Shown here: piece by piece, positions 1 through 64,000 of the stretch
Position numbering within the stretch: the stretch's first letter is position 1
Layout of the letters: each line of letters starts with the position of its first letter
NCBI GenBank assembly: GCA_964612055.1
Contig: CAZTBI010000002.1
Coordinates: 5,632 to 69,631 of the forward strand
DNA: 64,000 nucleotides
Direction of reading: 5' to 3'
DNA from: an uncultured Bdellovibrionales bacterium
GTDB taxonomy: Bacteria; Patescibacteriota; Minisyncoccia; Moranbacterales; UBA1568
Notes under the pieces: model-generated
The model's database searches: none
What the model saw: the letters and a program-made list of their open reading frames with translations, nothing else
Told to the model about the DNA's origin: nothing
Made by a program: the position numbers and the translations under genes

Positions 1-282
1 TCTCAAGACCCTCTGTCTGTTAAAATGCTTGCTCTCAAAGGAACTGATCTCATGAAGGAACTCGGTATTCCTCCTTCACCCATGATCGGTGCCCTCCTCG
101 ATGTTCTCCTGGCGGAAGTTATTGAGGATCCAAAAAAGAACACTCGAGAAGTACTACTCAAGCGAGCAGCCGAACTCAAAGAACACAATCTGGAGAAACT
201 CAGAAGTCTCGCAAAAGAAAAGATTGATGAGAAGCGAAGCGAGAACGATGCTGAAATAAAGAAGCACCACTGGATAGAGTAG
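1..282 (+). CDS. C-terminal fragment of CCA tRNA nucleotidyltransferase / poly(A) polymerase family protein (5' end outside window)
   Basis: Frame-1 ORF open from window edge to stop at 280-282; C-terminal motif LKGTDLMKELGIPPSPMIGALLDVLLAEVIEDPKKN resembles the C-terminal region of CCA-adding enzymes. Confidence 0.45.
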   Translation, partial: SQDPLSVKMLALKGTDLMKELGIPPSPMIGALLDVLLAEVIEDPKKNTREVLLKRAAELKEHNLEKLRSLAKEKIDEKRSENDAEIKKHHWIE

Positions 283-283
283 A

Positions 284-655
284 ATGGGTCAAACAACATT
301 TCGGATTGTAGTATATAATACCACTCAGAGAAAAGAGATTATGAAAATTTTTGTCCCAGGTATTAGCGACAATCCCGTCACTCTTATGAGGCGAGCGGGC
401 TACGTCTTTCAGCGACAGGAAGGTGGGGAAATGAGCTTTGTCCGTGTTCTCGCTCAATCCGGATATCCACGTTTTCACTGCTATACAAAAGTTTCTGGCG
501 TTGACCTTTTCTTGAATATGCACCTCGACCAGAAAAAACATACCTATGGTGCTGATACAACACGCCACCACGGAGAATATGAAGAGAGCAAACCAGTCAC
601 AGAAGAAGGAGCGAGACTCCTCAGTCTCCTTGGCGAAAAAGCGCAGCTCCTGTAA
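284..655 (+). CDS. hypothetical protein
   Basis: 123-aa ORF immediately after upstream stop; no recognisable motif. Confidence 0.4.
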   Translation: MGQTTFRIVVYNTTQRKEIMKIFVPGISDNPVTLMRRAGYVFQRQEGGEMSFVRVLAQSGYPRFHCYTKVSGVDLFLNMHLDQKKHTYGADTTRHHGEYEESKPVTEEGARLLSLLGEKAQLL

Positions 656-662
656 GAAAAAA

Positions 663-748
663 GCCGAGATGGTGGAATGGTAGACACACTAGCCTTAGGA
701 GCTAGCGGGAGCAATCCCATGAGAGTTCGAGTCTCTCTCTCGGCACCA
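663..748 (+). tRNA. tRNA-Leu (anticodon TAG), type II with long variable arm, CCA encoded
   Basis: Cloverleaf: acceptor GCCGAGA/TCTCGGC, anticodon stem CTAGC/GCTAG with loop CTTAGGA, long variable arm, T-loop TTCGAGT, ends ACCA. Confidence 0.85.
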
Positions 749-802
749 ACACAATTTCTCAATAGAAAAACTCCTAGACGATTTCTAGGAGTTTTTTAGT
801 CT

Positions 803-3625
803 CTAACGTTTTCGGAAAGGGAGCTGCGAAAGTTCCAAACGTTCCGGCAAAAGAACAAGGAAGAAACGCGTCGTAAAGAGAATCAAGACGACACTGAGGA
901 GGATTCTAAACGAGAACATGACAGAGGTTGGGATGTAGGACGCCAAGGTAGCAAGATATTTTTTTGCTCCCGGAAGTGTCCCTTGAGCAAAACCAGGTTC
1001 CTTGAGTTCAACCTGATCCGTGGCCGAGAAATGGATCTCTGGCGAATCAAGTGGTGAGATATTCCAAATGTCACGGAGTGCCTGACGAATACCCTGCGGC
1101 TGAACGACTGCAGCAGAGAGGCCGATGTTGTAAACATCCGGAGCTTCTTTGAGGGCAGTGAAAGCAATACTCATCCCCCCTCCCTCAGTCATAGAGACAC
1201 CGTCCACTGTCCACTGACGAACCGCCCTATCAGCCAAGAAATTTGGCAAGAAGGCTGCTTTAAAGGAGAGATTCTCACCAGAAAATCCTTCAAAAATTGA
1301 ATCGCTATATTCGCTACAATAACCATTTGGACAGGCCAGTGAAGCAGCGCCGTCCACATCCTTATACTGACCAACTAGTTTTGGCCAAGCCGTATTCGGA
1401 TCAACAGATTCTATAGAAAGTTCTGGGTCAATAACATGGAAAGCACGGGAGAGAGTCACTGTCTTACCCGTTTTCACGTCATTCGCTGTCATCGTGACAG
1501 CATAGGCGTCACCGACATTCCCTGATATTGGAAAGAAGTTTACAAAATTTTGTTGTCCAACAGTGATAGCGCCTGAAGCATCTTTTTCACAATCCTGAGA
1601 GACAACTGATCGATTACAGAAGAGTTTCGTCCCGTTGATAGTCCACTGGAAATTCGTCAAATCTGTTGGATCAACACGTAGACCAATAATCTCATTCTTA
1701 ATAACTCGACAGGCAGCTCGATCCAGAGGATCATCATTACAAATGAGCCCGGAAGCAAGAGGGGTAGGCAAAAGCACCTGTGTCCCATCTCCCACTACCT
1801 GAGTATTTACTTTGTACGCAGAGATCTTTTTCCCTGTCGAAGTAAATTTTACCACGACATCACTTTTCCCCTTGCGAATACTACCGCTGGCAAAGTTTTC
1901 TGAAACCTTGGCAGTAAAGCGTAGATATCCGATATCTCCGGTCAAGTAATCATCAAGTTGCCTCCCCGCCAAGAGGTAACTGCCATTATTCAGAATATCA
2001 AGCTTCAACCTCACTGTATCAAGAGCTGTCCCCTTGACGCTCCCGAGCAATTTGAGCCGCTGCAAGTCACTGGTTATTTTGGCTGAAACAAGATCACCAC
2101 CACTTCGGAATTGTGGGTTGTCGCTTATTTCAACGTCCCACTCAAAAAGTATTTCATTCACGCCACGTACCGCATTACCAACACTCGCCTCAGCAATAAC
2201 GAGGTCTCCCCCGGCATCCTCTGTCTCATCATTGATAGGCGCATCCGGACTAGCCGAAACAGAGACCTCGAGATTCGTCGCCTGGCCACCCTGAGTTGGG
2301 TCGACTAAGTTTCGCTCCAGACACTTATTCAGATCAATATCAGCCGCGTACATTGTTACCTCATACCCCTTGATCGTCTTGAAAAAAGATCCTGTCTCAT
2401 CAGCCAAAGAAAGCGGACAGTCTTTCTTTGAAAAGGCCCACATGATCATTGACGAAGAATCGTCATATTTGGTCGTGATCATCGATGTTCCTTCAACAGC
2501 CAGTCCTACCTGGTCACCTGAAGAATAATTCCAGGTAAAAGTACTCTGTCCCAAACCAGTCACATTGGCTTCATCCTTATTGCCATTATCTGCGGTATCA
2601 GGATCGGCCGGATCAGTCCCCCAGAAATCCTCTTCATCAGCCCCGAAAGAACCATCGCCCGTGACGTGTCCAGGAACCACTGGAAAGAGGTGAGCACAGT
2701 AGGTATTGAAACCACCCCCACCGCCACTGCAGGTTGTCAGTTCCGTACCACAAGAAGTCGAATATTTCGCATTGGAAACGCAACGAGGGGCCCCAACACT
2801 ACATTTTGGTACACCATCTACTCCACAGGCGGGAATGCCAGCAATATTACAGACATCGGACTCGGTAAAAGAAAAAGCCTGACTCGTCGTGTCAACACCA
2901 CCATCTCCAGGAACGGTAATATCCTCGGGACTGATTGTCTGCTCCCCTTCCATACACATCGGTGACTTACCATCTGGGCAATCGAAATTGATATCACCAG
3001 CATCCCCAAGCTCATAATTCTTTCCCGAAACTGAGTCATTGACATAGCAATGGTTCGGAGTGCTTACTTTGTTGTCACCACCAAAACGGGCTTTGTAGCC
3101 ATCATTATCAGTGTCAGAGTTATAATTCGCATCTGCCTTGTCGAAACCATTCTCCGCCAAAATTTGAGCCGCCTCTATTTTCCAATCTTCGACCGTAATT
3201 CTGCCATTACTATCACGGTCACATAGTGTTCGCACATCGTCACTCGGAGTATTGGTCAATCCACATTCTGCCCGCTTCAGGTACCAGGTATAGTACAGCT
3301 CACTCTCACTGTTTGAGAAATACATGGGAAAAGCTTTGGCAGAAATTTTCTCTCCTGATTTTGGGTCGCTCGGATTAAAGAAGAGGGATGCTTCTGGCGT
3401 CGGCTTCTTCACGTCTGCCGTATTAAAGTTTTCACCCTGACTCTGAATACTCCCCACATCAAGGTGGTAACGCTTTTCCATACCAGAAAGCATGGACGAA
3501 GCAGAGGGAATCGATGGGCCACCAAACAAACCAGCCGAAACCGGAGAAGCACTTACCACAAAAAGCTGGAGCAAGAGAAGTCCGCCAAGAAATGCTTTTT
3601 GTTTTTTTCGGAGAAAACTGACCAT
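803..3625 (-). CDS. large secreted Cys/Gly/Asp/Thr-rich cell-surface protein with Sec signal peptide and C-terminal TM anchor plus basic tail
   Basis: 941 aa if started at MVSFLRKKQKAFLGGLLLLQLFVVSASPVSA (avoids overlap with upstream gene); many Cys pairs and Ca-binding-like D-x-D-x-D-G motifs; C-terminus ...YIPTSVMFSFRILLSVVLILFTTRFFLVLLPERLELSQLPFRKR. Confidence 0.6.
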   Translation of the reverse strand: MVSFLRKKQKAFLGGLLLLQLFVVSASPVSAGLFGGPSIPSASSMLSGMEKRYHLDVGSIQSQGENFNTADVKKPTPEASLFFNPSDPKSGEKISAKAFPMYFSNSESELYYTWYLKRAECGLTNTPSDDVRTLCDRDSNGRITVEDWKIEAAQILAENGFDKADANYNSDTDNDGYKARFGGDNKVSTPNHCYVNDSVSGKNYELGDAGDINFDCPDGKSPMCMEGEQTISPEDITVPGDGGVDTTSQAFSFTESDVCNIAGIPACGVDGVPKCSVGAPRCVSNAKYSTSCGTELTTCSGGGGGFNTYCAHLFPVVPGHVTGDGSFGADEEDFWGTDPADPDTADNGNKDEANVTGLGQSTFTWNYSSGDQVGLAVEGTSMITTKYDDSSSMIMWAFSKKDCPLSLADETGSFFKTIKGYEVTMYAADIDLNKCLERNLVDPTQGGQATNLEVSVSASPDAPINDETEDAGGDLVIAEASVGNAVRGVNEILFEWDVEISDNPQFRSGGDLVSAKITSDLQRLKLLGSVKGTALDTVRLKLDILNNGSYLLAGRQLDDYLTGDIGYLRFTAKVSENFASGSIRKGKSDVVVKFTSTGKKISAYKVNTQVVGDGTQVLLPTPLASGLICNDDPLDRAACRVIKNEIIGLRVDPTDLTNFQWTINGTKLFCNRSVVSQDCEKDASGAITVGQQNFVNFFPISGNVGDAYAVTMTANDVKTGKTVTLSRAFHVIDPELSIESVDPNTAWPKLVGQYKDVDGAASLACPNGYCSEYSDSIFEGFSGENLSFKAAFLPNFLADRAVRQWTVDGVSMTEGGGMSIAFTALKEAPDVYNIGLSAAVVQPQGIRQALRDIWNISPLDSPEIHFSATDQVELKEPGFAQGTLPGAKKYLATLASYIPTSVMFSFRILLSVVLILFTTRFFLVLLPERLELSQLPFRKR

Positions 3626-3636
3626 ACCACTACACA

Positions 3637-4290
3637 TCAATGAATCACCAAGAGAAAAATGTCTGTTAAGAAAAAGAATGTCCAACTTGCTGCCCAAGAA
3701 TACCAGATGGATCGTGAAAAGTAAGCGACCAGACCAGCAAGTGGGCTAAAGACAATGAGCGGTGCTCTTTGCCAAGAGATATCCCCTGAAAGATACAGCA
3801 ACCCTACAAACAACGCTGCTTGGAAAAATACCGCCAAGAGACCAAATGACTTGAGCCACAGGAGTTGCACCAGGCCACGGAAAAACACCTCATAGAGAAG
3901 CGTCGTCAATGAAACCAAGAGCAATTCGTAGAGAAGAAACCAGAAGAAATGGAGCTGTACGGTCACCGGGAAAAAGTAGTGCTCAGTAAAAGATGTATAG
4001 CGACTAAGCAAGAACATTATCCCGAGCGCCAAGGCAACACATAGTATGCCTACGAACACTCCAAGAAAGCTGCTTCCCTCCTGCCAACCCAGATTTTTCA
4101 GGGACTCCTTCAATACTATTTTACTATACAATACCGGAACTACCAAGAAGAATGTCACCCCCACTAAGAGCGTTTGAAAGACTGGATTCACCTTGTCGCT
4201 CTGACTAAAAATCCCAAGAAAAAAGATGGAGCAGAGAACCAAGAGCCCGGTCACGATAAAACGCTTATTTAAAAAAATTTCTTTGGTCAT
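3637..4290 (-). CDS. polytopic membrane protein, CPBP (CAAX protease / Abi)-like intramembrane metalloprotease family, tentative
   Basis: 217 aa, about 6 TM helices; motif YEVFFRGLVQ resembles CPBP motif 1 (EExxxR/FRG); other CPBP motifs not clearly seen. Confidence 0.35.
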   Translation of the reverse strand: MTKEIFLNKRFIVTGLLVLCSIFFLGIFSQSDKVNPVFQTLLVGVTFFLVVPVLYSKIVLKESLKNLGWQEGSSFLGVFVGILCVALALGIMFLLSRYTSFTEHYFFPVTVQLHFFWFLLYELLLVSLTTLLYEVFFRGLVQLLWLKSFGLLAVFFQAALFVGLLYLSGDISWQRAPLIVFSPLAGLVAYFSRSIWYSWAASWTFFFLTDIFLLVIH

Positions 4291-4295
4291 AGGCT

Positions 4296-4874
4296 TTACG
4301 CTACTTTTCTTACTGATTGAGGCTGGTACGCACTGTCATTAGCCGCCTCCTGTTGATACTGAGCATTATTGGCCGCTTCCGTTTCCTGGAAAGCCGCAGC
4401 CGCTCGAGACATCTGATATTCACGGATTCGTTCAGCATTGGTTCTCGCCGTTCCTTCCGCCTCCAGTTGTTTCTGCTCCTTTTTCCAGGCACTACGAGCC
4501 ATCATATAAAGAATTACCACCGTCAATGTCTCCAAAGGAAGAAAATTCAGTCCAAATCCTACTGCCTCTACCAAACTAAAGAACATGAGTACTAAACCCC
4601 GAGTCATCTTGTTGCTCTGCTTCCCTCCCGAGCGGTCGAACAGTGTCATCAGCATCCAAATCAGAAAGGCGAAACAAGCAGTCACGACCGTTCCTATCCC
4701 AGGAAATGACCCTACTGCCGCAAAATCAAGTAAGTCTTTGAGAAGAGCAATTAAGCTTAGCCCCAAATACAACATCGCAGAAGGCTTTTCTCCAGTAAAC
4801 TTTGAGGCATGACTTTGAGTAGTCCTTTTATAGGCCGCCGCCAATATTCTCGCTTGTGGAGGAAGTGGTGCCAT
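4296..4874 (-). CDS. hypothetical membrane protein with Gln/Ala-rich C-terminal tail (T4SS-cluster associated)
   Basis: 192 aa, 3-4 predicted TM segments, C-terminal low-complexity QQEAANDSAYQPQ. Confidence 0.5.
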   Translation of the reverse strand: MAPLPPQARILAAAYKRTTQSHASKFTGEKPSAMLYLGLSLIALLKDLLDFAAVGSFPGIGTVVTACFAFLIWMLMTLFDRSGGKQSNKMTRGLVLMFFSLVEAVGFGLNFLPLETLTVVILYMMARSAWKKEQKQLEAEGTARTNAERIREYQMSRAAAAFQETEAANNAQYQQEAANDSAYQPQSVRKVA

Positions 4875-4886
4875 AACTCTATCTCT

Positions 4887-6887
4887 TTAATTCCCCGCAT
4901 CAAAATCCTTTTTCGCTTCTTCAATCTCGAGGAGCTGACGCGGATCAGAAGTAATAATCTGGTCTTCGCTGTAGGAAGCGATGATCTTGATCGCCGCATG
5001 CTTGGTACCGGCAAAGAATATTCCTTCTCCGACATTACTCTCGAGGAGCAAAAACTTCTCATGATCCGTCAAAAAGAACGTCTCTGCGATAAGCTCAATC
5101 GAGGATGGCGACTGGCGCAAGAGTAACTGAAGCGAAGAGTTGGTAATAATCGGCTTGCCGTAGCGTGACGACATGAAGTCGCTGATATCCTGCGTAATAG
5201 TCGTCAGTCCGGTGTAGTATTTACGACAACGTTTGGCAATACCGAAGAGAAAGCCGGCAGCATCTTCATGCTGCATCATGACCCAGGCCTCATCAACGAC
5301 GACCACCCGCTTCTTCAGCTTGCTCCGAATTTCATTCCAGATAAACTGCAAGATAATATACATAGCAATCGGCCGCAACTCTTCCTCAAGATCACGGATA
5401 TTGAACGCTACCAACTGATTGTCCGTCTCGATATTCGTCTGCTTGTCGAGAAAGCCACCAAAAATACCGTCCGTGTAGCGTTCCAAACGGATCGACAATG
5501 ACTCTGCTCCTTCCATATTCTGAAGCACGGCGTACAAATCTGACATCGTTGGAAACGAAGAGGCATCAAACTGAGAAAAATCACTGCGCTCATTGATATC
5601 TCGAATAGCATACGTCTCTCTGATGGCCCGGTCGAGGATCGAGTCTTCTTCTGGCGTCACTGAGCCCAACATGAGATGAAGAAGACCGATCAAATTAGCA
5701 ATGGAATTCCGGAAGACTCCTTCTGGATCCTCATCATCTACGGCTTTCGGAAGATCAAAAGGGTTCAAGTGGACATCGGAATTCAGAGAAATTTTAAGGA
5801 AACTCCCGCCCACTGCTTCACAGAGGTGTTTGTATTCATTTTCCGGATCGATGATGATAACACTCGAACCAAACATCATCGATCGCAAAACTTCAAGCTT
5901 CACAGTGTAACTTTTTCCAGCACCAGATTTGGCAAACACCACCATGTTGGCATTTTCCATTTTGAAACGATCGAAGAGTATCAGTCCGTTATTATGCCGG
6001 TTGATACCATAGAAAATACCCTGGTTCGAAGAAAGATCAGAAGAAACAAAGGGGAACGTGGTTGAAAGTGGCTCGGTATTCAAGTTATTAGCGACATCGA
6101 GAACATCATTGGCCAGTGGCCGCGTCGCTGAAAATCCCTGATCCATGCGGAGAACGGCTGGTTTGATGTACACCAACTGTGCTTCCAGAATCGACTCAAT
6201 GGCGTGACACTTATCACTCAAATCATCTTCGTCTTTACCATACACCGTCATGTACAAACCGAAACGGAAAAACTTTTCTGTTCCTTGCTGCAGTCTATCA
6301 CGCAAGCCTTCAATATCTTCCAGAGCGGTCTCGAGCATCGGGTCGCGAATCTTACCATCTTCAGCTTCGATATGGATCTGTGACTGCACCTGCGTCGCTG
6401 ACTTCCGCAGATTTTTCATGATTTCCGCCGTATCAATCGGATGGACGAAAAGCGCCGTGTCCATGCTGAAATCAATATTGATGATTGGTGAAAACCAATT
6501 GGTCGAGAGATAGCGTGGATAGGCAACCACGAAGTAGGTCCGGGCCAGAACATTGCCAACCTGCATACTATTGGAGCTCAATTTGATTGCTGGTGGAGCA
6601 ATCAAGTCCCGGAGCGTAGCCACTCCTTTTTTATACAAGGCATCCGCTTCCTTTGAAGCCTCGCCTTTGCCAAAAAGAGATGGGTTGGCCATAGGATTCA
6701 TCCGAGGAAGCGGAGCGGCCGGAACCACTGGTATTGCTTTCTCTATCTTTTCTTCAGGCAGAGCTTCTGGAACAACTGCTTCTGTCTGAGGCTCTGCTGT
6801 TTCTTCAGATACTGGAGACGATGAAGTAGGTGTGAGAGTTTTTCCCAGTACCGGACCCTTATCATCTCTGAAAACTATCCTTTCCAT
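4887..6887 (-). CDS. virB4: VirB4/TrbE/CagE-family T4SS ATPase, C-terminal ATPase portion
   Basis: Walker A VVFAKSGAGKSYTV, Walker B VVVVDEAWVMM, length and order typical of the VirB4 C-terminal domain. Confidence 0.85.
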   Translation of the reverse strand: MERIVFRDDKGPVLGKTLTPTSSSPVSEETAEPQTEAVVPEALPEEKIEKAIPVVPAAPLPRMNPMANPSLFGKGEASKEADALYKKGVATLRDLIAPPAIKLSSNSMQVGNVLARTYFVVAYPRYLSTNWFSPIINIDFSMDTALFVHPIDTAEIMKNLRKSATQVQSQIHIEAEDGKIRDPMLETALEDIEGLRDRLQQGTEKFFRFGLYMTVYGKDEDDLSDKCHAIESILEAQLVYIKPAVLRMDQGFSATRPLANDVLDVANNLNTEPLSTTFPFVSSDLSSNQGIFYGINRHNNGLILFDRFKMENANMVVFAKSGAGKSYTVKLEVLRSMMFGSSVIIIDPENEYKHLCEAVGGSFLKISLNSDVHLNPFDLPKAVDDEDPEGVFRNSIANLIGLLHLMLGSVTPEEDSILDRAIRETYAIRDINERSDFSQFDASSFPTMSDLYAVLQNMEGAESLSIRLERYTDGIFGGFLDKQTNIETDNQLVAFNIRDLEEELRPIAMYIILQFIWNEIRSKLKKRVVVVDEAWVMMQHEDAAGFLFGIAKRCRKYYTGLTTITQDISDFMSSRYGKPIITNSSLQLLLRQSPSSIELIAETFFLTDHEKFLLLESNVGEGIFFAGTKHAAIKIIASYSEDQIITSDPRQLLEIEEAKKDFDAGN

Positions 6888-6898
6888 GAAAACGAAAT

Positions 6899-7588
6899 TT
6901 AAGCGAGTTCTATCTTCTCTATATTTTTCAAGTCCGTCGTCGTGAAGAGTGACGGATTGTAGCTGTTGTAGAGCAATTCTATGATCTCTTCCGTATTGAG
7001 CTGCGTCACCTTGATACCTGTAGAAGAGAGTGCGGCCGCGATGTGATCCACTCGTTGCAACAACTGACTCCTATACGTTTCAAACAACTCCCCCTTCGAG
7101 CGAACCGCTTGTTTGGGACTAAAAATACCCATCATCTTGGCCACAAAACCTCCTTCTTGATCTTCTACTGGAGAAAATGGCACCACGATATAAAAAAACT
7201 TGGACATGATATTTGAGACCTCGCTCAAGTTCTTGATGAACGCTTTGTACTCGCCGATCTGAAAACGGAGGAGTTCGTTTTGCTGCTGTTTCTCTTCGTC
7301 ATCAAGCTGCTCCATGTACGGGGCAATATTGAAGCGACGGGACTGAATGACGATCTGCACTGGAAAATCGAGCGAATTCAGAAATGCCTGGTACTGAGCA
7401 ATAATCGCTTCTTGTTCCTGGCCAGATTTAAGATCGAAATTAAGCGAAGAAACCAGAAGCACTGCTCGCAGGGCGCCTGATTTCAAAACAATCACACCGT
7501 CGCGCATTTCTTCAACATCGACGTACTTCTGAGTACTCGAGGCGCTATTGGTTCGTTTTTTTGGTTTCAAAAACTCCATACACACCAA
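6899..7588 (-). CDS. VirB4 N-terminal domain (Gram-positive PrgJ/Orf16-type), separate ORF
   Basis: YVDVEEMRDGVIVLKSGALRAVLLVSSLNFDLKSGQEQEAIIAQYQAFLNSLDFPVQIVIQS matches the characteristic N-terminal region of Gram-positive VirB4 homologs; ends 11 nt upstream of the ATPase ORF in a different frame. Confidence 0.65.
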   Translation of the reverse strand: MVCMEFLKPKKRTNSASSTQKYVDVEEMRDGVIVLKSGALRAVLLVSSLNFDLKSGQEQEAIIAQYQAFLNSLDFPVQIVIQSRRFNIAPYMEQLDDEEKQQQNELLRFQIGEYKAFIKNLSEVSNIMSKFFYIVVPFSPVEDQEGGFVAKMMGIFSPKQAVRSKGELFETYRSQLLQRVDHIAAALSSTGIKVTQLNTEEIIELLYNSYNPSLFTTTDLKNIEKIELA

Positions 7589-7666
7589 ATATCAATTATC
7601 AGCTCGCATCAATCATACTCGTTTCAACTCACCGCTCTTCTTCGTTGATTGCTCTTTGCTCTCTGT

Positions 7667-8071
7667 TTACTGTCTCCTGTCCATAATACGAGCTAACTCT
7701 TTCAGTGTATCACGGGTCAGTTGCTTTTCAGGTTGCACCTCTTCTTGTGGCTTGTTATTTTCGGAACGAGATTTTACGGAAACCATCGGCATAACTGGAC
7801 GCTCCCAAACAGCCACCTTGGGACGAAAGAGAAAAAGCACCGCCTGTCCGATAAAGGATGATAGGGTAAAACCATTAGGCTTATAAAAAGCCAGAGCGAT
7901 AAACAGGAGCACTACCGGAATACCAAACACAATGGCTAAAGTCGTTCCAAAGGTCGTAAACAAAACCAGGAGCACCGCTCCCATAGCAATCATCCAGAGC
8001 AACTGCCGCCATGTTAGTGGACCAGCAATCTTGTCTTCGACATCAACGAATTGTGGAACACTCGACATCAT
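7667..8071 (-). CDS. PrgI-family / VirB3-like small membrane protein
   Basis: 134 aa; FVDVEDKIAGPLTWRQLLWMIAMGAVLLV followed by two TM helices; placed immediately upstream of VirB4 as in Gram-positive T4SS. Confidence 0.5.
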   Translation of the reverse strand: MMSSVPQFVDVEDKIAGPLTWRQLLWMIAMGAVLLVLFTTFGTTLAIVFGIPVVLLFIALAFYKPNGFTLSSFIGQAVLFLFRPKVAVWERPVMPMVSVKSRSENNKPQEEVQPEKQLTRDTLKELARIMDRRQ

Positions 8072-8089
8072 ATGCTTGAATATATTCTC

Positions 8090-9169
8090 TTACTCTTCTT
8101 TCCCGAGACTCACCGGTCGAATATGAAAGGGGTTTGCCTTGGGCATCGGAGCCCGAGGCGCCATTCTTTGTGGCATATTCTGCGGTTCCGGTGCCGTTCT
8201 TTCCTGCGGGATAGCCTGCGCTTTTTCTGCTGGCAGAACATGTTTCGAAGAAAACGAGAGGGTCCCTGACTGTTCTGGTGCAGCTGTTTTTGGGGTATTC
8301 ATAGTGGTAGTACCAAAATGAAAACTGGCACTATTTTGCAAAGGAGCCATTCTCGATGGAGCAACAGCTTGTGGTACTGGTCGTGGCGCCTGCGGGGCGA
8401 CAAAGGTCGGGAAAAGAACCAGGCTCTGCTCGGTATCGATTTCCAAAGGAAAGTTCTCTTCTACAGACTTAAGCACGAGGTTGACTCGCTCCCGTTCTTC
8501 CGGAGAAAGTCGCTTCCCATTCTCCGAACGAAAGAGGAAATTCCCACGCTGCACACTATCATGGTGCCCCACCCCCAGTTCATCGCGGTAATACTTGATC
8601 CAATAGAGAAGCGACGGACGGACTGGTTCACTTTGAGATTTGATTTTGATGCGCTCGCGAGTAATAAGTTGGTTACCCAACTGTTCATATTTGGAAAGGG
8701 CTTGAAGGAGCGGCAGCTTCACCGTTACTACAACTTGCTTTTTCTCCTCTTCAGACACTTCCTCAACTTTCACTTTCGGTTTGATAGTCAGAATTTCTTT
8801 CTGAATAAACTCAACAATAGCCTTAGCTTGATTCGGATCACCTCCACCACTCTCAGTGAGCATACTTGCAATTCTTGCCTCCAGTTCTGTGAGCTGTATC
8901 TCACCAAAAAAGAGTTCCCGAACAATCAAACTTACACTTCCTATAACAGAATCCTTTAGTTTTACTTTTTCCTGTAGGGACTTGATTTTTTGCGGCATTT
9001 CACTAGAAAGAATCACTTCTTGCTTATCCTGAGAAAGCTTTTCGAAGGCATCCCAAACAGACTGATCATCCTCAGGGGACATCTTTTCTTCCGTACCTTC
9101 CTTTGATACTACCATCGGATAATACCGCCGCTCTTTAATTTTTTTTTCACCTAGACCAAACATTGGCAT
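8090..9169 (-). CDS. hypothetical soluble protein with Pro-rich C-terminus (T4SS-cluster associated)
   Basis: 359 aa, no TM, C-terminal APQAPRPVPQAVAPS...PQRMAPRAPMP low complexity. Confidence 0.5.
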   Translation of the reverse strand: MPMFGLGEKKIKERRYYPMVVSKEGTEEKMSPEDDQSVWDAFEKLSQDKQEVILSSEMPQKIKSLQEKVKLKDSVIGSVSLIVRELFFGEIQLTELEARIASMLTESGGGDPNQAKAIVEFIQKEILTIKPKVKVEEVSEEEKKQVVVTVKLPLLQALSKYEQLGNQLITRERIKIKSQSEPVRPSLLYWIKYYRDELGVGHHDSVQRGNFLFRSENGKRLSPEERERVNLVLKSVEENFPLEIDTEQSLVLFPTFVAPQAPRPVPQAVAPSRMAPLQNSASFHFGTTTMNTPKTAAPEQSGTLSFSSKHVLPAEKAQAIPQERTAPEPQNMPQRMAPRAPMPKANPFHIRPVSLGKEE

Positions 9170-9181
9170 GATTCTCCAATT

Positions 9182-11185
9182 CTATGGATTAATTCCTGCC
9201 GCTCTCCATGCTGCTTTTTGTTCAGCAGTCAACTTGCTATAAGCATCAGCATGTTCCTTCGGTGACCAGTTTCCACTATGAACCTGATCAGTGACGTAGG
9301 CTATGGTTTCAGCATCAACAGGACGTCCAGTCCCACCATGCACCCCTTTAACCTTTCCGAGATCTTCAGCAGACATTCCGCCTAGATGCTTGTTATAAGC
9401 ATCTTGCCTCGTCATACCAGTAGCAATATCATTGTCAATCAATACTTTTGTATGTCCCTCTTTTTTAAGCTTCTGATCAAGCTTATCTTTAATCGCAGGA
9501 TTTGTAGCAACCATACCCTGATACTGGGCAGTAGTCATACCGTCGAAAGCTTTAGCGTCCATCTTATCAACAAGTTGAGCGATCGATTTTGTGTCGTTAC
9601 CCAAATGAGAAATAGCCGAAACCAAAGTATTGGCATCTCTAAATAATTCTTTGTCGGCTTTTTTGATAAGCTCAGCGCGCTTTTCATTTTGAGCCGCAGG
9701 ATTACCCGCATTCGCGACATCGACAGCTGCCAAACCTTGATTAAGTTGGGCGGCATCTTGGAAGCCTCCGCGCTTTGATAACAACCGAACCGCTGCTTCC
9801 AATGAAGCTTTATCGTGTTTAGTAGGATCAGCAACCATTGCTCGCAACTGAGTATCACTGGTTCGCTCTTCTTCCATCCTCTTCTCCTCTTCGGAGACTT
9901 TTTTGTTATGTTGACTCTCGACAGTTCGACGATATCCAGTCTTTCCTTCTCCCACATATGCAGCCAACCTTCCTTCGCTCTTCTCGCTAGAATCTTTCCA
10001 GTACTTAGGAGTGGCAAATCTTAGAACTTTATTATTTTCGGCACGACTCTTCAGGCCTTTTCCGACGCCTCTTGTCAACGTGTTATTATAGGTTTTCCTT
10101 CCTGCCCATTTAGCAAATTTTTGCCCCGTACCAGCTACAGCGCCGGCACCCATGATAGACATGGAAGTTGCCAGTCCAATCGCCATCCACAGCATAATCA
10201 TGGGGACGGTAAACATGGCCATAGAGCTAATAAAGCCAGCAGAAGTCGGGGCAGTATTAGCAGTCGCAGAATCAATAAATTGTTTCACCGTGTTGTCCTT
10301 CGCTATTTCTGCAAAAAAACGCGTAGCAACCATGAGCATAAGAGCTGCTGCTGGACCAAAAAACGTATACTGCCACAGTTTATCCCACCACATACCGCCA
10401 TATTTTCCGAGTCCCGGGATGACCGAAGCGGCAAAGCCGACAGAAGAAAAAATAAGAAGGATCACCAAGGCCGCTATACGAATCACAAATAGTATCGCCA
10501 AGACAAGCAGCGAAATTGAAAAGATGAACAGGAATACAATGGCCATGAGAATCTGTGACACTCCCATGCTTGTAAAATCAACCTCTTGGATACCACCCTT
10601 TGATCCAGGAATGAGGATGTTTTGAATTTGCGAAGCACTCAAAACTGTTCCCAGATAATCTTTCTGGTTTGTACCATCTCCAGTAGCCCCTATTTGATTA
10701 ATAAAGTAGTACATCGGGACATTGGTCACATCGATAATAATCCGGGTAATAGGGAAACTGAAGTTCACAAAGAGCGCCGCCAAGACAATGCTGAGCAATG
10801 TTTTCTTGTAGTTGCTCGCTACCTGAAAAACGATAGTAAAGGCAGTATAAAGAAGCGTCAGGATAAAGAAGAGGTTGAAAAAATCTCGAACAAACTGCCA
10901 CATGGTGTAGACACTGGCACGATTGAGCAGCCCATCTGATCCAGAGATATAATCCGGATTCACTGCCCATTCAAAAAGCGTAATAGCTATTGAGGCGAGC
11001 CAGCCAATCATCACAAAAACACCGTAGAGAAGAGCCTTGAATGCAGATCCTACGGTATTCCCAAGCAAATCGCCAAGACCAGCGTGCACCAAAGACGGGC
11101 TTAGAAAAAATATTCCCGATGCAAAAGCAAGAAGCGTGAAAGCAGAGACGACGATATTTTGTCTTTTGTTTTTTTTGAACACCAT
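9182..11185 (-). CDS. VirB6/TrbL-like polytopic membrane protein with C-terminal soluble domain
   Basis: 667 aa, N-terminal signal/TM then 6 or more TM helices over about 350 aa, hydrophilic C-terminal about 300 aa; position and topology as PrgH/TcpH/VirB6. Confidence 0.5.
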   Translation of the reverse strand: MVFKKNKRQNIVVSAFTLLAFASGIFFLSPSLVHAGLGDLLGNTVGSAFKALLYGVFVMIGWLASIAITLFEWAVNPDYISGSDGLLNRASVYTMWQFVRDFFNLFFILTLLYTAFTIVFQVASNYKKTLLSIVLAALFVNFSFPITRIIIDVTNVPMYYFINQIGATGDGTNQKDYLGTVLSASQIQNILIPGSKGGIQEVDFTSMGVSQILMAIVFLFIFSISLLVLAILFVIRIAALVILLIFSSVGFAASVIPGLGKYGGMWWDKLWQYTFFGPAAALMLMVATRFFAEIAKDNTVKQFIDSATANTAPTSAGFISSMAMFTVPMIMLWMAIGLATSMSIMGAGAVAGTGQKFAKWAGRKTYNNTLTRGVGKGLKSRAENNKVLRFATPKYWKDSSEKSEGRLAAYVGEGKTGYRRTVESQHNKKVSEEEKRMEEERTSDTQLRAMVADPTKHDKASLEAAVRLLSKRGGFQDAAQLNQGLAAVDVANAGNPAAQNEKRAELIKKADKELFRDANTLVSAISHLGNDTKSIAQLVDKMDAKAFDGMTTAQYQGMVATNPAIKDKLDQKLKKEGHTKVLIDNDIATGMTRQDAYNKHLGGMSAEDLGKVKGVHGGTGRPVDAETIAYVTDQVHSGNWSPKEHADAYSKLTAEQKAAWRAAGINP

Positions 11186-11332
11186 ACGTTACGAAAAGAA
11201 GATCCACTTCCCATTCTCAAACAAAAGGGGAATTTTCCGAACACTTTCGTCAAAATTATACCATACAAGAGAAGAAAACAAAAAAGAGCGCTCGCACGAA
11301 ACGCTCTTCTTTTCTTATCTTCTGACACGTTT

Positions 11333-12577
11333 CTAGTAAATGTATCCTTTGATGGCTCGGCTCGTAGCAGAAAGCGTCCGACGACTGGTCTTACCCCAAC
11401 CGACATAGTTCATTTCAGAGACCGTGATCGTACCGCCACTCACTTTTTCTACCAGGGCGACGTGACCATAGTACCGATTCTCAGTGGTTACTACGATGGA
11501 ACCAACCGCGGGCGTTCGCCCAGTCTTGTATCCCATAGCTTTGGCTTTGTAGAGCCAAGTACCAGCATTACCACTCCACGGAACATAGCGTTTCTGAGCC
11601 ACGTACCAGGTACAGTAGCCATACGGAAAGCGATGACCTGTACCAGCTCGCCCTTCGAGCTTCTTGAAACCAGAAGAAATATCAGTCGCTACACCACCTG
11701 TTGAAGTAGCATACTGACGCCGTTCGATGCCGGTATCAGGAGTGACTGGCTTCGGAGCTTCTTCTTTCTTTCCGTCAGGGATGATAATGAGGTCGCCCAC
11801 TTCTATTTCACCATTCGCTGGCAACTCATTGAAGGCGATAATTTTTTCCTTCTCTGCCTTATACATTGAAGCGATAGAATCAAGGGTATCACCAGACTTC
11901 ACCACATAGGAGAGTCCCGCTACCGGCAAGATAAATATCTGATCGCCTGGCTTGATCTGATCAGCATTGTCGAGGTCGTTAGCCCAGAGAACCGTATTGA
12001 CCGTAATACCGTTCTTCGAGGCGATACCACTTAAGGTATCGCCGTCCTTGACGGTATAGATCTTCACCCCGCCATCTTCTTCTGGGTCACGAGCGATAGA
12101 AGAGCCAGTCTGAGTCGAAAGAAGCACCTGGTTCCCCAAAGTAGCATTCTGAATATCCAAGAGTGAAATATCAGTTTTCTCCTCTGGATCAATAGGAGCA
12201 GGGGCATTGGCAAGCGGCACCAAAGACAGGTTCTCCTTTTTACTAACCTGCGCCGCGATACGATGCTTAGACGAAAGCGCTTCCTCAGCAGAAGCACCGT
12301 CGCCGTTAATATAGCCGAAAAGAAGGCTCTCTGAGTCTTTTCCCTGAGTGAAATTACTCACCGAAACGAGTAAAGCGCTCGAAGTGACGATAGAAAAGGC
12401 TGAATAGTTTCGAAAAATACGTACGACTCGATAGCCGGAAACTTCCTTGATAAAATGAAGCACTCTCGTCTGAAGACGGTGAAGGCGAGTATGCAAAGCG
12501 TAGGAAGAGACAGGATAGTCTCTTTTTTCCTTCACGTGAGGAGCGCGTTTCCAAGGAAACGATAAACGCTCTTTCAC
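11333..12577 (-). CDS. peptidoglycan hydrolase with two LysM domains and C-terminal CHAP domain (VirB1 functional analog)
   Basis: LysM motifs YTVKDGDTLSGIASKNGITV and YVVKSGDTLDSIASMYKAEKEKI; CHAP catalytic Cys (YGYCTWYV) and His (YGHVALVEKV); N-terminal TM anchor. Confidence 0.8.
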   Translation of the reverse strand: MKERLSFPWKRAPHVKEKRDYPVSSYALHTRLHRLQTRVLHFIKEVSGYRVVRIFRNYSAFSIVTSSALLVSVSNFTQGKDSESLLFGYINGDGASAEEALSSKHRIAAQVSKKENLSLVPLANAPAPIDPEEKTDISLLDIQNATLGNQVLLSTQTGSSIARDPEEDGGVKIYTVKDGDTLSGIASKNGITVNTVLWANDLDNADQIKPGDQIFILPVAGLSYVVKSGDTLDSIASMYKAEKEKIIAFNELPANGEIEVGDLIIIPDGKKEEAPKPVTPDTGIERRQYATSTGGVATDISSGFKKLEGRAGTGHRFPYGYCTWYVAQKRYVPWSGNAGTWLYKAKAMGYKTGRTPAVGSIVVTTENRYYGHVALVEKVSGGTITVSEMNYVGWGKTSRRTLSATSRAIKGYIY

Positions 12578-13027
12578 CCTCGAAAAGAAAAGCTTGGTAC
12601 GAATAAAACGTCGGCCCTTCGATTGGGAAAACCCCTGAGAACAGGTCTGTTGGAACCATCCAACAAGAAACGTCCATCGCGGCTCTTCCCCTAATTTTTA
12701 CAAATGTCAGTATAGCTTTTTCCTTTCCTTTCGTCAATGAAAAAAGTCACTAAAAACGTACTTTATGGCTTAAATAAAGCACAGTATCGTTGTATAACTT
12801 CTGCTCAAAAAGAAGTATACGCCAACTCTCAAAAGAAAGGCTCTACATCTTCCTCTCGGGCAACTTGGCAGGAAATTTGCATAGTTCCTTGCTCCTTGGG
12901 CAAGGAAAATTTTCTGACACGTTAGTCAAAACTGAGCTGGAGTTTTGATGAGCCAGAGAGGAAAGATCGGGGCCAGTAAAAAGGTGCTCTATGATACAAT
13001 ACACATGTCTTATAATATTATTCTGCC

Positions 13028-13981
13028 ATGACCTCTTTTGAAAAGCCACAGAACGATATCGAAGCTTTAGCCAAGCGCTTTTGTGACCACCTCGAGATAG
13101 AACTCAACCGATCCAGACGGACACTCGAGAGCTATTCTCGGGTGCTGCAGTCCTTCTTTTCCTGGGGAAACATCACTATTCCAGCCGATATTACCGCCGA
13201 AAAGGTCCGGGAATATCGTCTTCACCTGAACCGTAAGTCGAACCGTCGAGGGGAAAGCCTCAAGAAGAACACCCAGTCCTACCACGCTATTGTACTTCGC
13301 ACCTTCCTCAAATACCTCGCTAAACAAGACATCGAGGTCCTGCCAGCTGAAAAAATCGAGGTGGGAAAGGCCGAAGACCGACAGATTGATTTCCTCGAAT
13401 ACGATGAGGTCATGCGTCTGATCGAAGCCGCCTCCGGAAAAACCCCGAAGAACCTCCGTGATCAAGCCATCCTGGAACTTCTTTTTTCTTCGGGGCTGCG
13501 CGTCTCGGAACTCGTCTCACTCGATCGCAACCACGTGAATCTGGAGAAAGAAGAGTTCAGTGTCCGTGGTAAGGGTCGAAAATTACGTATTGTCTTTATT
13601 TCACCTGAAGCCAAGAAATCACTCCAAAAATATCTCGATATCCGCTCTGATGTCGATCCGGCTCTCTTCATCGCCTATCCCAAAAAAGGCCTGGTCAATG
13701 AGAAGAATAGGAAGCGCGAGACACTCCGTCTCACGACCAGGAGCATCGCTCGCATCGTGAAACACTATGCCACCAAGGCTGGAATACTGAAAGATGTCCA
13801 TCCGCACACCCTGCGTCACAGTTTTGCCACGGATCTTTTGGTTAATGGTGCCGATATCAGATCAGTACAAGCCATGCTTGGACATGCCTCCATCACTACC
13901 ACTCAGATCTACACCCACGTCACCAACGAACGCCTGAAAGAAGTCCATCAATCCTTCCACGCCAAAAGAAAAAAGAAGTGA
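13028..13981 (+). CDS. xerD: tyrosine site-specific recombinase XerC/XerD family
   Basis: C-terminal catalytic box HPHTLRHSFATDLLVNGADIRSVQAMLGHASITTTQIYTHV; RSRRTLESYSRVL N-terminal SAM-like domain. Confidence 0.85.
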   Translation: MTSFEKPQNDIEALAKRFCDHLEIELNRSRRTLESYSRVLQSFFSWGNITIPADITAEKVREYRLHLNRKSNRRGESLKKNTQSYHAIVLRTFLKYLAKQDIEVLPAEKIEVGKAEDRQIDFLEYDEVMRLIEAASGKTPKNLRDQAILELLFSSGLRVSELVSLDRNHVNLEKEEFSVRGKGRKLRIVFISPEAKKSLQKYLDIRSDVDPALFIAYPKKGLVNEKNRKRETLRLTTRSIARIVKHYATKAGILKDVHPHTLRHSFATDLLVNGADIRSVQAMLGHASITTTQIYTHVTNERLKEVHQSFHAKRKKK

Positions 13982-14003
13982 CCTCACATCACTTCTTTTT
14001 ATA

Positions 14004-16253
14004 TTATACCTTCTTCAGTGGCGCCACTCCGAGCATCATTTTCTTGACGCCGGCACGCTTGAAGGCGATAGTAGCCAGTGTTCCAGCGATCGAAACGATC
14101 AGTCCCGAACCGAACTGCGGATGTTCCACCATGTCTCCTGGCCTAACGTCACTGAACGTCAGCGGCTCTGCAGTTTCCGTGTTTCCTTCGGATATTTTTA
14201 GAGCTTCTTTGAGAGAACCGACTTTTTTTGTCGCTACTGGAAACGAATGAAAAGACTTTCGAAAATGACGCTTGCCCATCATCCCAGTACGTTTCAGTTC
14301 TTTTTCATCAATCAAGTGACTGGGAATTTCACTGATGAAACGTGACGGCGGATTCACCTGCGTCGAACCAAAAATAGTTCGCTGTTCGGTATAGAGGAGA
14401 CACACTCGCTCCTTGGCCCGGGTCAGTCCCACGTACATGAGCCGGCGCTCTTCTTCCATCTCTTGTGGCGAGAGGGCGCTCCGTGAGTGCGGGAACACGC
14501 CTTCTTCCAACCCGAGAATGAACACGATCGGAAACTCCAACCCCTTGGCGCTGTGCACTGTCATGACATGCACTGCCTCACTCTCCCGATTGATCTCATC
14601 GGTATCAGATGATAGCGCCACTTCTTCGAGGAAACGCTCCAGTGCTTGATCGAGACTGGTATCATTAAATTTCTGTGCCACCGAAAAAAGTTCCCGCACG
14701 TTTTCTTGCCGTACTTCTCCTTCGCTCGTCCCATCAGCCAGACTATCAAAATAACCACTCTGTTCTGTGAGAAGATCCAAAAGCTCCGTCAGTTTCAGGT
14801 CCGTCCGACTCTCCATCGTGGCTCGGATCTTCAAGAAGATATCGGCAAACTGCTTGATAAGCTTGATTTTGCCATCGCGGAGGTCACTTGTTTCAGTGGA
14901 AAGTTCATACGCCGCCTCCATAACACTCATATCCTTGGCTCGCGAGAAAGCAATCCACCGGTCGAGCGTTGCTCTTCCGATGCTTCGTTTGGGTTCATTC
15001 ACAATACGCTCCAACGCCAAGACGTCCTTTGGATTCTGTAAAAGCTTCACGTAAGAAATAACGTCCTTGATTTCCTTGCGCTGATAGAATTTGAGTCCCC
15101 CGACAATCCGATAGTTGATAGAGTAACGAAGAAACATTTCTTCCACAATACGAGACTGAGCATTGGTACGGTAGAGTACTGCAAAGTCACTCGCTGTACG
15201 CCCTTTCTTCATTTCTTCTTGCACTGTCTCCGCCACAAAACGCGCTTCTGCCTCTTCATCTTCTGCCGGACAGAGCGTGATCAATTCTCCAGCCTTAGTT
15301 TCCGTCCACAATTTCTTGTGGCGCTGGTGAACGTTCTTTTCAATTACCCCGGTGGCGGCATCAAGAATGACCTGAGTGGAACGATAATTCTGATCAAGCA
15401 CGATGACTGCTGCCTCCGGATAGTCTTTTTCAAAATTCAAAATATTACGAATATCCGCCTGACGCCAACCGTAAATCGACTGATAGTCATCGCCGATCAC
15501 AAAAATGTTGCCGTGTTTCTTAGCAAGAAGGTGTACCAGGGTGTACTGAAGCGAGTTGGTATCCTGATACTCGTCCACCATGACGTAGCGGAACAATTCT
15601 TGATACTTCTCCAAAACTTTTGGATATTCCTGAAAGAGTTTTACCGTCAATCGGATCATGTCGTCAAAATCCAAAGCATTGGTATTTTTGAGCTCCTTCT
15701 GATACCGCTCGTACACCTTGGCGGCTAGTTCCTCGTAGTAACTCCCCGTCTGAAGCAGATACTGTTCCGGCTCCATCTGGGCATTCTTAGCTTTCGAGAT
15801 CGCTTCCAAAAGCGAGCGTGGCCGTACCTGGTCCGGATCCATCTCGAGCTCCTTCATGACCTTTTTCACGATCGACTGCTGATCCTGATCATCAATAATA
15901 TTGAAATTCCGACCATACCCCAGGACTTCAATCTCCCGACGTAAGATCTTGGCACAAATGTTGTGAAAGGTGCCGATATGCGGCGGTAAGACCAAGGCGC
16001 CATATTCTGCTGCCTCACTCTGGGAAAGCAACTTCTCAATACGCTCCCGCATCTCCTGAGCCGCCTTATTCGTAAAAGTGACCGCCAAGATCCGCTCAGG
16101 ACTTACTTTTTTCTCTTCGATCAAGTAAGCAATACGGTGCGTCAAAGTCTTCGTCTTACCGGATCCGGCTCCAGCCAAAATCAAAACTGCCCCTTCTGTG
16201 GTCAGAACGGCCCGCAATTGCTCTGGATTCAACCCTTTTTCCCAAAATTTCAT
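14004..16253 (-). CDS. pcrA: ATP-dependent DNA helicase PcrA/UvrD
   Basis: LNPEQLRAV...ILAGAGSGKTKTLTHRIAYLI Walker A, DEYQDTN motif, 749 aa. Confidence 0.9.
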   Translation of the reverse strand: MKFWEKGLNPEQLRAVLTTEGAVLILAGAGSGKTKTLTHRIAYLIEEKKVSPERILAVTFTNKAAQEMRERIEKLLSQSEAAEYGALVLPPHIGTFHNICAKILRREIEVLGYGRNFNIIDDQDQQSIVKKVMKELEMDPDQVRPRSLLEAISKAKNAQMEPEQYLLQTGSYYEELAAKVYERYQKELKNTNALDFDDMIRLTVKLFQEYPKVLEKYQELFRYVMVDEYQDTNSLQYTLVHLLAKKHGNIFVIGDDYQSIYGWRQADIRNILNFEKDYPEAAVIVLDQNYRSTQVILDAATGVIEKNVHQRHKKLWTETKAGELITLCPAEDEEAEARFVAETVQEEMKKGRTASDFAVLYRTNAQSRIVEEMFLRYSINYRIVGGLKFYQRKEIKDVISYVKLLQNPKDVLALERIVNEPKRSIGRATLDRWIAFSRAKDMSVMEAAYELSTETSDLRDGKIKLIKQFADIFLKIRATMESRTDLKLTELLDLLTEQSGYFDSLADGTSEGEVRQENVRELFSVAQKFNDTSLDQALERFLEEVALSSDTDEINRESEAVHVMTVHSAKGLEFPIVFILGLEEGVFPHSRSALSPQEMEEERRLMYVGLTRAKERVCLLYTEQRTIFGSTQVNPPSRFISEIPSHLIDEKELKRTGMMGKRHFRKSFHSFPVATKKVGSLKEALKISEGNTETAEPLTFSDVRPGDMVEHPQFGSGLIVSIAGTLATIAFKRAGVKKMMLGVAPLKKV

Positions 16254-16324
16254 AGAACTTTACTATTCTATCACAGTCCGTACCTTCACTCTATCCTGGG
16301 AAGAAATATGCTAAAATACCAGAT

Positions 16325-17959
16325 ATGAAAGCCTTTTTCCTGAAATGTATTGAGAGTATCGAAAATACCCCGCTCACTCTGAGATCCTTCAGCGTAGCCT
16401 TTTTTGCGCTCATTATTGCCCGCCTCACAGTAGAGAACACCCTTGGACTTTTCAGGGAAGGTTCGTTCTTCTTTTTCTTTTTTGAATTCACCCACACCTT
16501 CCTCTTTTTCCTCTGCTCCTTCATTATCATGCTTCCCATTGTCTGGTGGGCAGGCGCTGTCGACCTAAAAAAGGCAGCCAACATTCTCCTTTTTGGCTTT
16601 CTCATCATTCTCACGCCACCTATTATTGACACCTGGATCTTCCATGGGAGTCATTTCTGGAGCTTTTATGAGTTTGACGGACTAAGAGGGCTTTTCGGGC
16701 GCTTCTTCACCCTCTTCGGAGACACACCTGATATCGGCATTACGTACGGTGTTCGGGTCGAAGTAGTCTTGGTCACTCTCGCTCTTGGCATGTACACCTT
16801 CCTCAAGTCTAGGCGCTTGGGCAAGAGCCTTCTCGCCGCTCTCCTGACATACACCACCCTTTTTGTACTTGGCACTTTTCCTTCTTGGGTCACGCTCTTT
16901 GTTCTTGCTTTCCAAAAAGGTCTCTTTGCCATCACAAGTAGTGACGTGGCCGCCCTTTTCCTCTCTCCAGAACAAATTCTTGGACGCGATCTCTCAGACT
17001 TTCGGAGCGTACTTAATTTCAAGATGAGCCTCATCTACGCCCTCCTTGCAAGCACCTTAGGAAGCCTCCTCCTCTTCCGTCAGGCTCCAACCTACTTCTT
17101 TGCACTCTGGAACAATGCTCGTCTTCCTCAGCTTATCTACCATGCCGGCCTTCTCATTCTTGGCATGCTCCTTGCCATCTATTTCTCCAATGGCCATTTC
17201 CAATTCGAATTCTTCCACCTCCTTGGCATCGCTGTTCTTCTCATCGCCGTTGAGTCAGCCTGGCTCGCTTCAGTCATCGTCAATGACATACACGATACCA
17301 AAATAGATGCTCTCACCAACCCCAACCGGCCACTCATTGAACACACTATTCCGACCGAGCTCTATCCTGTCTTCGGCGCTCTTTTCTTTGCCATCTCCAT
17401 CGTCTTTTCTGGTATTGTCAGTTTTTCAGCTCTCCTCATGCTCCTCGCCTACCAGGCGATTGCCTGGCTTTATTCTGCTCCACCACTCCGTCTCAAGAAA
17501 TACCCCCTCCTTGCCACATTTCTCGCTGCCTTTGCCGGTATCCTGGTTCTTGTCGCTGGTTCTGTTTCCCTCTCGGAAACGCATGACATCTCCGCCCTCC
17601 CCTTGCCACTCCTCATCTATCTCTTCATCGCCTATCTGCTCGCCCTTCCCATTAAAGACTTCAAGGACATCAGGGGTGATCAGGGTGATCAGGTCTACAC
17701 TATCCCTGTCCTCTTGGGCGCACAACTCGGGAAACAGGTCATTGGTACCCTGACCTTTCTTCTCTTCGTTTTCAGTCCGTTTGTTCTTCATATACGCTCC
17801 CTCTTTTTTCCAGCCCTCTTCTTCGGCGGCCTTACCTTTCTCGCACTTCAAAAAGGGACCGACGATGAAGCATCTTTCTTCGCCTTCCGAAAACTGCCTC
17901 GTATCATTCTTACTCTTACTATTCTCTACGGTATCGTCACCGTGCTCTTCCTGGTGTAA
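16325..17959 (+). CDS. UbiA-family prenyltransferase domain fused to an N-terminal polytopic membrane domain
   Basis: VNDIHDTKIDALTNPNRPL (NDxxDxxxD motif) and KDFKDIRGDQGDQVYTIPV (second Asp-rich motif); 544 aa, highly hydrophobic. Confidence 0.6.
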   Translation: MKAFFLKCIESIENTPLTLRSFSVAFFALIIARLTVENTLGLFREGSFFFFFFEFTHTFLFFLCSFIIMLPIVWWAGAVDLKKAANILLFGFLIILTPPIIDTWIFHGSHFWSFYEFDGLRGLFGRFFTLFGDTPDIGITYGVRVEVVLVTLALGMYTFLKSRRLGKSLLAALLTYTTLFVLGTFPSWVTLFVLAFQKGLFAITSSDVAALFLSPEQILGRDLSDFRSVLNFKMSLIYALLASTLGSLLLFRQAPTYFFALWNNARLPQLIYHAGLLILGMLLAIYFSNGHFQFEFFHLLGIAVLLIAVESAWLASVIVNDIHDTKIDALTNPNRPLIEHTIPTELYPVFGALFFAISIVFSGIVSFSALLMLLAYQAIAWLYSAPPLRLKKYPLLATFLAAFAGILVLVAGSVSLSETHDISALPLPLLIYLFIAYLLALPIKDFKDIRGDQGDQVYTIPVLLGAQLGKQVIGTLTFLLFVFSPFVLHIRSLFFPALFFGGLTFLALQKGTDDEASFFAFRKLPRIILTLTILYGIVTVLFLV

Positions 17960-17992
17960 CAAAAAAATGAGCGCTATAAGAAAAGAACTCCC

Positions 17993-18802
17993 TCAGGAGT
18001 TCTTTTCTCTATCCCACAAAGCGAGTTCTTCCCACTGTTCAATCGAAAGTCCCTGCGCGCGAATATCTTTTCGTAAACCAAGTGACTCCAACTTTTTCTC
18101 TACCACCTCACGTGGTATCGAGAGACTCGTGGCCAGATTATTCGCCAAGGTTTTCCGACGCGCTGCAAATCCGGCTCGAGCCAGACGAAATACCTTCCGA
18201 TCTTCTTCGGGATCATAGGCGCGCTTCGGAACAATATGCACGACTGCACTGTTCACTTTTGGTACCGGATCAAAAGCTGTTTTCGGAACAAACAATTTCT
18301 TCTCAACATGAGCATAGTACTGCGCCATGACTGAAAGAAGACTCATATCACCCGGTTCGGCCGCAAGACGCTTGGCTACTTCATCCTGCACCATAAGCGT
18401 CAGTGACTGCGGTTGAGATGGTAGCGAAAGGAGCGTGCGAATAATTGGCGCCGTGATGTAGTATGGGATATTAGCGACGATCTTGTAGGGATGCTCGGAG
18501 AAACCGGAGGATTGCAACAATTCTTCAAGGTGGAGATCCAAGATATTTCCTTCTACAATAGAGACGCTTTTCGAATCCACAAAATGCTTCTGGAGTTGCA
18601 CCGCCAGTTCATGATCAAGCTCAATCGCCAAAAGTTTTTCAGACCGCTCTGCTAGTTGAAAAGTAAGTGCTCCGGTTCCGGGACCCACTTCTACTACCCA
18701 GTCAGTCGGCATTACTTCTGCCACAGTAAAGATTCCCTCAATGACCTCTTCGTCTTTGAGAAAATTCTGCCCGAGTGATTTCTTAGCTACTACCTTCTTC
18801 AT
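17993..18802 (-). CDS. rsmA: 16S rRNA (adenine1518/1519-N6)-dimethyltransferase RsmA/KsgA
   Basis: SLGQNFLKDEEVIEGI, VVEVGPGTGALT SAM motif, 269 aa. Confidence 0.9.
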   Translation of the reverse strand: MKKVVAKKSLGQNFLKDEEVIEGIFTVAEVMPTDWVVEVGPGTGALTFQLAERSEKLLAIELDHELAVQLQKHFVDSKSVSIVEGNILDLHLEELLQSSGFSEHPYKIVANIPYYITAPIIRTLLSLPSQPQSLTLMVQDEVAKRLAAEPGDMSLLSVMAQYYAHVEKKLFVPKTAFDPVPKVNSAVVHIVPKRAYDPEEDRKVFRLARAGFAARRKTLANNLATSLSIPREVVEKKLESLGLRKDIRAQGLSIEQWEELALWDREKNS

Positions 18803-18825
18803 GCTGTTTGTTGACTATTGAATTG

Positions 18826-19797
18826 CTAGTTGACTATCTCTTCCATCTTCACATTGATCACGCCCGCACCGATGGAAGCAATTTTTGCAAAAGCCACTTT
18901 GTCGAGATCGATGATGCGTCCCGGCACAAAGGGGCCACGGTCGTTTATCACCACAATGACGCTCTTCCCATTCTCCAGGTTGGTTACTTTAACATAACTT
19001 CCCTTTGGAAGCCAGGGATTAGCCGCGGCCATCGTTCCGGTCCAAGCATACCAAGACGCTCCGCCCGTGTGACTTTTCCCGAGCTCGACATAGGTTCCCT
19101 GAGTGACAATCTCCGGCACTGGCTCTTTGATTCGCTCGGTCCGTAACAACTTCCGATTCACTTCCTTGCCATCATGAGAACTGATTCGGTAGGTGAGTCG
19201 ATCGATACCTGGTACGCCTTTTTGAGTCACGATGTTCTTCCGCCAGGAAAGTTTGCTATCTTCGTTAGCCTTTTTTTCAAAGGCTACTGCCTTCTCAAGA
19301 GTTTCTTCTTTGATCTCTACGCGGGTGACAGCAATAGTCAGACCTCTCGAAGCAGAAGTTTCTCGTTCTGGTTTCACGATATCATCTTCATCCAGAATCA
19401 CTCCAGCTTCGACGAGAGCCTCGGCAACGATCGCCGCATGGACACGAAAGGTTTCTTTTTTACCATCTGCAACTACTGCTATTTCGTGGGTTCGAGTCAC
19501 AAAGATTTTCATACCGGAAAAAAGCGGTGTTTCAGAAGACGGAAAGACGCTTTCTTTTTCCTCAAGACCGAGACCGCGTGCTCCCAAAAATTCCCCCACT
19601 GTTTTTTCTGAAACATTCTGAAAAGAAAAATCCAATCCATTATCAGAAAGCTGCACCATCTTTGGTACACCAGAAAAGTGATCTGCCTTGGGCCAAAAGA
19701 AAATGAGAGTAACAACAAAAAGCGCTGCAAGAAAAAATACCCCGTGAAGGAAATACTTTCTCATCGTCAGTTTTATCATGCGCTTCCCCCAGAGCAT
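18826..19797 (-). CDS. G5-domain plus RlpA-like (double-psi beta-barrel / 3D) lytic transglycosylase-like protein
   Basis: G5-like TERIKEPVPEIVTQGT; C-terminal GGASWYAWTGTMAAANPWLPKGSYVKVTNLENGKSVIVVINDRGPFVPGRIIDLDKVAFAKI matches RlpA family. Confidence 0.7.
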   Translation of the reverse strand: MLWGKRMIKLTMRKYFLHGVFFLAALFVVTLIFFWPKADHFSGVPKMVQLSDNGLDFSFQNVSEKTVGEFLGARGLGLEEKESVFPSSETPLFSGMKIFVTRTHEIAVVADGKKETFRVHAAIVAEALVEAGVILDEDDIVKPERETSASRGLTIAVTRVEIKEETLEKAVAFEKKANEDSKLSWRKNIVTQKGVPGIDRLTYRISSHDGKEVNRKLLRTERIKEPVPEIVTQGTYVELGKSHTGGASWYAWTGTMAAANPWLPKGSYVKVTNLENGKSVIVVINDRGPFVPGRIIDLDKVAFAKIASIGAGVINVKMEEIVN

Positions 19798-19800
19798 AGA

Positions 19801-21321
19801 CTAATCTTTAAAGCGATACTGCAGCGCCTCGGCAATATGCCCTACTCCTACGTTCGGGGCACTTTCGAGATCAGCAATCGTCCGCGCCACTTTGAGTACC
19901 CGTGTATACCCACGCGCCGAAAGATGCAAACGACTGACCGCATCACGCAAAACATTTCGCGAAGCTTCATCGAGTGCGCACACTTCTTTCACTGTTTGAC
20001 TGGTCATTTCAGCATTGGTGCGAAATGATTTTTCAACAAAACGCTTCTTCTGGAGCTCACGGGCGTTTTCTACTCGTTTGCGGATATCGATGCTGCGCTC
20101 GCCACTTTCTCCCTCTTCATCCAGTTTCTCTATTTTCAGTCTCGGTACTTCGACATGAAGATCGATACGATCCATGATCGGTCCGGAAATTTTCATGCGG
20201 TAGCGATTCGCCTGAGCTGGCGCGCAGGCGCAGACACGCTCTGGATCACCAGCGTAGCCACAAGGACACGGATTCATGGCTGCCACCAACATGAAACGTG
20301 CCGGAAAACGAAGTGATCCCTTGGCCCGCGAAACGGTCACCTCACCATCTTCCAATGGTTGACGTAAATTCTCTAAAACCGCTCGAGAAAACTCAGCAAA
20401 CTCATCGAGAAACAGTACGCCACGATGCGCCAAGCTAATTTCACCAGGACGAGGGTAAGTACCACCACCAACCAAAGAAACAGCGCTCGCGGTATGGTGC
20501 GGCGAACGAAATGGCCGCTTCGATACCAACGCATCGCCACGTAAAAGTTTCCCAGCCACCGAAAAAATCTTCGTTACTTCCAAGCTCTCATCAAAATCAA
20601 GACGTGGCAGTATCGTCGGAAGTGTTTTGGCCAAAAGCGTCTTCCCGCTCCCTGGTGGGCCAACAAAGAGGACATTGTGGCCACCAGCGGCCGCAATTTC
20701 CAGAGCTCGCTTGGCATGCTCCTGCCCACGCACATGGCACATATCTGATTCCGCATCCTCTTCTCTCGGCTCTTCTGCCGGAAGCTCATAAGGTTCAATG
20801 ACTAATTCTCCCCGAAGATGCTTCATCAAGTCAAAGAGATTGCGCACCGGAATAACTCGGATACCCGAGACAAGCGCCGCTTCTTTGGCATTCTCTTCTG
20901 GCACGTAGATTTCTTCAAAGTCATGCTCTCTGGCAAAAAGGGCAATCGGGAGTACTCCCTGCACACGGCGCACCATGCCATCAAGTGCTAGTTCACCAAC
21001 GAACAGCTTCTTTTCATAATCAAAACTGATTTGCTTGGTAGCCAAAAGAAATCCGAGCGCCATAGGCAAATCATAAATCGGTGTATTTTTCGGGAGATCA
21101 GCCGGGGCCAGATTGACCGTGATACGTCCACTCTGATGCGGTGGCTTGAAGCCACTATTTTTCAGTGCGGCACTGACACGGTCACGTGATTCCTTGATAG
21201 CAGTATCAGGCAATCCCACTAAAGTAAAAGTATGGAGTCCTTGTGACAAGACATCCACCTCAACTTCAACCAGGACGCTTTCCAATCCGACGGTTGCTGC
21301 TGAATAGACTTTGGCAGACAT
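19801..21321 (-). CDS. comM: YifB/ComM family Mg-chelatase-like AAA+ ATPase
   Basis: N-terminal Lon-protease-like domain VGLESVLVEVEVDVLSQGLHTFTLVGLPDTAIKESRDRV, Walker A GPPGSGKT, C-terminal ChlI-like; start set at MSAKVYSAAT to avoid overlap with lspA. Confidence 0.85.
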   Translation of the reverse strand: MSAKVYSAATVGLESVLVEVEVDVLSQGLHTFTLVGLPDTAIKESRDRVSAALKNSGFKPPHQSGRITVNLAPADLPKNTPIYDLPMALGFLLATKQISFDYEKKLFVGELALDGMVRRVQGVLPIALFAREHDFEEIYVPEENAKEAALVSGIRVIPVRNLFDLMKHLRGELVIEPYELPAEEPREEDAESDMCHVRGQEHAKRALEIAAAGGHNVLFVGPPGSGKTLLAKTLPTILPRLDFDESLEVTKIFSVAGKLLRGDALVSKRPFRSPHHTASAVSLVGGGTYPRPGEISLAHRGVLFLDEFAEFSRAVLENLRQPLEDGEVTVSRAKGSLRFPARFMLVAAMNPCPCGYAGDPERVCACAPAQANRYRMKISGPIMDRIDLHVEVPRLKIEKLDEEGESGERSIDIRKRVENARELQKKRFVEKSFRTNAEMTSQTVKEVCALDEASRNVLRDAVSRLHLSARGYTRVLKVARTIADLESAPNVGVGHIAEALQYRFKD

Positions 21322-21341
21322 AGACAAACTCGGGAGGTCTC

Positions 21342-21746
21342 TTACGGGGTACGGCGCACCTCCCACCACAGTAAAAATATCACACTTACGGTCAGAACAA
21401 CATCCGCCACATTGAAAAGGGGCAAAAATGGCAAGGCAAGAAAGTCAAAGACGCAACCAAAGAAAAGGCGTTCCATCAAGTTACTCGCACCAGCGGCCAT
21501 AAGAAGCAGCCAGAAAAAAGCCCTTCTTTTCTCCTCTTCTTTCCACCACTGCCTGAGAAAAAACCAGGCGGCACCAAAAAAAATGATCAAAAGAAGCCAA
21601 AGACTCACTTGCACACCAAAGGGGCCTTCAGTATTGCAAGTCACACCCTCTTTTTGGTATTCCCTCGCGAAAAAGCTTATCCCCTGAAGACAGGAAACAA
21701 AAAAGGCCACAGAAAGGATGCCTGAAAGCAGTTTCTGTGACCTCAT
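21342..21746 (-). CDS. lspA: lipoprotein signal peptidase II (short form)
   Basis: GASNLMERLFFGCVFDFLALPFLPLFNVADVVLTVSV matches LspA conserved GN..DRL..G.V.DF...P.FNvAD motif. Confidence 0.65.
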   Translation of the reverse strand: MRSQKLLSGILSVAFFVSCLQGISFFAREYQKEGVTCNTEGPFGVQVSLWLLLIIFFGAAWFFLRQWWKEEEKRRAFFWLLLMAAGASNLMERLFFGCVFDFLALPFLPLFNVADVVLTVSVIFLLWWEVRRTP

Positions 21747-21919
21747 AGGAAGAGTTTTGTAACTATCTCAGATCTCTCTTTCGTTACGAAACAGCATGGT
21801 TTTGAGCGAAAGGCGTGAAGATTGAGAAAGGCTACCTGAAAGGTAACCTGACGAAATCTGAACGGTTTGCAGCCAAAATCCATACTGTTGCAGTAGAATA
21901 TGGAGATCTGAATAGTTAC

Positions 21920-22264
21920 TTAAAGAGCGGTCCGAGCCCCAGGGTAAGCCTCGAGACGATCCAGACTGATTTCCTTACCAGTATTTTCACATACTCCATA
22001 AGTGCCAGCCTCCATCTTTGAAAGCGCATCGTTCACATCTTTCAGCTGTGTCTCCAGTGTTTGCTCCAAAGCCAGATTATCAACGTATTCCTCAACCTCA
22101 GAAGCATTCTCATCGGGATCAGTACCCATATCATCAATCTTGGTCTCATAATTCCCAGCTACGCCAGTTGGCTTGGCAAAACGAGAAAGCTCTTGCTCCA
22201 AGTGACTTTTCTCAGAAAGCAATTTTTCCTTCAGTCGGGCCAATGTCGCTGTATCAAGTGCCAT
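21920..22264 (-). CDS. DksA/TraR-family (YocK-like) small regulatory protein
   Basis: 114 aa, coiled-coil N-terminus, C-terminal GTYGVCENTGKEISLDRLEAYPGARTAL typical of DksA/TraR C-terminal domain; zinc-finger Cys only partly conserved. Confidence 0.5.
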   Translation of the reverse strand: MALDTATLARLKEKLLSEKSHLEQELSRFAKPTGVAGNYETKIDDMGTDPDENASEVEEYVDNLALEQTLETQLKDVNDALSKMEAGTYGVCENTGKEISLDRLEAYPGARTAL

Positions 22265-22331
22265 AACAGTATCAAAAAAATTTATAAAATTTCCTTTGTC
22301 TCCCTAGTATAGCAAAAATAGCCACCTTTGT

Positions 22332-22721
22332 CTAGAAGAAAATGTGTTCCAGATGCCTTATTGAAGCCTTTTTTAGGTTTGGATCATAGAGGATCGAGAG
22401 GGCGTCAAAGTGATAGGGAGCATTTTCACGCTTTTTTTCTCGCAGATAACACTGGGCAATACGTTCGAGCTTGCGGAGCTTGTCACGCGTAATATTTTCC
22501 TCAGGAAAAATATCACTTCCAGCTACTCCCAAACGACTCTTCACCTCCACAAATACTATTTCGTGGCTTTTTTCAGCCACAATATCAATCTCTCCCAAAC
22601 GTTTGCCGTGAGTATTACAATAATTGGTTTCGAGCATCTTGTAGCCCTTCTCTTTCAGATAGCGGCACCCAAGGTCCTCGCCCAATTTTCCCAACTCCGA
22701 AGATAGATGAAATGTTCCCAT
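22332..22721 (-). CDS. YraN/UPF0102 family endonuclease
   Basis: GEDLGCRYLKEKGYKMLETNYCNTHGKRLGEIDIVAEKSHEIVFVEVKSR...HFDALSI; start taken at MGTFHL, upstream 94 codons of the ORF-track ORF judged non-coding. Confidence 0.7.
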   Translation of the reverse strand: MGTFHLSSELGKLGEDLGCRYLKEKGYKMLETNYCNTHGKRLGEIDIVAEKSHEIVFVEVKSRLGVAGSDIFPEENITRDKLRKLERIAQCYLREKKRENAPYHFDALSILYDPNLKKASIRHLEHIFF

Positions 22722-23047
22722 ATATCCATAAATTAAGCCAAAAATAGGAAAAGAGCAATAAAAAAACACCCTTCTCTGGGAGTTCACGACCTGCTTCAGC
22801 TGAAAAATTATGTTGGTGTCCGGGCGTACGACGCCCAAATAATAAAATCTTGGCTGTACGCCCGAACGTTGCATGTGCCAACAGGTATGTCGGTTACTTA
22901 GCTCCGGGTGAGAAAGCATTGGTAATCCATTGATCACGCCTGTATTTTGTGCAGATGCATTTTTTCGCAGCAATCCTAACTTTTTTGCTACTTCTCCCTT
23001 CACCGTTCTCTGGCACGAAGCCTTTTGGTTCAGGTCGTTAGCTACAC

Positions 23048-23095
23048 ACTAGAGAGAAGGATATTCCATCCACTGTGTAGCCAACACCTGTTTTT
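23048..23095 (+). terminator. rho-independent terminator-like hairpin plus T-run
   Basis: GCTACACA...TGTGTAGC stem followed by CTGTTTTTTT. Confidence 0.45.
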
Positions 23096-23512
23096 TTGAA
23101 AGAACTTGTTTTTTTGTTTCTTTTTGTTTTTCTCCTGCTGTTATTATATTTCAGGAGCGTTTTTGTTTTTGTTTTAGTCTCCGTGTTAGGACGGAGCGGC
23201 TGTGGTACATTGCCACAACACTTGAACAGTGAAAGAGTCCCCCTCACAATTAGGGGGAAATTGTGATTGGGAACTCTTTCACCGTTCAGTTAACGGTTCG
23301 AGGAGCAATTTGTCAAAGAATTTTCAACGTCACAAGTCAATTATAGCAGAAAAAACACCTCTGGTCAATGCTCGCTTCAGAAAAAAGCTTCAGATGAAGT
23401 ATTTTTCTACTAAAAAATCTCTTGGCAGAAAAAAAATCGTATTGAGTATGAAAAAAGAAGTCAGGGACTTCTTTTTCTTTTTTAAAAATCCTTTTTCTAA
23501 GCCGAAAAAATT

Positions 23513-24535
23513 CTATGGTTGTGATTTTTTATCAATAATTGCGCGCAGCGTGTCCTTGCTCGTGCCAATAATCCATTCTTTGTCTCGCATGACATAATCA
23601 AAAGAGATACCCTGTGCCGCTTCAACATTGACATAACGCACTGCCTCAGTATTATAAACGCCAGAGCGAAAACTTGCCTTCGTAGGAACCGTTAACCCCG
23701 GAAAAAGAAGGGGCCGAAACAGAAAGGGCAGGGAGGCTTCATTCTTGGTGACTAACTCTCGGACCGTTCCCATGTCTCCTGAGGCAAAGGGGGCAAAAGA
23801 AAGTCCCAGCGTCACTTTCCCACCGGTATTATAGAGAAAGATCGAGAAAGATTCTCCCAAAGCGGCTATGAGATCCTCTGGGAGTGCTAAATCCGTGAGA
23901 TACGCAAAACGACTGAAGGCAAGAGGGTTATTATTCTTATCAGTAAGAAGAAATTCGACTGGCTTGGTCATCTGAGCTGCTGAAATTTTGGCTCCGGACT
24001 CGGTCAAAAGTGTTAAAAATGATTGCGTAGTCACTGTTTCGGTATCAACCATGAGAAAATTTGTCGTATCGGGAGCAAATGGAGCCACTGGCAATACTGG
24101 CACTGGTTCCGCCACCATAGTTACTTCGCTCGACGACTCTAGCAAAGGCTCCGGAGAGACAGCTGTTTTTCGCAGAAAATACCACGCTACCAAACCAACG
24201 ATCATGAGGAATAAGACTCCGCCAAAGGCAAACATGATCAGTATCTTTCTTTTTCTCTCTTCTTGAGCCGGTGGAAGAGATTTTTGAGAGGGAAGAGAAG
24301 GAAGAGAAGCTCTTTGTGTCTGTGGCACTGAAGATACTGGTGAGGGAGAAAAGGAACTAGTACCCAAAAATGGGCTTTCTCCCTTAGAAGAAGTCCCTTG
24401 TTTCTGTATGCCATTCATTGGAGTCGTTCTTCGTGGTTCTGCTCCCATAACACGCACCGCTTCAAAAACCTCTTTTGGTATCGGCCGTGAGGCGTTATTT
24501 TTTTCGCTACTCCCCACTGATGAAAAAAGTTCCAT
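23513..24535 (-). CDS. hypothetical membrane-anchored protein (single TM, Ser/Pro-rich N-terminal region)
   Basis: 340 aa, TM ILIMFAFGGVLFLMIVGLVAWYF around residue 100. Confidence 0.5.
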   Translation of the reverse strand: MELFSSVGSSEKNNASRPIPKEVFEAVRVMGAEPRRTTPMNGIQKQGTSSKGESPFLGTSSFSPSPVSSVPQTQRASLPSLPSQKSLPPAQEERKRKILIMFAFGGVLFLMIVGLVAWYFLRKTAVSPEPLLESSSEVTMVAEPVPVLPVAPFAPDTTNFLMVDTETVTTQSFLTLLTESGAKISAAQMTKPVEFLLTDKNNNPLAFSRFAYLTDLALPEDLIAALGESFSIFLYNTGGKVTLGLSFAPFASGDMGTVRELVTKNEASLPFLFRPLLFPGLTVPTKASFRSGVYNTEAVRYVNVEAAQGISFDYVMRDKEWIIGTSKDTLRAIIDKKSQP

Positions 24536-24540
24536 AAGAC

Positions 24541-24577
24541 ATCTAAAAAACGAAAGAGAGGCCTGCGCCTCTCTCTA
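24541..24577 (-). terminator. rho-independent terminator downstream of pnp
   Basis: AGAGAGGC(gcag)GCCTCTCT hairpin followed on minus strand by TTTCGTTTTTT. Confidence 0.6.
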
Positions 24578-24611
24578 GTATACAAGAGAACAAGAATTTT
24601 CGATAGAAGAT

Positions 24612-26732
24612 CTACGCGCCTTCTTGTTCCATGCGCCGCTTGGCCGCCTTGTGTGAGAGATTGATGCGTCCCTGTGAGTCAATTTCTTTGACAATGACCG
24701 GGATGACATCTCCGACCTTCACAACATCTTCCACGTTTTCTACCCGTTCATCGGAGAATTCAGAAATATGGACCAAACCTTCTTGATTCGGCAATACTTC
24801 CACAAAGGCGCCGAAATTCATCAGTCGTGTGACGCGACCCTGAAACAGTTCTCCGGCTACCACTTCACGAGTAATATTTCGCACCCATTCAACGGCTTTG
24901 TTGGCACTGATTTCATCAACAGAAGTGATAAAGACTGAGCCATCATCTTCAATATCGATAGAAACCCCTGTTTCATCAATAATCTGATTGATCACCTTGC
25001 CGCCAGGGCCGATGACATCACGGATCTTCTCTGGATTGATATGGAGCGTAATAATACGCGGTGCATATGGAGACATCGTCTTTCGAACTTCTGGCATGAC
25101 TTCAAGCATCTTGCCCATGATAAACATGCGACCTTCCTTGGCCTGAGCGATAGCAACCGCAAGCATAGCCGGGGTCAAGCCATCGATTTTCACATCCATC
25201 TGCATAGCGGTGATACCATCTTTGGTTCCGGCGACCTTGAAGTCCATATCCCCGTAGTGATCTTCCAGTCCCTGAATATCAGAAAGTACCTTGTAAGCAC
25301 CATCTTTTCCAGTGATCACGCCCATAGCGATACCAGCGACCGGCTTTTTGATTGGCACACCCGCATCCATAAGAGACAGAGTCGACCCACAGGTCGAAGC
25401 CATCGAGGAAGAACCATTTGACTCCAGCACTTCGGAAACCAAGAGAATCGTGTACGGGAATTCTTCTTTACTTGGAAGTACCGGTACCAATGCCTTCTCC
25501 GCCAAGGCTCCGTGACCGACTTCACGACGGCCTGGACCACGCATCGGCTTCACCTCACCAACAGAGTACGGTGGGAAGTTATAAAAATGCATGTAGCGCT
25601 TCTTTTCATCGGTTTCCATGGTATCAACTACCATTTCATCGCCAGGGGCGCCAAGCGTTGTCACGGTCAGAGCCTGGGTCTCACCACGCGTAAAGACTCC
25701 CGTTCCATGAGTACGTGGCAACACGCCGACCTTACACCAAATCGGACGGATCTCGGTCAACTTACGACCATCAGGACGCGCTTCTTTTTCGAGAATATTC
25801 TGGTGCACTGCTTCATCAGATACTTCATCAGTGATGAGCGAGAGGAGTTCGGAGAGATTCTTCTGCTCCGGATACTTTTCCGCGGCATATTTGGCGATAG
25901 CGGCATTGATTTCAGCCGTTTTCGCTTCCATGGCCTGCTTTGGCAACAGATAGAGCGCCTCAGCTAAGCCTGACCCTTGCGCAAACTGACGGATATCAGC
26001 CTCAAACTCGAGGGATCCACGAAGAACGGCGGCCTGCCGCTTTTCTTTCCCTGCTTCCTTACGGATATCCTCAATAAACGAGGCGATCTTCTGGATGGCT
26101 TCAAATCCAAACTGGAAGGCTTCAGCTATTTTTTCCTCGGTAATCTCGTTTGCCCCGGCTTCGATCATGTTGATCTTGTCCTTGGTACCAGAAAGGAGGA
26201 GATCCAAAGCACTTGCTTTGCGTTCTTCGCTCACCGGATTCAAAACGAGCGTTCCATCGGCAGCCATACCAATTCGCACGGCGCCAATTGGGCCATTCCA
26301 AGGAATATCAGAGAGAGCCAGAGCTGCTGAAGCGCCAATCATCGCTACGACATCCGGATCATTCTCACCATCAATAGACAGTGTGGTCACGACCACCTGC
26401 ACTTCATTTCGCATGCGACTATCAAAAAGTGGGCGCACCGTACGGTCCACCGCTCGCCCTGAAAGCACGGCATCATCTGAAGGGCGACCTTCGCGCTTGA
26501 TAAAGCGTGAGCCCTTGATCTTTCCGGCCGCATAGTAGCGCTCTTCGTAATCCACCATCAAAGGGAAATATCCAGTAATTTTGGACATTTCCTTGCTCAT
26601 GACAGCAGTCGCGAGCACTACCGTATCGCCATAGCGGGCCGTCACCGCACCACTGGCCTGCTTGGCAAACACGCCCGTCTCAATGACGAGCTCCCGTCCC
26701 CCCAGTTGGAGAGACCATTTCTTTCCTTCCAT
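24612..26732 (-). CDS. pnp: polyribonucleotide nucleotidyltransferase (PNPase)
   Basis: Two RNase PH domains, KH (GPGGKVINQIIDETGV) and S1 (GELFQGRVTRLMNFGAFVEV) domains; start set at MEGKKWSLQLGGRELVIETG. Confidence 0.9.
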   Translation of the reverse strand: MEGKKWSLQLGGRELVIETGVFAKQASGAVTARYGDTVVLATAVMSKEMSKITGYFPLMVDYEERYYAAGKIKGSRFIKREGRPSDDAVLSGRAVDRTVRPLFDSRMRNEVQVVVTTLSIDGENDPDVVAMIGASAALALSDIPWNGPIGAVRIGMAADGTLVLNPVSEERKASALDLLLSGTKDKINMIEAGANEITEEKIAEAFQFGFEAIQKIASFIEDIRKEAGKEKRQAAVLRGSLEFEADIRQFAQGSGLAEALYLLPKQAMEAKTAEINAAIAKYAAEKYPEQKNLSELLSLITDEVSDEAVHQNILEKEARPDGRKLTEIRPIWCKVGVLPRTHGTGVFTRGETQALTVTTLGAPGDEMVVDTMETDEKKRYMHFYNFPPYSVGEVKPMRGPGRREVGHGALAEKALVPVLPSKEEFPYTILLVSEVLESNGSSSMASTCGSTLSLMDAGVPIKKPVAGIAMGVITGKDGAYKVLSDIQGLEDHYGDMDFKVAGTKDGITAMQMDVKIDGLTPAMLAVAIAQAKEGRMFIMGKMLEVMPEVRKTMSPYAPRIITLHINPEKIRDVIGPGGKVINQIIDETGVSIDIEDDGSVFITSVDEISANKAVEWVRNITREVVAGELFQGRVTRLMNFGAFVEVLPNQEGLVHISEFSDERVENVEDVVKVGDVIPVIVKEIDSQGRINLSHKAAKRRMEQEGA

Positions 26733-26952
26733 AGACTTTTTGTCCGGAAGAGAAGCTAATAAACACGCGACTAAGCCCAAAGCCCTGCCTCGGCGTAATG
26801 CCTTTGCAAGACGGGTCCACTCGTGCACCTATTAACTACGCTCTTCCAGAAAACAATAATTAAATAACCTATTCGTACTCTAGCCTTATTTCGCCTCTTT
26901 TGTCAAAGAAAAAGAGTCCCTTTGAGATGGGACTCTTTTCCCTCTTTGATCA

Positions 26953-27450
26953 CTAGATCAAGAACTGCTTCTTACTTTCCGAAAGGTTGATGAAGTCATC
27001 AGCCTGTTCGATGAGCTTCGCTGAGGCTGATTCGGCAAAGGCCACCACCTCCACGCGACAGCCATAGGTATTTTGGAGGTATTCAACGAGCGAGATATAG
27101 TCACCATCACCGGAAACAATCACAATGACATCGAGTTTCGGTGCCATCTTGATAGCATCGATCGCGATTCCTACGTCCCAATCACCCTTCTTGGAACCAT
27201 CGTGAAAAATTTGGAGATCCTTGGTCTTTACCTCGTAACCACTTTTTTCCAAGGCTTCAAAAAACTTATCCTCTGTTGCTTCTACCGTCTTGATACCATA
27301 GGCCAGAGCCCGAATGAGCTTACGCTCACTCACCGCAGCCGTGAGTACATTCTTGAAATTCACCTTTTTGCTATAAAGCACGCGGGCACTGTAGTACATA
27401 TTCTGAATGTCTACCAATACACCGACTCGTTGTTCTGCAAATTTTGCCAT
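26953..27450 (-). CDS. NYN-domain (LabA-like / DUF88) protein
   Basis: VGVLVDIQNMYYSA...DVIVIVSGDGDYISLVEYLQNTYGCRVEVVAF pattern typical of the NYN/LabA nuclease fold. Confidence 0.65.
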   Translation of the reverse strand: MAKFAEQRVGVLVDIQNMYYSARVLYSKKVNFKNVLTAAVSERKLIRALAYGIKTVEATEDKFFEALEKSGYEVKTKDLQIFHDGSKKGDWDVGIAIDAIKMAPKLDVIVIVSGDGDYISLVEYLQNTYGCRVEVVAFAESASAKLIEQADDFINLSESKKQFLI

Positions 27451-27504
27451 AATTGTTTATAAAAATTGCCTCTTGTTTAAAATATCACTCAAAAAACAAA
27501 GGGC

Positions 27505-27768
27505 CTAGAGGCCCAATGTCTTCGTAAGAGTCTTGTAGGATTTCTCGTTTGTCTTCTCGAGATAGGCGAGAAGCTTTTTGCGCTTCGACACCATCTTCAG
27601 CAGTCCGCGACGAGAATGGAAATCTTTCTTGTTCTTCTTCAAGTGCGTCGTCAAACGCTTGATTTCTTCCGTAAACTTCGCAACTTGGTATTCTGGAGAA
27701 CCAGTATCCTTGTCATGTCGTTTTACCCCTCCTGTTACCTTCTCCTTTTGCTTGTGCGTCAGCGCCAT
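27505..27768 (-). CDS. rpsO: 30S ribosomal protein S15
   Basis: MALTHKQKEKV...HLKKNKKDFHSRRGLLKMVSKRKKLLAYL; 88 aa; upstream of pnp as in the canonical rpsO-pnp operon. Confidence 0.9.
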   Translation of the reverse strand: MALTHKQKEKVTGGVKRHDKDTGSPEYQVAKFTEEIKRLTTHLKKNKKDFHSRRGLLKMVSKRKKLLAYLEKTNEKSYKTLTKTLGL

Positions 27769-28211
27769 AGCCTTCTTGTCAGCAAGACGTTCGTCCACCA
27801 GAGGTGAACCAGCATCCGCTCGTGATAAATATTAACAAGAGCACTGTAACACGCTTAGAAATTTTTTGCAACTTTCAGATTTCCCTCTGTAAAGAAAAAG
27901 GGGGAACGCGTTGCGTGCCCCTTGAGATGAGCTGCCTGCGCTTCAGTGACTGGGGAGATCGATCACCTTGTCGGCCGATTGCTCCAAAAAGACCTGCTGC
28001 ACGCACTGTTCCGGTGCGTGCGCCGGATCAGGATGCAGGTAACAGACGCAGGCTGTATTTCGCTTATGGCCGTGAGGGCATAGCCTCTCGCCCCTGATAG
28101 CGATGCTTGCGGGAACCACCGCGCTATTACGTGTCACTTCCATGATCTGTCTCCTTTGACAGTTGCCACGATAGGCAAACTGTAGCGTACGTTTACGATT
28201 CCTGTCAATAA

Positions 28212-28250
28212 TAAAACCCAACCTCTCTCGGTTGGGTTTTAAGTTTTTTC
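28212..28250 (-). terminator. hairpin terminator after gyrA (T-rich on both strands)
   Basis: AACCCAACC(tctctc)GGTTGGGTT with TTTTAAGTTTTTT on plus and TTATTATT on minus. Confidence 0.55.
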
Positions 28251-28258
28251 TAGAACCT

Positions 28259-30721
28259 TTACAGAATCGTAAACGCCGCGACGCTATCTCCTGGTTGTGG
28301 CTTCATGACGCGCACTCCTTGAGTCACCCGACCAAGTTTCGGCACGCTCTTAAACGGAATACGGATGATGGTGCCTTTTGATGATGTCAGAATGAGATCG
28401 TCTTCGATATTGGCCATACTGACTACCTTGGCACCAATAAGCTTTCCCGTTTTCGGGGTGACCTTCATGGTCTTGATACCAGAACCACCACGCTTCTGAA
28501 CTTTATAGGATTTCAGTTCGCTCCGCTTTCCATAGCCGTTTTGGGAAAGAATGAGAAGTTCCAGGTCCTTGTTACCATTGCCAACCACATCCATACCGAC
28601 CAGAACATCAACATTCTTTAACTTGAGCCCACGTACTCCGGCAGCGTTACGTCCCATCGGACGGACATCGGATTCCTTGAAGCGGATAGCCTGACCATCA
28701 TTGGTGGTCAGTACCACTTCGTCACTTCCCGTCGTCGGCGAAACCCAACCCAAGGTATCACCCTTCTCAAGGGTGATAGCGATGAGACCACTGCGACGAA
28801 CATTTTCGAAATCCTCAAGCTTTGTTTTCTTGATCGTTCCTTTTTCTGTCGCCATGAACAAATACTTGAAGTCACTCCCCTTGTTGAGCGCGACCACCGC
28901 AGTAATTTTTTCTTCCTGGGAAAGTTGCAAAAAGTTCACAATCGCTTGGCCCTTCGACGTACGAGTTGATTCTGGGATTTCATAAGCTTTCGTCTGGAAG
29001 ACTTTGCCAGAATTGGTGAAGAACATGAGATTGTCATGCGTCTCAATCGTCAGCACCTTGGCAATCTTGTCTTCTTCTTTCGTTGTCGCACCGATAACCC
29101 CCTTGCCACCGCGCTTTTGCACACGGTAAACAGTCGGGTTCATACGCTTGATGTAGCCGTCTTCAGTGAGCGTGATAATAGCTTCTTCATTCGGAATCAA
29201 ATCTTCCTGACGGAATTCGCCAATCGCCCCTTTCACGACTTTGGTCCGACGCTCATCACCGAATTTTTCACGCACTTCGATCAACTCACTTTTCACCAGA
29301 GCTAAAATCTTTTTGCGATGCTTCAAGAGATCTTCGAGATACGCAATGAGTTTATATTTCTCTTCCAACTCATCTTCAATTTTCTTGCGTTCCAATCCGG
29401 CCAACGTCTGGAGACGCATCTCAAGAATAGCCGTGGCTTGTAATTCTGAAAGTTTGAATTTCTTTATCAAATTGACATGAGCCTCTTCTTTGGTCGCCGA
29501 TTTCTTGATGGTTTCGATAATGGCATCAATGTGATCAAGGGCAATTTTCAATCCTTCAAGAATATGAGCGCGATCTTTGGCTTTCTTCAAATCATGTTCC
29601 GTGCGACGCACGACGACAATCTCACGATGCTTGATGTAATGTTCGAGAATCGATTTCAGTGTCAGAATCTGCGGATCAACACCATCAACCAACGCCAGCA
29701 TATTGACGTTGAAATTTTTCTGCAGGTCCGTCATCTGATACAGCTGATTGAGCACCTTCTGAGGAAAAGCTTCCTTCTTCAAATCAATCACCACCCGCAC
29801 ACCATCCTTGTCGGATTCATCACGCAAGTCTTTGATACCAGGCAGCTTGTTTTCCTTGTACAGTTCCGCAATCTTCATGATGAGCGATGCCTTGTTGGTC
29901 GCATACGTCATCTCCGTCACCACAATCTGAAACATGCCTGACTTCATTTCCACAATCTCCGCTTTGGCTCGTGCCATGATAGGACCTTTACCGGTAGCGT
30001 AGGCTTCGCGGATATCTTTGGTATTGTAAATAATGCCACCCGTTGGAAAATCTGGACCCTTGATAAATTCCATAAGATCGTCCACCGTCGCTTCCGGATG
30101 ATCGATCAAGTGACAGATACCATCAATCAATTCATTCAAGTTGTGAGGAGGAATATTGGTCGCCATACCAACAGCGATACCAACCGTTCCGTTCAAAAGA
30201 AGTTGGGGCAACTTCGCCGGGAGTACCAACGGCTCTTCGTGCATGCCGTCAAAGTTTGGGACAAAATCAACCGTATCCTTATCAATATCAAGAAGCATTT
30301 CTTCGGCAATCGCTTTCAGCTTGGCCTCAGTATAACGATACGCGGCAGCACCATCACCATCCATGGAACCGAAGTTTCCCTGTCCCCAAATGAGCGGGTA
30401 GCGCAAAGAAAAATCCTGAGCCATACGAACCATCGTGTCGTAGACCGCTGTATCACCGTGCGGATGCCACTTCCCGAGTACTTCTCCGACAACCGTCGCC
30501 GATTTTCGAAACTTGGCCGTCGAACGGAGTCCAGTTGACCACATCGAATACAAAATGCGACGATGTACTGGTTTCAGACCGTCACGGACATCAGGCAGAG
30601 CACGCGCCACGATCACGCTCATGGCGTAATCGAGGTATGACTGACGCACCTCATCGGTAATCGATCGTAACTCGATCTTCCCATCGTGAAATTCTTTTTT
30701 CTCTTCTTTCTTTTCTGACAT
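28259..30721 (-). CDS. gyrA: DNA gyrase subunit A
   Basis: AMSVIVARALPDVRDGLKPVHRRILYSM active-site region, 820 aa, C-terminal beta-pinwheel repeats. Confidence 0.95.
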   Translation of the reverse strand: MSEKKEEKKEFHDGKIELRSITDEVRQSYLDYAMSVIVARALPDVRDGLKPVHRRILYSMWSTGLRSTAKFRKSATVVGEVLGKWHPHGDTAVYDTMVRMAQDFSLRYPLIWGQGNFGSMDGDGAAAYRYTEAKLKAIAEEMLLDIDKDTVDFVPNFDGMHEEPLVLPAKLPQLLLNGTVGIAVGMATNIPPHNLNELIDGICHLIDHPEATVDDLMEFIKGPDFPTGGIIYNTKDIREAYATGKGPIMARAKAEIVEMKSGMFQIVVTEMTYATNKASLIMKIAELYKENKLPGIKDLRDESDKDGVRVVIDLKKEAFPQKVLNQLYQMTDLQKNFNVNMLALVDGVDPQILTLKSILEHYIKHREIVVVRRTEHDLKKAKDRAHILEGLKIALDHIDAIIETIKKSATKEEAHVNLIKKFKLSELQATAILEMRLQTLAGLERKKIEDELEEKYKLIAYLEDLLKHRKKILALVKSELIEVREKFGDERRTKVVKGAIGEFRQEDLIPNEEAIITLTEDGYIKRMNPTVYRVQKRGGKGVIGATTKEEDKIAKVLTIETHDNLMFFTNSGKVFQTKAYEIPESTRTSKGQAIVNFLQLSQEEKITAVVALNKGSDFKYLFMATEKGTIKKTKLEDFENVRRSGLIAITLEKGDTLGWVSPTTGSDEVVLTTNDGQAIRFKESDVRPMGRNAAGVRGLKLKNVDVLVGMDVVGNGNKDLELLILSQNGYGKRSELKSYKVQKRGGSGIKTMKVTPKTGKLIGAKVVSMANIEDDLILTSSKGTIIRIPFKSVPKLGRVTQGVRVMKPQPGDSVAAFTIL

Positions 30722-30739
30722 ACGGAAATATATCTTTAC

Positions 30740-31087
30740 TTATTTGGCTCCCGGAGTCACTCCCTCACTTTGTACTGTACCGCTCCGCCCATCTAACTGT
30801 TGCTCAAAAAATTCACTCCCCCCAACACCCTGCCCATCAACCTTCAGTGGCGCTGCCTGCTCGAAGAGGTCGTTCAGTGATGGCGCACCGCCGGTCAGCC
30901 CCTTCCCTCGTTCAAGAGCTTTCGGAACATCCTGCGCCGCAGTTGTCACGCTGTCTTGTACCGAAAGGAGCCAGATACCAAAAATAAGAAGCATGGAAAA
31001 CGAAACGCAAATCACGACATAGCGCCTGCGAATATGTTCGGGTTCCTGACGTGCTGCTTCAATTTTTCTCTGAAGAGAAAATTCCAT
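30740..31087 (-). CDS. hypothetical small membrane-anchored protein
   Basis: Start at MEFSLQRKIEAARQEP fits directly after the upstream gene stop; single TM VVICVSFSMLLIFGIWLL. Confidence 0.4.
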   Translation of the reverse strand: MEFSLQRKIEAARQEPEHIRRRYVVICVSFSMLLIFGIWLLSVQDSVTTAAQDVPKALERGKGLTGGAPSLNDLFEQAAPLKVDGQGVGGSEFFEQQLDGRSGTVQSEGVTPGAK

Positions 31088-31097
31088 GATAATGCTG

Positions 31098-31763
31098 TTA
31101 TGCCCCTCTTTCAAGCAGTACGACTTCGAGCTGCTTCCCTTCCATTTCTTTTTTCTTGATGTTGAACTTCGGGAGAGTTTCCTTTGGACAATTTCCAATG
31201 GTATCACAGAAAGCTTTTTCTGTTTCCAGTGACAAAGTCAGTCCAGGAATCTTATAATGCATCGGAATAATAATTTTTGGCTCGATTTTTCGTACCAGCT
31301 CAGCTGCGAGTTTTGCATCGAGCGTATCACTACCCCCAACTGGAACAAAAAGGATATCGACGCCATTCAATTTATCAAGTATGTCTGGTGAGAGATCGTG
31401 CCCCAGAGCACCCAAGAAAGCCACGTGAATATCTTCACTTTCAAAAGCAAAGAGGGTGTTCTGTCCACGTTCCGCCCCTTCTTTGTTATCACGAAACGCT
31501 GGAAAACCAAGAGCCGCAATACCTTTGGCTGAATATTCCCCTGGCGCATCAATCACGGCCGGCTCACCCTTCAAGCTCTCCTTCACAGCTTCGGTATTGC
31601 CATGAGTGAGAAAAACGATATCGGCTTGACCCTGAGGTGCTCGCAGTCCGGAACCTTTTTCTAAAAGATCAGTCCAAATGATGACATCTTCCGTGGCCCG
31701 ACCCGCTGGCTTAGTGCTGATTTTGAAACAATAATCTCCGTAATACTGGATATTCATAGCCAC
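31098..31763 (-). CDS. metallo-beta-lactamase-fold hydrolase (UlaG/MBL-like)
   Basis: 221 aa; QADIVFLTHGNTEAV and ...HVAFLGALGHDLSPD consistent with MBL-fold His motifs. Confidence 0.55.
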   Translation of the reverse strand: MAMNIQYYGDYCFKISTKPAGRATEDVIIWTDLLEKGSGLRAPQGQADIVFLTHGNTEAVKESLKGEPAVIDAPGEYSAKGIAALGFPAFRDNKEGAERGQNTLFAFESEDIHVAFLGALGHDLSPDILDKLNGVDILFVPVGGSDTLDAKLAAELVRKIEPKIIIPMHYKIPGLTLSLETEKAFCDTIGNCPKETLPKFNIKKKEMEGKQLEVVLLERGA

Positions 31764-31907
31764 TTTTTTCCTTTACAATACATCTATAGTAGCAGAACTT
31801 CTCCTCCCTTACAAGGCTTATTTCTGTCACTTTTTCACTCAGTTTTCAAAAAAAACGACTAAAATAATTCAATAGCGCCACCTCATCCTCTCTGACTTCT
31901 CTGGGGG

Positions 31908-31936
31908 TTGCATAAATCCCTGTTCTGCGCTAGAAT
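31908..31936 (+). promoter_or_regulatory. sigma-70-like promoter TTGCAT-N17-TAGAAT upstream of rpsA leader
   Basis: -35 TTGCAT at 31908-31913, 17-nt spacer, -10 TAGAAT at 31931-31936. Confidence 0.45.
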
Positions 31937-32125
31937 CAGTTGCAGCTTCATTTGAGGCTACCCGGCTAATTGGTTAACACAACTGAATACGAGGAGCTCT
32001 ATCCTCGCTTTCTCCCGTTTTCCAAGGCGCCGTTTCGGTGTTTTTTCTTTTTTTCAAGCCAATTTTAGCGCCTTTTTAATATTAATATACGAGTCCAGGC
32101 GTTCTCGTCTCATCACAATAATCCT

Positions 32126-33292
32126 ATGTCACAAACCCCTGAAGAAGCAGTTGTTTCCCCAATGGAAGCCCTGCTCGCTCAACATGTCGTTGAAATACCA
32201 GAAGTGGGAGATGTCATCCCTGGTACTGTCATGCACGTCGCCCCAAGTTATGCCTTGATAGATCTCGGACCGCTTGGTACCGGTATTGTTTTGGGCAAAG
32301 AAATGCGTGACGGCCTCGGCCCTGAGGGGAAACTCAAGGTTGGAACCACTGTCACCGCCACTCTCATGAGTTATGAGAATGAAGATGGCTACATTGAACT
32401 TTCCATCCGTGAAGCCTCCTACGAGAAGTCCTGGGAAGACATCGAACACAAGCTCACCAACCGTGAAGTAGTGGCTACCAAGGTATCTGAAGCCAACAAA
32501 GGCGGTCTCATGGTAGAAATAAACGGTATTGTCGGCTTTTTGCCAGTCTCCCAGCTCGCCAGTGAACACTACCCTCGCGTGGAAGATGGCGACAAGAACA
32601 AGATTCTTGACCTTCTGAAGAAGCTGATCGGCCAGGAAATTCAGGTCCGTATCCTTGATGCCGATCGCGAGAGCGAGAAGCTCATCGTCTCAGAAAAGGC
32701 TGCTCAGAGCGAAAAAGAGCGTGAACTGATCAATCTCCTCAAAGTCGGTGACGTCGTAGAAGGTGAAGTCAGCGGTGTTGTTGATTTCGGTGCCTTCGTG
32801 AAATTCGCCCCTCCCGTTCGTGAAGATGGCAAGAAGCCAAGCGAGAAGCTCGAGGGTCTGGTTCATATTTCCGAATTGGCCTGGCAGCTTATCGATGATC
32901 CTCGTGAAATGATCAAGACCGGCGACTCGGTCGTTGCCAAGATCATCGGCATTGAAGAAACCCGTATCTCCCTCTCCATGAAGGCCTTGAAGAAGGATCC
33001 GTGGGATGCCGTTCTTGAAAAGTATAAGGTGGGCGATGTCGTTTCTGGCAAAGTCGACAAGATCAATCACTTCGGTGCCTTCGTCTACCTCGACAAGGAC
33101 ATTCACGGCCTGGCCCATGTCAGCGAATTCCAAGAAGTCTACCCAAACAAGAAGATCGAAGAGGTCTTCAAGGAAGGCGAGACCTACACTTGGAATATTC
33201 TCTCCATCGAGCCAAAGAGCCATCGTATGGGACTCCTCCCGGTAAAAGATAAGGCTACTCCTAAAGTCGCCAAGGAAGAAGCTACCGCGTAA
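32126..33292 (+). CDS. rpsA: 30S ribosomal protein S1 (short, 4 S1-domain form)
   Basis: Repeated S1 domains (GDVVEGEVSGVVDFGAFVKF, GDVVSGKVDKINHFGAFVYL), 388 aa. Confidence 0.85.
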   Translation: MSQTPEEAVVSPMEALLAQHVVEIPEVGDVIPGTVMHVAPSYALIDLGPLGTGIVLGKEMRDGLGPEGKLKVGTTVTATLMSYENEDGYIELSIREASYEKSWEDIEHKLTNREVVATKVSEANKGGLMVEINGIVGFLPVSQLASEHYPRVEDGDKNKILDLLKKLIGQEIQVRILDADRESEKLIVSEKAAQSEKERELINLLKVGDVVEGEVSGVVDFGAFVKFAPPVREDGKKPSEKLEGLVHISELAWQLIDDPREMIKTGDSVVAKIIGIEETRISLSMKALKKDPWDAVLEKYKVGDVVSGKVDKINHFGAFVYLDKDIHGLAHVSEFQEVYPNKKIEEVFKEGETYTWNILSIEPKSHRMGLLPVKDKATPKVAKEEATA

Positions 33293-33303
33293 AACTAAAA
33301 ACA

Positions 33304-33336
33304 TCCTGCTCTGTCAGGATGTTTTTGTAATAAATA
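33304..33336 (+). terminator. rho-independent terminator after rpsA
   Basis: AACATCCTG(ctctgt)CAGGATGTT followed by TTTGTAATAAAT. Confidence 0.55.
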
Positions 33337-33351
33337 ATAGGGGCATTCTCT

Positions 33352-33921
33352 ATGACGAGTTTCAAAAATATATTTATTATTTATGGACCATCAGGATCTG
33401 GCCAAGATTCTGTCATAGAAGGTGTTGCGGAACAAATAGCCATAGAAAGGGTTATCACAACGGTCACGCGACCGATGCGATCCACAGAATCACAGGGACA
33501 CCCCTACTATTTCATCTCTCGCGAAGAGTTCGAGAAGGAAATAAAGCAAAGCTCTCTCTTGGAGTATGTCGAAAAATATCTCGGCGTATATTATGGGGTG
33601 ACGACAAAAGAAGTAGAACGCATTGCAAAGAGTGGAAAAGTAGGAATTTGGAAAGTGGATTTCGAGGGAGCGCGCAATCTCAAGCAACGCTTCCCAGAAC
33701 TCACTGTCATTTTTATTAACGCCCATCTTGATATCATTGAGGAGAGGTTGCGCAAACGCGGTGATATAACAGAAGAAGATCTCCAAGCAAGATTGAGTCA
33801 CATACGTGAATGGCTTCCTAAAAAGACCTATGACTATAAAGTTGAAAATGAGGAAGGAAAACTCGACCAAACGATCGAACACGTTGCCCGCATCATCAAA
33901 GAGCATACTGAGAAAAAATAG
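33352..33921 (+). CDS. gmk: guanylate kinase
   Basis: P-loop GPSGSGQDS, TTVTRPMRSTESQGHPYYFISREEFEKEI guanylate-kinase signature region, 189 aa. Confidence 0.7.
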   Translation: MTSFKNIFIIYGPSGSGQDSVIEGVAEQIAIERVITTVTRPMRSTESQGHPYYFISREEFEKEIKQSSLLEYVEKYLGVYYGVTTKEVERIAKSGKVGIWKVDFEGARNLKQRFPELTVIFINAHLDIIEERLRKRGDITEEDLQARLSHIREWLPKKTYDYKVENEEGKLDQTIEHVARIIKEHTEKK

Positions 33922-33940
33922 CTCCGACATCACTCCTTTT

Positions 33941-34885
33941 GTGCGGGCCTTTTTGAAGCGTGTCCAGAACACCGTCACCACAGAGAGTCTCTGGGGGAAG
34001 AAAGAACACTTCATCATCGCCGTCTCTGGTGGGGCGGACAGCCTGTGCCTCCTCGATGTTCTCTTCCTCCTTTCGAAAAAGTACGATTTTAAGCTTCATA
34101 TCGCCCACGTCAATTACCGTCTACGCCAAGAAGACTCCGCCCTCGACGAAGCTTTGGTGCGGGAACGGGCCGCTTTTTATAAGCTCCCCTTGACCGTGCT
34201 TCATCCGAAAAAAACCACGTCTTCCAACCTTGAAGAGAAGCTCCGTGATATTCGCTATCATTTTCTGGAAACCGTCCGAAAAAAAGAGCAGGCCACTCTC
34301 ATTGCCGTCGCTCACCACGAAGATGACCAGGCAGAAACTTTTCTTCTCCGCCTGCTCCGCGGGTCTGGCATGACTGGTCTTTCCGCTATGCGACCAAAGC
34401 ATGGATATATCATCCGCCCTCTCATCAAAGTAAGTCGCCAGGATATCCTCCGTTACCTCAAAGAACGCAACATCGCCTATCGGACAGACGGCAGTAACGG
34501 CGATCAAAAATTTTTACGAAACCGCCTGCGCCACGAACTCCTCCCCCTCTTAGAAAAAGAGTACCAACCGAAAGTACGAAAAATTCTGGCTGATACCGCC
34601 GCGCTCCTCGCCTCAGACTATGCCATACTCGAAACATTGTCCTCACCTCATACTGATACGAAAGAATTCTCAGTTCAAGTACTCCTCGCCCTACCAGAGC
34701 CAGTCCTCAAAACAAGACTCCGTTTCCTCCTCAAGCCCTACTATAAAGGTAAGGCTGCCCCAAAGGGACTTATCGAAGAGATTCTGAAGCTTCTCAAAAG
34801 CCGCAAAGGGAAGATTCAGACCCTCTCCTTCCGAGGGTTGAAGATCGAGCGGAAAGGTGATACAGTGAGACTACTCAATTTTTAA
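33941..34885 (+). CDS. tilS: tRNA(Ile)-lysidine synthetase
   Basis: PP-loop IIAVSGGADSLCLLDVL, HVNYRLRQEDS; ORF-track ORF begins at 33806 inside gmk, so a GTG start at 33941 (28 aa before SGGADS) is proposed; ATG at 33848 is the alternative. Confidence 0.75.
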   Translation: MRAFLKRVQNTVTTESLWGKKEHFIIAVSGGADSLCLLDVLFLLSKKYDFKLHIAHVNYRLRQEDSALDEALVRERAAFYKLPLTVLHPKKTTSSNLEEKLRDIRYHFLETVRKKEQATLIAVAHHEDDQAETFLLRLLRGSGMTGLSAMRPKHGYIIRPLIKVSRQDILRYLKERNIAYRTDGSNGDQKFLRNRLRHELLPLLEKEYQPKVRKILADTAALLASDYAILETLSSPHTDTKEFSVQVLLALPEPVLKTRLRFLLKPYYKGKAAPKGLIEEILKLLKSRKGKIQTLSFRGLKIERKGDTVRLLNF

Positions 34886-34914
34886 TTCTAACCCTTTATT
34901 GTTATAAGAAACCT

Positions 34915-36744
34915 ATGGAAAAAATGCTCAAAAATCTCTCGACGCTCATCCTGTTCTTCCTTTTGATTTCCGGTATTGTCATCCTCTACCAGTCACCCGA
35001 AGCTAAACCGACCGAGGTTTCCTTAAATGAGCTCGTGACCCAGATCAATCAAGGACAGGTCAAGGAAATTATCGTCAAAAACAACGAGCTCTCAATTGAG
35101 CTTCAGGATGGGAAAAAGGAGAAGGCTGGGAAAGAGCCAGAAAGCTCTCTTTCTGAAACCTTCAACAACTACGGTATCGATAAAGAAAAGTTGAAGGGTG
35201 TGACCATGACCATTACCGAAGATTCCGGTTTCAGTTTTTGGCTGACCGCTCTTCTGCCATTCCTCCTCCCCTTCATTCTGATCTCGGCCTTTATCTGGTT
35301 CATGATGCGCCAGGCACAACGTGGCAACTCTCAGGCATTGTCTTTTGGGATGAGTCGCGCGCGCATGCTTGACCCCAAAGACAAGAAAAAGCGCATTATG
35401 TTCGCCGATGTTGCTGGTGCCATAGAAGCCAAAACAGAGCTCGAAGAAGTAGTTGAATTTCTGAAGCATCCGAAAAAGTTCCTGAATATGGGAGCAAAGA
35501 TTCCAAAGGGCGTTCTTCTCCTCGGCCCTCCAGGGACCGGAAAGACTTTGATGGCCAAAGCCGTAGCCGGTGAAGCAGGCGTCCCTTTCTTCAATATTAG
35601 CGGGAGTGAGTTTGTGGAGATGTTTGTCGGCGTCGGAGCCAGTCGTGTTCGTGATCTCTTTAAACAAGCCAAGAAAAATGCTCCGGCCATCGTCTTTATC
35701 GACGAAATTGATGCTGTCGGTCGTCATCGTGGCGCTGGTCTTGGAGGTGGACACGATGAACGCGAGCAGACCTTAAACCAGATCTTGGTTGAAATGGATG
35801 GCTTCGAAACAGATACTTCGGTCATCGTTATTGCTTCCACCAACCGTCCTGATGTACTCGATCCGGCACTCCTTCGTCCTGGACGCTTTGACCGCCGCGT
35901 CACGATGGATCTTCCAGATATCAATGAACGTGAACAAATCTTAGCGATCCATGTCAAAAATAAGCCCATTGAAGAAGTAGTGCGCATGCGTACCATCGCC
36001 GAACGTACCCCAGGATTCTCTGGCGCTGATCTCGCTAACTTGGTAAATGAGGCCGCCATTCTCGCTACCAGACGCAACAAGAAAACGATTGGTATGGGAG
36101 AGCTCACTGAGTCTATTGAAAAAGTCATCCTTGGTCCAGAACGTCGCAGTCGCGTCATCAACAAGAAAGAGAAGGAAATCGTGGCTTACCACGAAGGTGG
36201 TCACGCCCTAGTCGGAGCCAGCCTCCCGAATGCTGATCCGGTGCACAAGGTTTCTATTATCTCGCGCGGACATGCTGGTGGCTATACCCTTTCCGTTCCG
36301 GATGAAGACAAGAGCCTCCATTCTCATGCCTACTTCCTCGATGAACTGGCTGTTTTCTTAGGTGGCTATGCCAGTGAGAAGCTCGTCTTTGGTGATATTA
36401 CGACCGGCCCCTCCAATGATCTCGAACGCGCCACCTCTATGGCGAGAAGCATGGTCACTCGCTACGGCATGAGCCGTCTTGGCGCTCGAACTTTCGGCAA
36501 GAAAGAAGAGCTCGTTTTCTTGGGACGCGAGATGCACGAAGAACGAAATTATTCTGAAAAAACTGCTCAGGATATTGATATCGAGGTCACACACTATATC
36601 GATGAGGCCTTCAAGCGCGCTACTGCTATTCTGACTGAAAAGCGCGCCACCCTAAATGCCATCGCGGCGGCACTGCTCGAGAAAGAAACTCTTGAAAAAG
36701 ATGAGTTCGCCGCTCTTGTCAAAAGCTTCTCTCCTACAGCATAA
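34915..36744 (+). CDS. ftsH: ATP-dependent zinc metalloprotease FtsH
   Basis: N-terminal TM, AAA Walker [19 protein letters not shown] zinc motif, 609 aa. Confidence 0.95.
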
Positions 36745-36753
36745 GACGCAACT

Positions 36754-37662
36754 TTGTTTGCGATCGATCATCCCCTCTCCGTTATGGAAAAAATTTCGTT
36801 TTTCGAAATTCTGAAAGAAAGCTGGGATACGTCTTTTTCACGTACCAGCTTTCTTTTCTTTGGTTTTTTCATTGCTCTCCCTCTTGCTGTACAAACTATT
36901 GCCCTACCCGATACCTCTCTACCACAAACAGCGCTCCTGGAAAAAGCCGCTCGCCATCCCCTCCTGACACTTCTACTCATCAGCTCTTTCTTTGTCTTCA
37001 AGCTCTTCGGAAAAAGCAACCTCATCACTACTCTTCATCAAAACACCGAGAAAAATAAGCGTGCCGAAAAAAAGAATCCTTTCTTTCAGGAAGCTTCAAG
37101 AAATTTTAAAAAGGCTTTCCTCCTTGATATCACTCTCGCACTTTTCTTTCTCATCCTCTTCTTCGTTCTCGCCCTTCCTTCACTCATTTCCTTCTTCACC
37201 TTTGGTACCATTCCAGAAACACTCCTTGTCTTGAGTGCGCTCATTTTGATACCCGTCGTTATTATTAGCTTCTTTGTGAGAGAGTTTTCTTTTTTCTATT
37301 TTCTTCTCTCTCCCCTTCGCCTCAAGGCCTCCTTCGAAGCAGGCGCTACTCTGTTCACAAAAAAAAGAAACCTCTGCCTTGCTTTTGGTCTTTTTGCCCT
37401 CCTCCAGACCCTCCTCTTTACTTTTTTTCTGAACCTGGCTATGCTAGGTATTGTCGCACTTTCACAAAAAGTAACCCCTTTCCTCCCAGAAACGGTACTC
37501 CTTTTCTCTGGAACACTCCTTTCCCTCACTTGGTACGAGGTTTTCAAGCAAGCTCTGTGGTTGAATTTTTTCAAACGTTTAGCTACCCCAAAAAATCCAG
37601 TGGCCAAAGAAGTAACCGATGTTCTCTTCAAAGAAAAAGTTTCTGAAATTCCCTCGGCGTAA
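36754..37662 (+). CDS. hypothetical polytopic membrane protein
   Basis: 302 aa, 6 or more hydrophobic segments, no recognisable motif. Confidence 0.5.
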   Translation: MFAIDHPLSVMEKISFFEILKESWDTSFSRTSFLFFGFFIALPLAVQTIALPDTSLPQTALLEKAARHPLLTLLLISSFFVFKLFGKSNLITTLHQNTEKNKRAEKKNPFFQEASRNFKKAFLLDITLALFFLILFFVLALPSLISFFTFGTIPETLLVLSALILIPVVIISFFVREFSFFYFLLSPLRLKASFEAGATLFTKKRNLCLAFGLFALLQTLLFTFFLNLAMLGIVALSQKVTPFLPETVLLFSGTLLSLTWYEVFKQALWLNFFKRLATPKNPVAKEVTDVLFKEKVSEIPSA

Positions 37663-37667
37663 TATAT

Positions 37668-37741
37668 GGGTCTGTAGCTCAGTTGGTTAGAGCGCTACAT
37701 TGACATTGTAGAGGTCTCCAGTTCGAATCTGGACAGACCCA
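37668..37741 (+). tRNA. tRNA-Val (anticodon GAC)
   Basis: Acceptor GGGTCTG/CAGACCC, anticodon stem CTACA/TGTAG with loop TTGACAT, T-loop TTCGAAT, 74 nt. Confidence 0.85.
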
Positions 37742-37756
37742 CCCTCAAAAAGAAAA

Positions 37757-37786
37757 ATCCCCGAACATTTCGGGGATTTTTTCTGG
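37757..37786. terminator. bidirectional hairpin terminator
   Basis: ATCCCCGAA(cattt)CGGGGAT flanked by A-run upstream and T-run downstream. Confidence 0.55.
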
Positions 37787-37795
37787 CCTGAAACA

Positions 37796-38869
37796 TTAGT
37801 AGCCGCCATCAGGACCATTGGCTGGTGGTGGTGGTTTAGTATACGGCCTGACATAGACATCAGTTTTCTGACTCACTTCACTGGTAAACTGCGCTGCTGG
37901 ACCAAGAGCCCGATTCGCCTGATCAAGCGCTCCTACTACTTTGTTATCCACACTGTCGATACCTCTTTGAATGTTTGCTTGCACCTGTCCCACTCCTCGC
38001 TGAACCAAACTACTCACCGTCTTATTGACCAAAGCTCCAACGACCCCAGAAAGAAATTCCCCGGGATTTTCAGCAGCGGCAATTAAATTGTTACCAATAT
38101 TCTGGACATTGACCGTCATCGCTTCAATAGTAGCAGCTGGCGCAATGGTCATGCCATTTTTTTCAGGACCGACAAAACCAGAGGACTGCGCCTTCGTTCG
38201 GGCGGCATCCTGTTCCTGAGCCAGCCTCTCTGCATACACTCCCTGAGCAACCAGTTCGTATCCAAAAGGATTATTCATCGGATTGGAGAAGAAGGCGTTG
38301 AAACCACGCCAATCCCCCTCCTGAAACATACGCTCCGGATTATCAGCATATTGATCCAGATCGTACTCGAAATAAGATTGGGTGCCGGAATAAAAGACAC
38401 CGATCGAGTTTTCAGCGCGCGATCTCAGATATCCCGCATAATTTCCAGAAACATTTCCCGCAACGTCACCAATTCCAACATAGTTCGCCGAAGCATATTT
38501 ACCACGTGTCGTCAGAGTAAAGAAATCATTCATGAACAGCTTCGTCTTCTCTGCTGGCGTATTGTACAAAAAATCTCCCCAATCAGTAATAAAGAGCGCG
38601 TCACCCACTGACGACCCACCAACCATCTGCGCCACTTTACTATTAAGGATTTTAATAGCAGCTACCTTGAGCGTTCCTAAGATAGCGCCTTCAATCTGAC
38701 GCTTAATAACATCGAGCGTCTGCCCTAACAGTTCAGACGCAATCGATTCTCCCCACACACCAGCCCGTACTGGCGCAGCTGAAAAAAGGATATTGAAAAC
38801 AAAAACGAATAGAAAGAAACCTCGAAGAAAAGATTTTTCAGAGAAATTTTTCAGAGAAAAGACGCGCAT
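37796..38869 (-). CDS. hypothetical secreted protein (signal peptide, Gly/Asn/Ala-rich, C-terminal PPPPANGPDGGY)
   Basis: 357 aa; N-terminal FFLFVFVFNILFSAAPVRA signal peptide. Confidence 0.5.
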   Translation of the reverse strand: MRVFSLKNFSEKSFLRGFFLFVFVFNILFSAAPVRAGVWGESIASELLGQTLDVIKRQIEGAILGTLKVAAIKILNSKVAQMVGGSSVGDALFITDWGDFLYNTPAEKTKLFMNDFFTLTTRGKYASANYVGIGDVAGNVSGNYAGYLRSRAENSIGVFYSGTQSYFEYDLDQYADNPERMFQEGDWRGFNAFFSNPMNNPFGYELVAQGVYAERLAQEQDAARTKAQSSGFVGPEKNGMTIAPAATIEAMTVNVQNIGNNLIAAAENPGEFLSGVVGALVNKTVSSLVQRGVGQVQANIQRGIDSVDNKVVGALDQANRALGPAAQFTSEVSQKTDVYVRPYTKPPPPANGPDGGY

Positions 38870-38873
38870 AAAA

Positions 38874-39863
38874 TCAGAGATTGATTGGTATTTCTTTTAT
38901 ACCAAGTTCATTGAGCTTACCGTACACTTCTTGCGAAAATTCAGATGCCACTCCAAGAAATCCCTGCACTTTAGAGAGTGAGGCAATCTGTCCAATAGGA
39001 TCACTCTCGCCATCAATCTTTGTCTCATCCTTCAGTTGCATGGAGTACTTCACCATTTTGATCGCTTTCACATGAACATCAAGCATTTTTTCTGGAACCT
39101 CAACATCATTTATTTCCTCCAAAGTTTTCTCCCCTTTCTTTGAAAGCTCTTCCAGATATTTGGTATTCCCAAGAGTGATAGCTGAAAGTGATTCCGTACC
39201 AAGAGAAGTAAGCACGGAGCTCAAATCATTTTCATCATGAAATTTTTTCGGAGAATTGTTCGCCAAGATATACGCTATCACTGTCAGATATTCCACCGCA
39301 TCTTCTTTCTCTTGCTCCTCCCGCTTGCTCCCCTTCAAACTCTTTGAAAGATGCTTGATTTTGATGGTACTCATATCAACCTCAGGAAGAATAATCTCCT
39401 GATTTGATTGATCAAGAATACTTTGGACAGATTGATTGATATCCTCAAACGTTACCTCTCCATCCTGACCGAGGTTTTCGCCCTGTACCATACCTGCAAT
39501 CTGCTCCGAAACCTGATCCGTCAAGTTGGCCTCATTGGTCGTTGATGAAGTGTACGTTCTCGTATTTCCTGTTTCAGTCACGAGCTTATCACCAGGGGCG
39601 GGTTTCAATGGATCATATCCACTCTCCACTTCCACGCCATCCATATAGCTATCACCATCTGTATCCTTGTTGAGTGGATCAGTTTTATACAAAGTTTCTT
39701 CATCATTACTCAAACCATCTTGATCGGAGTCTTGAAAAATATTTTTTCCCGTGTCATCAGCAGAAACAAAAAAAGCCACACTCAAAAAGAGAAGGCTTGA
39801 AAAGAGAAAAAAAGAAACGCGTGCATTTCTCTCTGAAATACCTGACAGAAACTTTTGCAACAT
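38874..39863 (-). CDS. hypothetical secreted protein with Asp-rich Ca-binding-like repeats
   Basis: Start at MLQKFLSGISERNARVSFFLFSSLLFLSVAFFVSA signal peptide; DSDQDGLSNDEE...DKDTDGDSYMDGVE repeats. Confidence 0.5.
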   Translation of the reverse strand: MLQKFLSGISERNARVSFFLFSSLLFLSVAFFVSADDTGKNIFQDSDQDGLSNDEETLYKTDPLNKDTDGDSYMDGVEVESGYDPLKPAPGDKLVTETGNTRTYTSSTTNEANLTDQVSEQIAGMVQGENLGQDGEVTFEDINQSVQSILDQSNQEIILPEVDMSTIKIKHLSKSLKGSKREEQEKEDAVEYLTVIAYILANNSPKKFHDENDLSSVLTSLGTESLSAITLGNTKYLEELSKKGEKTLEEINDVEVPEKMLDVHVKAIKMVKYSMQLKDETKIDGESDPIGQIASLSKVQGFLGVASEFSQEVYGKLNELGIKEIPINL

Positions 39864-40192
39864 ACAGACTATTTTTATTTTCCCCAATACACTCAATAAC
39901 TCCAAAGAAATTATACCATTCTTTTCTGACAATACAAATACTTTTTCGAAGATATTTTGACAAGTGCTGTTTGTTTTTTAAAACCCTTACTCGAAAGAAA
40001 TATCTCCTGCTCATATCGCTAAAAAACGATTCTTCCTCTCTTGTATATTTTTAAGAGTTCTCAAGGTTTCAAAAAGTTACTCCGGCATCTTACCCAATAC
40101 TGCAAGAGTGTTGTTTTCACTCAAAACCTACTCCAAAACATACTTAAGAGATACCCTTTCATAATAGATTTTATACTATAATATATAAAACA

Positions 40193-41956
40193 CTATTTGT
40201 CAATATTATATGAGAGAAGACGAGAAGAAGAGAAAAGACCAAGCATCAACCAGAAAAGTAGCTGCCCTTGCTGAATATCCCAGAGATAATGATCAAAAAG
40301 TGAAACTACTCCTAAAAATAAGATTACTGCCTCTAATAAGGCCTTCGTCCTCAAGCCACCTATTGTTCCACGTGGAACATTTTTCACTAAATCAGTTTCA
40401 TTATTTTTCAAATGTTCCACGTGGAACATTTTTTCTTGATCTGATTTAATAGATTCTCTATTGTTCCACGTGGAACATTTTTTCTTAATCCAGTTTAAGA
40501 AACCCCGGATTGTTCCACGTGGAACAATTATTAAGATAAGAAAAATAAGGAAGAGGAGGGCTCCGATAAGGCCGGTTTCAGAAAAAATAAGGAGGAAAAG
40601 GTTATGAACTGGCTGAAATTGCCATGGGAACAACTTTTCGGAGAAAAAGTCCTGCATAGCAAAAACCGATTGACCTATACCCTCTCCTTGAAACGGGTAT
40701 TCCTTTAGGATAAAAAAGGAGCCTTTTTCAAGAAATACCCTTTCTTTAAAGGGCTGGGTAAAGAAATATTGCCAATTTACCATTCCTAGAAATAACCCCA
40801 TGGTGATGGTTATGAGTAAAATCTTAGGGATGTTCCACGTGGAACATTTTTTTCGGAACCAACTAAAGAGGTCTTGAATTGTTCCACGTGGAACATTTTT
40901 TTCGGAACCAACTAAAGAGGTCTTGAATTGTTCCACGTGGAACATCTTGTATACAAAGTAACCTATAGCGAGTAGGAGTCCTAAAAAGGCCCCTTTCGAG
41001 AAAGTGAGCAAAAAGCCAGTAACCTGAATGCCCAGGACAAGCCTGTACAATAAGACTGATTGTTCCACGTGGAACAATTGATGATTTTTCCATACATTGT
41101 TCCACGTGGAACATTTTTCCTGAATCCAACTGAGAATATTTTGGATTGTTCCACGTGGAACATTTTGTGAAGAATCCTGATCAGTGCTTCTTAGTATAAG
41201 TAAATGTTCCACGTGGAACATTTTTCTACCAAAAATAAGCGGGTAAGCTACGGTGAAAAGAATAGTTATTCCAAAAAACCCACCTAGGATATTTGGGTGC
41301 GGGAATAAGCCATAAGCACGAATAAGGCTCTCTTCTGCTAAGATGATCTTTGCTACTCCAGTGCCACCAGATGAAAGGATACTTTCTTTCAAAAAACTCA
41401 ATCCGAGAGAGGATTGTGAGATAAATTGAAGGATAGCCAGTACTGACTGGAAAAAGCCTCCTATAATCAAAGAAACAAACGTTATGTGCCGAATGTTCCA
41501 CGTGGAACAATCTTGGTGCTTTAAGGAAATTGTTCCACGTGGAACAAAATAAAGCAGAAGGAAGATGTAGAGCAAATAACCTGCTAGGAGTCGTGAAAAG
41601 GAGTAAGCACCCAGTAAATGACTTTTTGACCAGAAAATGGAAAGCCCTGACCAGAGAAGAAATGGTAGAGGAGCAAAGAATAGCACTTTAAATTGTTCCA
41701 CGTGGAACAATTGTTTCCACCACAATATTGACAGGATAGTATTTCTATTCTCTAATATAAATACTATGAGGACACCAAGCAGAAGCATGTCTGATAGGTA
41801 GAGCGAGATGTCCGTGTATTCATTGAAACCACTGGTTCCGTCTGGAGAAAAAACAAAAAAGACTTTTCGAACAGAAAGGGGGAGGGTGAAGAGAAAAAGA
41901 AAGAAGGTGGCTTTCCCTAGTCTCTTTTCTTTCAGAAAAACAGCCGGAGCTATCAT
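40193..41956 (-). CDS. O-antigen ligase (Wzy_C/WaaL)-like membrane protein interrupted in frame by multiple palindromic repeat insertions
   Basis: Non-repeat segments (AYGLFPHPNILGGFFGITIL; PFQGEGIGQSVFAMQDFFSEKLFPWQFQPVHNLFLLIFSETGLIGALLF) align with the O-antigen-ligase paralog at 62462-63748; repeat-encoded MFHVEH / NVPRGTI / KCSTWN peptides recur 14 times. Confidence 0.5.
   Translation of the reverse strand: MIAPAVFLKEKRLGKATFFLFLFTLPLSVRKVFFVFSPDGTSGFNEYTDISLYLSDMLLLGVLIVFILENRNTILSILWWKQLFHVEQFKVLFFAPLPFLLWSGLSIFWSKSHLLGAYSFSRLLAGYLLYIFLLLYFVPRGTISLKHQDCSTWNIRHITFVSLIIGGFFQSVLAILQFISQSSLGLSFLKESILSSGGTGVAKIILAEESLIRAYGLFPHPNILGGFFGITILFTVAYPLIFGRKMFHVEHLLILRSTDQDSSQNVPRGTIQNILSWIQEKCSTWNNVWKNHQLFHVEQSVLLYRLVLGIQVTGFLLTFSKGAFLGLLLAIGYFVYKMFHVEQFKTSLVGSEKNVPRGTIQDLFSWFRKKCSTWNIPKILLITITMGLFLGMVNWQYFFTQPFKERVFLEKGSFFILKEYPFQGEGIGQSVFAMQDFFSEKLFPWQFQPVHNLFLLIFSETGLIGALLFLIFLILIIVPRGTIRGFLNWIKKKCSTWNNRESIKSDQEKMFHVEHLKNNETDLVKNVPRGTIGGLRTKALLEAVILFLGVVSLFDHYLWDIQQGQLLFWLMLGLFSSSRLLSYNIDK
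40364..41709. repeat. 14 copies of perfect 16-bp palindrome TGTTCCACGTGGAACA in five clusters (49-bp tandem units plus singles)
   Basis: Copies start at 40364, 40413, 40462, 40511, 40831, 40880, 40929, 41061, 41098, 41147, 41205, 41494, 41531, 41694; spacings 49/49/49, 49/49, 37/49/58, 37; flanks conserved (attgttccacgtggaacatttt). Confidence 0.9.
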
Positions 41957-42060
41957 ACGGGAAGCATTATAGCTCTATTATAACGAATCTTTAGTTCTTT
42001 TGCACCTTAAGAAACATTGACGAAAGCCTAAAACTCAGTATGATGAGGAAGTAGCTTTTT

Positions 42061-42133
42061 GGGCCATTAGCTCATTTGGTAGAGCACTTCCATGGCATGG
42101 AAGGGGTGGCCGGTTCGAATCCGGCATGGTCCA
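42061..42133 (+). tRNA. tRNA-Ala (anticodon GGC)
   Basis: Acceptor GGGCCAT/ATGGTCC, anticodon stem CTTCC/GGAAG with loop ATGGCAT, T-loop TTCGAAT. Confidence 0.8.
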
Positions 42134-42201
42134 CATCGACGCATTCGAACGGGAGAGTGAGTATTCCGGCATGGTCCACACTCAAAATAAATACCCATTG
42201 T

Positions 42202-42225
42202 CCCCGAAAAGGGGATTTTTGTTTT
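42202..42225 (+). terminator. rho-independent terminator after tRNA-Ala
   Basis: CCCCGAAAAGGGG hairpin followed by ATTTTTGTTTT. Confidence 0.55.
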
Positions 42226-42290
42226 ACTTCGACTGTGACCATTGATACAATAGAAGAAACGTGATAGAGTTCACTCTTACCACGTCGGGA

Positions 42291-42362
42291 GCCCTTGTAG
42301 TTCAACGGATAGAACGACTCACTCCTAACGAGTAAACGTAGGTTCGACTCCTACCGAGGGCA
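42291..42362 (+). tRNA. tRNA-Arg (anticodon CCT)
   Basis: Acceptor GCCCTTG/CGAGGGC (one G-U), D-stem GTTC/GAAC, anticodon loop CTCCTAA, T-loop TTCGACT, 72 nt. Confidence 0.75.
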
Positions 42363-42392
42363 CACAAACAAGCCATTTTCATCACTTATACA

Positions 42393-42743
42393 GTGTTATC
42401 CCAACCTATGTCATCAATGCGCATCACCAAAGTCAACGAGCAAATTCGAAAACTCTTAGGAGAGATCATGGAACGGGAACTTTCTCTCAAGCCCGGAGTT
42501 ATTATTACTATTGCCAAGGTTGACACTTCAAAAGATCTCCGCTATACTCGCATGTTCATTAGTGTTTTCCCAGAGAGCGAAACACGCTACGTCTCAGAGA
42601 CTCTAAAAAAAGAACTCTCGGGAATACAAAAGAACCTCTACGCCAAATTGTACATGCGACCGATGCCCAAACTTTCCTTCGAAATCGATACCACGGAGCA
42701 GGAAGCAGACAAAGTAGAGAAAATACTGAAGAGCCTTGATTAA
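42393..42743 (+). CDS. rbfA: ribosome-binding factor A
   Basis: RITKVNEQIRKLLGEIMERELSLKPGVIITIAKVDTSKDLRYTRMFISVF typical RbfA KH-like fold sequence, 116 aa. Confidence 0.8.
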   Translation: MLSQPMSSMRITKVNEQIRKLLGEIMERELSLKPGVIITIAKVDTSKDLRYTRMFISVFPESETRYVSETLKKELSGIQKNLYAKLYMRPMPKLSFEIDTTEQEADKVEKILKSLD

Positions 42744-42769
42744 AGCATTTTCTCGACTTATACACGGTT

Positions 42770-43729
42770 ATGCAACGTTTCGACAAAGAATTCCGAACGC
42801 TCGCCTACGTCATTTCCAAAGCGGAACGTATTCTTCTTTTTGCACACAGCCGTCCTGATCCAGATACCGTCGGTGCCAACCTCGCCCTCGAAGAGCACCT
42901 CCGTTCTCTGGGGAAAAAGGTTGATATTGCTTGCTTCAATCCCTTCCCGGATAGCCTCAAAGGATTGGCAGAAAAAACATTTCTTCATCCTGATCAACTC
43001 GATCTTCAAAAGTATGATGTTGTCATTGGAAGTGACAGCGTGGATCGCGGACTCGATACCGTCATGTCCCGTTTTCATGAAAAGCAAGTGATCATTCTGA
43101 TCGATCATCATCCAGATATAACTCTTACGGGCGATGTCGTCATTATCGATCCAGAATATTCTTCAACATCAGAACTGCTCTATCTTTTTTTCACCGCTAC
43201 TGATGCGCCTATTTCGAAATCCATGGCGACGATGCTTCTCATGGGCATCCTCTTTGATACTGGTGGCTTTCAGCACGGAGGAGTATCACCGCAAGTAATG
43301 GAGATCGCTTCCGAACTCATGAAAAAAGGAGCGCCACTTTCAAAAATCTCACAGACCATTTTCACCAACAAAAATATTGGTGCCATGAAGCTGTGGGGCA
43401 AGGCGTTTGAAAAAGCGAAATTCAATAAAGAAACCGGCATGCTTGTCACGGCGGTCACCCAAAAAGACATCGATGAGTGCGCTGCCTGTGCCGAAGATAT
43501 TTATCAGGTAGCTTCTATTCTCTCCACCGTCCCCGATGCGAAATTTGCGATGGTCCTTTCAGAACGTGATCACGTAACTGTCCGGGCATCACTTCGTTCT
43601 ATGGAACATCATGGTATTGATGTCTCTGCAATCGCTCATCAATTCGGCGGGGGAGGACACAAGCTCGCCAGTGGTTTCGAAGTACCGGGGAAAATTATTG
43701 AAACCAAAGAAGGTTTCAGTATTGCGTAA
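42770..43729 (+). CDS. nrnA: DHH/DHHA1-family phosphoesterase (NrnA-like oligoribonuclease / pAp phosphatase)
   Basis: HSRPDPDTVGANLAL, IDHHPD (DHH motif), GGGH near C-terminus (DHHA1); follows rbfA as is common. Confidence 0.8.
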   Translation: MQRFDKEFRTLAYVISKAERILLFAHSRPDPDTVGANLALEEHLRSLGKKVDIACFNPFPDSLKGLAEKTFLHPDQLDLQKYDVVIGSDSVDRGLDTVMSRFHEKQVIILIDHHPDITLTGDVVIIDPEYSSTSELLYLFFTATDAPISKSMATMLLMGILFDTGGFQHGGVSPQVMEIASELMKKGAPLSKISQTIFTNKNIGAMKLWGKAFEKAKFNKETGMLVTAVTQKDIDECAACAEDIYQVASILSTVPDAKFAMVLSERDHVTVRASLRSMEHHGIDVSAIAHQFGGGGHKLASGFEVPGKIIETKEGFSIA

Positions 43730-43735
43730 TGTCGT

Positions 43736-44335
43736 ATGGAGAAACAAAAAAAATTAGAAGCGCTCAATATTCTCATGGCCGCTTCTTGCGCCTGTGCATT
43801 GAAAGATGAAGCAACGCAAGCCGTACCTGGAGATGGGAGCGCAGAAGCGGAAATCATGTTCATCGGAGAAGCGCCTGGAAAAAAAGAAGACGAGCTGGGC
43901 GTTCCCTTTGTCGGAGCTTCAGGAAAGTTTCTTTCCGAAATGCTCGCCACCATCAATTTGAAACGTGAAGACATCTACATCACCAACGTCGTAAAATATC
44001 GTCCGCCAAATAATCGTGATCCACTTCCAGAAGAAATTGATGCGTGTATGCCGTGGCTTCACGAACAAATAAAAATCATTCAGCCAAAAATTATTGTGAC
44101 GCTTGGTCGTCACGCCATGGAACACTTCATTTCCGGTAAAAAGATTTCCGAGATTCACGGTCAGACTTTTCGAAGAACGTTCGACGATATCGGTGAGCAA
44201 GTATTCTTTTCTTTGTACCATCCAGCCGCTGCCCTTTATAACGGCGGTATGCGTCAGACCCTTATAGAAGATTTCAAAAAGATTCCAAAGGTGATAGAAG
44301 AGATAAAGGAAGGGAATAAAAATCCGGTCTTGTGA
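43736..44335 (+). CDS. udg: uracil-DNA glycosylase, family 4
   Basis: MFIGEAPGKKEDELGVPFVGASGKFL (GEAPG...PFVG motif), 199 aa. Confidence 0.8.
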   Translation: MEKQKKLEALNILMAASCACALKDEATQAVPGDGSAEAEIMFIGEAPGKKEDELGVPFVGASGKFLSEMLATINLKREDIYITNVVKYRPPNNRDPLPEEIDACMPWLHEQIKIIQPKIIVTLGRHAMEHFISGKKISEIHGQTFRRTFDDIGEQVFFSLYHPAAALYNGGMRQTLIEDFKKIPKVIEEIKEGNKNPVL

Positions 44336-44348
44336 CCGGATTTTTTTG

Positions 44349-44430
44349 TGGGCGAGGAGGGACTCGAACCCTCATGTCTTTTGGACACAACATTTTAAGT
44401 GTCGCGTGTATACCATTCCACCACTCGCCC
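44349..44430 (-). tRNA. tRNA-Leu (anticodon TAA), type II
   Basis: Reverse complement gives GGGCGAG...anticodon loop CTTAAAA, long variable arm TGTCCAAAAGACATGA, T-loop TTCGAGT, acceptor TCGCCC-A; 82 nt. Confidence 0.85.
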
Positions 44431-44444
44431 ATTTATAAATTTTC

Positions 44445-44933
44445 CTAACCTTTCTTTTTATTTCTTCCTCTATGTGTTGGTTTTAAACTATGACAATTTG
44501 GACAAAGAACTCTCAAATTTTCTAATCGATTATCATTTCTGTCACCGTTTATATGATCCAGCTCCAGAGGAATTCTTCCATCCTCTGAAACTTTTTTCCA
44601 GCCACATTCTTCACATTCTTTCTTTTTTATTTCCGCTCCAAAAAGTCGCTTCTTTAATTTAAAGCTCTGATAGCTTGAATTTTTAACAAGTATTTTTTCT
44701 AAAGTTTTCGGAGCTTTACGAGCAAATGGCATTCCCTTGCTCCAACCCATTCCTAAAAAATGACTCGTGTTGAGATTAAGTTGAGAGATTCTATTCTGAA
44801 TTTGAACATAATTTCCGCCTGCAGGAATAAGACCAAGAGCATAGATCACCTGTCGGACACTTCTTGATTCTTTAACGGCCTCTACAAGTTGCTTCTCTGT
44901 CCATTTACAACTCCTCATATGGTACACTATCAC
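44445..44933 (-). CDS. HNH endonuclease
   Basis: C-terminal CEECGW...ELDHINGDRNDNRLENLRVLCPNCHS (HNH/His-Me finger with Zn-binding Cys pairs); 162 aa. Confidence 0.75.
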   Translation of the reverse strand: MIVYHMRSCKWTEKQLVEAVKESRSVRQVIYALGLIPAGGNYVQIQNRISQLNLNTSHFLGMGWSKGMPFARKAPKTLEKILVKNSSYQSFKLKKRLFGAEIKKKECEECGWKKVSEDGRIPLELDHINGDRNDNRLENLRVLCPNCHSLKPTHRGRNKKKG

Positions 44934-44981
44934 TTATATCTTTAAGTATACCATTAAAAATCTTGATTTCAAATAACCTAG

Positions 44982-45052
44982 AGGTCGCGTCCGGAGTCGA
45001 ACCGGACTAAAGGGATTTGCAGTCCCGTGCCTAACCGATCGGCCACGCGACC
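44982..45052 (-). tRNA. tRNA-Cys (anticodon GCA)
   Basis: Reverse complement: acceptor GGTCGCG/CGCGACC, anticodon loop CTGCAAA, T-loop TTCGACT, discriminator U (typical of tRNA-Cys); 71 nt. Confidence 0.8.
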
Positions 45053-45171
45053 ATTGTGCTTTTCAGTACTTCCAAAGCCTACCAAATAGGCAAGAGAGCG
45101 TCAATAAAATTAAAAGGCGCACTCCGGAATCCAGGTGCGCCCATCGAGTCTTCATACGGGATCGAGCAGAC

Positions 45172-45438
45172 CTAGACCTGTCTCTTTACAAGGAGAAAGG
45201 TCGTGGTACAGACATCACTCGAGCCGCGGCGTTCTCGCAGCTTCGTGAGCGATACCGCTTCATACCCACGCAATTTGCAAATGGCATTCAGAATGGCGAC
45301 ACTTTCGCTTGCCATCAAAGCCTCCACCGACACGATACCTTGCTCGTCACAGAACTTGTTCAGTCCGTCTTGGTCCATGTTGAGATCAAGTTTCGCGTCC
45401 TCAGCACGAAGCCATAGGTTAGAGTGGTGTTGCGACAT
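45172..45438 (-). CDS. hypothetical small protein
   Basis: 88-aa ORF (start MSQHHSNLWLRAEDAKL) with protein-like composition; no motif; weakly supported. Confidence 0.3.
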   Translation of the reverse strand: MSQHHSNLWLRAEDAKLDLNMDQDGLNKFCDEQGIVSVEALMASESVAILNAICKLRGYEAVSLTKLRERRGSSDVCTTTFLLVKRQV

Positions 45439-45597
45439 ATCGAGCTCGTGGCTCGATACCAAAGTCAATGTTGCATAAGTCACTGTAAGGTATCCTCTCA
45501 AAAAAGTTAATGAGCCTGAATCCTCTGTAAAGCTTTCAAATCTAAGACTTGTCAACTTTATGGAAGAGGGGAGCCGAAGCTCCCCGTTCCGCTACTC

Positions 45598-46155
45598 TTA
45601 CTGTACTATCTCTGCAGTCAGGTTCTGACGACCAAAGGCGAAAGCTTCTGACTTGGTTTCGACATAGATGTCGATGTGGTTACCCTTGATAGCACCACCA
45701 CGGTCTTCACAACGGTACTCACCCATACCTTCGATAGCAATCTTGGTACCAAAGGGGAGGGCTGGAGGACAGGCCAAGGTACGTTTTTCTTGTACCTTCA
45801 AACCTGAAGCCGTAATACCATCCGACTTACCACATTCATCAGCCGCAGCCGTATAGGCAGAAGCATTGATGGTAAAAGGGTCAGTCGGGAGATTCTTCCA
45901 CAGATGAGCCTGCTTTTCTTTCCAACGGGCAAGCATTTTCTCATCTTTGCTCATTTCGGTTACTGGCGTCGCTACCTGCTTGTCCTTGTCCTCAAGGATA
46001 AATGTCCATTCGAGGAGGTACGGATCGTTCTGGTAGCTATAATCAGTGTTCGAAAAAAGCTCATTTTCGTTTGAAGCAGCCTGTACGGTATCAATCTGGG
46101 AAAGAGCACTCACTAATACGATTATCGCGAAAAGAAAGTCTTTTCGTGCACCCAT
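45598..46155 (-). CDS. 3D-domain (MltA/RlpA-like) cell-wall-associated protein with signal peptide
   Basis: C-terminal TASGLKVQEKRTLACPPALPFGTKIAIEGMGEYRCEDRGGAIKGNHIDIYVETKSEAFAFG matches the 3D domain (three conserved Asp). Confidence 0.7.
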   Translation of the reverse strand: MGARKDFLFAIIVLVSALSQIDTVQAASNENELFSNTDYSYQNDPYLLEWTFILEDKDKQVATPVTEMSKDEKMLARWKEKQAHLWKNLPTDPFTINASAYTAAADECGKSDGITASGLKVQEKRTLACPPALPFGTKIAIEGMGEYRCEDRGGAIKGNHIDIYVETKSEAFAFGRQNLTAEIVQ

Positions 46156-46221
46156 AGTATGTTCTTAGGATAAGCCGTGGCCCTCGGAAGGGTGACGGGC
46201 TAGCTCGTAAGCCAACTGAGC

Positions 46222-46250
46222 ATATTAGCACATTTTTGTATTTTAGTCAA
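46222..46250 (-). promoter_or_regulatory. sigma-70-like promoter TTGACT-N17-TAATAT for the 3D-domain gene
   Basis: On minus strand: TTGACT(aaaatacaaaaatgtgc)TAATAT about 75 nt upstream of the ATG. Confidence 0.4.
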
Positions 46251-46340
46251 TGCTATTATCTGAACTTGTGGCTTATATAAAGCAAAAAGCTCATTTTTTA
46301 ATGAGGATTTTGGCTTATTTTAGGGAAAAGTATGGAAATT

Positions 46341-46967
46341 TTAGGTACCCGGGTCAGAACGATCCCACTCCTTCAACTGACCAGCCCGACGCTCTAGAGG
46401 CGAAGCTTTGCGAAGGGATTTTTCTTGACCTTTGGGAATGAGGGGGTAGTGCTTAGATTCATCGAGGGCCAGGGCGATATCCCAGAGATGCTTCTCTGAG
46501 GTAATCCAATCCGTTCCGAAGCGTTTCAGCGAAAATGGCCGAGAATAGCTCCGAAGCGTCTTTTCTCCGGTACTGACCAACACATATTCATGAAAATACG
46601 ACAGGGCGAGTTCTCTTAAAGTGCGATAAATAGGGTCACGATAGCGGAGCACAGGGTGATTACTCTTACTGATCGCGCCCCAGTAACCATTGTGTTTAAA
46701 AGGGACAATCACATGATCAAAGTCTGGCGACTTTGCTTTCAAGTCGAGAAGGAGCGGCTTTTCTCCATGAAGCCACAAAGCCGTGGCAGCGATAAAAGCG
46801 CCTTCTATGCAATGAGCTCGGCCTTTGCGGAGCGCCATACGAGGAGAAGAACAGGAGTCACTGTACCGAGAGAGATTACTCGGAAAGGCATCGAGGAAGT
46901 CCTGGATCTTCTCTGGAGTATCAAGTTTCTTCAAAACTGCTAGTTCTTCTTTAGAAAGACCAAGCAT
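46341..46967 (-). CDS. hypothetical protein, possibly transglutaminase-like cysteine-protease fold
   Basis: 208 aa; GRAHCIEGAFIAATALWLHG (Cys in G-x-C context), DFDHVIVPF, YWGAIS could form a Cys-His-Asp triad; tentative. Confidence 0.4.
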   Translation of the reverse strand: MLGLSKEELAVLKKLDTPEKIQDFLDAFPSNLSRYSDSCSSPRMALRKGRAHCIEGAFIAATALWLHGEKPLLLDLKAKSPDFDHVIVPFKHNGYWGAISKSNHPVLRYRDPIYRTLRELALSYFHEYVLVSTGEKTLRSYSRPFSLKRFGTDWITSEKHLWDIALALDESKHYPLIPKGQEKSLRKASPLERRAGQLKEWDRSDPGT

Positions 46968-46971
46968 AGAA

Positions 46972-47430
46972 TTAGACCGCGTCAGAGAGACTGCGCTTTC
47001 CTTCTTTCACCAACGAAAGTGAAAGGAAAAAGATAGAGATGATAATGAGGGTACAGATAAAGCACAGGAGACAAAAGGCTTTGATGAAAAAGATTTCACG
47101 ATAGATGATAAAACCATTGAAACACATACCGAGAAATGACAGGGTGGCGAGGATTTTCGCCTGCACATACGACTGATGCTTGTAGCCATACCAAGCCAGG
47201 CCGAGGAGTATCGGATAGACCACGAGCGCTACCCAGGGGAAAGGAATACCAAAGACATTCGAAAGAGGATGACGCAGCACTTCGCTACAGGAGTTGAATT
47301 TTGAAAAATCACAAAGCGAGGTCAGTCCCAATGGATCAACATAGCGGAAATAATAGGCTTTGTAGCTCAGATACGCGGCGTTGACCAGGGCTATGGCCGC
47401 TAAAATAATAATGGTGCGGTACTTTTTCAT
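46972..47430 (-). CDS. vitamin K epoxide reductase (VKOR) family membrane protein
   Basis: Loop Cys pair CDFSKFNSCSEVL, TM CxxC (CLLCFIC), 4 TM helices, 152 aa. Confidence 0.6.
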   Translation of the reverse strand: MKKYRTIIILAAIALVNAAYLSYKAYYFRYVDPLGLTSLCDFSKFNSCSEVLRHPLSNVFGIPFPWVALVVYPILLGLAWYGYKHQSYVQAKILATLSFLGMCFNGFIIYREIFFIKAFCLLCFICTLIIISIFFLSLSLVKEGKRSLSDAV

Positions 47431-47524
47431 AAGGTAACATTAGCAATTCCTTTTGTAGTCTATCATATTTTCATAACAAAAAAGAAAAACTGCCGGCCGG
47501 AATTCCGACAGGCAGTCGTGAACA

Positions 47525-48250
47525 TCATGACTCGTAGCGCCCTCTTGGCCATGTCTTCACATAGCGCTTGCTTGCCATAAACGCGTAGAAGGGTCCGAAC
47601 AAAGCACCGAAGCAGACAGACCAGATGGCAAGATGCGTGACGACATCCCAGGTGCTGGCTGTCAGGCAGTACTGACAGAGCGTCTCTTTGAGAGCAACCG
47701 TGTTATTGATCGCCAGGAGGAATGTGCCCAGGAGAGAGAGGTAGAGAACAGGAGTGAACAACGCTCCCCAGAAGGCGTAGACATGAAGATCACGCTGGTA
47801 GTAGCAGAGAACCAGGGCTCCTGCTGCAAAACCCAGGCTAGTCGCCGTGAGTGAGTGCAGGCCACTGAGCCAAAACACCATGGTGGTGAAAAAAGTCACT
47901 CCTACCACCATGAGTCGATTGGTGAGTGGCTCCGTTTCCTTTCGGCTCTCGAGGTGATGAGTGCCCAACTGAGGAAGTAGCGTCACGATGCCGATGAATC
48001 CCGCTCCGAAAAGTACATCTTCGATCGTCAGATACACCGGACCGATGGCGACGCCGAAAACGCTGGGTGGGTTCCAGAAGTCCTTCCGGTAGAGCTGGGA
48101 GATAACGATACCTCCCACGCCACCACAGAAACTCATGACGTTGAGCTGACGCCGCCACTTGGGACGTCCAAATCCCAGAAAGAAGAAAATCAGGTACACC
48201 CAGACGGCAAAGGCCAGGTAGGCGAACTTCGGAGAAAGCGTGATCAACAT
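47525..48250 (-). CDS. hypothetical polytopic membrane protein (GC-rich patch)
   Basis: 241 aa, 7 or more hydrophobic segments; local GC about 55-60% vs about 45% elsewhere. Confidence 0.5.
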   Translation of the reverse strand: MLITLSPKFAYLAFAVWVYLIFFFLGFGRPKWRRQLNVMSFCGGVGGIVISQLYRKDFWNPPSVFGVAIGPVYLTIEDVLFGAGFIGIVTLLPQLGTHHLESRKETEPLTNRLMVVGVTFFTTMVFWLSGLHSLTATSLGFAAGALVLCYYQRDLHVYAFWGALFTPVLYLSLLGTFLLAINNTVALKETLCQYCLTASTWDVVTHLAIWSVCFGALFGPFYAFMASKRYVKTWPRGRYES

Positions 48251-48431
48251 GATCTACCTCCGTACCAGGTTGTTAAGGATGTCCTTGGTCTAACATAAAA
48301 AATACGAGGTGTCAATGATGTTCGAACTTTCTACTTCGGAAAAGTCTGATTGAAGTAATGAAAAAAGAGCTAGTCAGGCTCTTGAGTGTTTTGTGACCGT
48401 GGGCCGAGATGCTACTCGGTCCAGTGCGTTG

Positions 48432-48650
48432 CTACTTGCGTGTAACGTGGGGGTGATGTAGACGATACCAGAACCCACCGATGAAGATTGCCATGCCTAG
48501 GAGCATCAGCCAGAGCGTAATGTCTTGCCAGTGTTGGGCGACCGCACTTGGATCATGACGCAGATCCTCATACATGACACCGACGAAGACCATGAGCAGG
48601 ATGCCAATGACCGAAGTCCGCGCTCCCTTTTCAGTTCGATCCAGTTTCAT
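48432..48650 (-). CDS. hypothetical small membrane protein (GC-rich patch)
   Basis: Start at MKLDRTEKGARTSVIGILLMVFVGVMY; two TM helices; 73 aa. Confidence 0.35.
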   Translation of the reverse strand: MKLDRTEKGARTSVIGILLMVFVGVMYEDLRHDPSAVAQHWQDITLWLMLLGMAIFIGGFWYRLHHPHVTRK

Positions 48651-48688
48651 GAGAGACTCCTTTCGAGTCAGTTGAGTTGATGAGGTGA

Positions 48689-49045
48689 TCAGACTTCTTC
48701 GTACGACCCGCGAACGAGACGCACCCAGACACCACAAGTGATGTCCAGGTCGTAATCGGCCAGCACCGTACGGATGCCCTCGGCAATGACATGACGCCGA
48801 TCATCGATAGTGAACAGACGACCAGGGTACTCGTTGGCATCGATCAAGATGTCGCACGCATTGGCATTCACAGCAAAAGAGCAGAGCAACTGAGCGTCGA
48901 CCATGACGTGATGCGCGCTCAGATGAGCTTCCGGATCGTCCTCGACATGGAGCGCCGATGCGACGATTTCAGGAAGCTTTGTTGCCAAAGCCCTGACGAA
49001 AGAGTCAGGCAAGCTAGCCTGATAGCGAATAACAACCAGCGGCAT
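48689..49045 (-). CDS. hypothetical protein, tautomerase-like N-terminal Pro (MPLVVIRY...)
   Basis: 118 aa beginning Met-Pro-Leu-Val-Val-Ile-Arg as in the 4-OT/tautomerase superfamily; assignment tentative. Confidence 0.4.
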   Translation of the reverse strand: MPLVVIRYQASLPDSFVRALATKLPEIVASALHVEDDPEAHLSAHHVMVDAQLLCSFAVNANACDILIDANEYPGRLFTIDDRRHVIAEGIRTVLADYDLDITCGVWVRLVRGSYEEV

Positions 49046-49150
49046 GGCGCTCTCCTTGTTAAGTTGCTGTTGGTCCGAATTGGACTGAGTAGAATACTAT
49101 AATTTTACTTCCCTGTCCAGCCTTAGTTCGAACACTCGTCTTGGGTAATA

Positions 49151-49184
49151 AAAAACAAGGCTCTTCCGCCAACTGGCGGAGAGC
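49151..49184 (-). terminator. hairpin terminator downstream of minus-strand tRNA-Gly region
   Basis: GGCTCTTCCGCC(aact)GGCGGAGAGC with T-run on minus strand (AAAAAAC on plus at 49151-49157). Confidence 0.5.
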
Positions 49185-49196
49185 TTCATTTTTGAC

Positions 49197-49290
49197 TGAG
49201 CGGGTAAGGGGAGGATCGAACTACTCGCTACGCTCCGTTCTATAGGGCTTCCGCCCTCTAGTCCTCGAAGACTCGGTCACCCCAGACTGG
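49197..49290 (-). pseudogene. tRNA-like fragment: duplicate of the tRNA-Gly 3' end with degenerate body
   Basis: 17-nt TGAGCGGGTAAGGGGAG (49197-49213) identical to the 3' end of tRNA-Gly (49383-49399); T-loop-like TTCGATC present but no canonical cloverleaf. Confidence 0.3.
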
Positions 49291-49384
49291 AAAACAGGTG
49301 TTTTCCCGACCCCTTTCCCGTTCGACTCCCCTTTGCCCGATAAAACTAAAAATCACCCCTGATGGAGTGATTTTTAGCTTAGTG

Positions 49385-49456
49385 AGCGGGTAAGGGGAGT
49401 CGAACCCCTATCTCGACCTTGGCAAGGTCGCATAATAGCCGCTATACGATACCCGC
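49385..49456 (-). tRNA. tRNA-Gly (anticodon GCC)
   Basis: Reverse complement: acceptor GCGGGTA/TACCCGC, anticodon stem CGACC/GGTCG with loop TTGCCAA, T-loop TTCGACT, discriminator U; 72 nt. Confidence 0.85.
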
Positions 49457-49530
49457 TTGTGAAAGCCTATCTATCCTAGCGGAAGACCCTTTCGTATGTC
49501 AACTCGAGGGATTTCCAGTATAATGAGGAA

Positions 49531-50160
49531 ATGTCACAAAAGAACCATCAAATACGTCTTTCAAGTATGGGCGAGGAGAGCAATATACAACGTGCACCCG
49601 TGGTAAGTCTTATGGAACTTGCCAAAAAGGGGGATCGGCAGGCTTTTGGTGAGCTCTACCAGCTGTACCTCACACCCGTTTTTCGCTACCTATTCTCCCA
49701 GACCAAGAACCGTGAGACGGCCGAGGATCTTTCCCAAACCGTTTTCATCAAAGCTCTGAAACACCTAGAACAAAGCCCTCCGAAAGCATCCGGGGGATCG
49801 GAGCTCGCCTACTTCTTTGCCATCGCCAAAACAACCTTGATTGATTTCTGGAGAAAGAAGAAGGAGGTAGCCATACTCGATGAACAATCTGAGGCCATGC
49901 GCACCTTAACTGACGAACGTGCCGGAGCTCTTGAGAATCTGACAGAGCAAGAACACCAGTTGCTCATAGAGAAAGGACTTGCTATTTTAAACGATAAGGA
50001 ACGCGAAGTGCTGATACTGCGATTCTTAAATGATTACTCCCATCGCGAGATTGCTACGCTCTTGGGAAAAAATGAAGCCGCTATCAGACAGCTCCAGTGT
50101 CGCGGTCTGAAAACACTCCGAAAATATTTCTCCTCCCGTTACCCTTCGAAAACTCTATGA
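49531..50160 (+). CDS. ECF (sigma-24/sigma-E-like) RNA polymerase sigma factor
   Basis: Region 2 FGELYQLYLTPVFRYLFSQTKNRETAEDLSQTVFIKALK; region 4 EREVLILRFLNDYSHREIATLLGKNEAAIRQLQCRGLKTLR. Confidence 0.85.
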   Translation: MSQKNHQIRLSSMGEESNIQRAPVVSLMELAKKGDRQAFGELYQLYLTPVFRYLFSQTKNRETAEDLSQTVFIKALKHLEQSPPKASGGSELAYFFAIAKTTLIDFWRKKKEVAILDEQSEAMRTLTDERAGALENLTEQEHQLLIEKGLAILNDKEREVLILRFLNDYSHREIATLLGKNEAAIRQLQCRGLKTLRKYFSSRYPSKTL

Positions 50161-50822
50161 ACCAAGACTGGAAAAAATTTACAGGAAGCGTCGCGCACGA
50201 ACTGCGTGATGAACATCTTTCTCCCAAAGAACGCGCCGAGCTCGTGAGTGTCGCGGCTATGCTTGCCGTCACAAAAGAAAAAGCATTACCAAGTGAAGCG
50301 CTCCTCACACGCATCCTCAAAGAAGCATCTGTCACAACTGCGTCAACTGGTCGTTCTCCATATACGAACAAAAAGAAATATCGGTTTTCTCTTTCATCCC
50401 TTCTCGTTCTTTTCGAAAATTTCTTCTCCCAAAAGAAATGGCTCCTCGCCTCAGGCGCAGCTGCCATGCTCATTCTCGTCGTAACTCTTTCTTTTTCCGC
50501 TTCGGAAAAAACATTCATCGCCGAACGATCGTGGCTTCCAAAATTAGAAAACTCTACCCTCGCTGAAAATGTCACCGCTCTCGTCACTACCGGTTCTTTC
50601 TCAGGAACAGTACGTAAAAATACTGACAGTGAAAAAGTGGCTCTCTCAAAAATCTCCCCTCAACAAAACGAAGATACTGAAGAAAAAAATCTCGATACAC
50701 TCTTGGCATTCACTCAAGAAAGTGAAGTATCAGCACTGACGTTTGACGAAGATACGGCCTTCCAAAGCATGGATCAAGATGTAAACTCCTTAAGCCAACT
50801 CTATGATGAAAATGGTTTCTAA
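50157..50822 (+). CDS. putative anti-sigma factor (single-pass membrane protein)
   Basis: ATGA start/stop overlap with sigma gene; cytoplasmic N-terminus, central TM WLLASGAAAMLILVVTLSFSA, extracytoplasmic C-terminus. Confidence 0.5.
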   Translation: MNQDWKKFTGSVAHELRDEHLSPKERAELVSVAAMLAVTKEKALPSEALLTRILKEASVTTASTGRSPYTNKKKYRFSLSSLLVLFENFFSQKKWLLASGAAAMLILVVTLSFSASEKTFIAERSWLPKLENSTLAENVTALVTTGSFSGTVRKNTDSEKVALSKISPQQNEDTEEKNLDTLLAFTQESEVSALTFDEDTAFQSMDQDVNSLSQLYDENGF

Positions 50823-51570
50823 AAAACAATATCGAAAAATTCTTTCGGTTATTGTTCTCACCGGATCGTTTCTCGTACCGTCGTTCAATGTCCTGGCCGC
50901 GACAGAGGTCGAGCTACGAACAAAAAACCTTTTCTGCAATAACATAGATACCATCAAAAGTCGCTTTGATCAAAGTGCAGAAAACGTCTACCAAAACCTG
51001 AAAGAGCGTCGCGATAATCGACTCGAAAGTTTGACAGAGTACCGCACGAAACGTGACACCGAACTTACTTCTGATCGTACGAAGCGCGATCAGGATCGAG
51101 AGAGTGGTTACCAAAAACTTGAAGGGTTAGCTGATACCGACGAAGAAAAAACAGCTGTCACAATATTTGAATCAACTATGGACCAAGCGGTGTCGACACA
51201 TCGCGATACTATCGATGTCGCTATCAAGACTTCACGCGATGGACTCGACAAAGCCATCACCAATCATACCAGTGGCGTAGAAAAAGCAGCTTTAGATTTT
51301 CGGAATAAAACCAATGCCGCTTTTGAACAAGCAGAAAATGACTGCACAAAAAATGTCAGTCTCGATACTATTCGTCAACATCTGAAAACTGTCTTGGCAG
51401 AAGCCCGAAAAACATTTACCGCTGCTGTCCAAGAAGTCGCAACGTTCCGTGCTATCCAAAAAGATCTGAGAGATACTCGAAGTACGGCTCTGAAAAGTGC
51501 TGGTGAAACTTTCGAGAAAACAGCGGCCCAAGCTCGCGCTGATCTGAAAAAGGCTTTTGGTGAAAACTAA
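50812..51570 (+). CDS. hypothetical secreted alpha-helical protein (signal peptide), third gene of the ECF operon
   Basis: Signal peptide ILSVIVLTGSFLVPSFNVLAA; charged, helical low-complexity remainder. Confidence 0.5.
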   Translation: MVSKKQYRKILSVIVLTGSFLVPSFNVLAATEVELRTKNLFCNNIDTIKSRFDQSAENVYQNLKERRDNRLESLTEYRTKRDTELTSDRTKRDQDRESGYQKLEGLADTDEEKTAVTIFESTMDQAVSTHRDTIDVAIKTSRDGLDKAITNHTSGVEKAALDFRNKTNAAFEQAENDCTKNVSLDTIRQHLKTVLAEARKTFTAAVQEVATFRAIQKDLRDTRSTALKSAGETFEKTAAQARADLKKAFGEN

Positions 51571-51579
51571 CTCCCTTCA

Positions 51580-51612
51580 AAGAAAAACCGCCCCGAAAAG
51601 GGCGGTTTTTTA
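51580..51612 (+). terminator. rho-independent terminator
   Basis: AAACCGCCC(cgaaaa)GGGCGGTTTTTTAT. Confidence 0.65.
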
Positions 51613-51614
51613 TG

Positions 51615-51686
51615 TGGGACTGGATGGGATCGAACCATCGACCAAGCGGTTATGAGCCGCGCGCTCTACCACTGAGCTACAGTCCC
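51615..51686 (-). tRNA. tRNA-Met (anticodon CAT; elongator or Ile2/lysidine-type, not initiator-like)
   Basis: Reverse complement: acceptor GGGACTG/CAGTCCC, anticodon loop CTCATAA, stem CGCGG/CCGCT lacks the initiator 3xGC signature; 72 nt. Confidence 0.8.
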
Positions 51687-51709
51687 GCTCGTGCTCATTG
51701 AACGTGTTT

Positions 51710-51781
<72 letters not shown>

Positions 51782-52015
51782 GGCATCTTATACCCAGAAG
51801 ATACTGTGTACAACCAGGGGATAACTAACTCTTTTCCTTTATTCAAGCCTCTTGTGCGCACTTTGGGACTCGGTCACGGATATTTTTCCTGCAGGAAAAA
51901 TTCCTCGACCCCGCCTCGCGGTCCATCCACTGATGGACAACGCTCCGGCTTTCTCGACCCTTCATAAGCCAAGCAGTTGGCTTATTCAGCCTCACAGGCT
52001 CACTACGTTCCCCTG

Positions 52016-52089
52016 TGCGTGCTGAGGGACTCGAACCCCCGACCCTCTCGGTGTAAACGAGATGCTCTAACCAACTGAGCTAAGCACGC
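52016..52089 (-). tRNA. tRNA-Val (anticodon TAC)
   Basis: Reverse complement: acceptor GCGTGCT/AGCACGC, anticodon stem TCTCG/CGAGA with loop TTTACAC, T-loop TTCGAGT; 74 nt. Confidence 0.85.
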
Positions 52090-52126
52090 CCATTTTGAGC
52101 GCTCATCGCTCATTTCATTCACTCTG

Positions 52127-52210
52127 TGCCCAAGAGAGGACTCGAACCTCCAATCCCTTGCGGGAACTAGCACCTCAAGCTAGCGCGTATACCAATTCCG
52201 CCACCTGGGC
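52127..52210 (-). tRNA. tRNA-Leu (anticodon GAG), type II
   Basis: Reverse complement: acceptor GCCCAGG/CTTGGGC, anticodon stem CTAGC/GCTAG with loop TTGAGGT, long variable arm, T-loop TTCGAGT; 84 nt. Confidence 0.8.
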
Positions 52211-52332
52211 ATGTGTCTCCTCTTCTTCCATCCCAATTCCGACTATCTAGGCAAATGCCTTATTCTATTTCGCACCCATACACTGTACCAATTCTTCGTC
52301 CCTCATGCAACAGGTAAAGAAAGAGGCCTTCT

Positions 52333-52785
52333 TTAGGCCTCTTTTTCTTCGCTTGCTACTGGAGCAACTTCTGCCTGAGGAGCCGCAGGAGCTACCTCTT
52401 CGGCTTTTGGTACCAGTCTTGCCTTGACTGCGACTTCTTTTAATTTCTTCGAAAGTACCTTGGCTGACTTGTCACGCACGAAATAGAGCTTGGCACGTCT
52501 GGCCGTGGTACGCTTCACGAACTCAATCTTCTGAATCTGATCAGAGGAGAGGGGGAGAATGAGCTCGACACCAATACCATCAGAAACCTTACGAACGGTA
52601 AGTGTGCGAGAAGCGCTCTGACCACCTTTTATAGCAATAACAGTACCCTGAAACATCTGGGTGCGCTCCTTGGAGCCTTCTTTGATCTTGCGGTATATCT
52701 TAATCACGTCTCCGGCGCGCAGTTCTGGCAAAAGAGAAAAAGCTTTTCTTTGCTTAAGATTAAAGGAAATGAGGCTCTGGTGCAT
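52333..52785 (-). CDS. rplS: 50S ribosomal protein L19 with Lys/Ala-rich C-terminal extension
   Basis: GDVIKIYRKIKEGSKERTQMFQGTVIAIKGGQSASRTLTVRKVSDGIGVELILPLSS...AKLYFVRDKSAK; start at MHQSLISFN. Confidence 0.8.
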   Translation of the reverse strand: MHQSLISFNLKQRKAFSLLPELRAGDVIKIYRKIKEGSKERTQMFQGTVIAIKGGQSASRTLTVRKVSDGIGVELILPLSSDQIQKIEFVKRTTARRAKLYFVRDKSAKVLSKKLKEVAVKARLVPKAEEVAPAAPQAEVAPVASEEKEA

Positions 52786-52858
52786 AAACGTTTCGTTAAA
52801 ATCGGATGTCTCAGACAAGCCGTTTGAGTAATTCAAAAAGGGAATACGAGAGAATACC

Positions 52859-53899
52859 CTAAAAAAGGCTTTTCAAGGCCTCATCATCATAGCTTGCTAT
52901 CGCGGTTTCGTCAATACTCTGAAGTACTGCTTGAAAATCTCCCGGGAGCGGTGATGAAAAATGGTATTTCTTGTCAAAAAGTGTCAAAGAAAGACGGGTG
53001 GCATGAAGCATATGACGGGGAGCAGAAATCCTGTTTTCACCCTTTGCCTCTTTGAAAGCATATAGCTTGTCTCCTACGACCGGATGACCCAAAAAAGAGA
53101 GGTGGACACGAATCTGATGTGTGCGACCGGTCTTTGGCGTTACCAAAAGAAGATCATACCCCTCGAAACGCTGTATGACCCGATACGCAGTAAAGGCGCT
53201 GCGAAGCGTCCCGGGAAGAGTTCCTTTGTACGTTTCCGGATCGATAGCCTGGCGCTTCAGCTCTCCTGATCTTCGTATGAGAGGGGCGCTCACTTCACCC
53301 TGGAGAGCCGGCAAATGACCGGGGACCAAGGCGACATAGGTCTTTTCCACTGCCCGCTCCTGAAAGGCCTTTTTGAGAGCCTCAAAGCTTTTTGTCTCCT
53401 TGGCAATAATAAGTATTCCGGAAGTATCACGATCCAAACGGTGAACGATACCAGGCCGGAGCGGATCCTCTCCTACTTTGGAAAGATTCGGATAATGAGC
53501 CAAAATCCAGTCGACGACTGTAGCTCGTCCGAAAGATCCTCCTTGGTGCACTTGTATCCCGGGACCCTTGTCCACTACCAGTATATGTTCATCTTCAAAG
53601 AGCACTCGGAGTATCGGCAGTGCTCCTTTCTCCTCTTGAGACTGAACACTTCCCATGAGTGTCGCTGGATTGATAGAGAAGAGGTCGTGCGTTACTACCA
53701 GTGTCCGCGGCAAGGCCGGAACACTGTTTAAAAGTACCCTTCCTTCTTTGATGGCACGAGCGGCAAACGCACGTGAAAAGACCTTTTCTTCTGAGTAGCG
53801 CTCCTGAAGCAGCGTCGCCAAGGCACTATCAAAACGCTTGTCATGGAGATGACGAGGAACTTCCAATACAAATGGTGCTTCCTTTGAAGAAAAAGTCAT
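52859..53899 (-). CDS. rluD: RluA-family 23S rRNA pseudouridine synthase (RluD-like) with N-terminal S4 domain
   Basis: HRLDRDTSGILIIAKETKSFEALKKAF catalytic Asp motif; VHRLD; 346 aa. Confidence 0.85.
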   Translation of the reverse strand: MTFSSKEAPFVLEVPRHLHDKRFDSALATLLQERYSEEKVFSRAFAARAIKEGRVLLNSVPALPRTLVVTHDLFSINPATLMGSVQSQEEKGALPILRVLFEDEHILVVDKGPGIQVHQGGSFGRATVVDWILAHYPNLSKVGEDPLRPGIVHRLDRDTSGILIIAKETKSFEALKKAFQERAVEKTYVALVPGHLPALQGEVSAPLIRRSGELKRQAIDPETYKGTLPGTLRSAFTAYRVIQRFEGYDLLLVTPKTGRTHQIRVHLSFLGHPVVGDKLYAFKEAKGENRISAPRHMLHATRLSLTLFDKKYHFSSPLPGDFQAVLQSIDETAIASYDDEALKSLF

Positions 53900-53977
53900 A
53901 CGTATTTCTTATGAACCTCTATCTGGCGAGCGTCTTTTCGGCTATACTATACAATATTATTGCTAAATACGTGTTTT

Positions 53978-54985
53978 ATGAAGATAGCGTTCTTTGAAGC
54001 CACTGATAAGGATATCGCTTATCTCGGAGAAAAGCTCTCCCAACACGAAGTCACCTTCTTCAAGGAGCCCCTGGATGCGAAAAATGCCTCCGAGGCAGCT
54101 TCTTTCGATATCATATCGGTCTTTATCTACTCGGCGGTGACATCGGTCGTATTAGAGAAGATGCCTCAAGTACGAGCCATCATGACACGTTCCACCGGAT
54201 TTGACCATATCGATCTCATTGCTTGCAACAAACGGGGCATTTCCGTCTCCAATGTGCCGTATTACGGCGAAAATACCGTCGCTGAGCATACCTTTGCTCT
54301 CATCCTAGCGCTTTCTCGAAACGTCCACAAATCCTATGCTCGCGGACTGAAAGGAGACTTTTCCATTGACGGCCTTATGGGCTTTGACTTGAAAGACAAG
54401 ACTTTGGGCGTTATCGGCACCGGTCACATCGGGCTGCACGTCATTCGCATTGCCAAAGGCTTTGGGATGCATGTACTCGCCTTTGATACCCAGAAAAACA
54501 CCTTCCTCTCTGAAGTCCTTCACTTCACCTACGCTTCTTTGGATGACATCTTAGCTCAAGCCGATATCGTCACGCTCCATGTTCCTTATAATGAGCATAC
54601 TCACCACCTCATAAACGAAGAAAACATTGGCAAGATGAAGAAGGGGGCGCTCCTCATCAATACCGCTCGTGGCGGTATCATCGAAAACAAAGCACTCATC
54701 AAAGCACTCGATCAGGGCATCCTTTCGGGTGTTGGACTTGATGTTCTTGAAGGGGAGGAACTCATCAAAGAAGAGAGTCAGTGTCTCCATATCGACTGCC
54801 AAACCGATACAAAACATCATGAGGAAGGAAAAGGCCTGCTCTCTCGTGACAATGTCGTCTTTACTCCCCATATCGGATTTTACAGCACCGAAGCCCTAGA
54901 GCGCATCCTCGATACTACCATCGAAAACATCGAACACTTCGTCTCTGGGAAGAAAAAAAATCAGATTCCCGGAAATCTCATCTAG
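53978..54985 (+). CDS. D-isomer-specific 2-hydroxyacid dehydrogenase (D-lactate dehydrogenase-like)
   Basis: NAD-binding GVIGTGHIGLHV, catalytic region RGGIIENKALIKAL, FTPHIGFYSTEA (His); start at MKIAFFEATD. Confidence 0.8.
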   Translation: MKIAFFEATDKDIAYLGEKLSQHEVTFFKEPLDAKNASEAASFDIISVFIYSAVTSVVLEKMPQVRAIMTRSTGFDHIDLIACNKRGISVSNVPYYGENTVAEHTFALILALSRNVHKSYARGLKGDFSIDGLMGFDLKDKTLGVIGTGHIGLHVIRIAKGFGMHVLAFDTQKNTFLSEVLHFTYASLDDILAQADIVTLHVPYNEHTHHLINEENIGKMKKGALLINTARGGIIENKALIKALDQGILSGVGLDVLEGEELIKEESQCLHIDCQTDTKHHEEGKGLLSRDNVVFTPHIGFYSTEALERILDTTIENIEHFVSGKKKNQIPGNLI

Positions 54986-55230
54986 AGATATTTCTCTTCC
55001 ACAAATTTTACGAAAAAATCCCTTGTTTCAGGGGATTTTTTATTACAACACGAAAACTTTCATTGTGTCTAAAAATGAGTTTATAACACTACATGTTGTT
55101 GAAAATATCTTTTTTACGGAAAATATGATCGAATTTTACCGCTTAAAAAGCGGCTATTTGACAGCCTATTTTTGACCGCCTATTATAGGTAAGCGACCGG
55201 GGTCGCTTTTAATCATCTTTACACAAAACT

Positions 55231-55869
55231 ATGTCCCAAGATGCCTGCTGCGGTGGTGGAGGCTGCCACGACGAAATGAGCGAAATGCCAGGATACTTTC
55301 CTATTATTGGAAAGCGTGTGCCGAACCTGGAATTTGATTATTTCCACAAAGAAGGGTTTCATCGTTCTCATTTTTCAGACTTCCATGGAAAATGGGTAGT
55401 AGTGTTTTTCTACCCAGCTGACTTTACCTTCATCTGCCCAACCGAACTAGAAGAAATGCAGAAAAATTACGCCAAGTTCCAGGAGCTCGGCGCTGAAGTA
55501 TTGTCCGTTTCGACTGATACCAAATTTACCCACAAAGCCTGGCACGATCATTCGCCGGCTATCAAGACTCTCGAATACCCGATGGTCGCTGATCCATCTG
55601 GTGAGATTTCTCGGACCTTTGGTGTCTATATAGATGAGGGGGAGGATAACGGACTCGCGCTCCGCGGTTCCTTTATTCTTGATCCAGACGGCGCCCTCCA
55701 AGCCTACGAAGTCCACGCCAATAATGTTGGACGCTCTGCTGATGAATTGCTCCGCAAGCTCGAAGCAGCTATCTTCGTCCGTGAACACGGTGGTGAAGTC
55801 TGTCCTGCCAACTGGAAGAAAGGCGGCAAGACGCTCAAGCCTGGCATCGACTTAGTCGGTAAGATCTAA
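55231..55869 (+). CDS. 2-Cys peroxiredoxin (AhpC/TSA family) with Cys/Gly-rich N-terminal extension
   Basis: Peroxidatic Cys in FYPADFTFICPTEL, resolving Cys in EVCPANWKKGG; N-terminal MSQDACCGGGGCHDEM. Confidence 0.85.
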   Translation: MSQDACCGGGGCHDEMSEMPGYFPIIGKRVPNLEFDYFHKEGFHRSHFSDFHGKWVVVFFYPADFTFICPTELEEMQKNYAKFQELGAEVLSVSTDTKFTHKAWHDHSPAIKTLEYPMVADPSGEISRTFGVYIDEGEDNGLALRGSFILDPDGALQAYEVHANNVGRSADELLRKLEAAIFVREHGGEVCPANWKKGGKTLKPGIDLVGKI

Positions 55870-55887
55870 ACAAAAAAACAAAACGCT

Positions 55888-56463
55888 ATGTCCGATATCT
55901 ACACCGCCAAAGACTGGAAGCACCTCCTCGGCCTTCCGGGATTCAGCGACACGATGCTCACCAATCACTTCACTCTCTACGAAGGTTATGTGAAGAACAC
56001 GAATCTCCTGATGGAGAAACTGGATGCTCTCGAGGCTGGTACACCGGAATACTATGAACTGAAGCGAAGGCTCGGCTGGGAATTTGGCGGCATGAGGATG
56101 CACGAACTCTACTTCGGGAACATGACCAAAGAAACCTCTTCTCTCAATGAAGAGTCAGCTCTTGGAAAAAAGATTCTTGCTACCTGGGGAAGCTTTGCAG
56201 CCTGGAAGGAAAGCTTCATGAAGCTCGGTACCATAAGAGGTATTGGCTGGGTCGTTCTCCTACAAGACAATGAATCAAAAGAACTCTTCCACACCTGGGT
56301 TGGTGATCACCATGAAGGTCACATCCTGAACACTACGCCAATCCTCGTTCTTGATTGCTGGGAACACGCTTATATCACTGACTACGGTATCAAACGAGCC
56401 GACTACATCGCAGCCTTCACCCAAGTCATCGACTGGCAAGCGGCAGAAAAGAGATTTGGTTAA
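55888..56463 (+). CDS. Fe/Mn superoxide dismutase-like protein
   Basis: C-terminal LDCWEHAYITDY matches the D-x-W-E-H-A-Y metal-binding signature; N-terminal NHFTLYEGYVKNTN resembles the HHxKHHxxYV region; 191 aa. Confidence 0.6.
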   Translation: MSDIYTAKDWKHLLGLPGFSDTMLTNHFTLYEGYVKNTNLLMEKLDALEAGTPEYYELKRRLGWEFGGMRMHELYFGNMTKETSSLNEESALGKKILATWGSFAAWKESFMKLGTIRGIGWVVLLQDNESKELFHTWVGDHHEGHILNTTPILVLDCWEHAYITDYGIKRADYIAAFTQVIDWQAAEKRFG

Positions 56464-56512
56464 TATCTCCGTCCGTCCCTTTCCCTCCTTCAAGAACCTA
56501 AAATAAAACGCT

Positions 56513-59128
56513 ATGACCCTGAATCAAATCAAACGCCGTGATGGAGAAATCGTTCCTTTCGATCGAGCCCGTATTGAAGTTGCCATCACGGCTGCTTGTG
56601 ATGCGATCGGTGAAACCGAAAAGGACTTTATTACAAAAATGACTGATGATGTTGTCGCTGATCTCATCGCTTCTTGTGACAGTGGCGCGAACAGTCATGT
56701 TCCTTCTGTTGAAAAGATTCAGGACCTCGTAGAGAAACACCTCATGAAGGAGGGGAAGTATGAGATCGCCAAAGCCTACATCCTCTACCGTGAAAAGCAG
56801 CAGGAAAAACGCGATGAGAAAAAGGAGAAGTTAGTGGAACAATTCGAACAACACTCGCTCACCGTGACGAAGGCGAACGGATCGAAGGAGCTCTTCGATA
56901 TGAAAAAGATCAAAGCAGTTTTTGATCGCGCTGCTGTTGGCTACGAAAAGGATTGCACGTATGAAGCAATGATTGAGGCCTTCAAGAAAAATATTGTCGA
57001 TGAGATCAAGACCTCTGATATTAGCAAGCTCCTCATCAAGACTTGCGTTGACTTGGTCACCGTAGAAAATATTTTCTGGCAAAATATTGCGGCTCGTATT
57101 CTCTTGGGAGACATCTACAAACAAGCTATTAAAAATCGTGGTCTGGAACAGAAAGATATCTATTCTCCAGAAGCGTACCAGAAACACTTCGATGACTATA
57201 TCGAACGTGGCTTGTACTACAAGGATTTCTATCAGTACTACTCCAAAGAAGATATCCTCGAAGCAGGTCGTCATCTCTCCAAAGATACTGATACCAATTA
57301 TGAGTACACTACCGTGGTCTCATTCATCAAGCGCTATCTCTTGAATCCCAACAAGATCACGCGTGAATTGCCACAGGAGATGTATATGTCGGTAGCCCTC
57401 TTTTTGGCTATCCCTGAACCAGCCGAGAATCGCCTCAAATTCGCCCTTCAGGTCTACAAACACTGTTCCGAACAACGTATCTCGCTGCCGACCCCAACAC
57501 TCTTAAACGCCCGTACCAACTATCACCAACTTTCAAGCTGCTTCAAAATCAATATCAATGATGACCTGCGCGCCATCTACCATGCCATCGAAAACATGGC
57601 TCAAATCTCGAAGTTCGGTGGTGGTGTCGGAGTCTATCTCGGCAATATCCGTTCCCGTGGTAGCTCTATTCGTGGTGTAAAGGGCATGTCAGGCGGTGTC
57701 AATCCATGGGTCAAAGTGATCAACGATACGGCTGTAGCCGTCAACCAACTCGGTTCTCGTCTCGGCGCTATTTCAGTCACGCTCGATATCTGGCACCTCG
57801 ATATTCATGACTTCCTCGATCTTCAAACTGAGACCGGTGACATAAGGGCCAAGGCTTTCGATATCTTCCCGGCCGTTTCTATTCCGGACCTTTTCATGAA
57901 GCGTTTGCAGGATGATGCCAACATCACCCTCTTTGATCCTCATGAGATCGAAGAGCTCTATGGGAAGCGTTTGCAGGATAGTTTCGATAAAGAATTCGAA
58001 ACTTTTTACCTGGCAGCCGAGCAAGATGAACGCATCACCATGAAGAAGTCCATCAAAGCCAAAGAACTCTTCAAAAAGTTCTTGAAATCGACCGTGGAAA
58101 CAGGGATGCCGTACGTCTTCTTCCGTGATACCGTCAATCGCTTGAACCCAAACAAACACGTCGGCAACATCTACTCTACCCAGCTCTGTACCGAAATCTG
58201 TCAGAATACTTCAGACACCAAGTTCATCGAAGAAACTATCGAAGACGGCAAGATTATCATCCGTTACGAACCTGGGGATTTGGTAGTCTGTAACCTCGCC
58301 TCAATCAACATCGCTACTGTTTTTGAGGAAGCAACCATCGCTGACGTCTTCCCAGTTGTCATGCGTGTCTTGGATAACGTGGTGACGCTCAACTACTACC
58401 CAATCAAAGAGGCTGAGCGTACGTCCAAGCGTTACCGGAGCGTGGGCTTAGGCTATCTCGGTCTCGCCGAATACCTCGCCACTCACAAACTCGCCTACGA
58501 CAGCGAAGCCGCGCGCAAAGAAGTCGACCGTCTCTTCGAACGCTATACCTACTACACCTACCGTGCTTCCATCGATCTCGCCAAAGAACGTGGTACCTAC
58601 GATCTCTATCCTGGCAGCGAATATTCCAAAGGCATCCTTCTCGGACGTGAAAGTGAATGGTTTGAGAAAAATACACCACACGCCGCTGACTGGAAGCAAC
58701 TCTTCGCCGATATGCAGACCGATGGCGTCCGCTTCGCCTACCACACCGCTCCCGCTCCTAATACCTCGACCGCTGGTGTCGTCGGTACCACTGCTGCGCT
58801 CCTGCCAATCTACAAGAAGTTCTTTGTTGAGACCAACCTTTCGGCCCCAACGCTCCGCGTCGCTCCAAAACTCTCCAAAGAAAACTTCTGGTATTACAAG
58901 GAGTACATCAACATGAACATGAATGACGTCATCGATATGATGGCCGTCATCTACCCCTGGATTGACCAGTCAGTCTCGTTTGAATGGATGATTGATCCGT
59001 CCCGAGTCAGTCCCGCTCAACTCTACGGTTACTACGTCAAGGCCTGGGAGCAAGGGATCAAGACTGTCTACTATGTACGCAGTCTCTCAGCCGAAGTGAA
59101 AGATGACTGTGTCAGCTGTAGCGGTTAG
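56513..59128 (+). CDS. nrdA: class I ribonucleoside-diphosphate reductase alpha subunit (with N-terminal ATP-cone)
   Basis: ATP-cone RRDGEIVPFDRARIEVAI; catalytic NLCTEI (CNLASINIA), C-terminal CVSCSG redox tail; 871 aa; followed by the beta subunit. Confidence 0.85.
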   Translation: MTLNQIKRRDGEIVPFDRARIEVAITAACDAIGETEKDFITKMTDDVVADLIASCDSGANSHVPSVEKIQDLVEKHLMKEGKYEIAKAYILYREKQQEKRDEKKEKLVEQFEQHSLTVTKANGSKELFDMKKIKAVFDRAAVGYEKDCTYEAMIEAFKKNIVDEIKTSDISKLLIKTCVDLVTVENIFWQNIAARILLGDIYKQAIKNRGLEQKDIYSPEAYQKHFDDYIERGLYYKDFYQYYSKEDILEAGRHLSKDTDTNYEYTTVVSFIKRYLLNPNKITRELPQEMYMSVALFLAIPEPAENRLKFALQVYKHCSEQRISLPTPTLLNARTNYHQLSSCFKININDDLRAIYHAIENMAQISKFGGGVGVYLGNIRSRGSSIRGVKGMSGGVNPWVKVINDTAVAVNQLGSRLGAISVTLDIWHLDIHDFLDLQTETGDIRAKAFDIFPAVSIPDLFMKRLQDDANITLFDPHEIEELYGKRLQDSFDKEFETFYLAAEQDERITMKKSIKAKELFKKFLKSTVETGMPYVFFRDTVNRLNPNKHVGNIYSTQLCTEICQNTSDTKFIEETIEDGKIIIRYEPGDLVVCNLASINIATVFEEATIADVFPVVMRVLDNVVTLNYYPIKEAERTSKRYRSVGLGYLGLAEYLATHKLAYDSEAARKEVDRLFERYTYYTYRASIDLAKERGTYDLYPGSEYSKGILLGRESEWFEKNTPHAADWKQLFADMQTDGVRFAYHTAPAPNTSTAGVVGTTAALLPIYKKFFVETNLSAPTLRVAPKLSKENFWYYKEYINMNMNDVIDMMAVIYPWIDQSVSFEWMIDPSRVSPAQLYGYYVKAWEQGIKTVYYVRSLSAEVKDDCVSCSG

Positions 59129-59178
59129 AAAAAGCTGGGAACAGGTGGATAGGATATATAACAAAAAGGACAAGATCT

Positions 59179-60222
59179 ATGACCGAAGAAATGAAGCGCA
59201 ATCTCATGTTCAACCCGAAAGGGGATGATGCCGTTGCGGTACGTACCATCATCAAAGGCGCTACCACCGGGTTATTCAACTTAAACGCTACCAAATACCC
59301 TTGGGCCAAGTCACTCTACCAGGTAATGGTGGGGAACTTCTGGGTACCAGAAAAAGTCTCAGGGCTCAAGGATGACGCTCGCATGTTTCACGCTGACCTG
59401 AGCCCAGATGAACAAAAGGCCTACAAGGGCATCTTGTCCTTCTTGATCTTCCTCGACTCTATCCAAACGGTCAATTTACCGCACTTTGCTGATTACATCA
59501 CCTCTCCTGAGGTCAATCTCATCCTGGCAATTCAGGCCTATCAAGAAGCTATTCACTCACAATCCTACGCTACTATCCTCGAATCCGTAGTGGAAAGTGA
59601 GGAACGCGACGAGATCTATTACTTTTGGCGCACTGATGAGACACTCCTCAAACGCAACAAGTATATTGGTCAAATCTACCAGGATTTCACGGATAATCCT
59701 TCTGATAAGACCTTTTTCCGCGGTATTGTGGCCAATTTCCTCCTCGAATCCATCTACTTCTACAATGGTTTCGCCTTCTTCGATACCTTGGTAGACCACA
59801 TGAAGATGCTCGCTACCGGCCGCATGATCGCTTATATCCGCCGCGATGAACTGACTCATGTCACTATCTTTGCCAATATCATCCGAGAAATTAAGCGTGA
59901 ATTCCCGGAAATCTACGACGAAGCCCTGATCAAAGAAATGATGGCGGAGGCAGTGCGACAGGAAGTCGAATGGGGCAAGCATATCCTAGGTAACAAAATT
60001 CCTGGCATTAGCGGCGAAGCGACCGAAAGCTACACCAAATGGCTCGCCAATAACCGGCTTGCTATGCTCAATATCGACCCGCTCTATCCAGAGGCTGTCA
60101 CCAACCCGTACAAACACCTCGATCGCCTCCAAGACACCAATAGCGACAAAGGAAACTTCTTTGAGACAACCGTCGTAAACTACACGCAGTCAACCAGCAT
60201 GAAGGGCAGTTGGGACTTCTAA
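59179..60222 (+). CDS. nrdB: class I ribonucleotide reductase beta subunit (ferritin-like di-iron)
   Basis: Di-iron ligand motifs FLDSIQTVN..., QEAIHSQSYATILES, GFAFFDTL...ELTHVTIF; 347 aa. Confidence 0.85.
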   Translation: MTEEMKRNLMFNPKGDDAVAVRTIIKGATTGLFNLNATKYPWAKSLYQVMVGNFWVPEKVSGLKDDARMFHADLSPDEQKAYKGILSFLIFLDSIQTVNLPHFADYITSPEVNLILAIQAYQEAIHSQSYATILESVVESEERDEIYYFWRTDETLLKRNKYIGQIYQDFTDNPSDKTFFRGIVANFLLESIYFYNGFAFFDTLVDHMKMLATGRMIAYIRRDELTHVTIFANIIREIKREFPEIYDEALIKEMMAEAVRQEVEWGKHILGNKIPGISGEATESYTKWLANNRLAMLNIDPLYPEAVTNPYKHLDRLQDTNSDKGNFFETTVVNYTQSTSMKGSWDF

Positions 60223-60254
60223 CCCACACTCTTTATTTGGAAATAGAAAAAAAA

Positions 60255-60283
60255 GATATCCCGGATCAGTCCGGGATTTTTTC
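60255..60283 (+). terminator. rho-independent terminator after nrdB
   Basis: ATCCCGGA(tcagt)CCGGGAT followed by TTTTTTCT. Confidence 0.6.
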
Positions 60284-60331
60284 TGAAAAAATGTGCTATA
60301 CTAGCGGGGTAGTATAGCTTCTTTTTTTACT

Positions 60332-61282
60332 ATGAAAAAAAATATAAAAGCCTTCTTAGTAGTTTTAGGTCTTCTCTCGATGAGCTTCGCCTTTACTCCA
60401 GAAACCAGAGCTCAAGCTCCTCAGGCTGGACTTCAGTATCAACTCTTGGAAAAAATTCCTTTCACGAACGACGTTAGCGGCAGTGATCTCCCGAGCTACG
60501 TCAGCGCGCTCTATAAAGTAGCCCTCATTGTTGTCACGCTCTCAGCCGTCCTCATGCTCTCTATTGGTGGTTTCATGTACCTAACCAGTGCTGGCAACAC
60601 CGCTTCCATGGGGAATGCCAAGGGCATTATTTATGACTCTCTCATCGGTCTCGTTATTGCTCTTGCTGCCTGGCTTATCCTCTATATCATCAACCCTGAT
60701 CTGGTCAAAATAAGTTTGAAGGTTCTCCCTCCCGTGACGCCCTTAACCGGTCAAGCAGGGACTCCAGAGGGTCTCGGCACACTCCCTCCTGAAAGCACAG
60801 TCGAACTCGCCAAACAAATCCTTGCCAGTGGAAATATCAACCTGGCTTCTTCTGGAAGCTGCAAAAGCCCAAGCGGCACAGTTTCTCCGAGAAAAAATAT
60901 TGAGGATGTGGCCGCCGGAAAAAGGATGGCTGCTTGTTATGCTGGCCCGAGATGCGTCGCTGAAGGGGAAAGAGGCTGCGCAGATGATGCCGTACGCCCA
61001 AGCGAGACCATGCTCAAAGCTATTTGGACTGTCGGCCAGAGCCAGCGATTCACCATCACCAGTATGAGCGGCGGACCACACGGCGCGAATTCCGCTCACT
61101 ACAAAGGCCAGGCCATCGATATCTCTCCCGCTACTCAAGCGCTGATGGATGCCTTCACCAAGGAAGGAGCGGCGGCACCGAATGGCCAAAGTGCCTCTAT
61201 GTGCGAAAATGAAAATGGCAAGAATGTTGGTTGCGCCCAAGGCAGCGGAGCTGACCATATCCACCTCGTTTTCCCGAATTAG
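60332..61282 (+). CDS. fusion protein: N-terminal TrbC/VirB2-pilin-like domain plus C-terminal M15 (VanY/LAS-type) zinc peptidase domain
   Basis: Signal peptide, then two TM helices (VALIVVTLSAVLMLSIGGFMYL ... LIGLVIALAAWLILYII) separated by a short loop as in VirB2/TrbC pilins; C-terminus has SGGPHGANSAHYKGQAIDIS (H-x6-D) and GADHIHLVF (D-x-H) zinc-peptidase motifs. Confidence 0.55.
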   Translation: MKKNIKAFLVVLGLLSMSFAFTPETRAQAPQAGLQYQLLEKIPFTNDVSGSDLPSYVSALYKVALIVVTLSAVLMLSIGGFMYLTSAGNTASMGNAKGIIYDSLIGLVIALAAWLILYIINPDLVKISLKVLPPVTPLTGQAGTPEGLGTLPPESTVELAKQILASGNINLASSGSCKSPSGTVSPRKNIEDVAAGKRMAACYAGPRCVAEGERGCADDAVRPSETMLKAIWTVGQSQRFTITSMSGGPHGANSAHYKGQAIDISPATQALMDAFTKEGAAAPNGQSASMCENENGKNVGCAQGSGADHIHLVFPN

Positions 61283-61310
61283 ACTTTCGTTTCTTCTGAA
61301 CTCTATAGTT

Positions 61311-62447
61311 ATGGCGAAAAAGATTTTTTTCTTTTCTTTGGGTTTTTTTATCCTAGTACTCATCTTTCTCGGTGCCTACAACTTTGCTTTTAAGAATAAC
61401 GTTAACGATCCCGTCGCCGACCCAACCAAGAAAGAGTTTGGGAAAGAAGAGGAAGTCGTCGCTTCACCAGAGAGTATTACCAATCCTATCAATGAGGCTG
61501 TCTTAGGAGCGACAGCGGGAGAGGATGAGGCGCTTTACTATTACTCTCTCGATGACCAGTCACTGAAGAAAGCCACACTTGAGGGAAGAAACAAGACCGT
61601 CCTCATGAGTAACCTCCCTGGGACTGCCAGCCGCGTCCTCTGGTCACCCAAGAAAGACAAGGTTCTCCTGCTCTTGAAACAATCGGGTACTGGCGGCACA
61701 CTCTGGTATAGTGCCAATGTCACCACCAAATCACTCACCCCGCTCAAAGCCGAGATGTCACGCCTCACCTGGGATAATCTGGGGGAAAAACTTTTCTATC
61801 AATATACTGATCCGACTTCCGGAAAACGTTCCTTAAATATTGCTAACACTGATGGTAGCGCTTGGAAAAAGTTAGCTGATCTCGGAACGAAAGATTCTTT
61901 TCTCGCTTCTGTTCCACAAAGTAGTCTGGTATCGTTTTGGGCACGACCTCTGGCCAGAGAAAAATCACCCCTTGAGACTGTGAACACTGTAGGCGAGAGT
62001 CGTCGCACCCTCTCGGGAGACTTTTTTGGCAGTGATTACTCCTGGGCACCCAATGGCGAAAATATCGTCATAAGTGGCAGCAATACGAGCGACGGCAGCC
62101 CTTCGCTCCGTGTTCTCCCAAGCACCGGAGGAAAAGCGAGTGACCTCTCAATCCCAACACTTATTTCAAAAACAACCTGGTCCAAAGACGGGCGCACTCT
62201 CTACTACGCACTTCCAGGTGCTCTGCCAGAAGGATCCATTCTCCCCGATGACTACTTCGGAAAACCTCTCTACACCAAGGACACTTTTTGGAAGGTAGAT
62301 GTCGTCACTGGTAAAAAAACACGCCTCATTGAATTGAAAGAAAACACCCAGGCTCTCGATAGTAGCGACCTCTTCCTTTCACCAAAAGAAGATTTCCTCT
62401 ACTTTACTGACCGTGTCAGTAAACGCCTCTACAGCATAGAACTCTAA
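61311..62447 (+). CDS. membrane-anchored beta-propeller (TolB/PD40-like) protein
   Basis: Start at MAKKIFFFSLGFFILVLIFLGAY (TM anchor); repeated ...LYY.S.D...G...L... blades; start chosen to avoid overlap with upstream gene. Confidence 0.5.
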   Translation: MAKKIFFFSLGFFILVLIFLGAYNFAFKNNVNDPVADPTKKEFGKEEEVVASPESITNPINEAVLGATAGEDEALYYYSLDDQSLKKATLEGRNKTVLMSNLPGTASRVLWSPKKDKVLLLLKQSGTGGTLWYSANVTTKSLTPLKAEMSRLTWDNLGEKLFYQYTDPTSGKRSLNIANTDGSAWKKLADLGTKDSFLASVPQSSLVSFWARPLAREKSPLETVNTVGESRRTLSGDFFGSDYSWAPNGENIVISGSNTSDGSPSLRVLPSTGGKASDLSIPTLISKTTWSKDGRTLYYALPGALPEGSILPDDYFGKPLYTKDTFWKVDVVTGKKTRLIELKENTQALDSSDLFLSPKEDFLYFTDRVSKRLYSIEL

Positions 62448-62461
62448 AAAGAAAAAGCTCC

Positions 62462-63748
62462 TCACTCCCCAGATGGGGAGTTTTTCTTTTCCTGACTCTT
62501 GATATTCGAAAAACCAAGCGCGAGAAGTAGCGCAAAACCCAGTGCCAAATCATTCTTGAAATACGGAGTATCCGTCACTCCGTAAACAAGTGTCAGGAGA
62601 AGTAGCGCCAAAGTCAGCGCTGCTGTCAGGCGCTTCACTTCATTTACTTCAGAGACGAGGGATTGAAACGCGAGGTAGCCGAAACGCCCAACCAAAAGAA
62701 GGAAGCCGAAAAAACCCGTGAGACCGGTACTGAGAAGAACCGCGAGATACAGGTTGTGCGGCTCTGGAACAGCCCATTCCAAATAGGGAGGAAAATACTT
62801 CTGATATTCGAGGTACTCCGCCTGAAACCTGCCTGGGCCAATACCGAAGACGAGGTTGTCCTGGAGTATCTTTTCAGCGGCCCGCCAGATCATCACCCGT
62901 GAAGCAAGCGAGGAGCGAGTATCAGAAGAGAATGTGGCCTGCCATTTTTCACTCCCATGCTCAAAGAAAAAGAATGTTCCTATAGAAAAGAGAACGATCA
63001 GAATAAGGGAAAGTGTCTTTTTGGAAAAATGCTGAAAAATGCGGCTCCCGAAAAGAAAAAAGGTTATCGCTCCAAAAAGCGCTCCCCAGACTCCATAGGA
63101 ACGGGTAAAGAAAAGTACCACGAGAACCAAGGCGCTTCCGGAAAAAAGAAGTGCCTGTTGGAAAAAATTCTTTCCACCTTGTTCCTCGGAAAGGAATGAG
63201 AGATAGAGGGCGATGAGCGGAGCAGGAGCCAAGAAAAAAGCCAGGAAGTTCGGAGAAGGATATGGTCCGGAAAGTCGATGATCATAAGTCAACACATCAG
63301 CAAAGAGAAAAAAGAGGGTACCGATAGCAGTGGCAAGAAGCATCAGAAACCAAGCAAAGAAAAAGGCTTCGCGCTTTTCCAAGGTTCTCGTCTCAGAAAA
63401 AATGAGCCACCCGGCCAAGAAAGGAAAGAAAAACCAAGACTTGAGCATCCCCAAGCCCATCAGAGAAAATGGGTTAACAGAAAATGAAAGAATAGCGCCA
63501 AGACAGAACAGGACCACTCCGACAAGAAACGGCGTGTCTCTCAAAAAAAACTTGTCCTGCTTTTCTTTGAGACAAGAAAGTGAAAAAAAGACGAGGGCTA
63601 TAGTAATAGCTATCTCATGAAGATAGAGTGGTAGGCCAAAAGGGAGCACCTTCACCTGGGCAAAGGGTAACAAAAAAACAGCTACGATGAGCAGGAAGGA
63701 TACCAGATTATGCTCGAGGAGAGATGGTTTCATGTCTGTAGGATACAC
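62462..63748 (-). CDS. O-antigen ligase (Wzy_C/WaaL) family membrane protein
   Basis: 10 or more TM helices; VFGIGPGRFQAEYLEYQKYFPPYLEWAVPEPHNLYLAVLLSTGLTGFFGFLLLVG matches the Wzy_C core. Confidence 0.7.
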   Translation of the reverse strand: MYPTDMKPSLLEHNLVSFLLIVAVFLLPFAQVKVLPFGLPLYLHEIAITIALVFFSLSCLKEKQDKFFLRDTPFLVGVVLFCLGAILSFSVNPFSLMGLGMLKSWFFFPFLAGWLIFSETRTLEKREAFFFAWFLMLLATAIGTLFFLFADVLTYDHRLSGPYPSPNFLAFFLAPAPLIALYLSFLSEEQGGKNFFQQALLFSGSALVLVVLFFTRSYGVWGALFGAITFFLFGSRIFQHFSKKTLSLILIVLFSIGTFFFFEHGSEKWQATFSSDTRSSLASRVMIWRAAEKILQDNLVFGIGPGRFQAEYLEYQKYFPPYLEWAVPEPHNLYLAVLLSTGLTGFFGFLLLVGRFGYLAFQSLVSEVNEVKRLTAALTLALLLLTLVYGVTDTPYFKNDLALGFALLLALGFSNIKSQEKKNSPSGE

Positions 63749-64000
63749 CAGCTGCTATGAGAAGGAGAAGGGCCGGTAAAACGTGAACGGAAAAAAGTGG
63801 TGTCTCAAAAAAAGCATGCGCCAAGAAGATAACTAGGGCTGTAAGAAGCGAAAGAGCAAGCCAATCATCTTTTTTTATCTTCCACCAAAGAAAAAGTCTA
63901 GCACTAGAAAGTACAAGCATCCCGAGAAAAAAGAAGAGGCCGATGAAACCTACTTCCACCGCAATATCGAGAAAAAGATTATGCGCATAGATAGGCTCCC
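63708..64000 (-). CDS. O-antigen ligase-like membrane protein, C-terminal fragment (N-terminus beyond window end)
   Basis: GFIGLFFFLGMLVLSSARLFLWWKIKKDDWLALSLLTALVIFLAHAFFETPLFSVHVLPALLLLIAAG resembles the Wzy_C C-terminal region; ORF open to window edge. Confidence 0.4.
   Translation of the reverse strand, partial: EPIYAHNLFLDIAVEVGFIGLFFFLGMLVLSSARLFLWWKIKKDDWLALSLLTALVIFLAHAFFETPLFSVHVLPALLLLIAAGVSYRHETISPRA

What the first reader, a model, noticed from the sequence alone, without database searches (positions are those of the whole stretch)
60332..61282. Pilin-like (VirB2/TrbC-type) N-terminal domain fused to an M15/VanY-type zinc peptidoglycan peptidase
The N-terminal 130 aa have the signal-peptide, TM, short loop, TM layout and G/A-rich helices of T4SS pilins. 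The C-terminal about 150 aa carry the LAS-peptidase zinc ligands (H-x6-D: SAHYKGQAIDIS; D-x-H: ADHIH). A pilin-anchored cell-wall peptidase is an unusual architecture. It could locally remodel host or self peptidoglycan at the T4SS or pilus, and be the in trans pilin missing from the cluster at 0.8-12.6 kb.
Basis: partly seen in the sequence, partly recalled or inferred. Interest (0 to 1): 0.6.

Follow-up and report, generated by a model that had tools for sequence, protein, structure and literature searches.

The report
Secretion-system pilin fused to wall-cutting enzyme
An ultrasmall (Moranbacteria, CPR) bacterium encodes a protein whose front half is a type IV secretion pilin and whose back half looks like a zinc enzyme that cuts bacterial cell wall; in related species the back half is swapped for other wall-cutting enzymes, which hints at how these bacteria breach cell walls.

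Summary
ORF 60332-61282 (+, 316 aa) has four parts:
- a signal peptide;
- a two-helix pilin module (Pfam PF18895, just above threshold);
- a disordered Pro-rich linker;
- a 167-aa Cys-rich C-terminal domain.

The C-terminal domain models confidently (pLDDT 93). Its best structural matches are all Hedgehog/DD-peptidase (LAS) folds. Across 206 homologous domains H250, H256, D263 and H309 are invariant, and H311 and E292 are nearly so. This matches the Hedgehog/M15A active site. It is not VanY. The conserved second motif is H-x-H, not D-x-H.

The window lies in a Moraniibacteriota (CPR) genome. In 14 of 80 related species the orthologous gene sits directly behind the same T4SS cluster that lies at 0.8-12.6 kb here. 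This supports the "in trans pilin" idea.

The replacements are divergent LAS classes, SLT lysozymes or NlpC/P60. Tandem copies share 98-99% identical DNA over the pilin core only.

Best reading: a T4SS-linked pilin or membrane anchor carrying an exchangeable peptidoglycan hydrolase. The target wall (host or self) is unresolved. I found no description of this fusion in the literature. I rate it a new variant of a known kind.

The parts
60258..60283 (+). Intrinsic-terminator-like hairpin plus T-run. It ends the upstream ribonucleotide reductase small-subunit gene (59179-60222) and separates it from the pilin gene.
   Evidence: The terminator scan finds 8 pairs followed by TTTTTCTG. Equivalent hairpins occur at the same place in related loci.
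60294..60302 (+). Extended -10 promoter element TGcTATACT, about 30 nt upstream of the ATG. It indicates the gene has its own promoter.
   Evidence: TGTGnTATAaT is conserved at the same distance from the start codon in L010-L035. The consensus scan did not call it because there is no -35 element. Its function is inferred.
60332..60412 (+). Sec-type signal peptide (aa 1-27, MKKNIKAFLVVLGLLSMSFAFTPETRA). Cleavage after A27 or A29 is inferred.
   Evidence: Sequence. The AF2 model has a helix at aa 5-20 followed by a disordered stretch at aa 24-35. No signal-peptide predictor was run.
60422..60715 (+). VirB2-like T4SS pilin module (aa 31-128). It comprises the conserved Y-x-LLE-x-IP motif, helix 1 (aa 53-88), the loop TSAGNTAS, helix 2 (aa 93-120) and the INPDL end.
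   Evidence: PF18895 matches aa 59-120 at 27.5 bits, above the 26.6 cut-off. The helical hairpin is in the AF2 model. Invariant residues come from alignment A1. It is the only such module in the window.
60716..60778 (+). Pro/Thr/Gly-rich disordered linker (aa 129-149). This is where the exchangeable C-terminal cassette joins the pilin core.
   Evidence: pLDDT is below 50 for aa 129-148. In L039 and L063 near-identical DNA between tandem paralogues ends in this linker.
60779..61279 (+). Extracytoplasmic Cys-rich LAS-fold (Hedgehog/M15A-like) zinc peptidase-like domain (aa 150-316). Predicted Zn ligands are H256, D263 and H311. Predicted catalytic residues are H250, H309 and E292. There are six conserved Cys.
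   Evidence: AF2 gives pLDDT 92.8 and pTM 0.89. Foldseek PDB hits are and viral hits. The profile matches Shh. Residue conservation over 206 domains is.
61311..62447 (+). 378-aa membrane-anchored TolB-like beta-propeller protein. It is the invariable downstream neighbour of the pilin gene and a possible functional partner.
   Evidence: It follows the pilin gene in essentially all related loci with enough flank. It has a weak TIGR02800 TolB match, E 0.0026, no Pfam hit and no PDB hit.
803..12577 (-). Monoderm-type T4SS cluster to which the pilin gene belongs functionally. Its genes are: LysM-CHAP hydrolase (11333-12577); VirB6-like polytopic protein (9182-11185, assigned only from its multiple hydrophobic segments and its position in the cluster, no family hit); a 359-aa protein; PrgI/VirB3-like (7667-8071); TrsD-like (6899-7588); VirB4 (4887-6887); a 192-aa membrane protein; Rce1/CPBP-like (3637-4290); and a 964-aa surface protein (803-3697).
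   Evidence: Pfam results are and NCBIfam. The same gene order ends directly in the pilin gene in L003/L029, L061, L067, L072, L084, L087 and L088. Orthology rests.

Best explanation
The gene encodes a component of the chromosomal, monoderm-type type IV secretion system of a Moraniibacteriota (CPR/Patescibacteria) bacterium.

**Proposed mechanism.**
1. The protein is exported by Sec and the signal peptide is removed.
2. The VirB2-like helical hairpin inserts in the membrane with both ends outside.
3. The C-terminal domain therefore lies outside the cell on a flexible Pro-rich linker.
4. That domain is a disulfide-stabilised zinc metallopeptidase of the LAS (Hedgehog/DD-peptidase, M15A-like) fold. 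Predicted Zn ligands are H256, D263 and H311, with H250, H309 and E292 acting in catalysis.
5. It most likely cleaves peptide stems or cross-links of peptidoglycan.
6. Because it is covalently tied to the pilin, wall cutting is confined to the place where the T4SS conduit or pilus is built or makes contact.

**Evolution of the enzyme half.** The enzyme half is an exchangeable cassette. At the same locus other species carry divergent LAS classes, SLT or lysozyme-like domains, or NlpC/P60 on an almost unchanged pilin core.

**Target wall.** I favour the wall of the partner or host cell, with the domain displayed on the pilus exterior. This is inference, at about 50%. Opening the bacterium's own wall for T4SS assembly is the alternative, at about 30-35%.

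**Shown versus inferred.** Shown: the architecture, the fold, conservation of the active-site residues, T4SS synteny and cassette exchange. Inferred: export topology, catalysis, substrate, incorporation into a pilus and the target.
For: **Architecture.** PF18895 scores above threshold. AF2 shows a hairpin, a disordered linker and a confident C-domain.

**Fold.** The top 26 PDB Foldseek hits are all LAS. These are Hedgehog N-domains (prob 0.85-0.97), VldE, S. albus Zn DD-peptidase 1lbu, RB49 L-Ala-D-Glu peptidase, and LysECD7. LdcB (4oxd, rank 33) is a further LAS hit lower in the list. Viral hits are phage M15A peptidases, murein endopeptidase K and tape-measure lysin domains.

**Active site.** H250, H256, D263 and H309 are 100% conserved, H311 98%, and E292 is E/D in 97% of 206 domains. 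These align with the GHHSEESLHYEGRAVDI motif of Shh.

**Peptidoglycan context of the domain family.**
- Non-CPR relatives P0245 and P0255 carry two PG_binding_1 domains in front of the same domain.
- P0181 carries it next to an SLT domain.

**T4SS link.**
- In L003/L029, L061, L067, L072, L084, L087 and L088 the gene is the next gene after VirB6-like, PrgI, TrsD, VirB4, Rce1-like and the giant protein.
- In six further GTDB loci it follows the Rce1-like and giant genes, or the giant gene alone where the upstream flank is short (L043, L083). The total is 14 of 80 species.
- The window's 803-3697 and 3637-4290 are orthologues of those upstream genes.
- No other pilin module exists in the 64-kb window.

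**Cassette exchange.**
- C-domains fall into class A (27), B (21), D (14), C (11), SLT-like (about 7) and NlpC/P60 (1).
- Classes B and D are remote homologues of A (hhalign 95% and 93%).
- Class does not follow N-module similarity.
- In L039 and L063 tandem genes share 374 bp at 99.2% and 322 bp at 98.4% identity over the pilin core only.

**Literature.** Patescibacterial T4SSs resemble monoderm conjugation systems, have VirB2-like pilins, usually lack relaxases, and are essential for epibiotic growth in S. epibionticum (PMC12102498, PMC10633639, PMC12857230).
Against: - The PF18895 score is only 0.9 bit above threshold. No solved VirB2/TraA pilin is matched by sequence. The structural match to a conjugative pilus (8dfu) is weak.
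- No Pfam peptidase model reaches its threshold. Foldseek E-values are modest (about 0.02, TM about 0.35).
- In this window, and in most species, the gene is not next to the T4SS. It follows ribonucleotide reductase and precedes envelope-polysaccharide genes.
- A 170-aa globular domain on every subunit may be sterically hard to pack on a VirB2-type filament.
- No T4SS pilus has been seen in any Patescibacterium.
- The T4SS cluster already has its own LysM-CHAP hydrolase.
- Hedgehog, the closest fold, is not an established peptidase.
Confidence: 0.65

Rival explanations
1. It is a housekeeping autolysin. The two-helix N-terminus serves only as a membrane anchor. The enzyme remodels the bacterium's own wall for growth or division, or for envelope-polysaccharide assembly, independently of the T4SS.
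For: In the window, and in about 65 of 80 species, the gene lies between ribonucleotide reductase (or SOD) and a conserved beta-propeller/Wzy/glycosyltransferase envelope block near dnaA, not next to the T4SS. It has its own promoter. The PF18895 score is borderline.
Against: The N-module is a specific, highly conserved PF18895 member, not a generic anchor. In 14 of 80 species it directly continues the T4SS operon. Standalone CPR pilins sit beside it in L084 and L087. Frequent replacement of the catalytic domain by enzymes of different bond specificity is unusual for a housekeeping autolysin.
Confidence: 0.12
2. It is a non-catalytic, Hedgehog-like binding domain. The C-terminal domain keeps a metal site but acts as an adhesin that binds host wall or glycan, so the protein is a pilus adhesin rather than an enzyme.
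For: The closest structures and the only near-significant sequence hits are Hedgehog signalling domains. No peptidase HMM passes its threshold. The VanX-type acid at position 308 is not conserved.
Against: All six residues that correspond to the Hh/M15A catalytic set are conserved. The same position is filled in other species by SLT domains that keep the catalytic Glu ('CQESGGN') and by NlpC/P60 domains that keep 'DCSDL...GHV'. Relatives combine the domain with PG_binding_1 or SLT, as enzymes do.
Confidence: 0.1
3. It is a polymorphic toxin or effector. The conserved pilin-like N-terminus is a delivery module. The variable C-terminus is a cell-wall toxin that is cleaved off, perhaps by the neighbouring CPBP-like protein, and injected to kill competitors.
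For: A conserved N-terminus with a highly variable C-terminal enzyme, recombination boundaries in a linker, and tandem paralogues with identical N-modules are hallmarks of polymorphic toxins. Peptidoglycan-hydrolase effectors of antibacterial T4SSs are known (PMC8740702, listed).
Against: No variable immunity-like gene follows. The downstream gene is the same conserved beta-propeller whatever the C-domain class, with only about 10-90 nt between the genes in the loci whose coordinates I examined. The protein has a Sec signal peptide and membrane hairpin rather than a T4SS C-terminal secretion signal. The CPBP-like protein scores below threshold.
Confidence: 0.1

Closest known systems
VirB2-like T4SS pilins of Patescibacteria (Pfam PF18895; the essential pilin array of Southlakia epibionticum; Quinonero-Coronel 2025, Wang 2023)
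   Same: The family HMM matches above threshold. The layout is a signal peptide plus a two-helix hairpin. The gene is associated with an MPF-FATA-like, relaxase-less chromosomal T4SS near dnaA.
   Different: Described pilins are small standalone proteins, often in arrays of 2-11. This one is usually a single gene of about 300 aa with a C-terminal enzyme domain. In this window it lies 48 kb from the T4SS genes. The papers read do not mention such fusions.
Cell-wall hydrolases of monoderm conjugative T4SSs (VirB1 analogues: PrgK of pCF10, TraG of pIP501, CwlT of ICEBs1, TcpG)
   Same: An N-terminal membrane anchor precedes extracytoplasmic peptidoglycan hydrolase domain(s). The gene is encoded with VirB4, VirB6 and PrgI. 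The choice of hydrolase type is modular (SLT, CHAP/NlpC-P60, metallopeptidase). Details of these named proteins are from my own knowledge and from PMC12102498.
   Different: Here the anchor is a VirB2-type pilin module rather than a simple TM segment. The hydrolase is a new LAS subfamily. A separate LysM-CHAP enzyme is also present in the cluster.
LAS metallopeptidases of the Hedgehog/DD-peptidase fold: Streptomyces albus Zn D-Ala-D-Ala carboxypeptidase (MEROPS M15A, PDB 1lbu) and the Hedgehog N-terminal domain
   Same: The fold matches. The S-x-H-x-x-G-x-A-x-D and H-x-H motifs are present, with an extra upstream His and a Glu. Non-CPR relatives share the PG_binding_1 plus catalytic-domain architecture of 1lbu.
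   Different: No Pfam M15 or HH_signal model reaches its threshold. There is an extra N-terminal subdomain, six conserved Cys, and a disulfide-loop insertion between E292 and H309. TM-scores are only about 0.35.
Phage virion-associated lysins (M15A peptidase domains in tail or tape-measure proteins; murein endopeptidase K)
   Same: A LAS peptidase is tethered to a filament or tube-forming structural protein so that wall cutting is local and acts from outside. The functional analogy is inference.
   Different: The carrier protein and machinery are different. Only remote structural similarity was found.

Membership tests
Pfam PF18895 T4SS_pilin (Patescibacterial VirB2-like pilins) | Match to the family HMM at or above the gathering score | tested here: met
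   27.5 bits against a cut-off of 26.6, E 3.4e-6, aa 59-120. Most homologues carry a precomputed PF18895 hit. The margin is small.
Pfam PF18895 T4SS_pilin (Patescibacterial VirB2-like pilins) | Signal peptide followed by two hydrophobic helices joined by a short polar loop | tested here: met
   AF2 shows helices at aa 5-20, 53-88 and 93-120, with the loop TSAGNTAS between the last two. GGFMY-TSAGN is invariant.
Pfam PF18895 T4SS_pilin (Patescibacterial VirB2-like pilins) | Encoded in or next to a T4SS gene cluster | tested here: inconclusive
   Not adjacent in this window: the T4SS is at 0.8-12.6 kb and the gene at 60.3 kb. The orthologue is directly downstream of the T4SS operon, or of its last genes, in 14 of 80 species.
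Pfam PF18895 T4SS_pilin (Patescibacterial VirB2-like pilins) | Small standalone protein that polymerises into a pilus | not testable with these tools
   The protein is 316 aa with an extra domain, so the size criterion is not met. Polymerisation cannot be tested here.
Pfam PF04956 TrbC/VirB2 | Match to the family HMM | tested here: not met
   No hit even at E<=10. No solved VirB2/TraA chain is matched by the family profile.
LAS metallopeptidases / Hedgehog-DD-peptidase fold (Pfam clan Peptidase_MD) | Zn-ligand triad: His-x(3-6)-Asp plus a C-terminal His in an H-x-H motif | tested here: met
   H256-x6-D263 and H309-x-H311. These are 100%, 100%, 100% and 98% conserved in 206 domains.
LAS metallopeptidases / Hedgehog-DD-peptidase fold (Pfam clan Peptidase_MD) | The characteristic fold | tested here: met
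LAS metallopeptidases / Hedgehog-DD-peptidase fold (Pfam clan Peptidase_MD) | Zinc binding and peptidase activity | not testable with these tools
   This needs biochemistry.
MEROPS M15B / VanY (PF02557) | HMM match, and an E-x-x-H motif with a conserved catalytic acid three residues before the last His | tested here: not met
   No PF02557 hit. Position 308 is D in 40%, N in 28%, T in 13%.
MEROPS M15A (PF08291 Peptidase_M15_3; S. albus DD-carboxypeptidase) | HMM match; H-x-H motif; often an N-terminal PG_binding_1 domain | tested here: inconclusive
   Only sub-threshold PF08291 hits, in 5 of 24 members. H-x-H is present. 1lbu is a Foldseek hit at E 0.41. Homologous domains follow PG_binding_1 in P0245 and P0255.
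Monoderm T4SS cell-wall hydrolases (VirB1 analogues: PrgK/TraG/CwlT type) | Membrane-anchored extracytoplasmic peptidoglycan hydrolase encoded with VirB4/VirB6/VirB3-like genes | tested here: inconclusive
   The architecture and the synteny in relatives fit. Positional replacements are SLT and NlpC/P60. There is no homology to TrsG/CD419-type profiles, and activity is untested.
Polymorphic toxin systems | Variable C-terminal toxin followed by a co-varying immunity gene | tested here: not met
   The variable C-terminus is present. The downstream gene is the same conserved beta-propeller regardless of class, and the intergenic gap is too short for another gene.

The most novel reading that the evidence does not exclude
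The T4SS filament of Moraniibacteriota is an enzyme-armed pilus. Its VirB2-like subunit, apparently the only one in genomes like this, displays a peptidoglycan hydrolase on the pilus surface or tip. This hydrolase drills through the host cell wall. The hydrolase 'head' is swapped by recombination in the linker (LAS classes, SLT, NlpC/P60) to match host wall chemistry or evade host defences. The head would therefore act as a host-range determinant for these unculturable epibionts.
Probability: 0.3. Interest if true: 0.85.

Novelty: new variant of a known kind. Interest (0 to 1): 0.62.

Why it matters
The T4SS and its pilins are among the few systems shown to be essential for the epibiotic life of Patescibacteria. 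Their function is described as completely unknown (PMC11665869, PMC10633639).

A pilin covalently joined to a cell-wall hydrolase gives a concrete, testable function: local breaching of a peptidoglycan layer at the contact or assembly site. The exchangeable enzyme domain, attached to a core kept near-identical by gene conversion, is a candidate marker of host specificity that could be read directly from metagenomes.

The work also defines a sizeable LAS/Hedgehog-like domain family that Pfam does not capture. It has about 1000 clusters at 50% identity and occurs mostly in this fusion. These proteins are currently annotated only as 'pilin' or 'hypothetical protein'.

Tried and rejected
- **Sequence search against PDB.** phmmer with the whole protein gave nothing. 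The full-length profile A1 gave only the Hedgehog motif and no pilin.
- **Foldseek with the full-length model.** It was swamped by generic helical-hairpin hits and was uninformative. I therefore modelled the C-domain alone.
- **Second pilin in the window.** A pilin-module HMM run against all six-frame ORFs of at least 40 aa found only the target.
- **VanY/M15B assignment.** Rejected: no HMM hit, and position 308 is not conserved.
- **Polymorphic toxin with immunity gene.** Rejected as the main reading because the downstream gene is invariant.
- **Palindrome at 60295-60318 as a regulatory hairpin or terminator.** It overlaps a conserved extended -10 element, and the palindrome itself is not conserved in relatives.
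- **Word-indexed search with the C-domain profile.** It retrieved only 28 pilin fusions. The exhaustive HMMER scan was needed to find non-pilin relatives.
- **Literature.** Searches for any description of pilin-hydrolase fusions in CPR found none.
- **Downstream beta-propeller.** No PDB hit, no Pfam hit, and only a weak TolB-like NCBIfam hit.
Full report
**1. The observation**

The ORF at 60332-61282 (+) is real and encodes 316 aa. Pfam places aa 59-120 in PF18895 (T4SS_pilin) at 27.5 bits, against a gathering score of 26.6, E 3.4e-6. The only other listed hit is a weak Peptidase_M15_4 match at aa 252-280 (12.2 bits, E 0.28). TrbC/VirB2 (PF04956) and VanY (PF02557) do not appear even at E<=10. 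NCBIfam gives only a sub-threshold hit to a Mycoplasma ICE 'pilin-like conjugal transfer protein'.

The protein has 375 homologues at E<=1e-3. The named ones come from Candidatus Moranbacteria/Moraniibacteriota (Patescibacteria, CPR) and are annotated 'pilin' or 'hypothetical protein'. The window is therefore a CPR genome fragment.

**2. Anatomy**

With a 45-sequence alignment (A1) AlphaFold2 predicts the following:
- an N-terminal helix at aa 5-20, the signal-peptide core;
- a helical hairpin at aa 53-88 and 93-120;
- a disordered Pro/Thr/Gly linker at aa 129-148;
- a confident globular C-terminal domain, with pLDDT 85-98 per 10-residue block.

Modelled alone with a 24-sequence alignment (A2), the C-domain reaches pLDDT 92.8 and pTM 0.89.

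I infer the topology. After signal-peptide cleavage both ends of the hairpin face outward, so the Cys-rich C-domain is extracytoplasmic.

**3. The C-terminal domain**

*Fold.* Foldseek against the PDB returns 21 Hedgehog N-terminal signalling domains as top hits (probability 0.85-0.97, E about 0.02, TM about 0.35). They are followed by the VldE LD-endopeptidase domain, the Streptomyces albus Zn DD-peptidase 1lbu (MEROPS M15A), phage RB49 L-alanoyl-D-glutamate peptidase, and endolysin LysECD7; LdcB appears lower, at rank 33. All are LAS-fold proteins. Against viral models the hits are phage 'Peptidase M15A', murein endopeptidase K and tape-measure proteins with lysin domains.

*Sequence.* A profile of the domain searched against PDB sequences hits Sonic, Indian and Desert hedgehog at the zinc-site motif: GG-H---S-HY-G-A-DI against GHHSEESLHYEGRAVDI (E 0.005). 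Scanned individually, 12 of 24 members give sub-threshold Peptidase_M15_4 hits, 5 give Peptidase_M15_3, 4 give HH_signal and 2 give Extensin-like_C. To my knowledge these Pfam families all belong to one LAS clan.

*Conserved residues.* Over 206 aligned domains H250, H256, D263 and H309 are invariant. H311 is 98% conserved and position 292 is E or D in 97%. By position these six residues correspond to Shh H135, H141, D148, E177, H181 and H183. The H250-H256-D263 correspondence rests on the alignment. The Shh residue numbering, and the E292, H309 and H311 correspondence, come from my own knowledge of the Shh sequence and from the strand order. The site therefore looks like the Hedgehog/M15A (H-x-H) type rather than the VanX/VanY (E-x-x-H) type. 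Six conserved cysteines suggest disulfides, which is consistent with an exported domain.

*Domain family.* An exhaustive HMMER scan of 1.84 billion cluster representatives finds 1033 representatives at E<=1e-3 and 276 at E<=1e-10.
- Of the 135 newly listed representatives, 116 contain the pilin module.
- Most of the rest are fragments.
- P0245 and P0255 carry two PG_binding_1 domains followed by this domain. This is the architecture of 1lbu, whose peptidoglycan-binding domain they hit at E 3e-6.
- P0181 combines a pilin-like N-terminus, this domain and an SLT domain.

These associations support peptidoglycan as the substrate. Catalysis itself is untested.

**4. Link to the T4SS**

The cluster at 0.8-12.6 kb (minus strand) contains the following genes:
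- a LysM-CHAP hydrolase;
- a polytopic VirB6-like protein;
- PrgI/VirB3-like;
- a TrsD-like protein;
- VirB4;
- two small membrane proteins, one of them Rce1/CPBP-like below threshold;
- a 964-aa Cys-rich surface protein.

The cluster contains no pilin, and the target is the only pilin-module ORF in the window.

In a relative with 44% identity (L003 = GCA_028711705.1), the orthologous pilin gene starts 30 bp after the same operon in the same order. In another (L006), it overlaps the end of the giant-protein gene, which is preceded by the Rce1-like gene. BLASTP confirms orthology of the window's 964-aa and Rce1-like proteins with those neighbours: 35% identity at E 2e-164, 33% at E 9e-116, and 37% at E 2e-38.

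Across 80 GTDB species representatives I annotated gene order by BLAST and HMM:
- The pilin gene is followed by the orthologue of window 61311-62447 in essentially every locus with enough flank, and by Wzy-like gene(s) in most.
- Upstream it has RNR-small, as here, in the majority.
- It has the T4SS operon, or that operon's last one or two genes, in 14 loci.
- It has SOD in 6 loci.

Which arrangement is ancestral is not resolved.

Upstream of the gene in the window there is an RNR terminator hairpin. An extended -10 element (TGcTATACT) is conserved in relatives about 30 nt before the ATG. The gene therefore appears to have its own promoter.

**5. The exchangeable C-terminus**

Sixteen of the top 120 homologues keep the pilin module, with overall local identities to the query of 43-72% over 35-82% of its length, but lack the class-A domain. 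Three of these (P0110, P0112, P0099) sit at exactly the same locus: RNR-small, then pilin, then the 378-aa protein, then Wzy.

Clustering the 82 C-terminal regions from the 80 species gives these groups:
- class A, 27 including the window;
- class B, 21 (TGGTE-GH--HG---VD ... HFHLQF);
- class D, 14 (WRITESWPP ... CH-NG-CAD ... HFHV);
- class C, 11 (SCHYGGG ... HIHIS);
- about 7 SLT or lysozyme-like domains (PF01464 or PF18896);
- one NlpC/P60 (PF00877);
- one unknown.

Profile-profile comparison shows that B and D are remote homologues of A (95% at E 3e-8, and 93% at E 3e-7). C matches only marginally (42%).

Class does not track N-module similarity. Proteins with class D or C domains have N-modules 70-77% identical to the window's, while class-A proteins go down to 48%. 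L069 and L071 (class D) are 91% identical in the N-module to L030 (class A).

In L039 two tandem genes share 374 bp at 99.2% identity covering only the pilin core and the start of the linker. They carry SLT and class-A LAS domains respectively. In L063 two genes share 322 bp at 98.4% identity and carry lysozyme-like and NlpC/P60 domains.

The protein is therefore a conserved pilin core joined through a linker to an exchangeable cell-wall-hydrolase cassette. Every identifiable replacement is a peptidoglycan hydrolase. This independently supports that function for class A.

**6. Mechanism**

*Shown:* the architecture, the LAS fold with a fully conserved catalytic-type residue set, the family's association with peptidoglycan-binding and SLT domains, synteny with a monoderm-type T4SS, and cassette exchange.

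*Inferred:* Sec export and hairpin insertion, zinc-dependent cleavage of peptidoglycan peptides, and spatial coupling of that activity to the T4SS conduit or pilus.

Published work supports the context. Patescibacterial T4SSs are MPF-FATA-like, mostly lack relaxases, lie near dnaA and carry VirB2-like pilins. In S. epibionticum the T4SS and its pilin array are essential for epibiotic growth, but their function is unknown. From my own knowledge, the C-terminus of F-type pilins lies on the pilus exterior and tolerates extensions, so display on a filament is conceivable. A 170-aa domain on every subunit may nevertheless be sterically limiting.

I lean towards the host or partner wall as the target for three reasons:
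- the cluster already has a LysM-CHAP enzyme that could serve self-wall opening;
- the rapid cassette turnover looks like adaptation to a variable external target;
- phage virion-associated M15A lysins are the closest functional analogy.

This remains inference. Some genomes (L084, L087) have ordinary standalone CPR pilins beside the fused gene. That would fit a specialised or minor pilin role there.

**7. Rivals**

- *Housekeeping autolysin with a generic anchor.* The usual non-T4SS neighbourhood favours this. The specific pilin module, the synteny and the cassette turnover argue against it.
- *Non-catalytic Hedgehog-like adhesin.* This is possible, given that no peptidase HMM passes its threshold. 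The conserved catalytic set and the replacement by bona fide hydrolases that keep their catalytic motifs argue against it.
- *Polymorphic toxin.* This fits the modularity. However, there is no co-varying immunity gene, and the protein has a Sec signal peptide and a membrane hairpin.

**8. Novelty**

Both halves belong to known kinds: VirB2-like CPR pilins and LAS peptidases. T4SS-associated wall hydrolases are also well known. Three things are new relative to what I could find:
- the covalent fusion of the pilin module to a hydrolase, as the standard form of this pilin in a whole CPR lineage;
- the exchangeable-cassette behaviour at a fixed locus;
- a LAS subfamily of about 1000 clusters that Pfam does not capture.

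Full-text searches and the three key papers contain no description of it. The adjacent accession numbers of PF18895 (T4SS_pilin) and PF18896 (SLT_3) hint that database curators may have seen pilin-lysozyme fusions. That is only a guess.

Verdict: new variant of a known kind, of moderately high interest.

Noticed in passing
window 61311-62447 (+): A 378-aa protein with an N-terminal TM segment and a weak TolB-like beta-propeller signature (TIGR02800, E 0.0026; no Pfam or PDB hit). It follows the pilin gene in essentially all 80 related species, whatever the upstream context or C-domain class. It is a likely functional partner of unknown role. The listed 432-aa ORF starting at 61149 is an upstream in-frame extension that overlaps the pilin gene; relatives start at the position equivalent to 61311.
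   Followed up: partly
window 3637-4290 (-) and 803-3697 (-): An Rce1/CPBP-like polytopic protein (19.6 bits, below the Pfam cut-off of 22.4) and a 964-aa Cys-rich surface protein with a signal peptide and a C-terminal TM anchor. In 14 of 80 species their orthologues sit immediately upstream of the pilin gene. This suggests a pilin-processing or adhesin sub-module of the T4SS.
   Followed up: partly
L039:7076-10055 and L063:9944-13637: Tandem pilin genes share 374 bp (99.2%) and 322 bp (98.4%) of near-identical DNA limited to the pilin core. Their signal peptides or Cys-rich N-terminal regions and their C-terminal hydrolases differ (SLT versus LAS; lysozyme-like versus NlpC/P60). This points to gene conversion or very recent duplication, with cassette boundaries in the linker.
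   Followed up: yes
homologues P0092, P0109, P0110, P0115, P0118; L039: Some family members carry an additional Cys-rich insertion of 80-200 aa between the signal peptide and the pilin module. The N-terminal end of the pilin is therefore also a site of modular additions.
   Followed up: no
window 60295-60318: A perfect 9-bp inverted repeat (GCTATACTA-GCGGGG-TAGTATAGC) followed by a T-run lies just before the start codon and overlaps the conserved extended -10 element. The palindrome is not conserved in relatives, so it may be a lineage-specific operator or leader hairpin, or it may be chance.
   Followed up: partly
window 13028-13981 (+): A tyrosine recombinase (Phage_integrase, E 5.6e-42) lies directly beside the T4SS cluster. 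XerC-like genes also flank the pilin locus in L045 and L063. It could be linked to the rearrangements that separate the pilin gene from the T4SS in different lineages, or it could simply be the chromosomal XerC/D.
   Followed up: no
L084:10976-11593, L087:10986-11516 and L087:11520-12626: These loci carry additional pilins of the usual CPR type (C-x-LCH motif) next to the fused pilin. The first two are standalone. The third is fused to a class-C LAS domain. Some genomes therefore have small mixed arrays of plain and enzyme-bearing pilins.
   Followed up: partly
loci L011-L015, L017, L019 and others: Many GTDB species-representative MAGs that carry this Moraniibacteriota-specific locus are titled 'uncultured Bdellovibrionales bacterium'. 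These are probably taxonomic mislabels in the source records.
   Followed up: no
window 11333-12577 (-): A LysM(x2)-CHAP protein sits at the end of the T4SS cluster. It is a conventional VirB1-analogue wall hydrolase, so this system has at least two different wall-cutting enzymes.
   Followed up: partly
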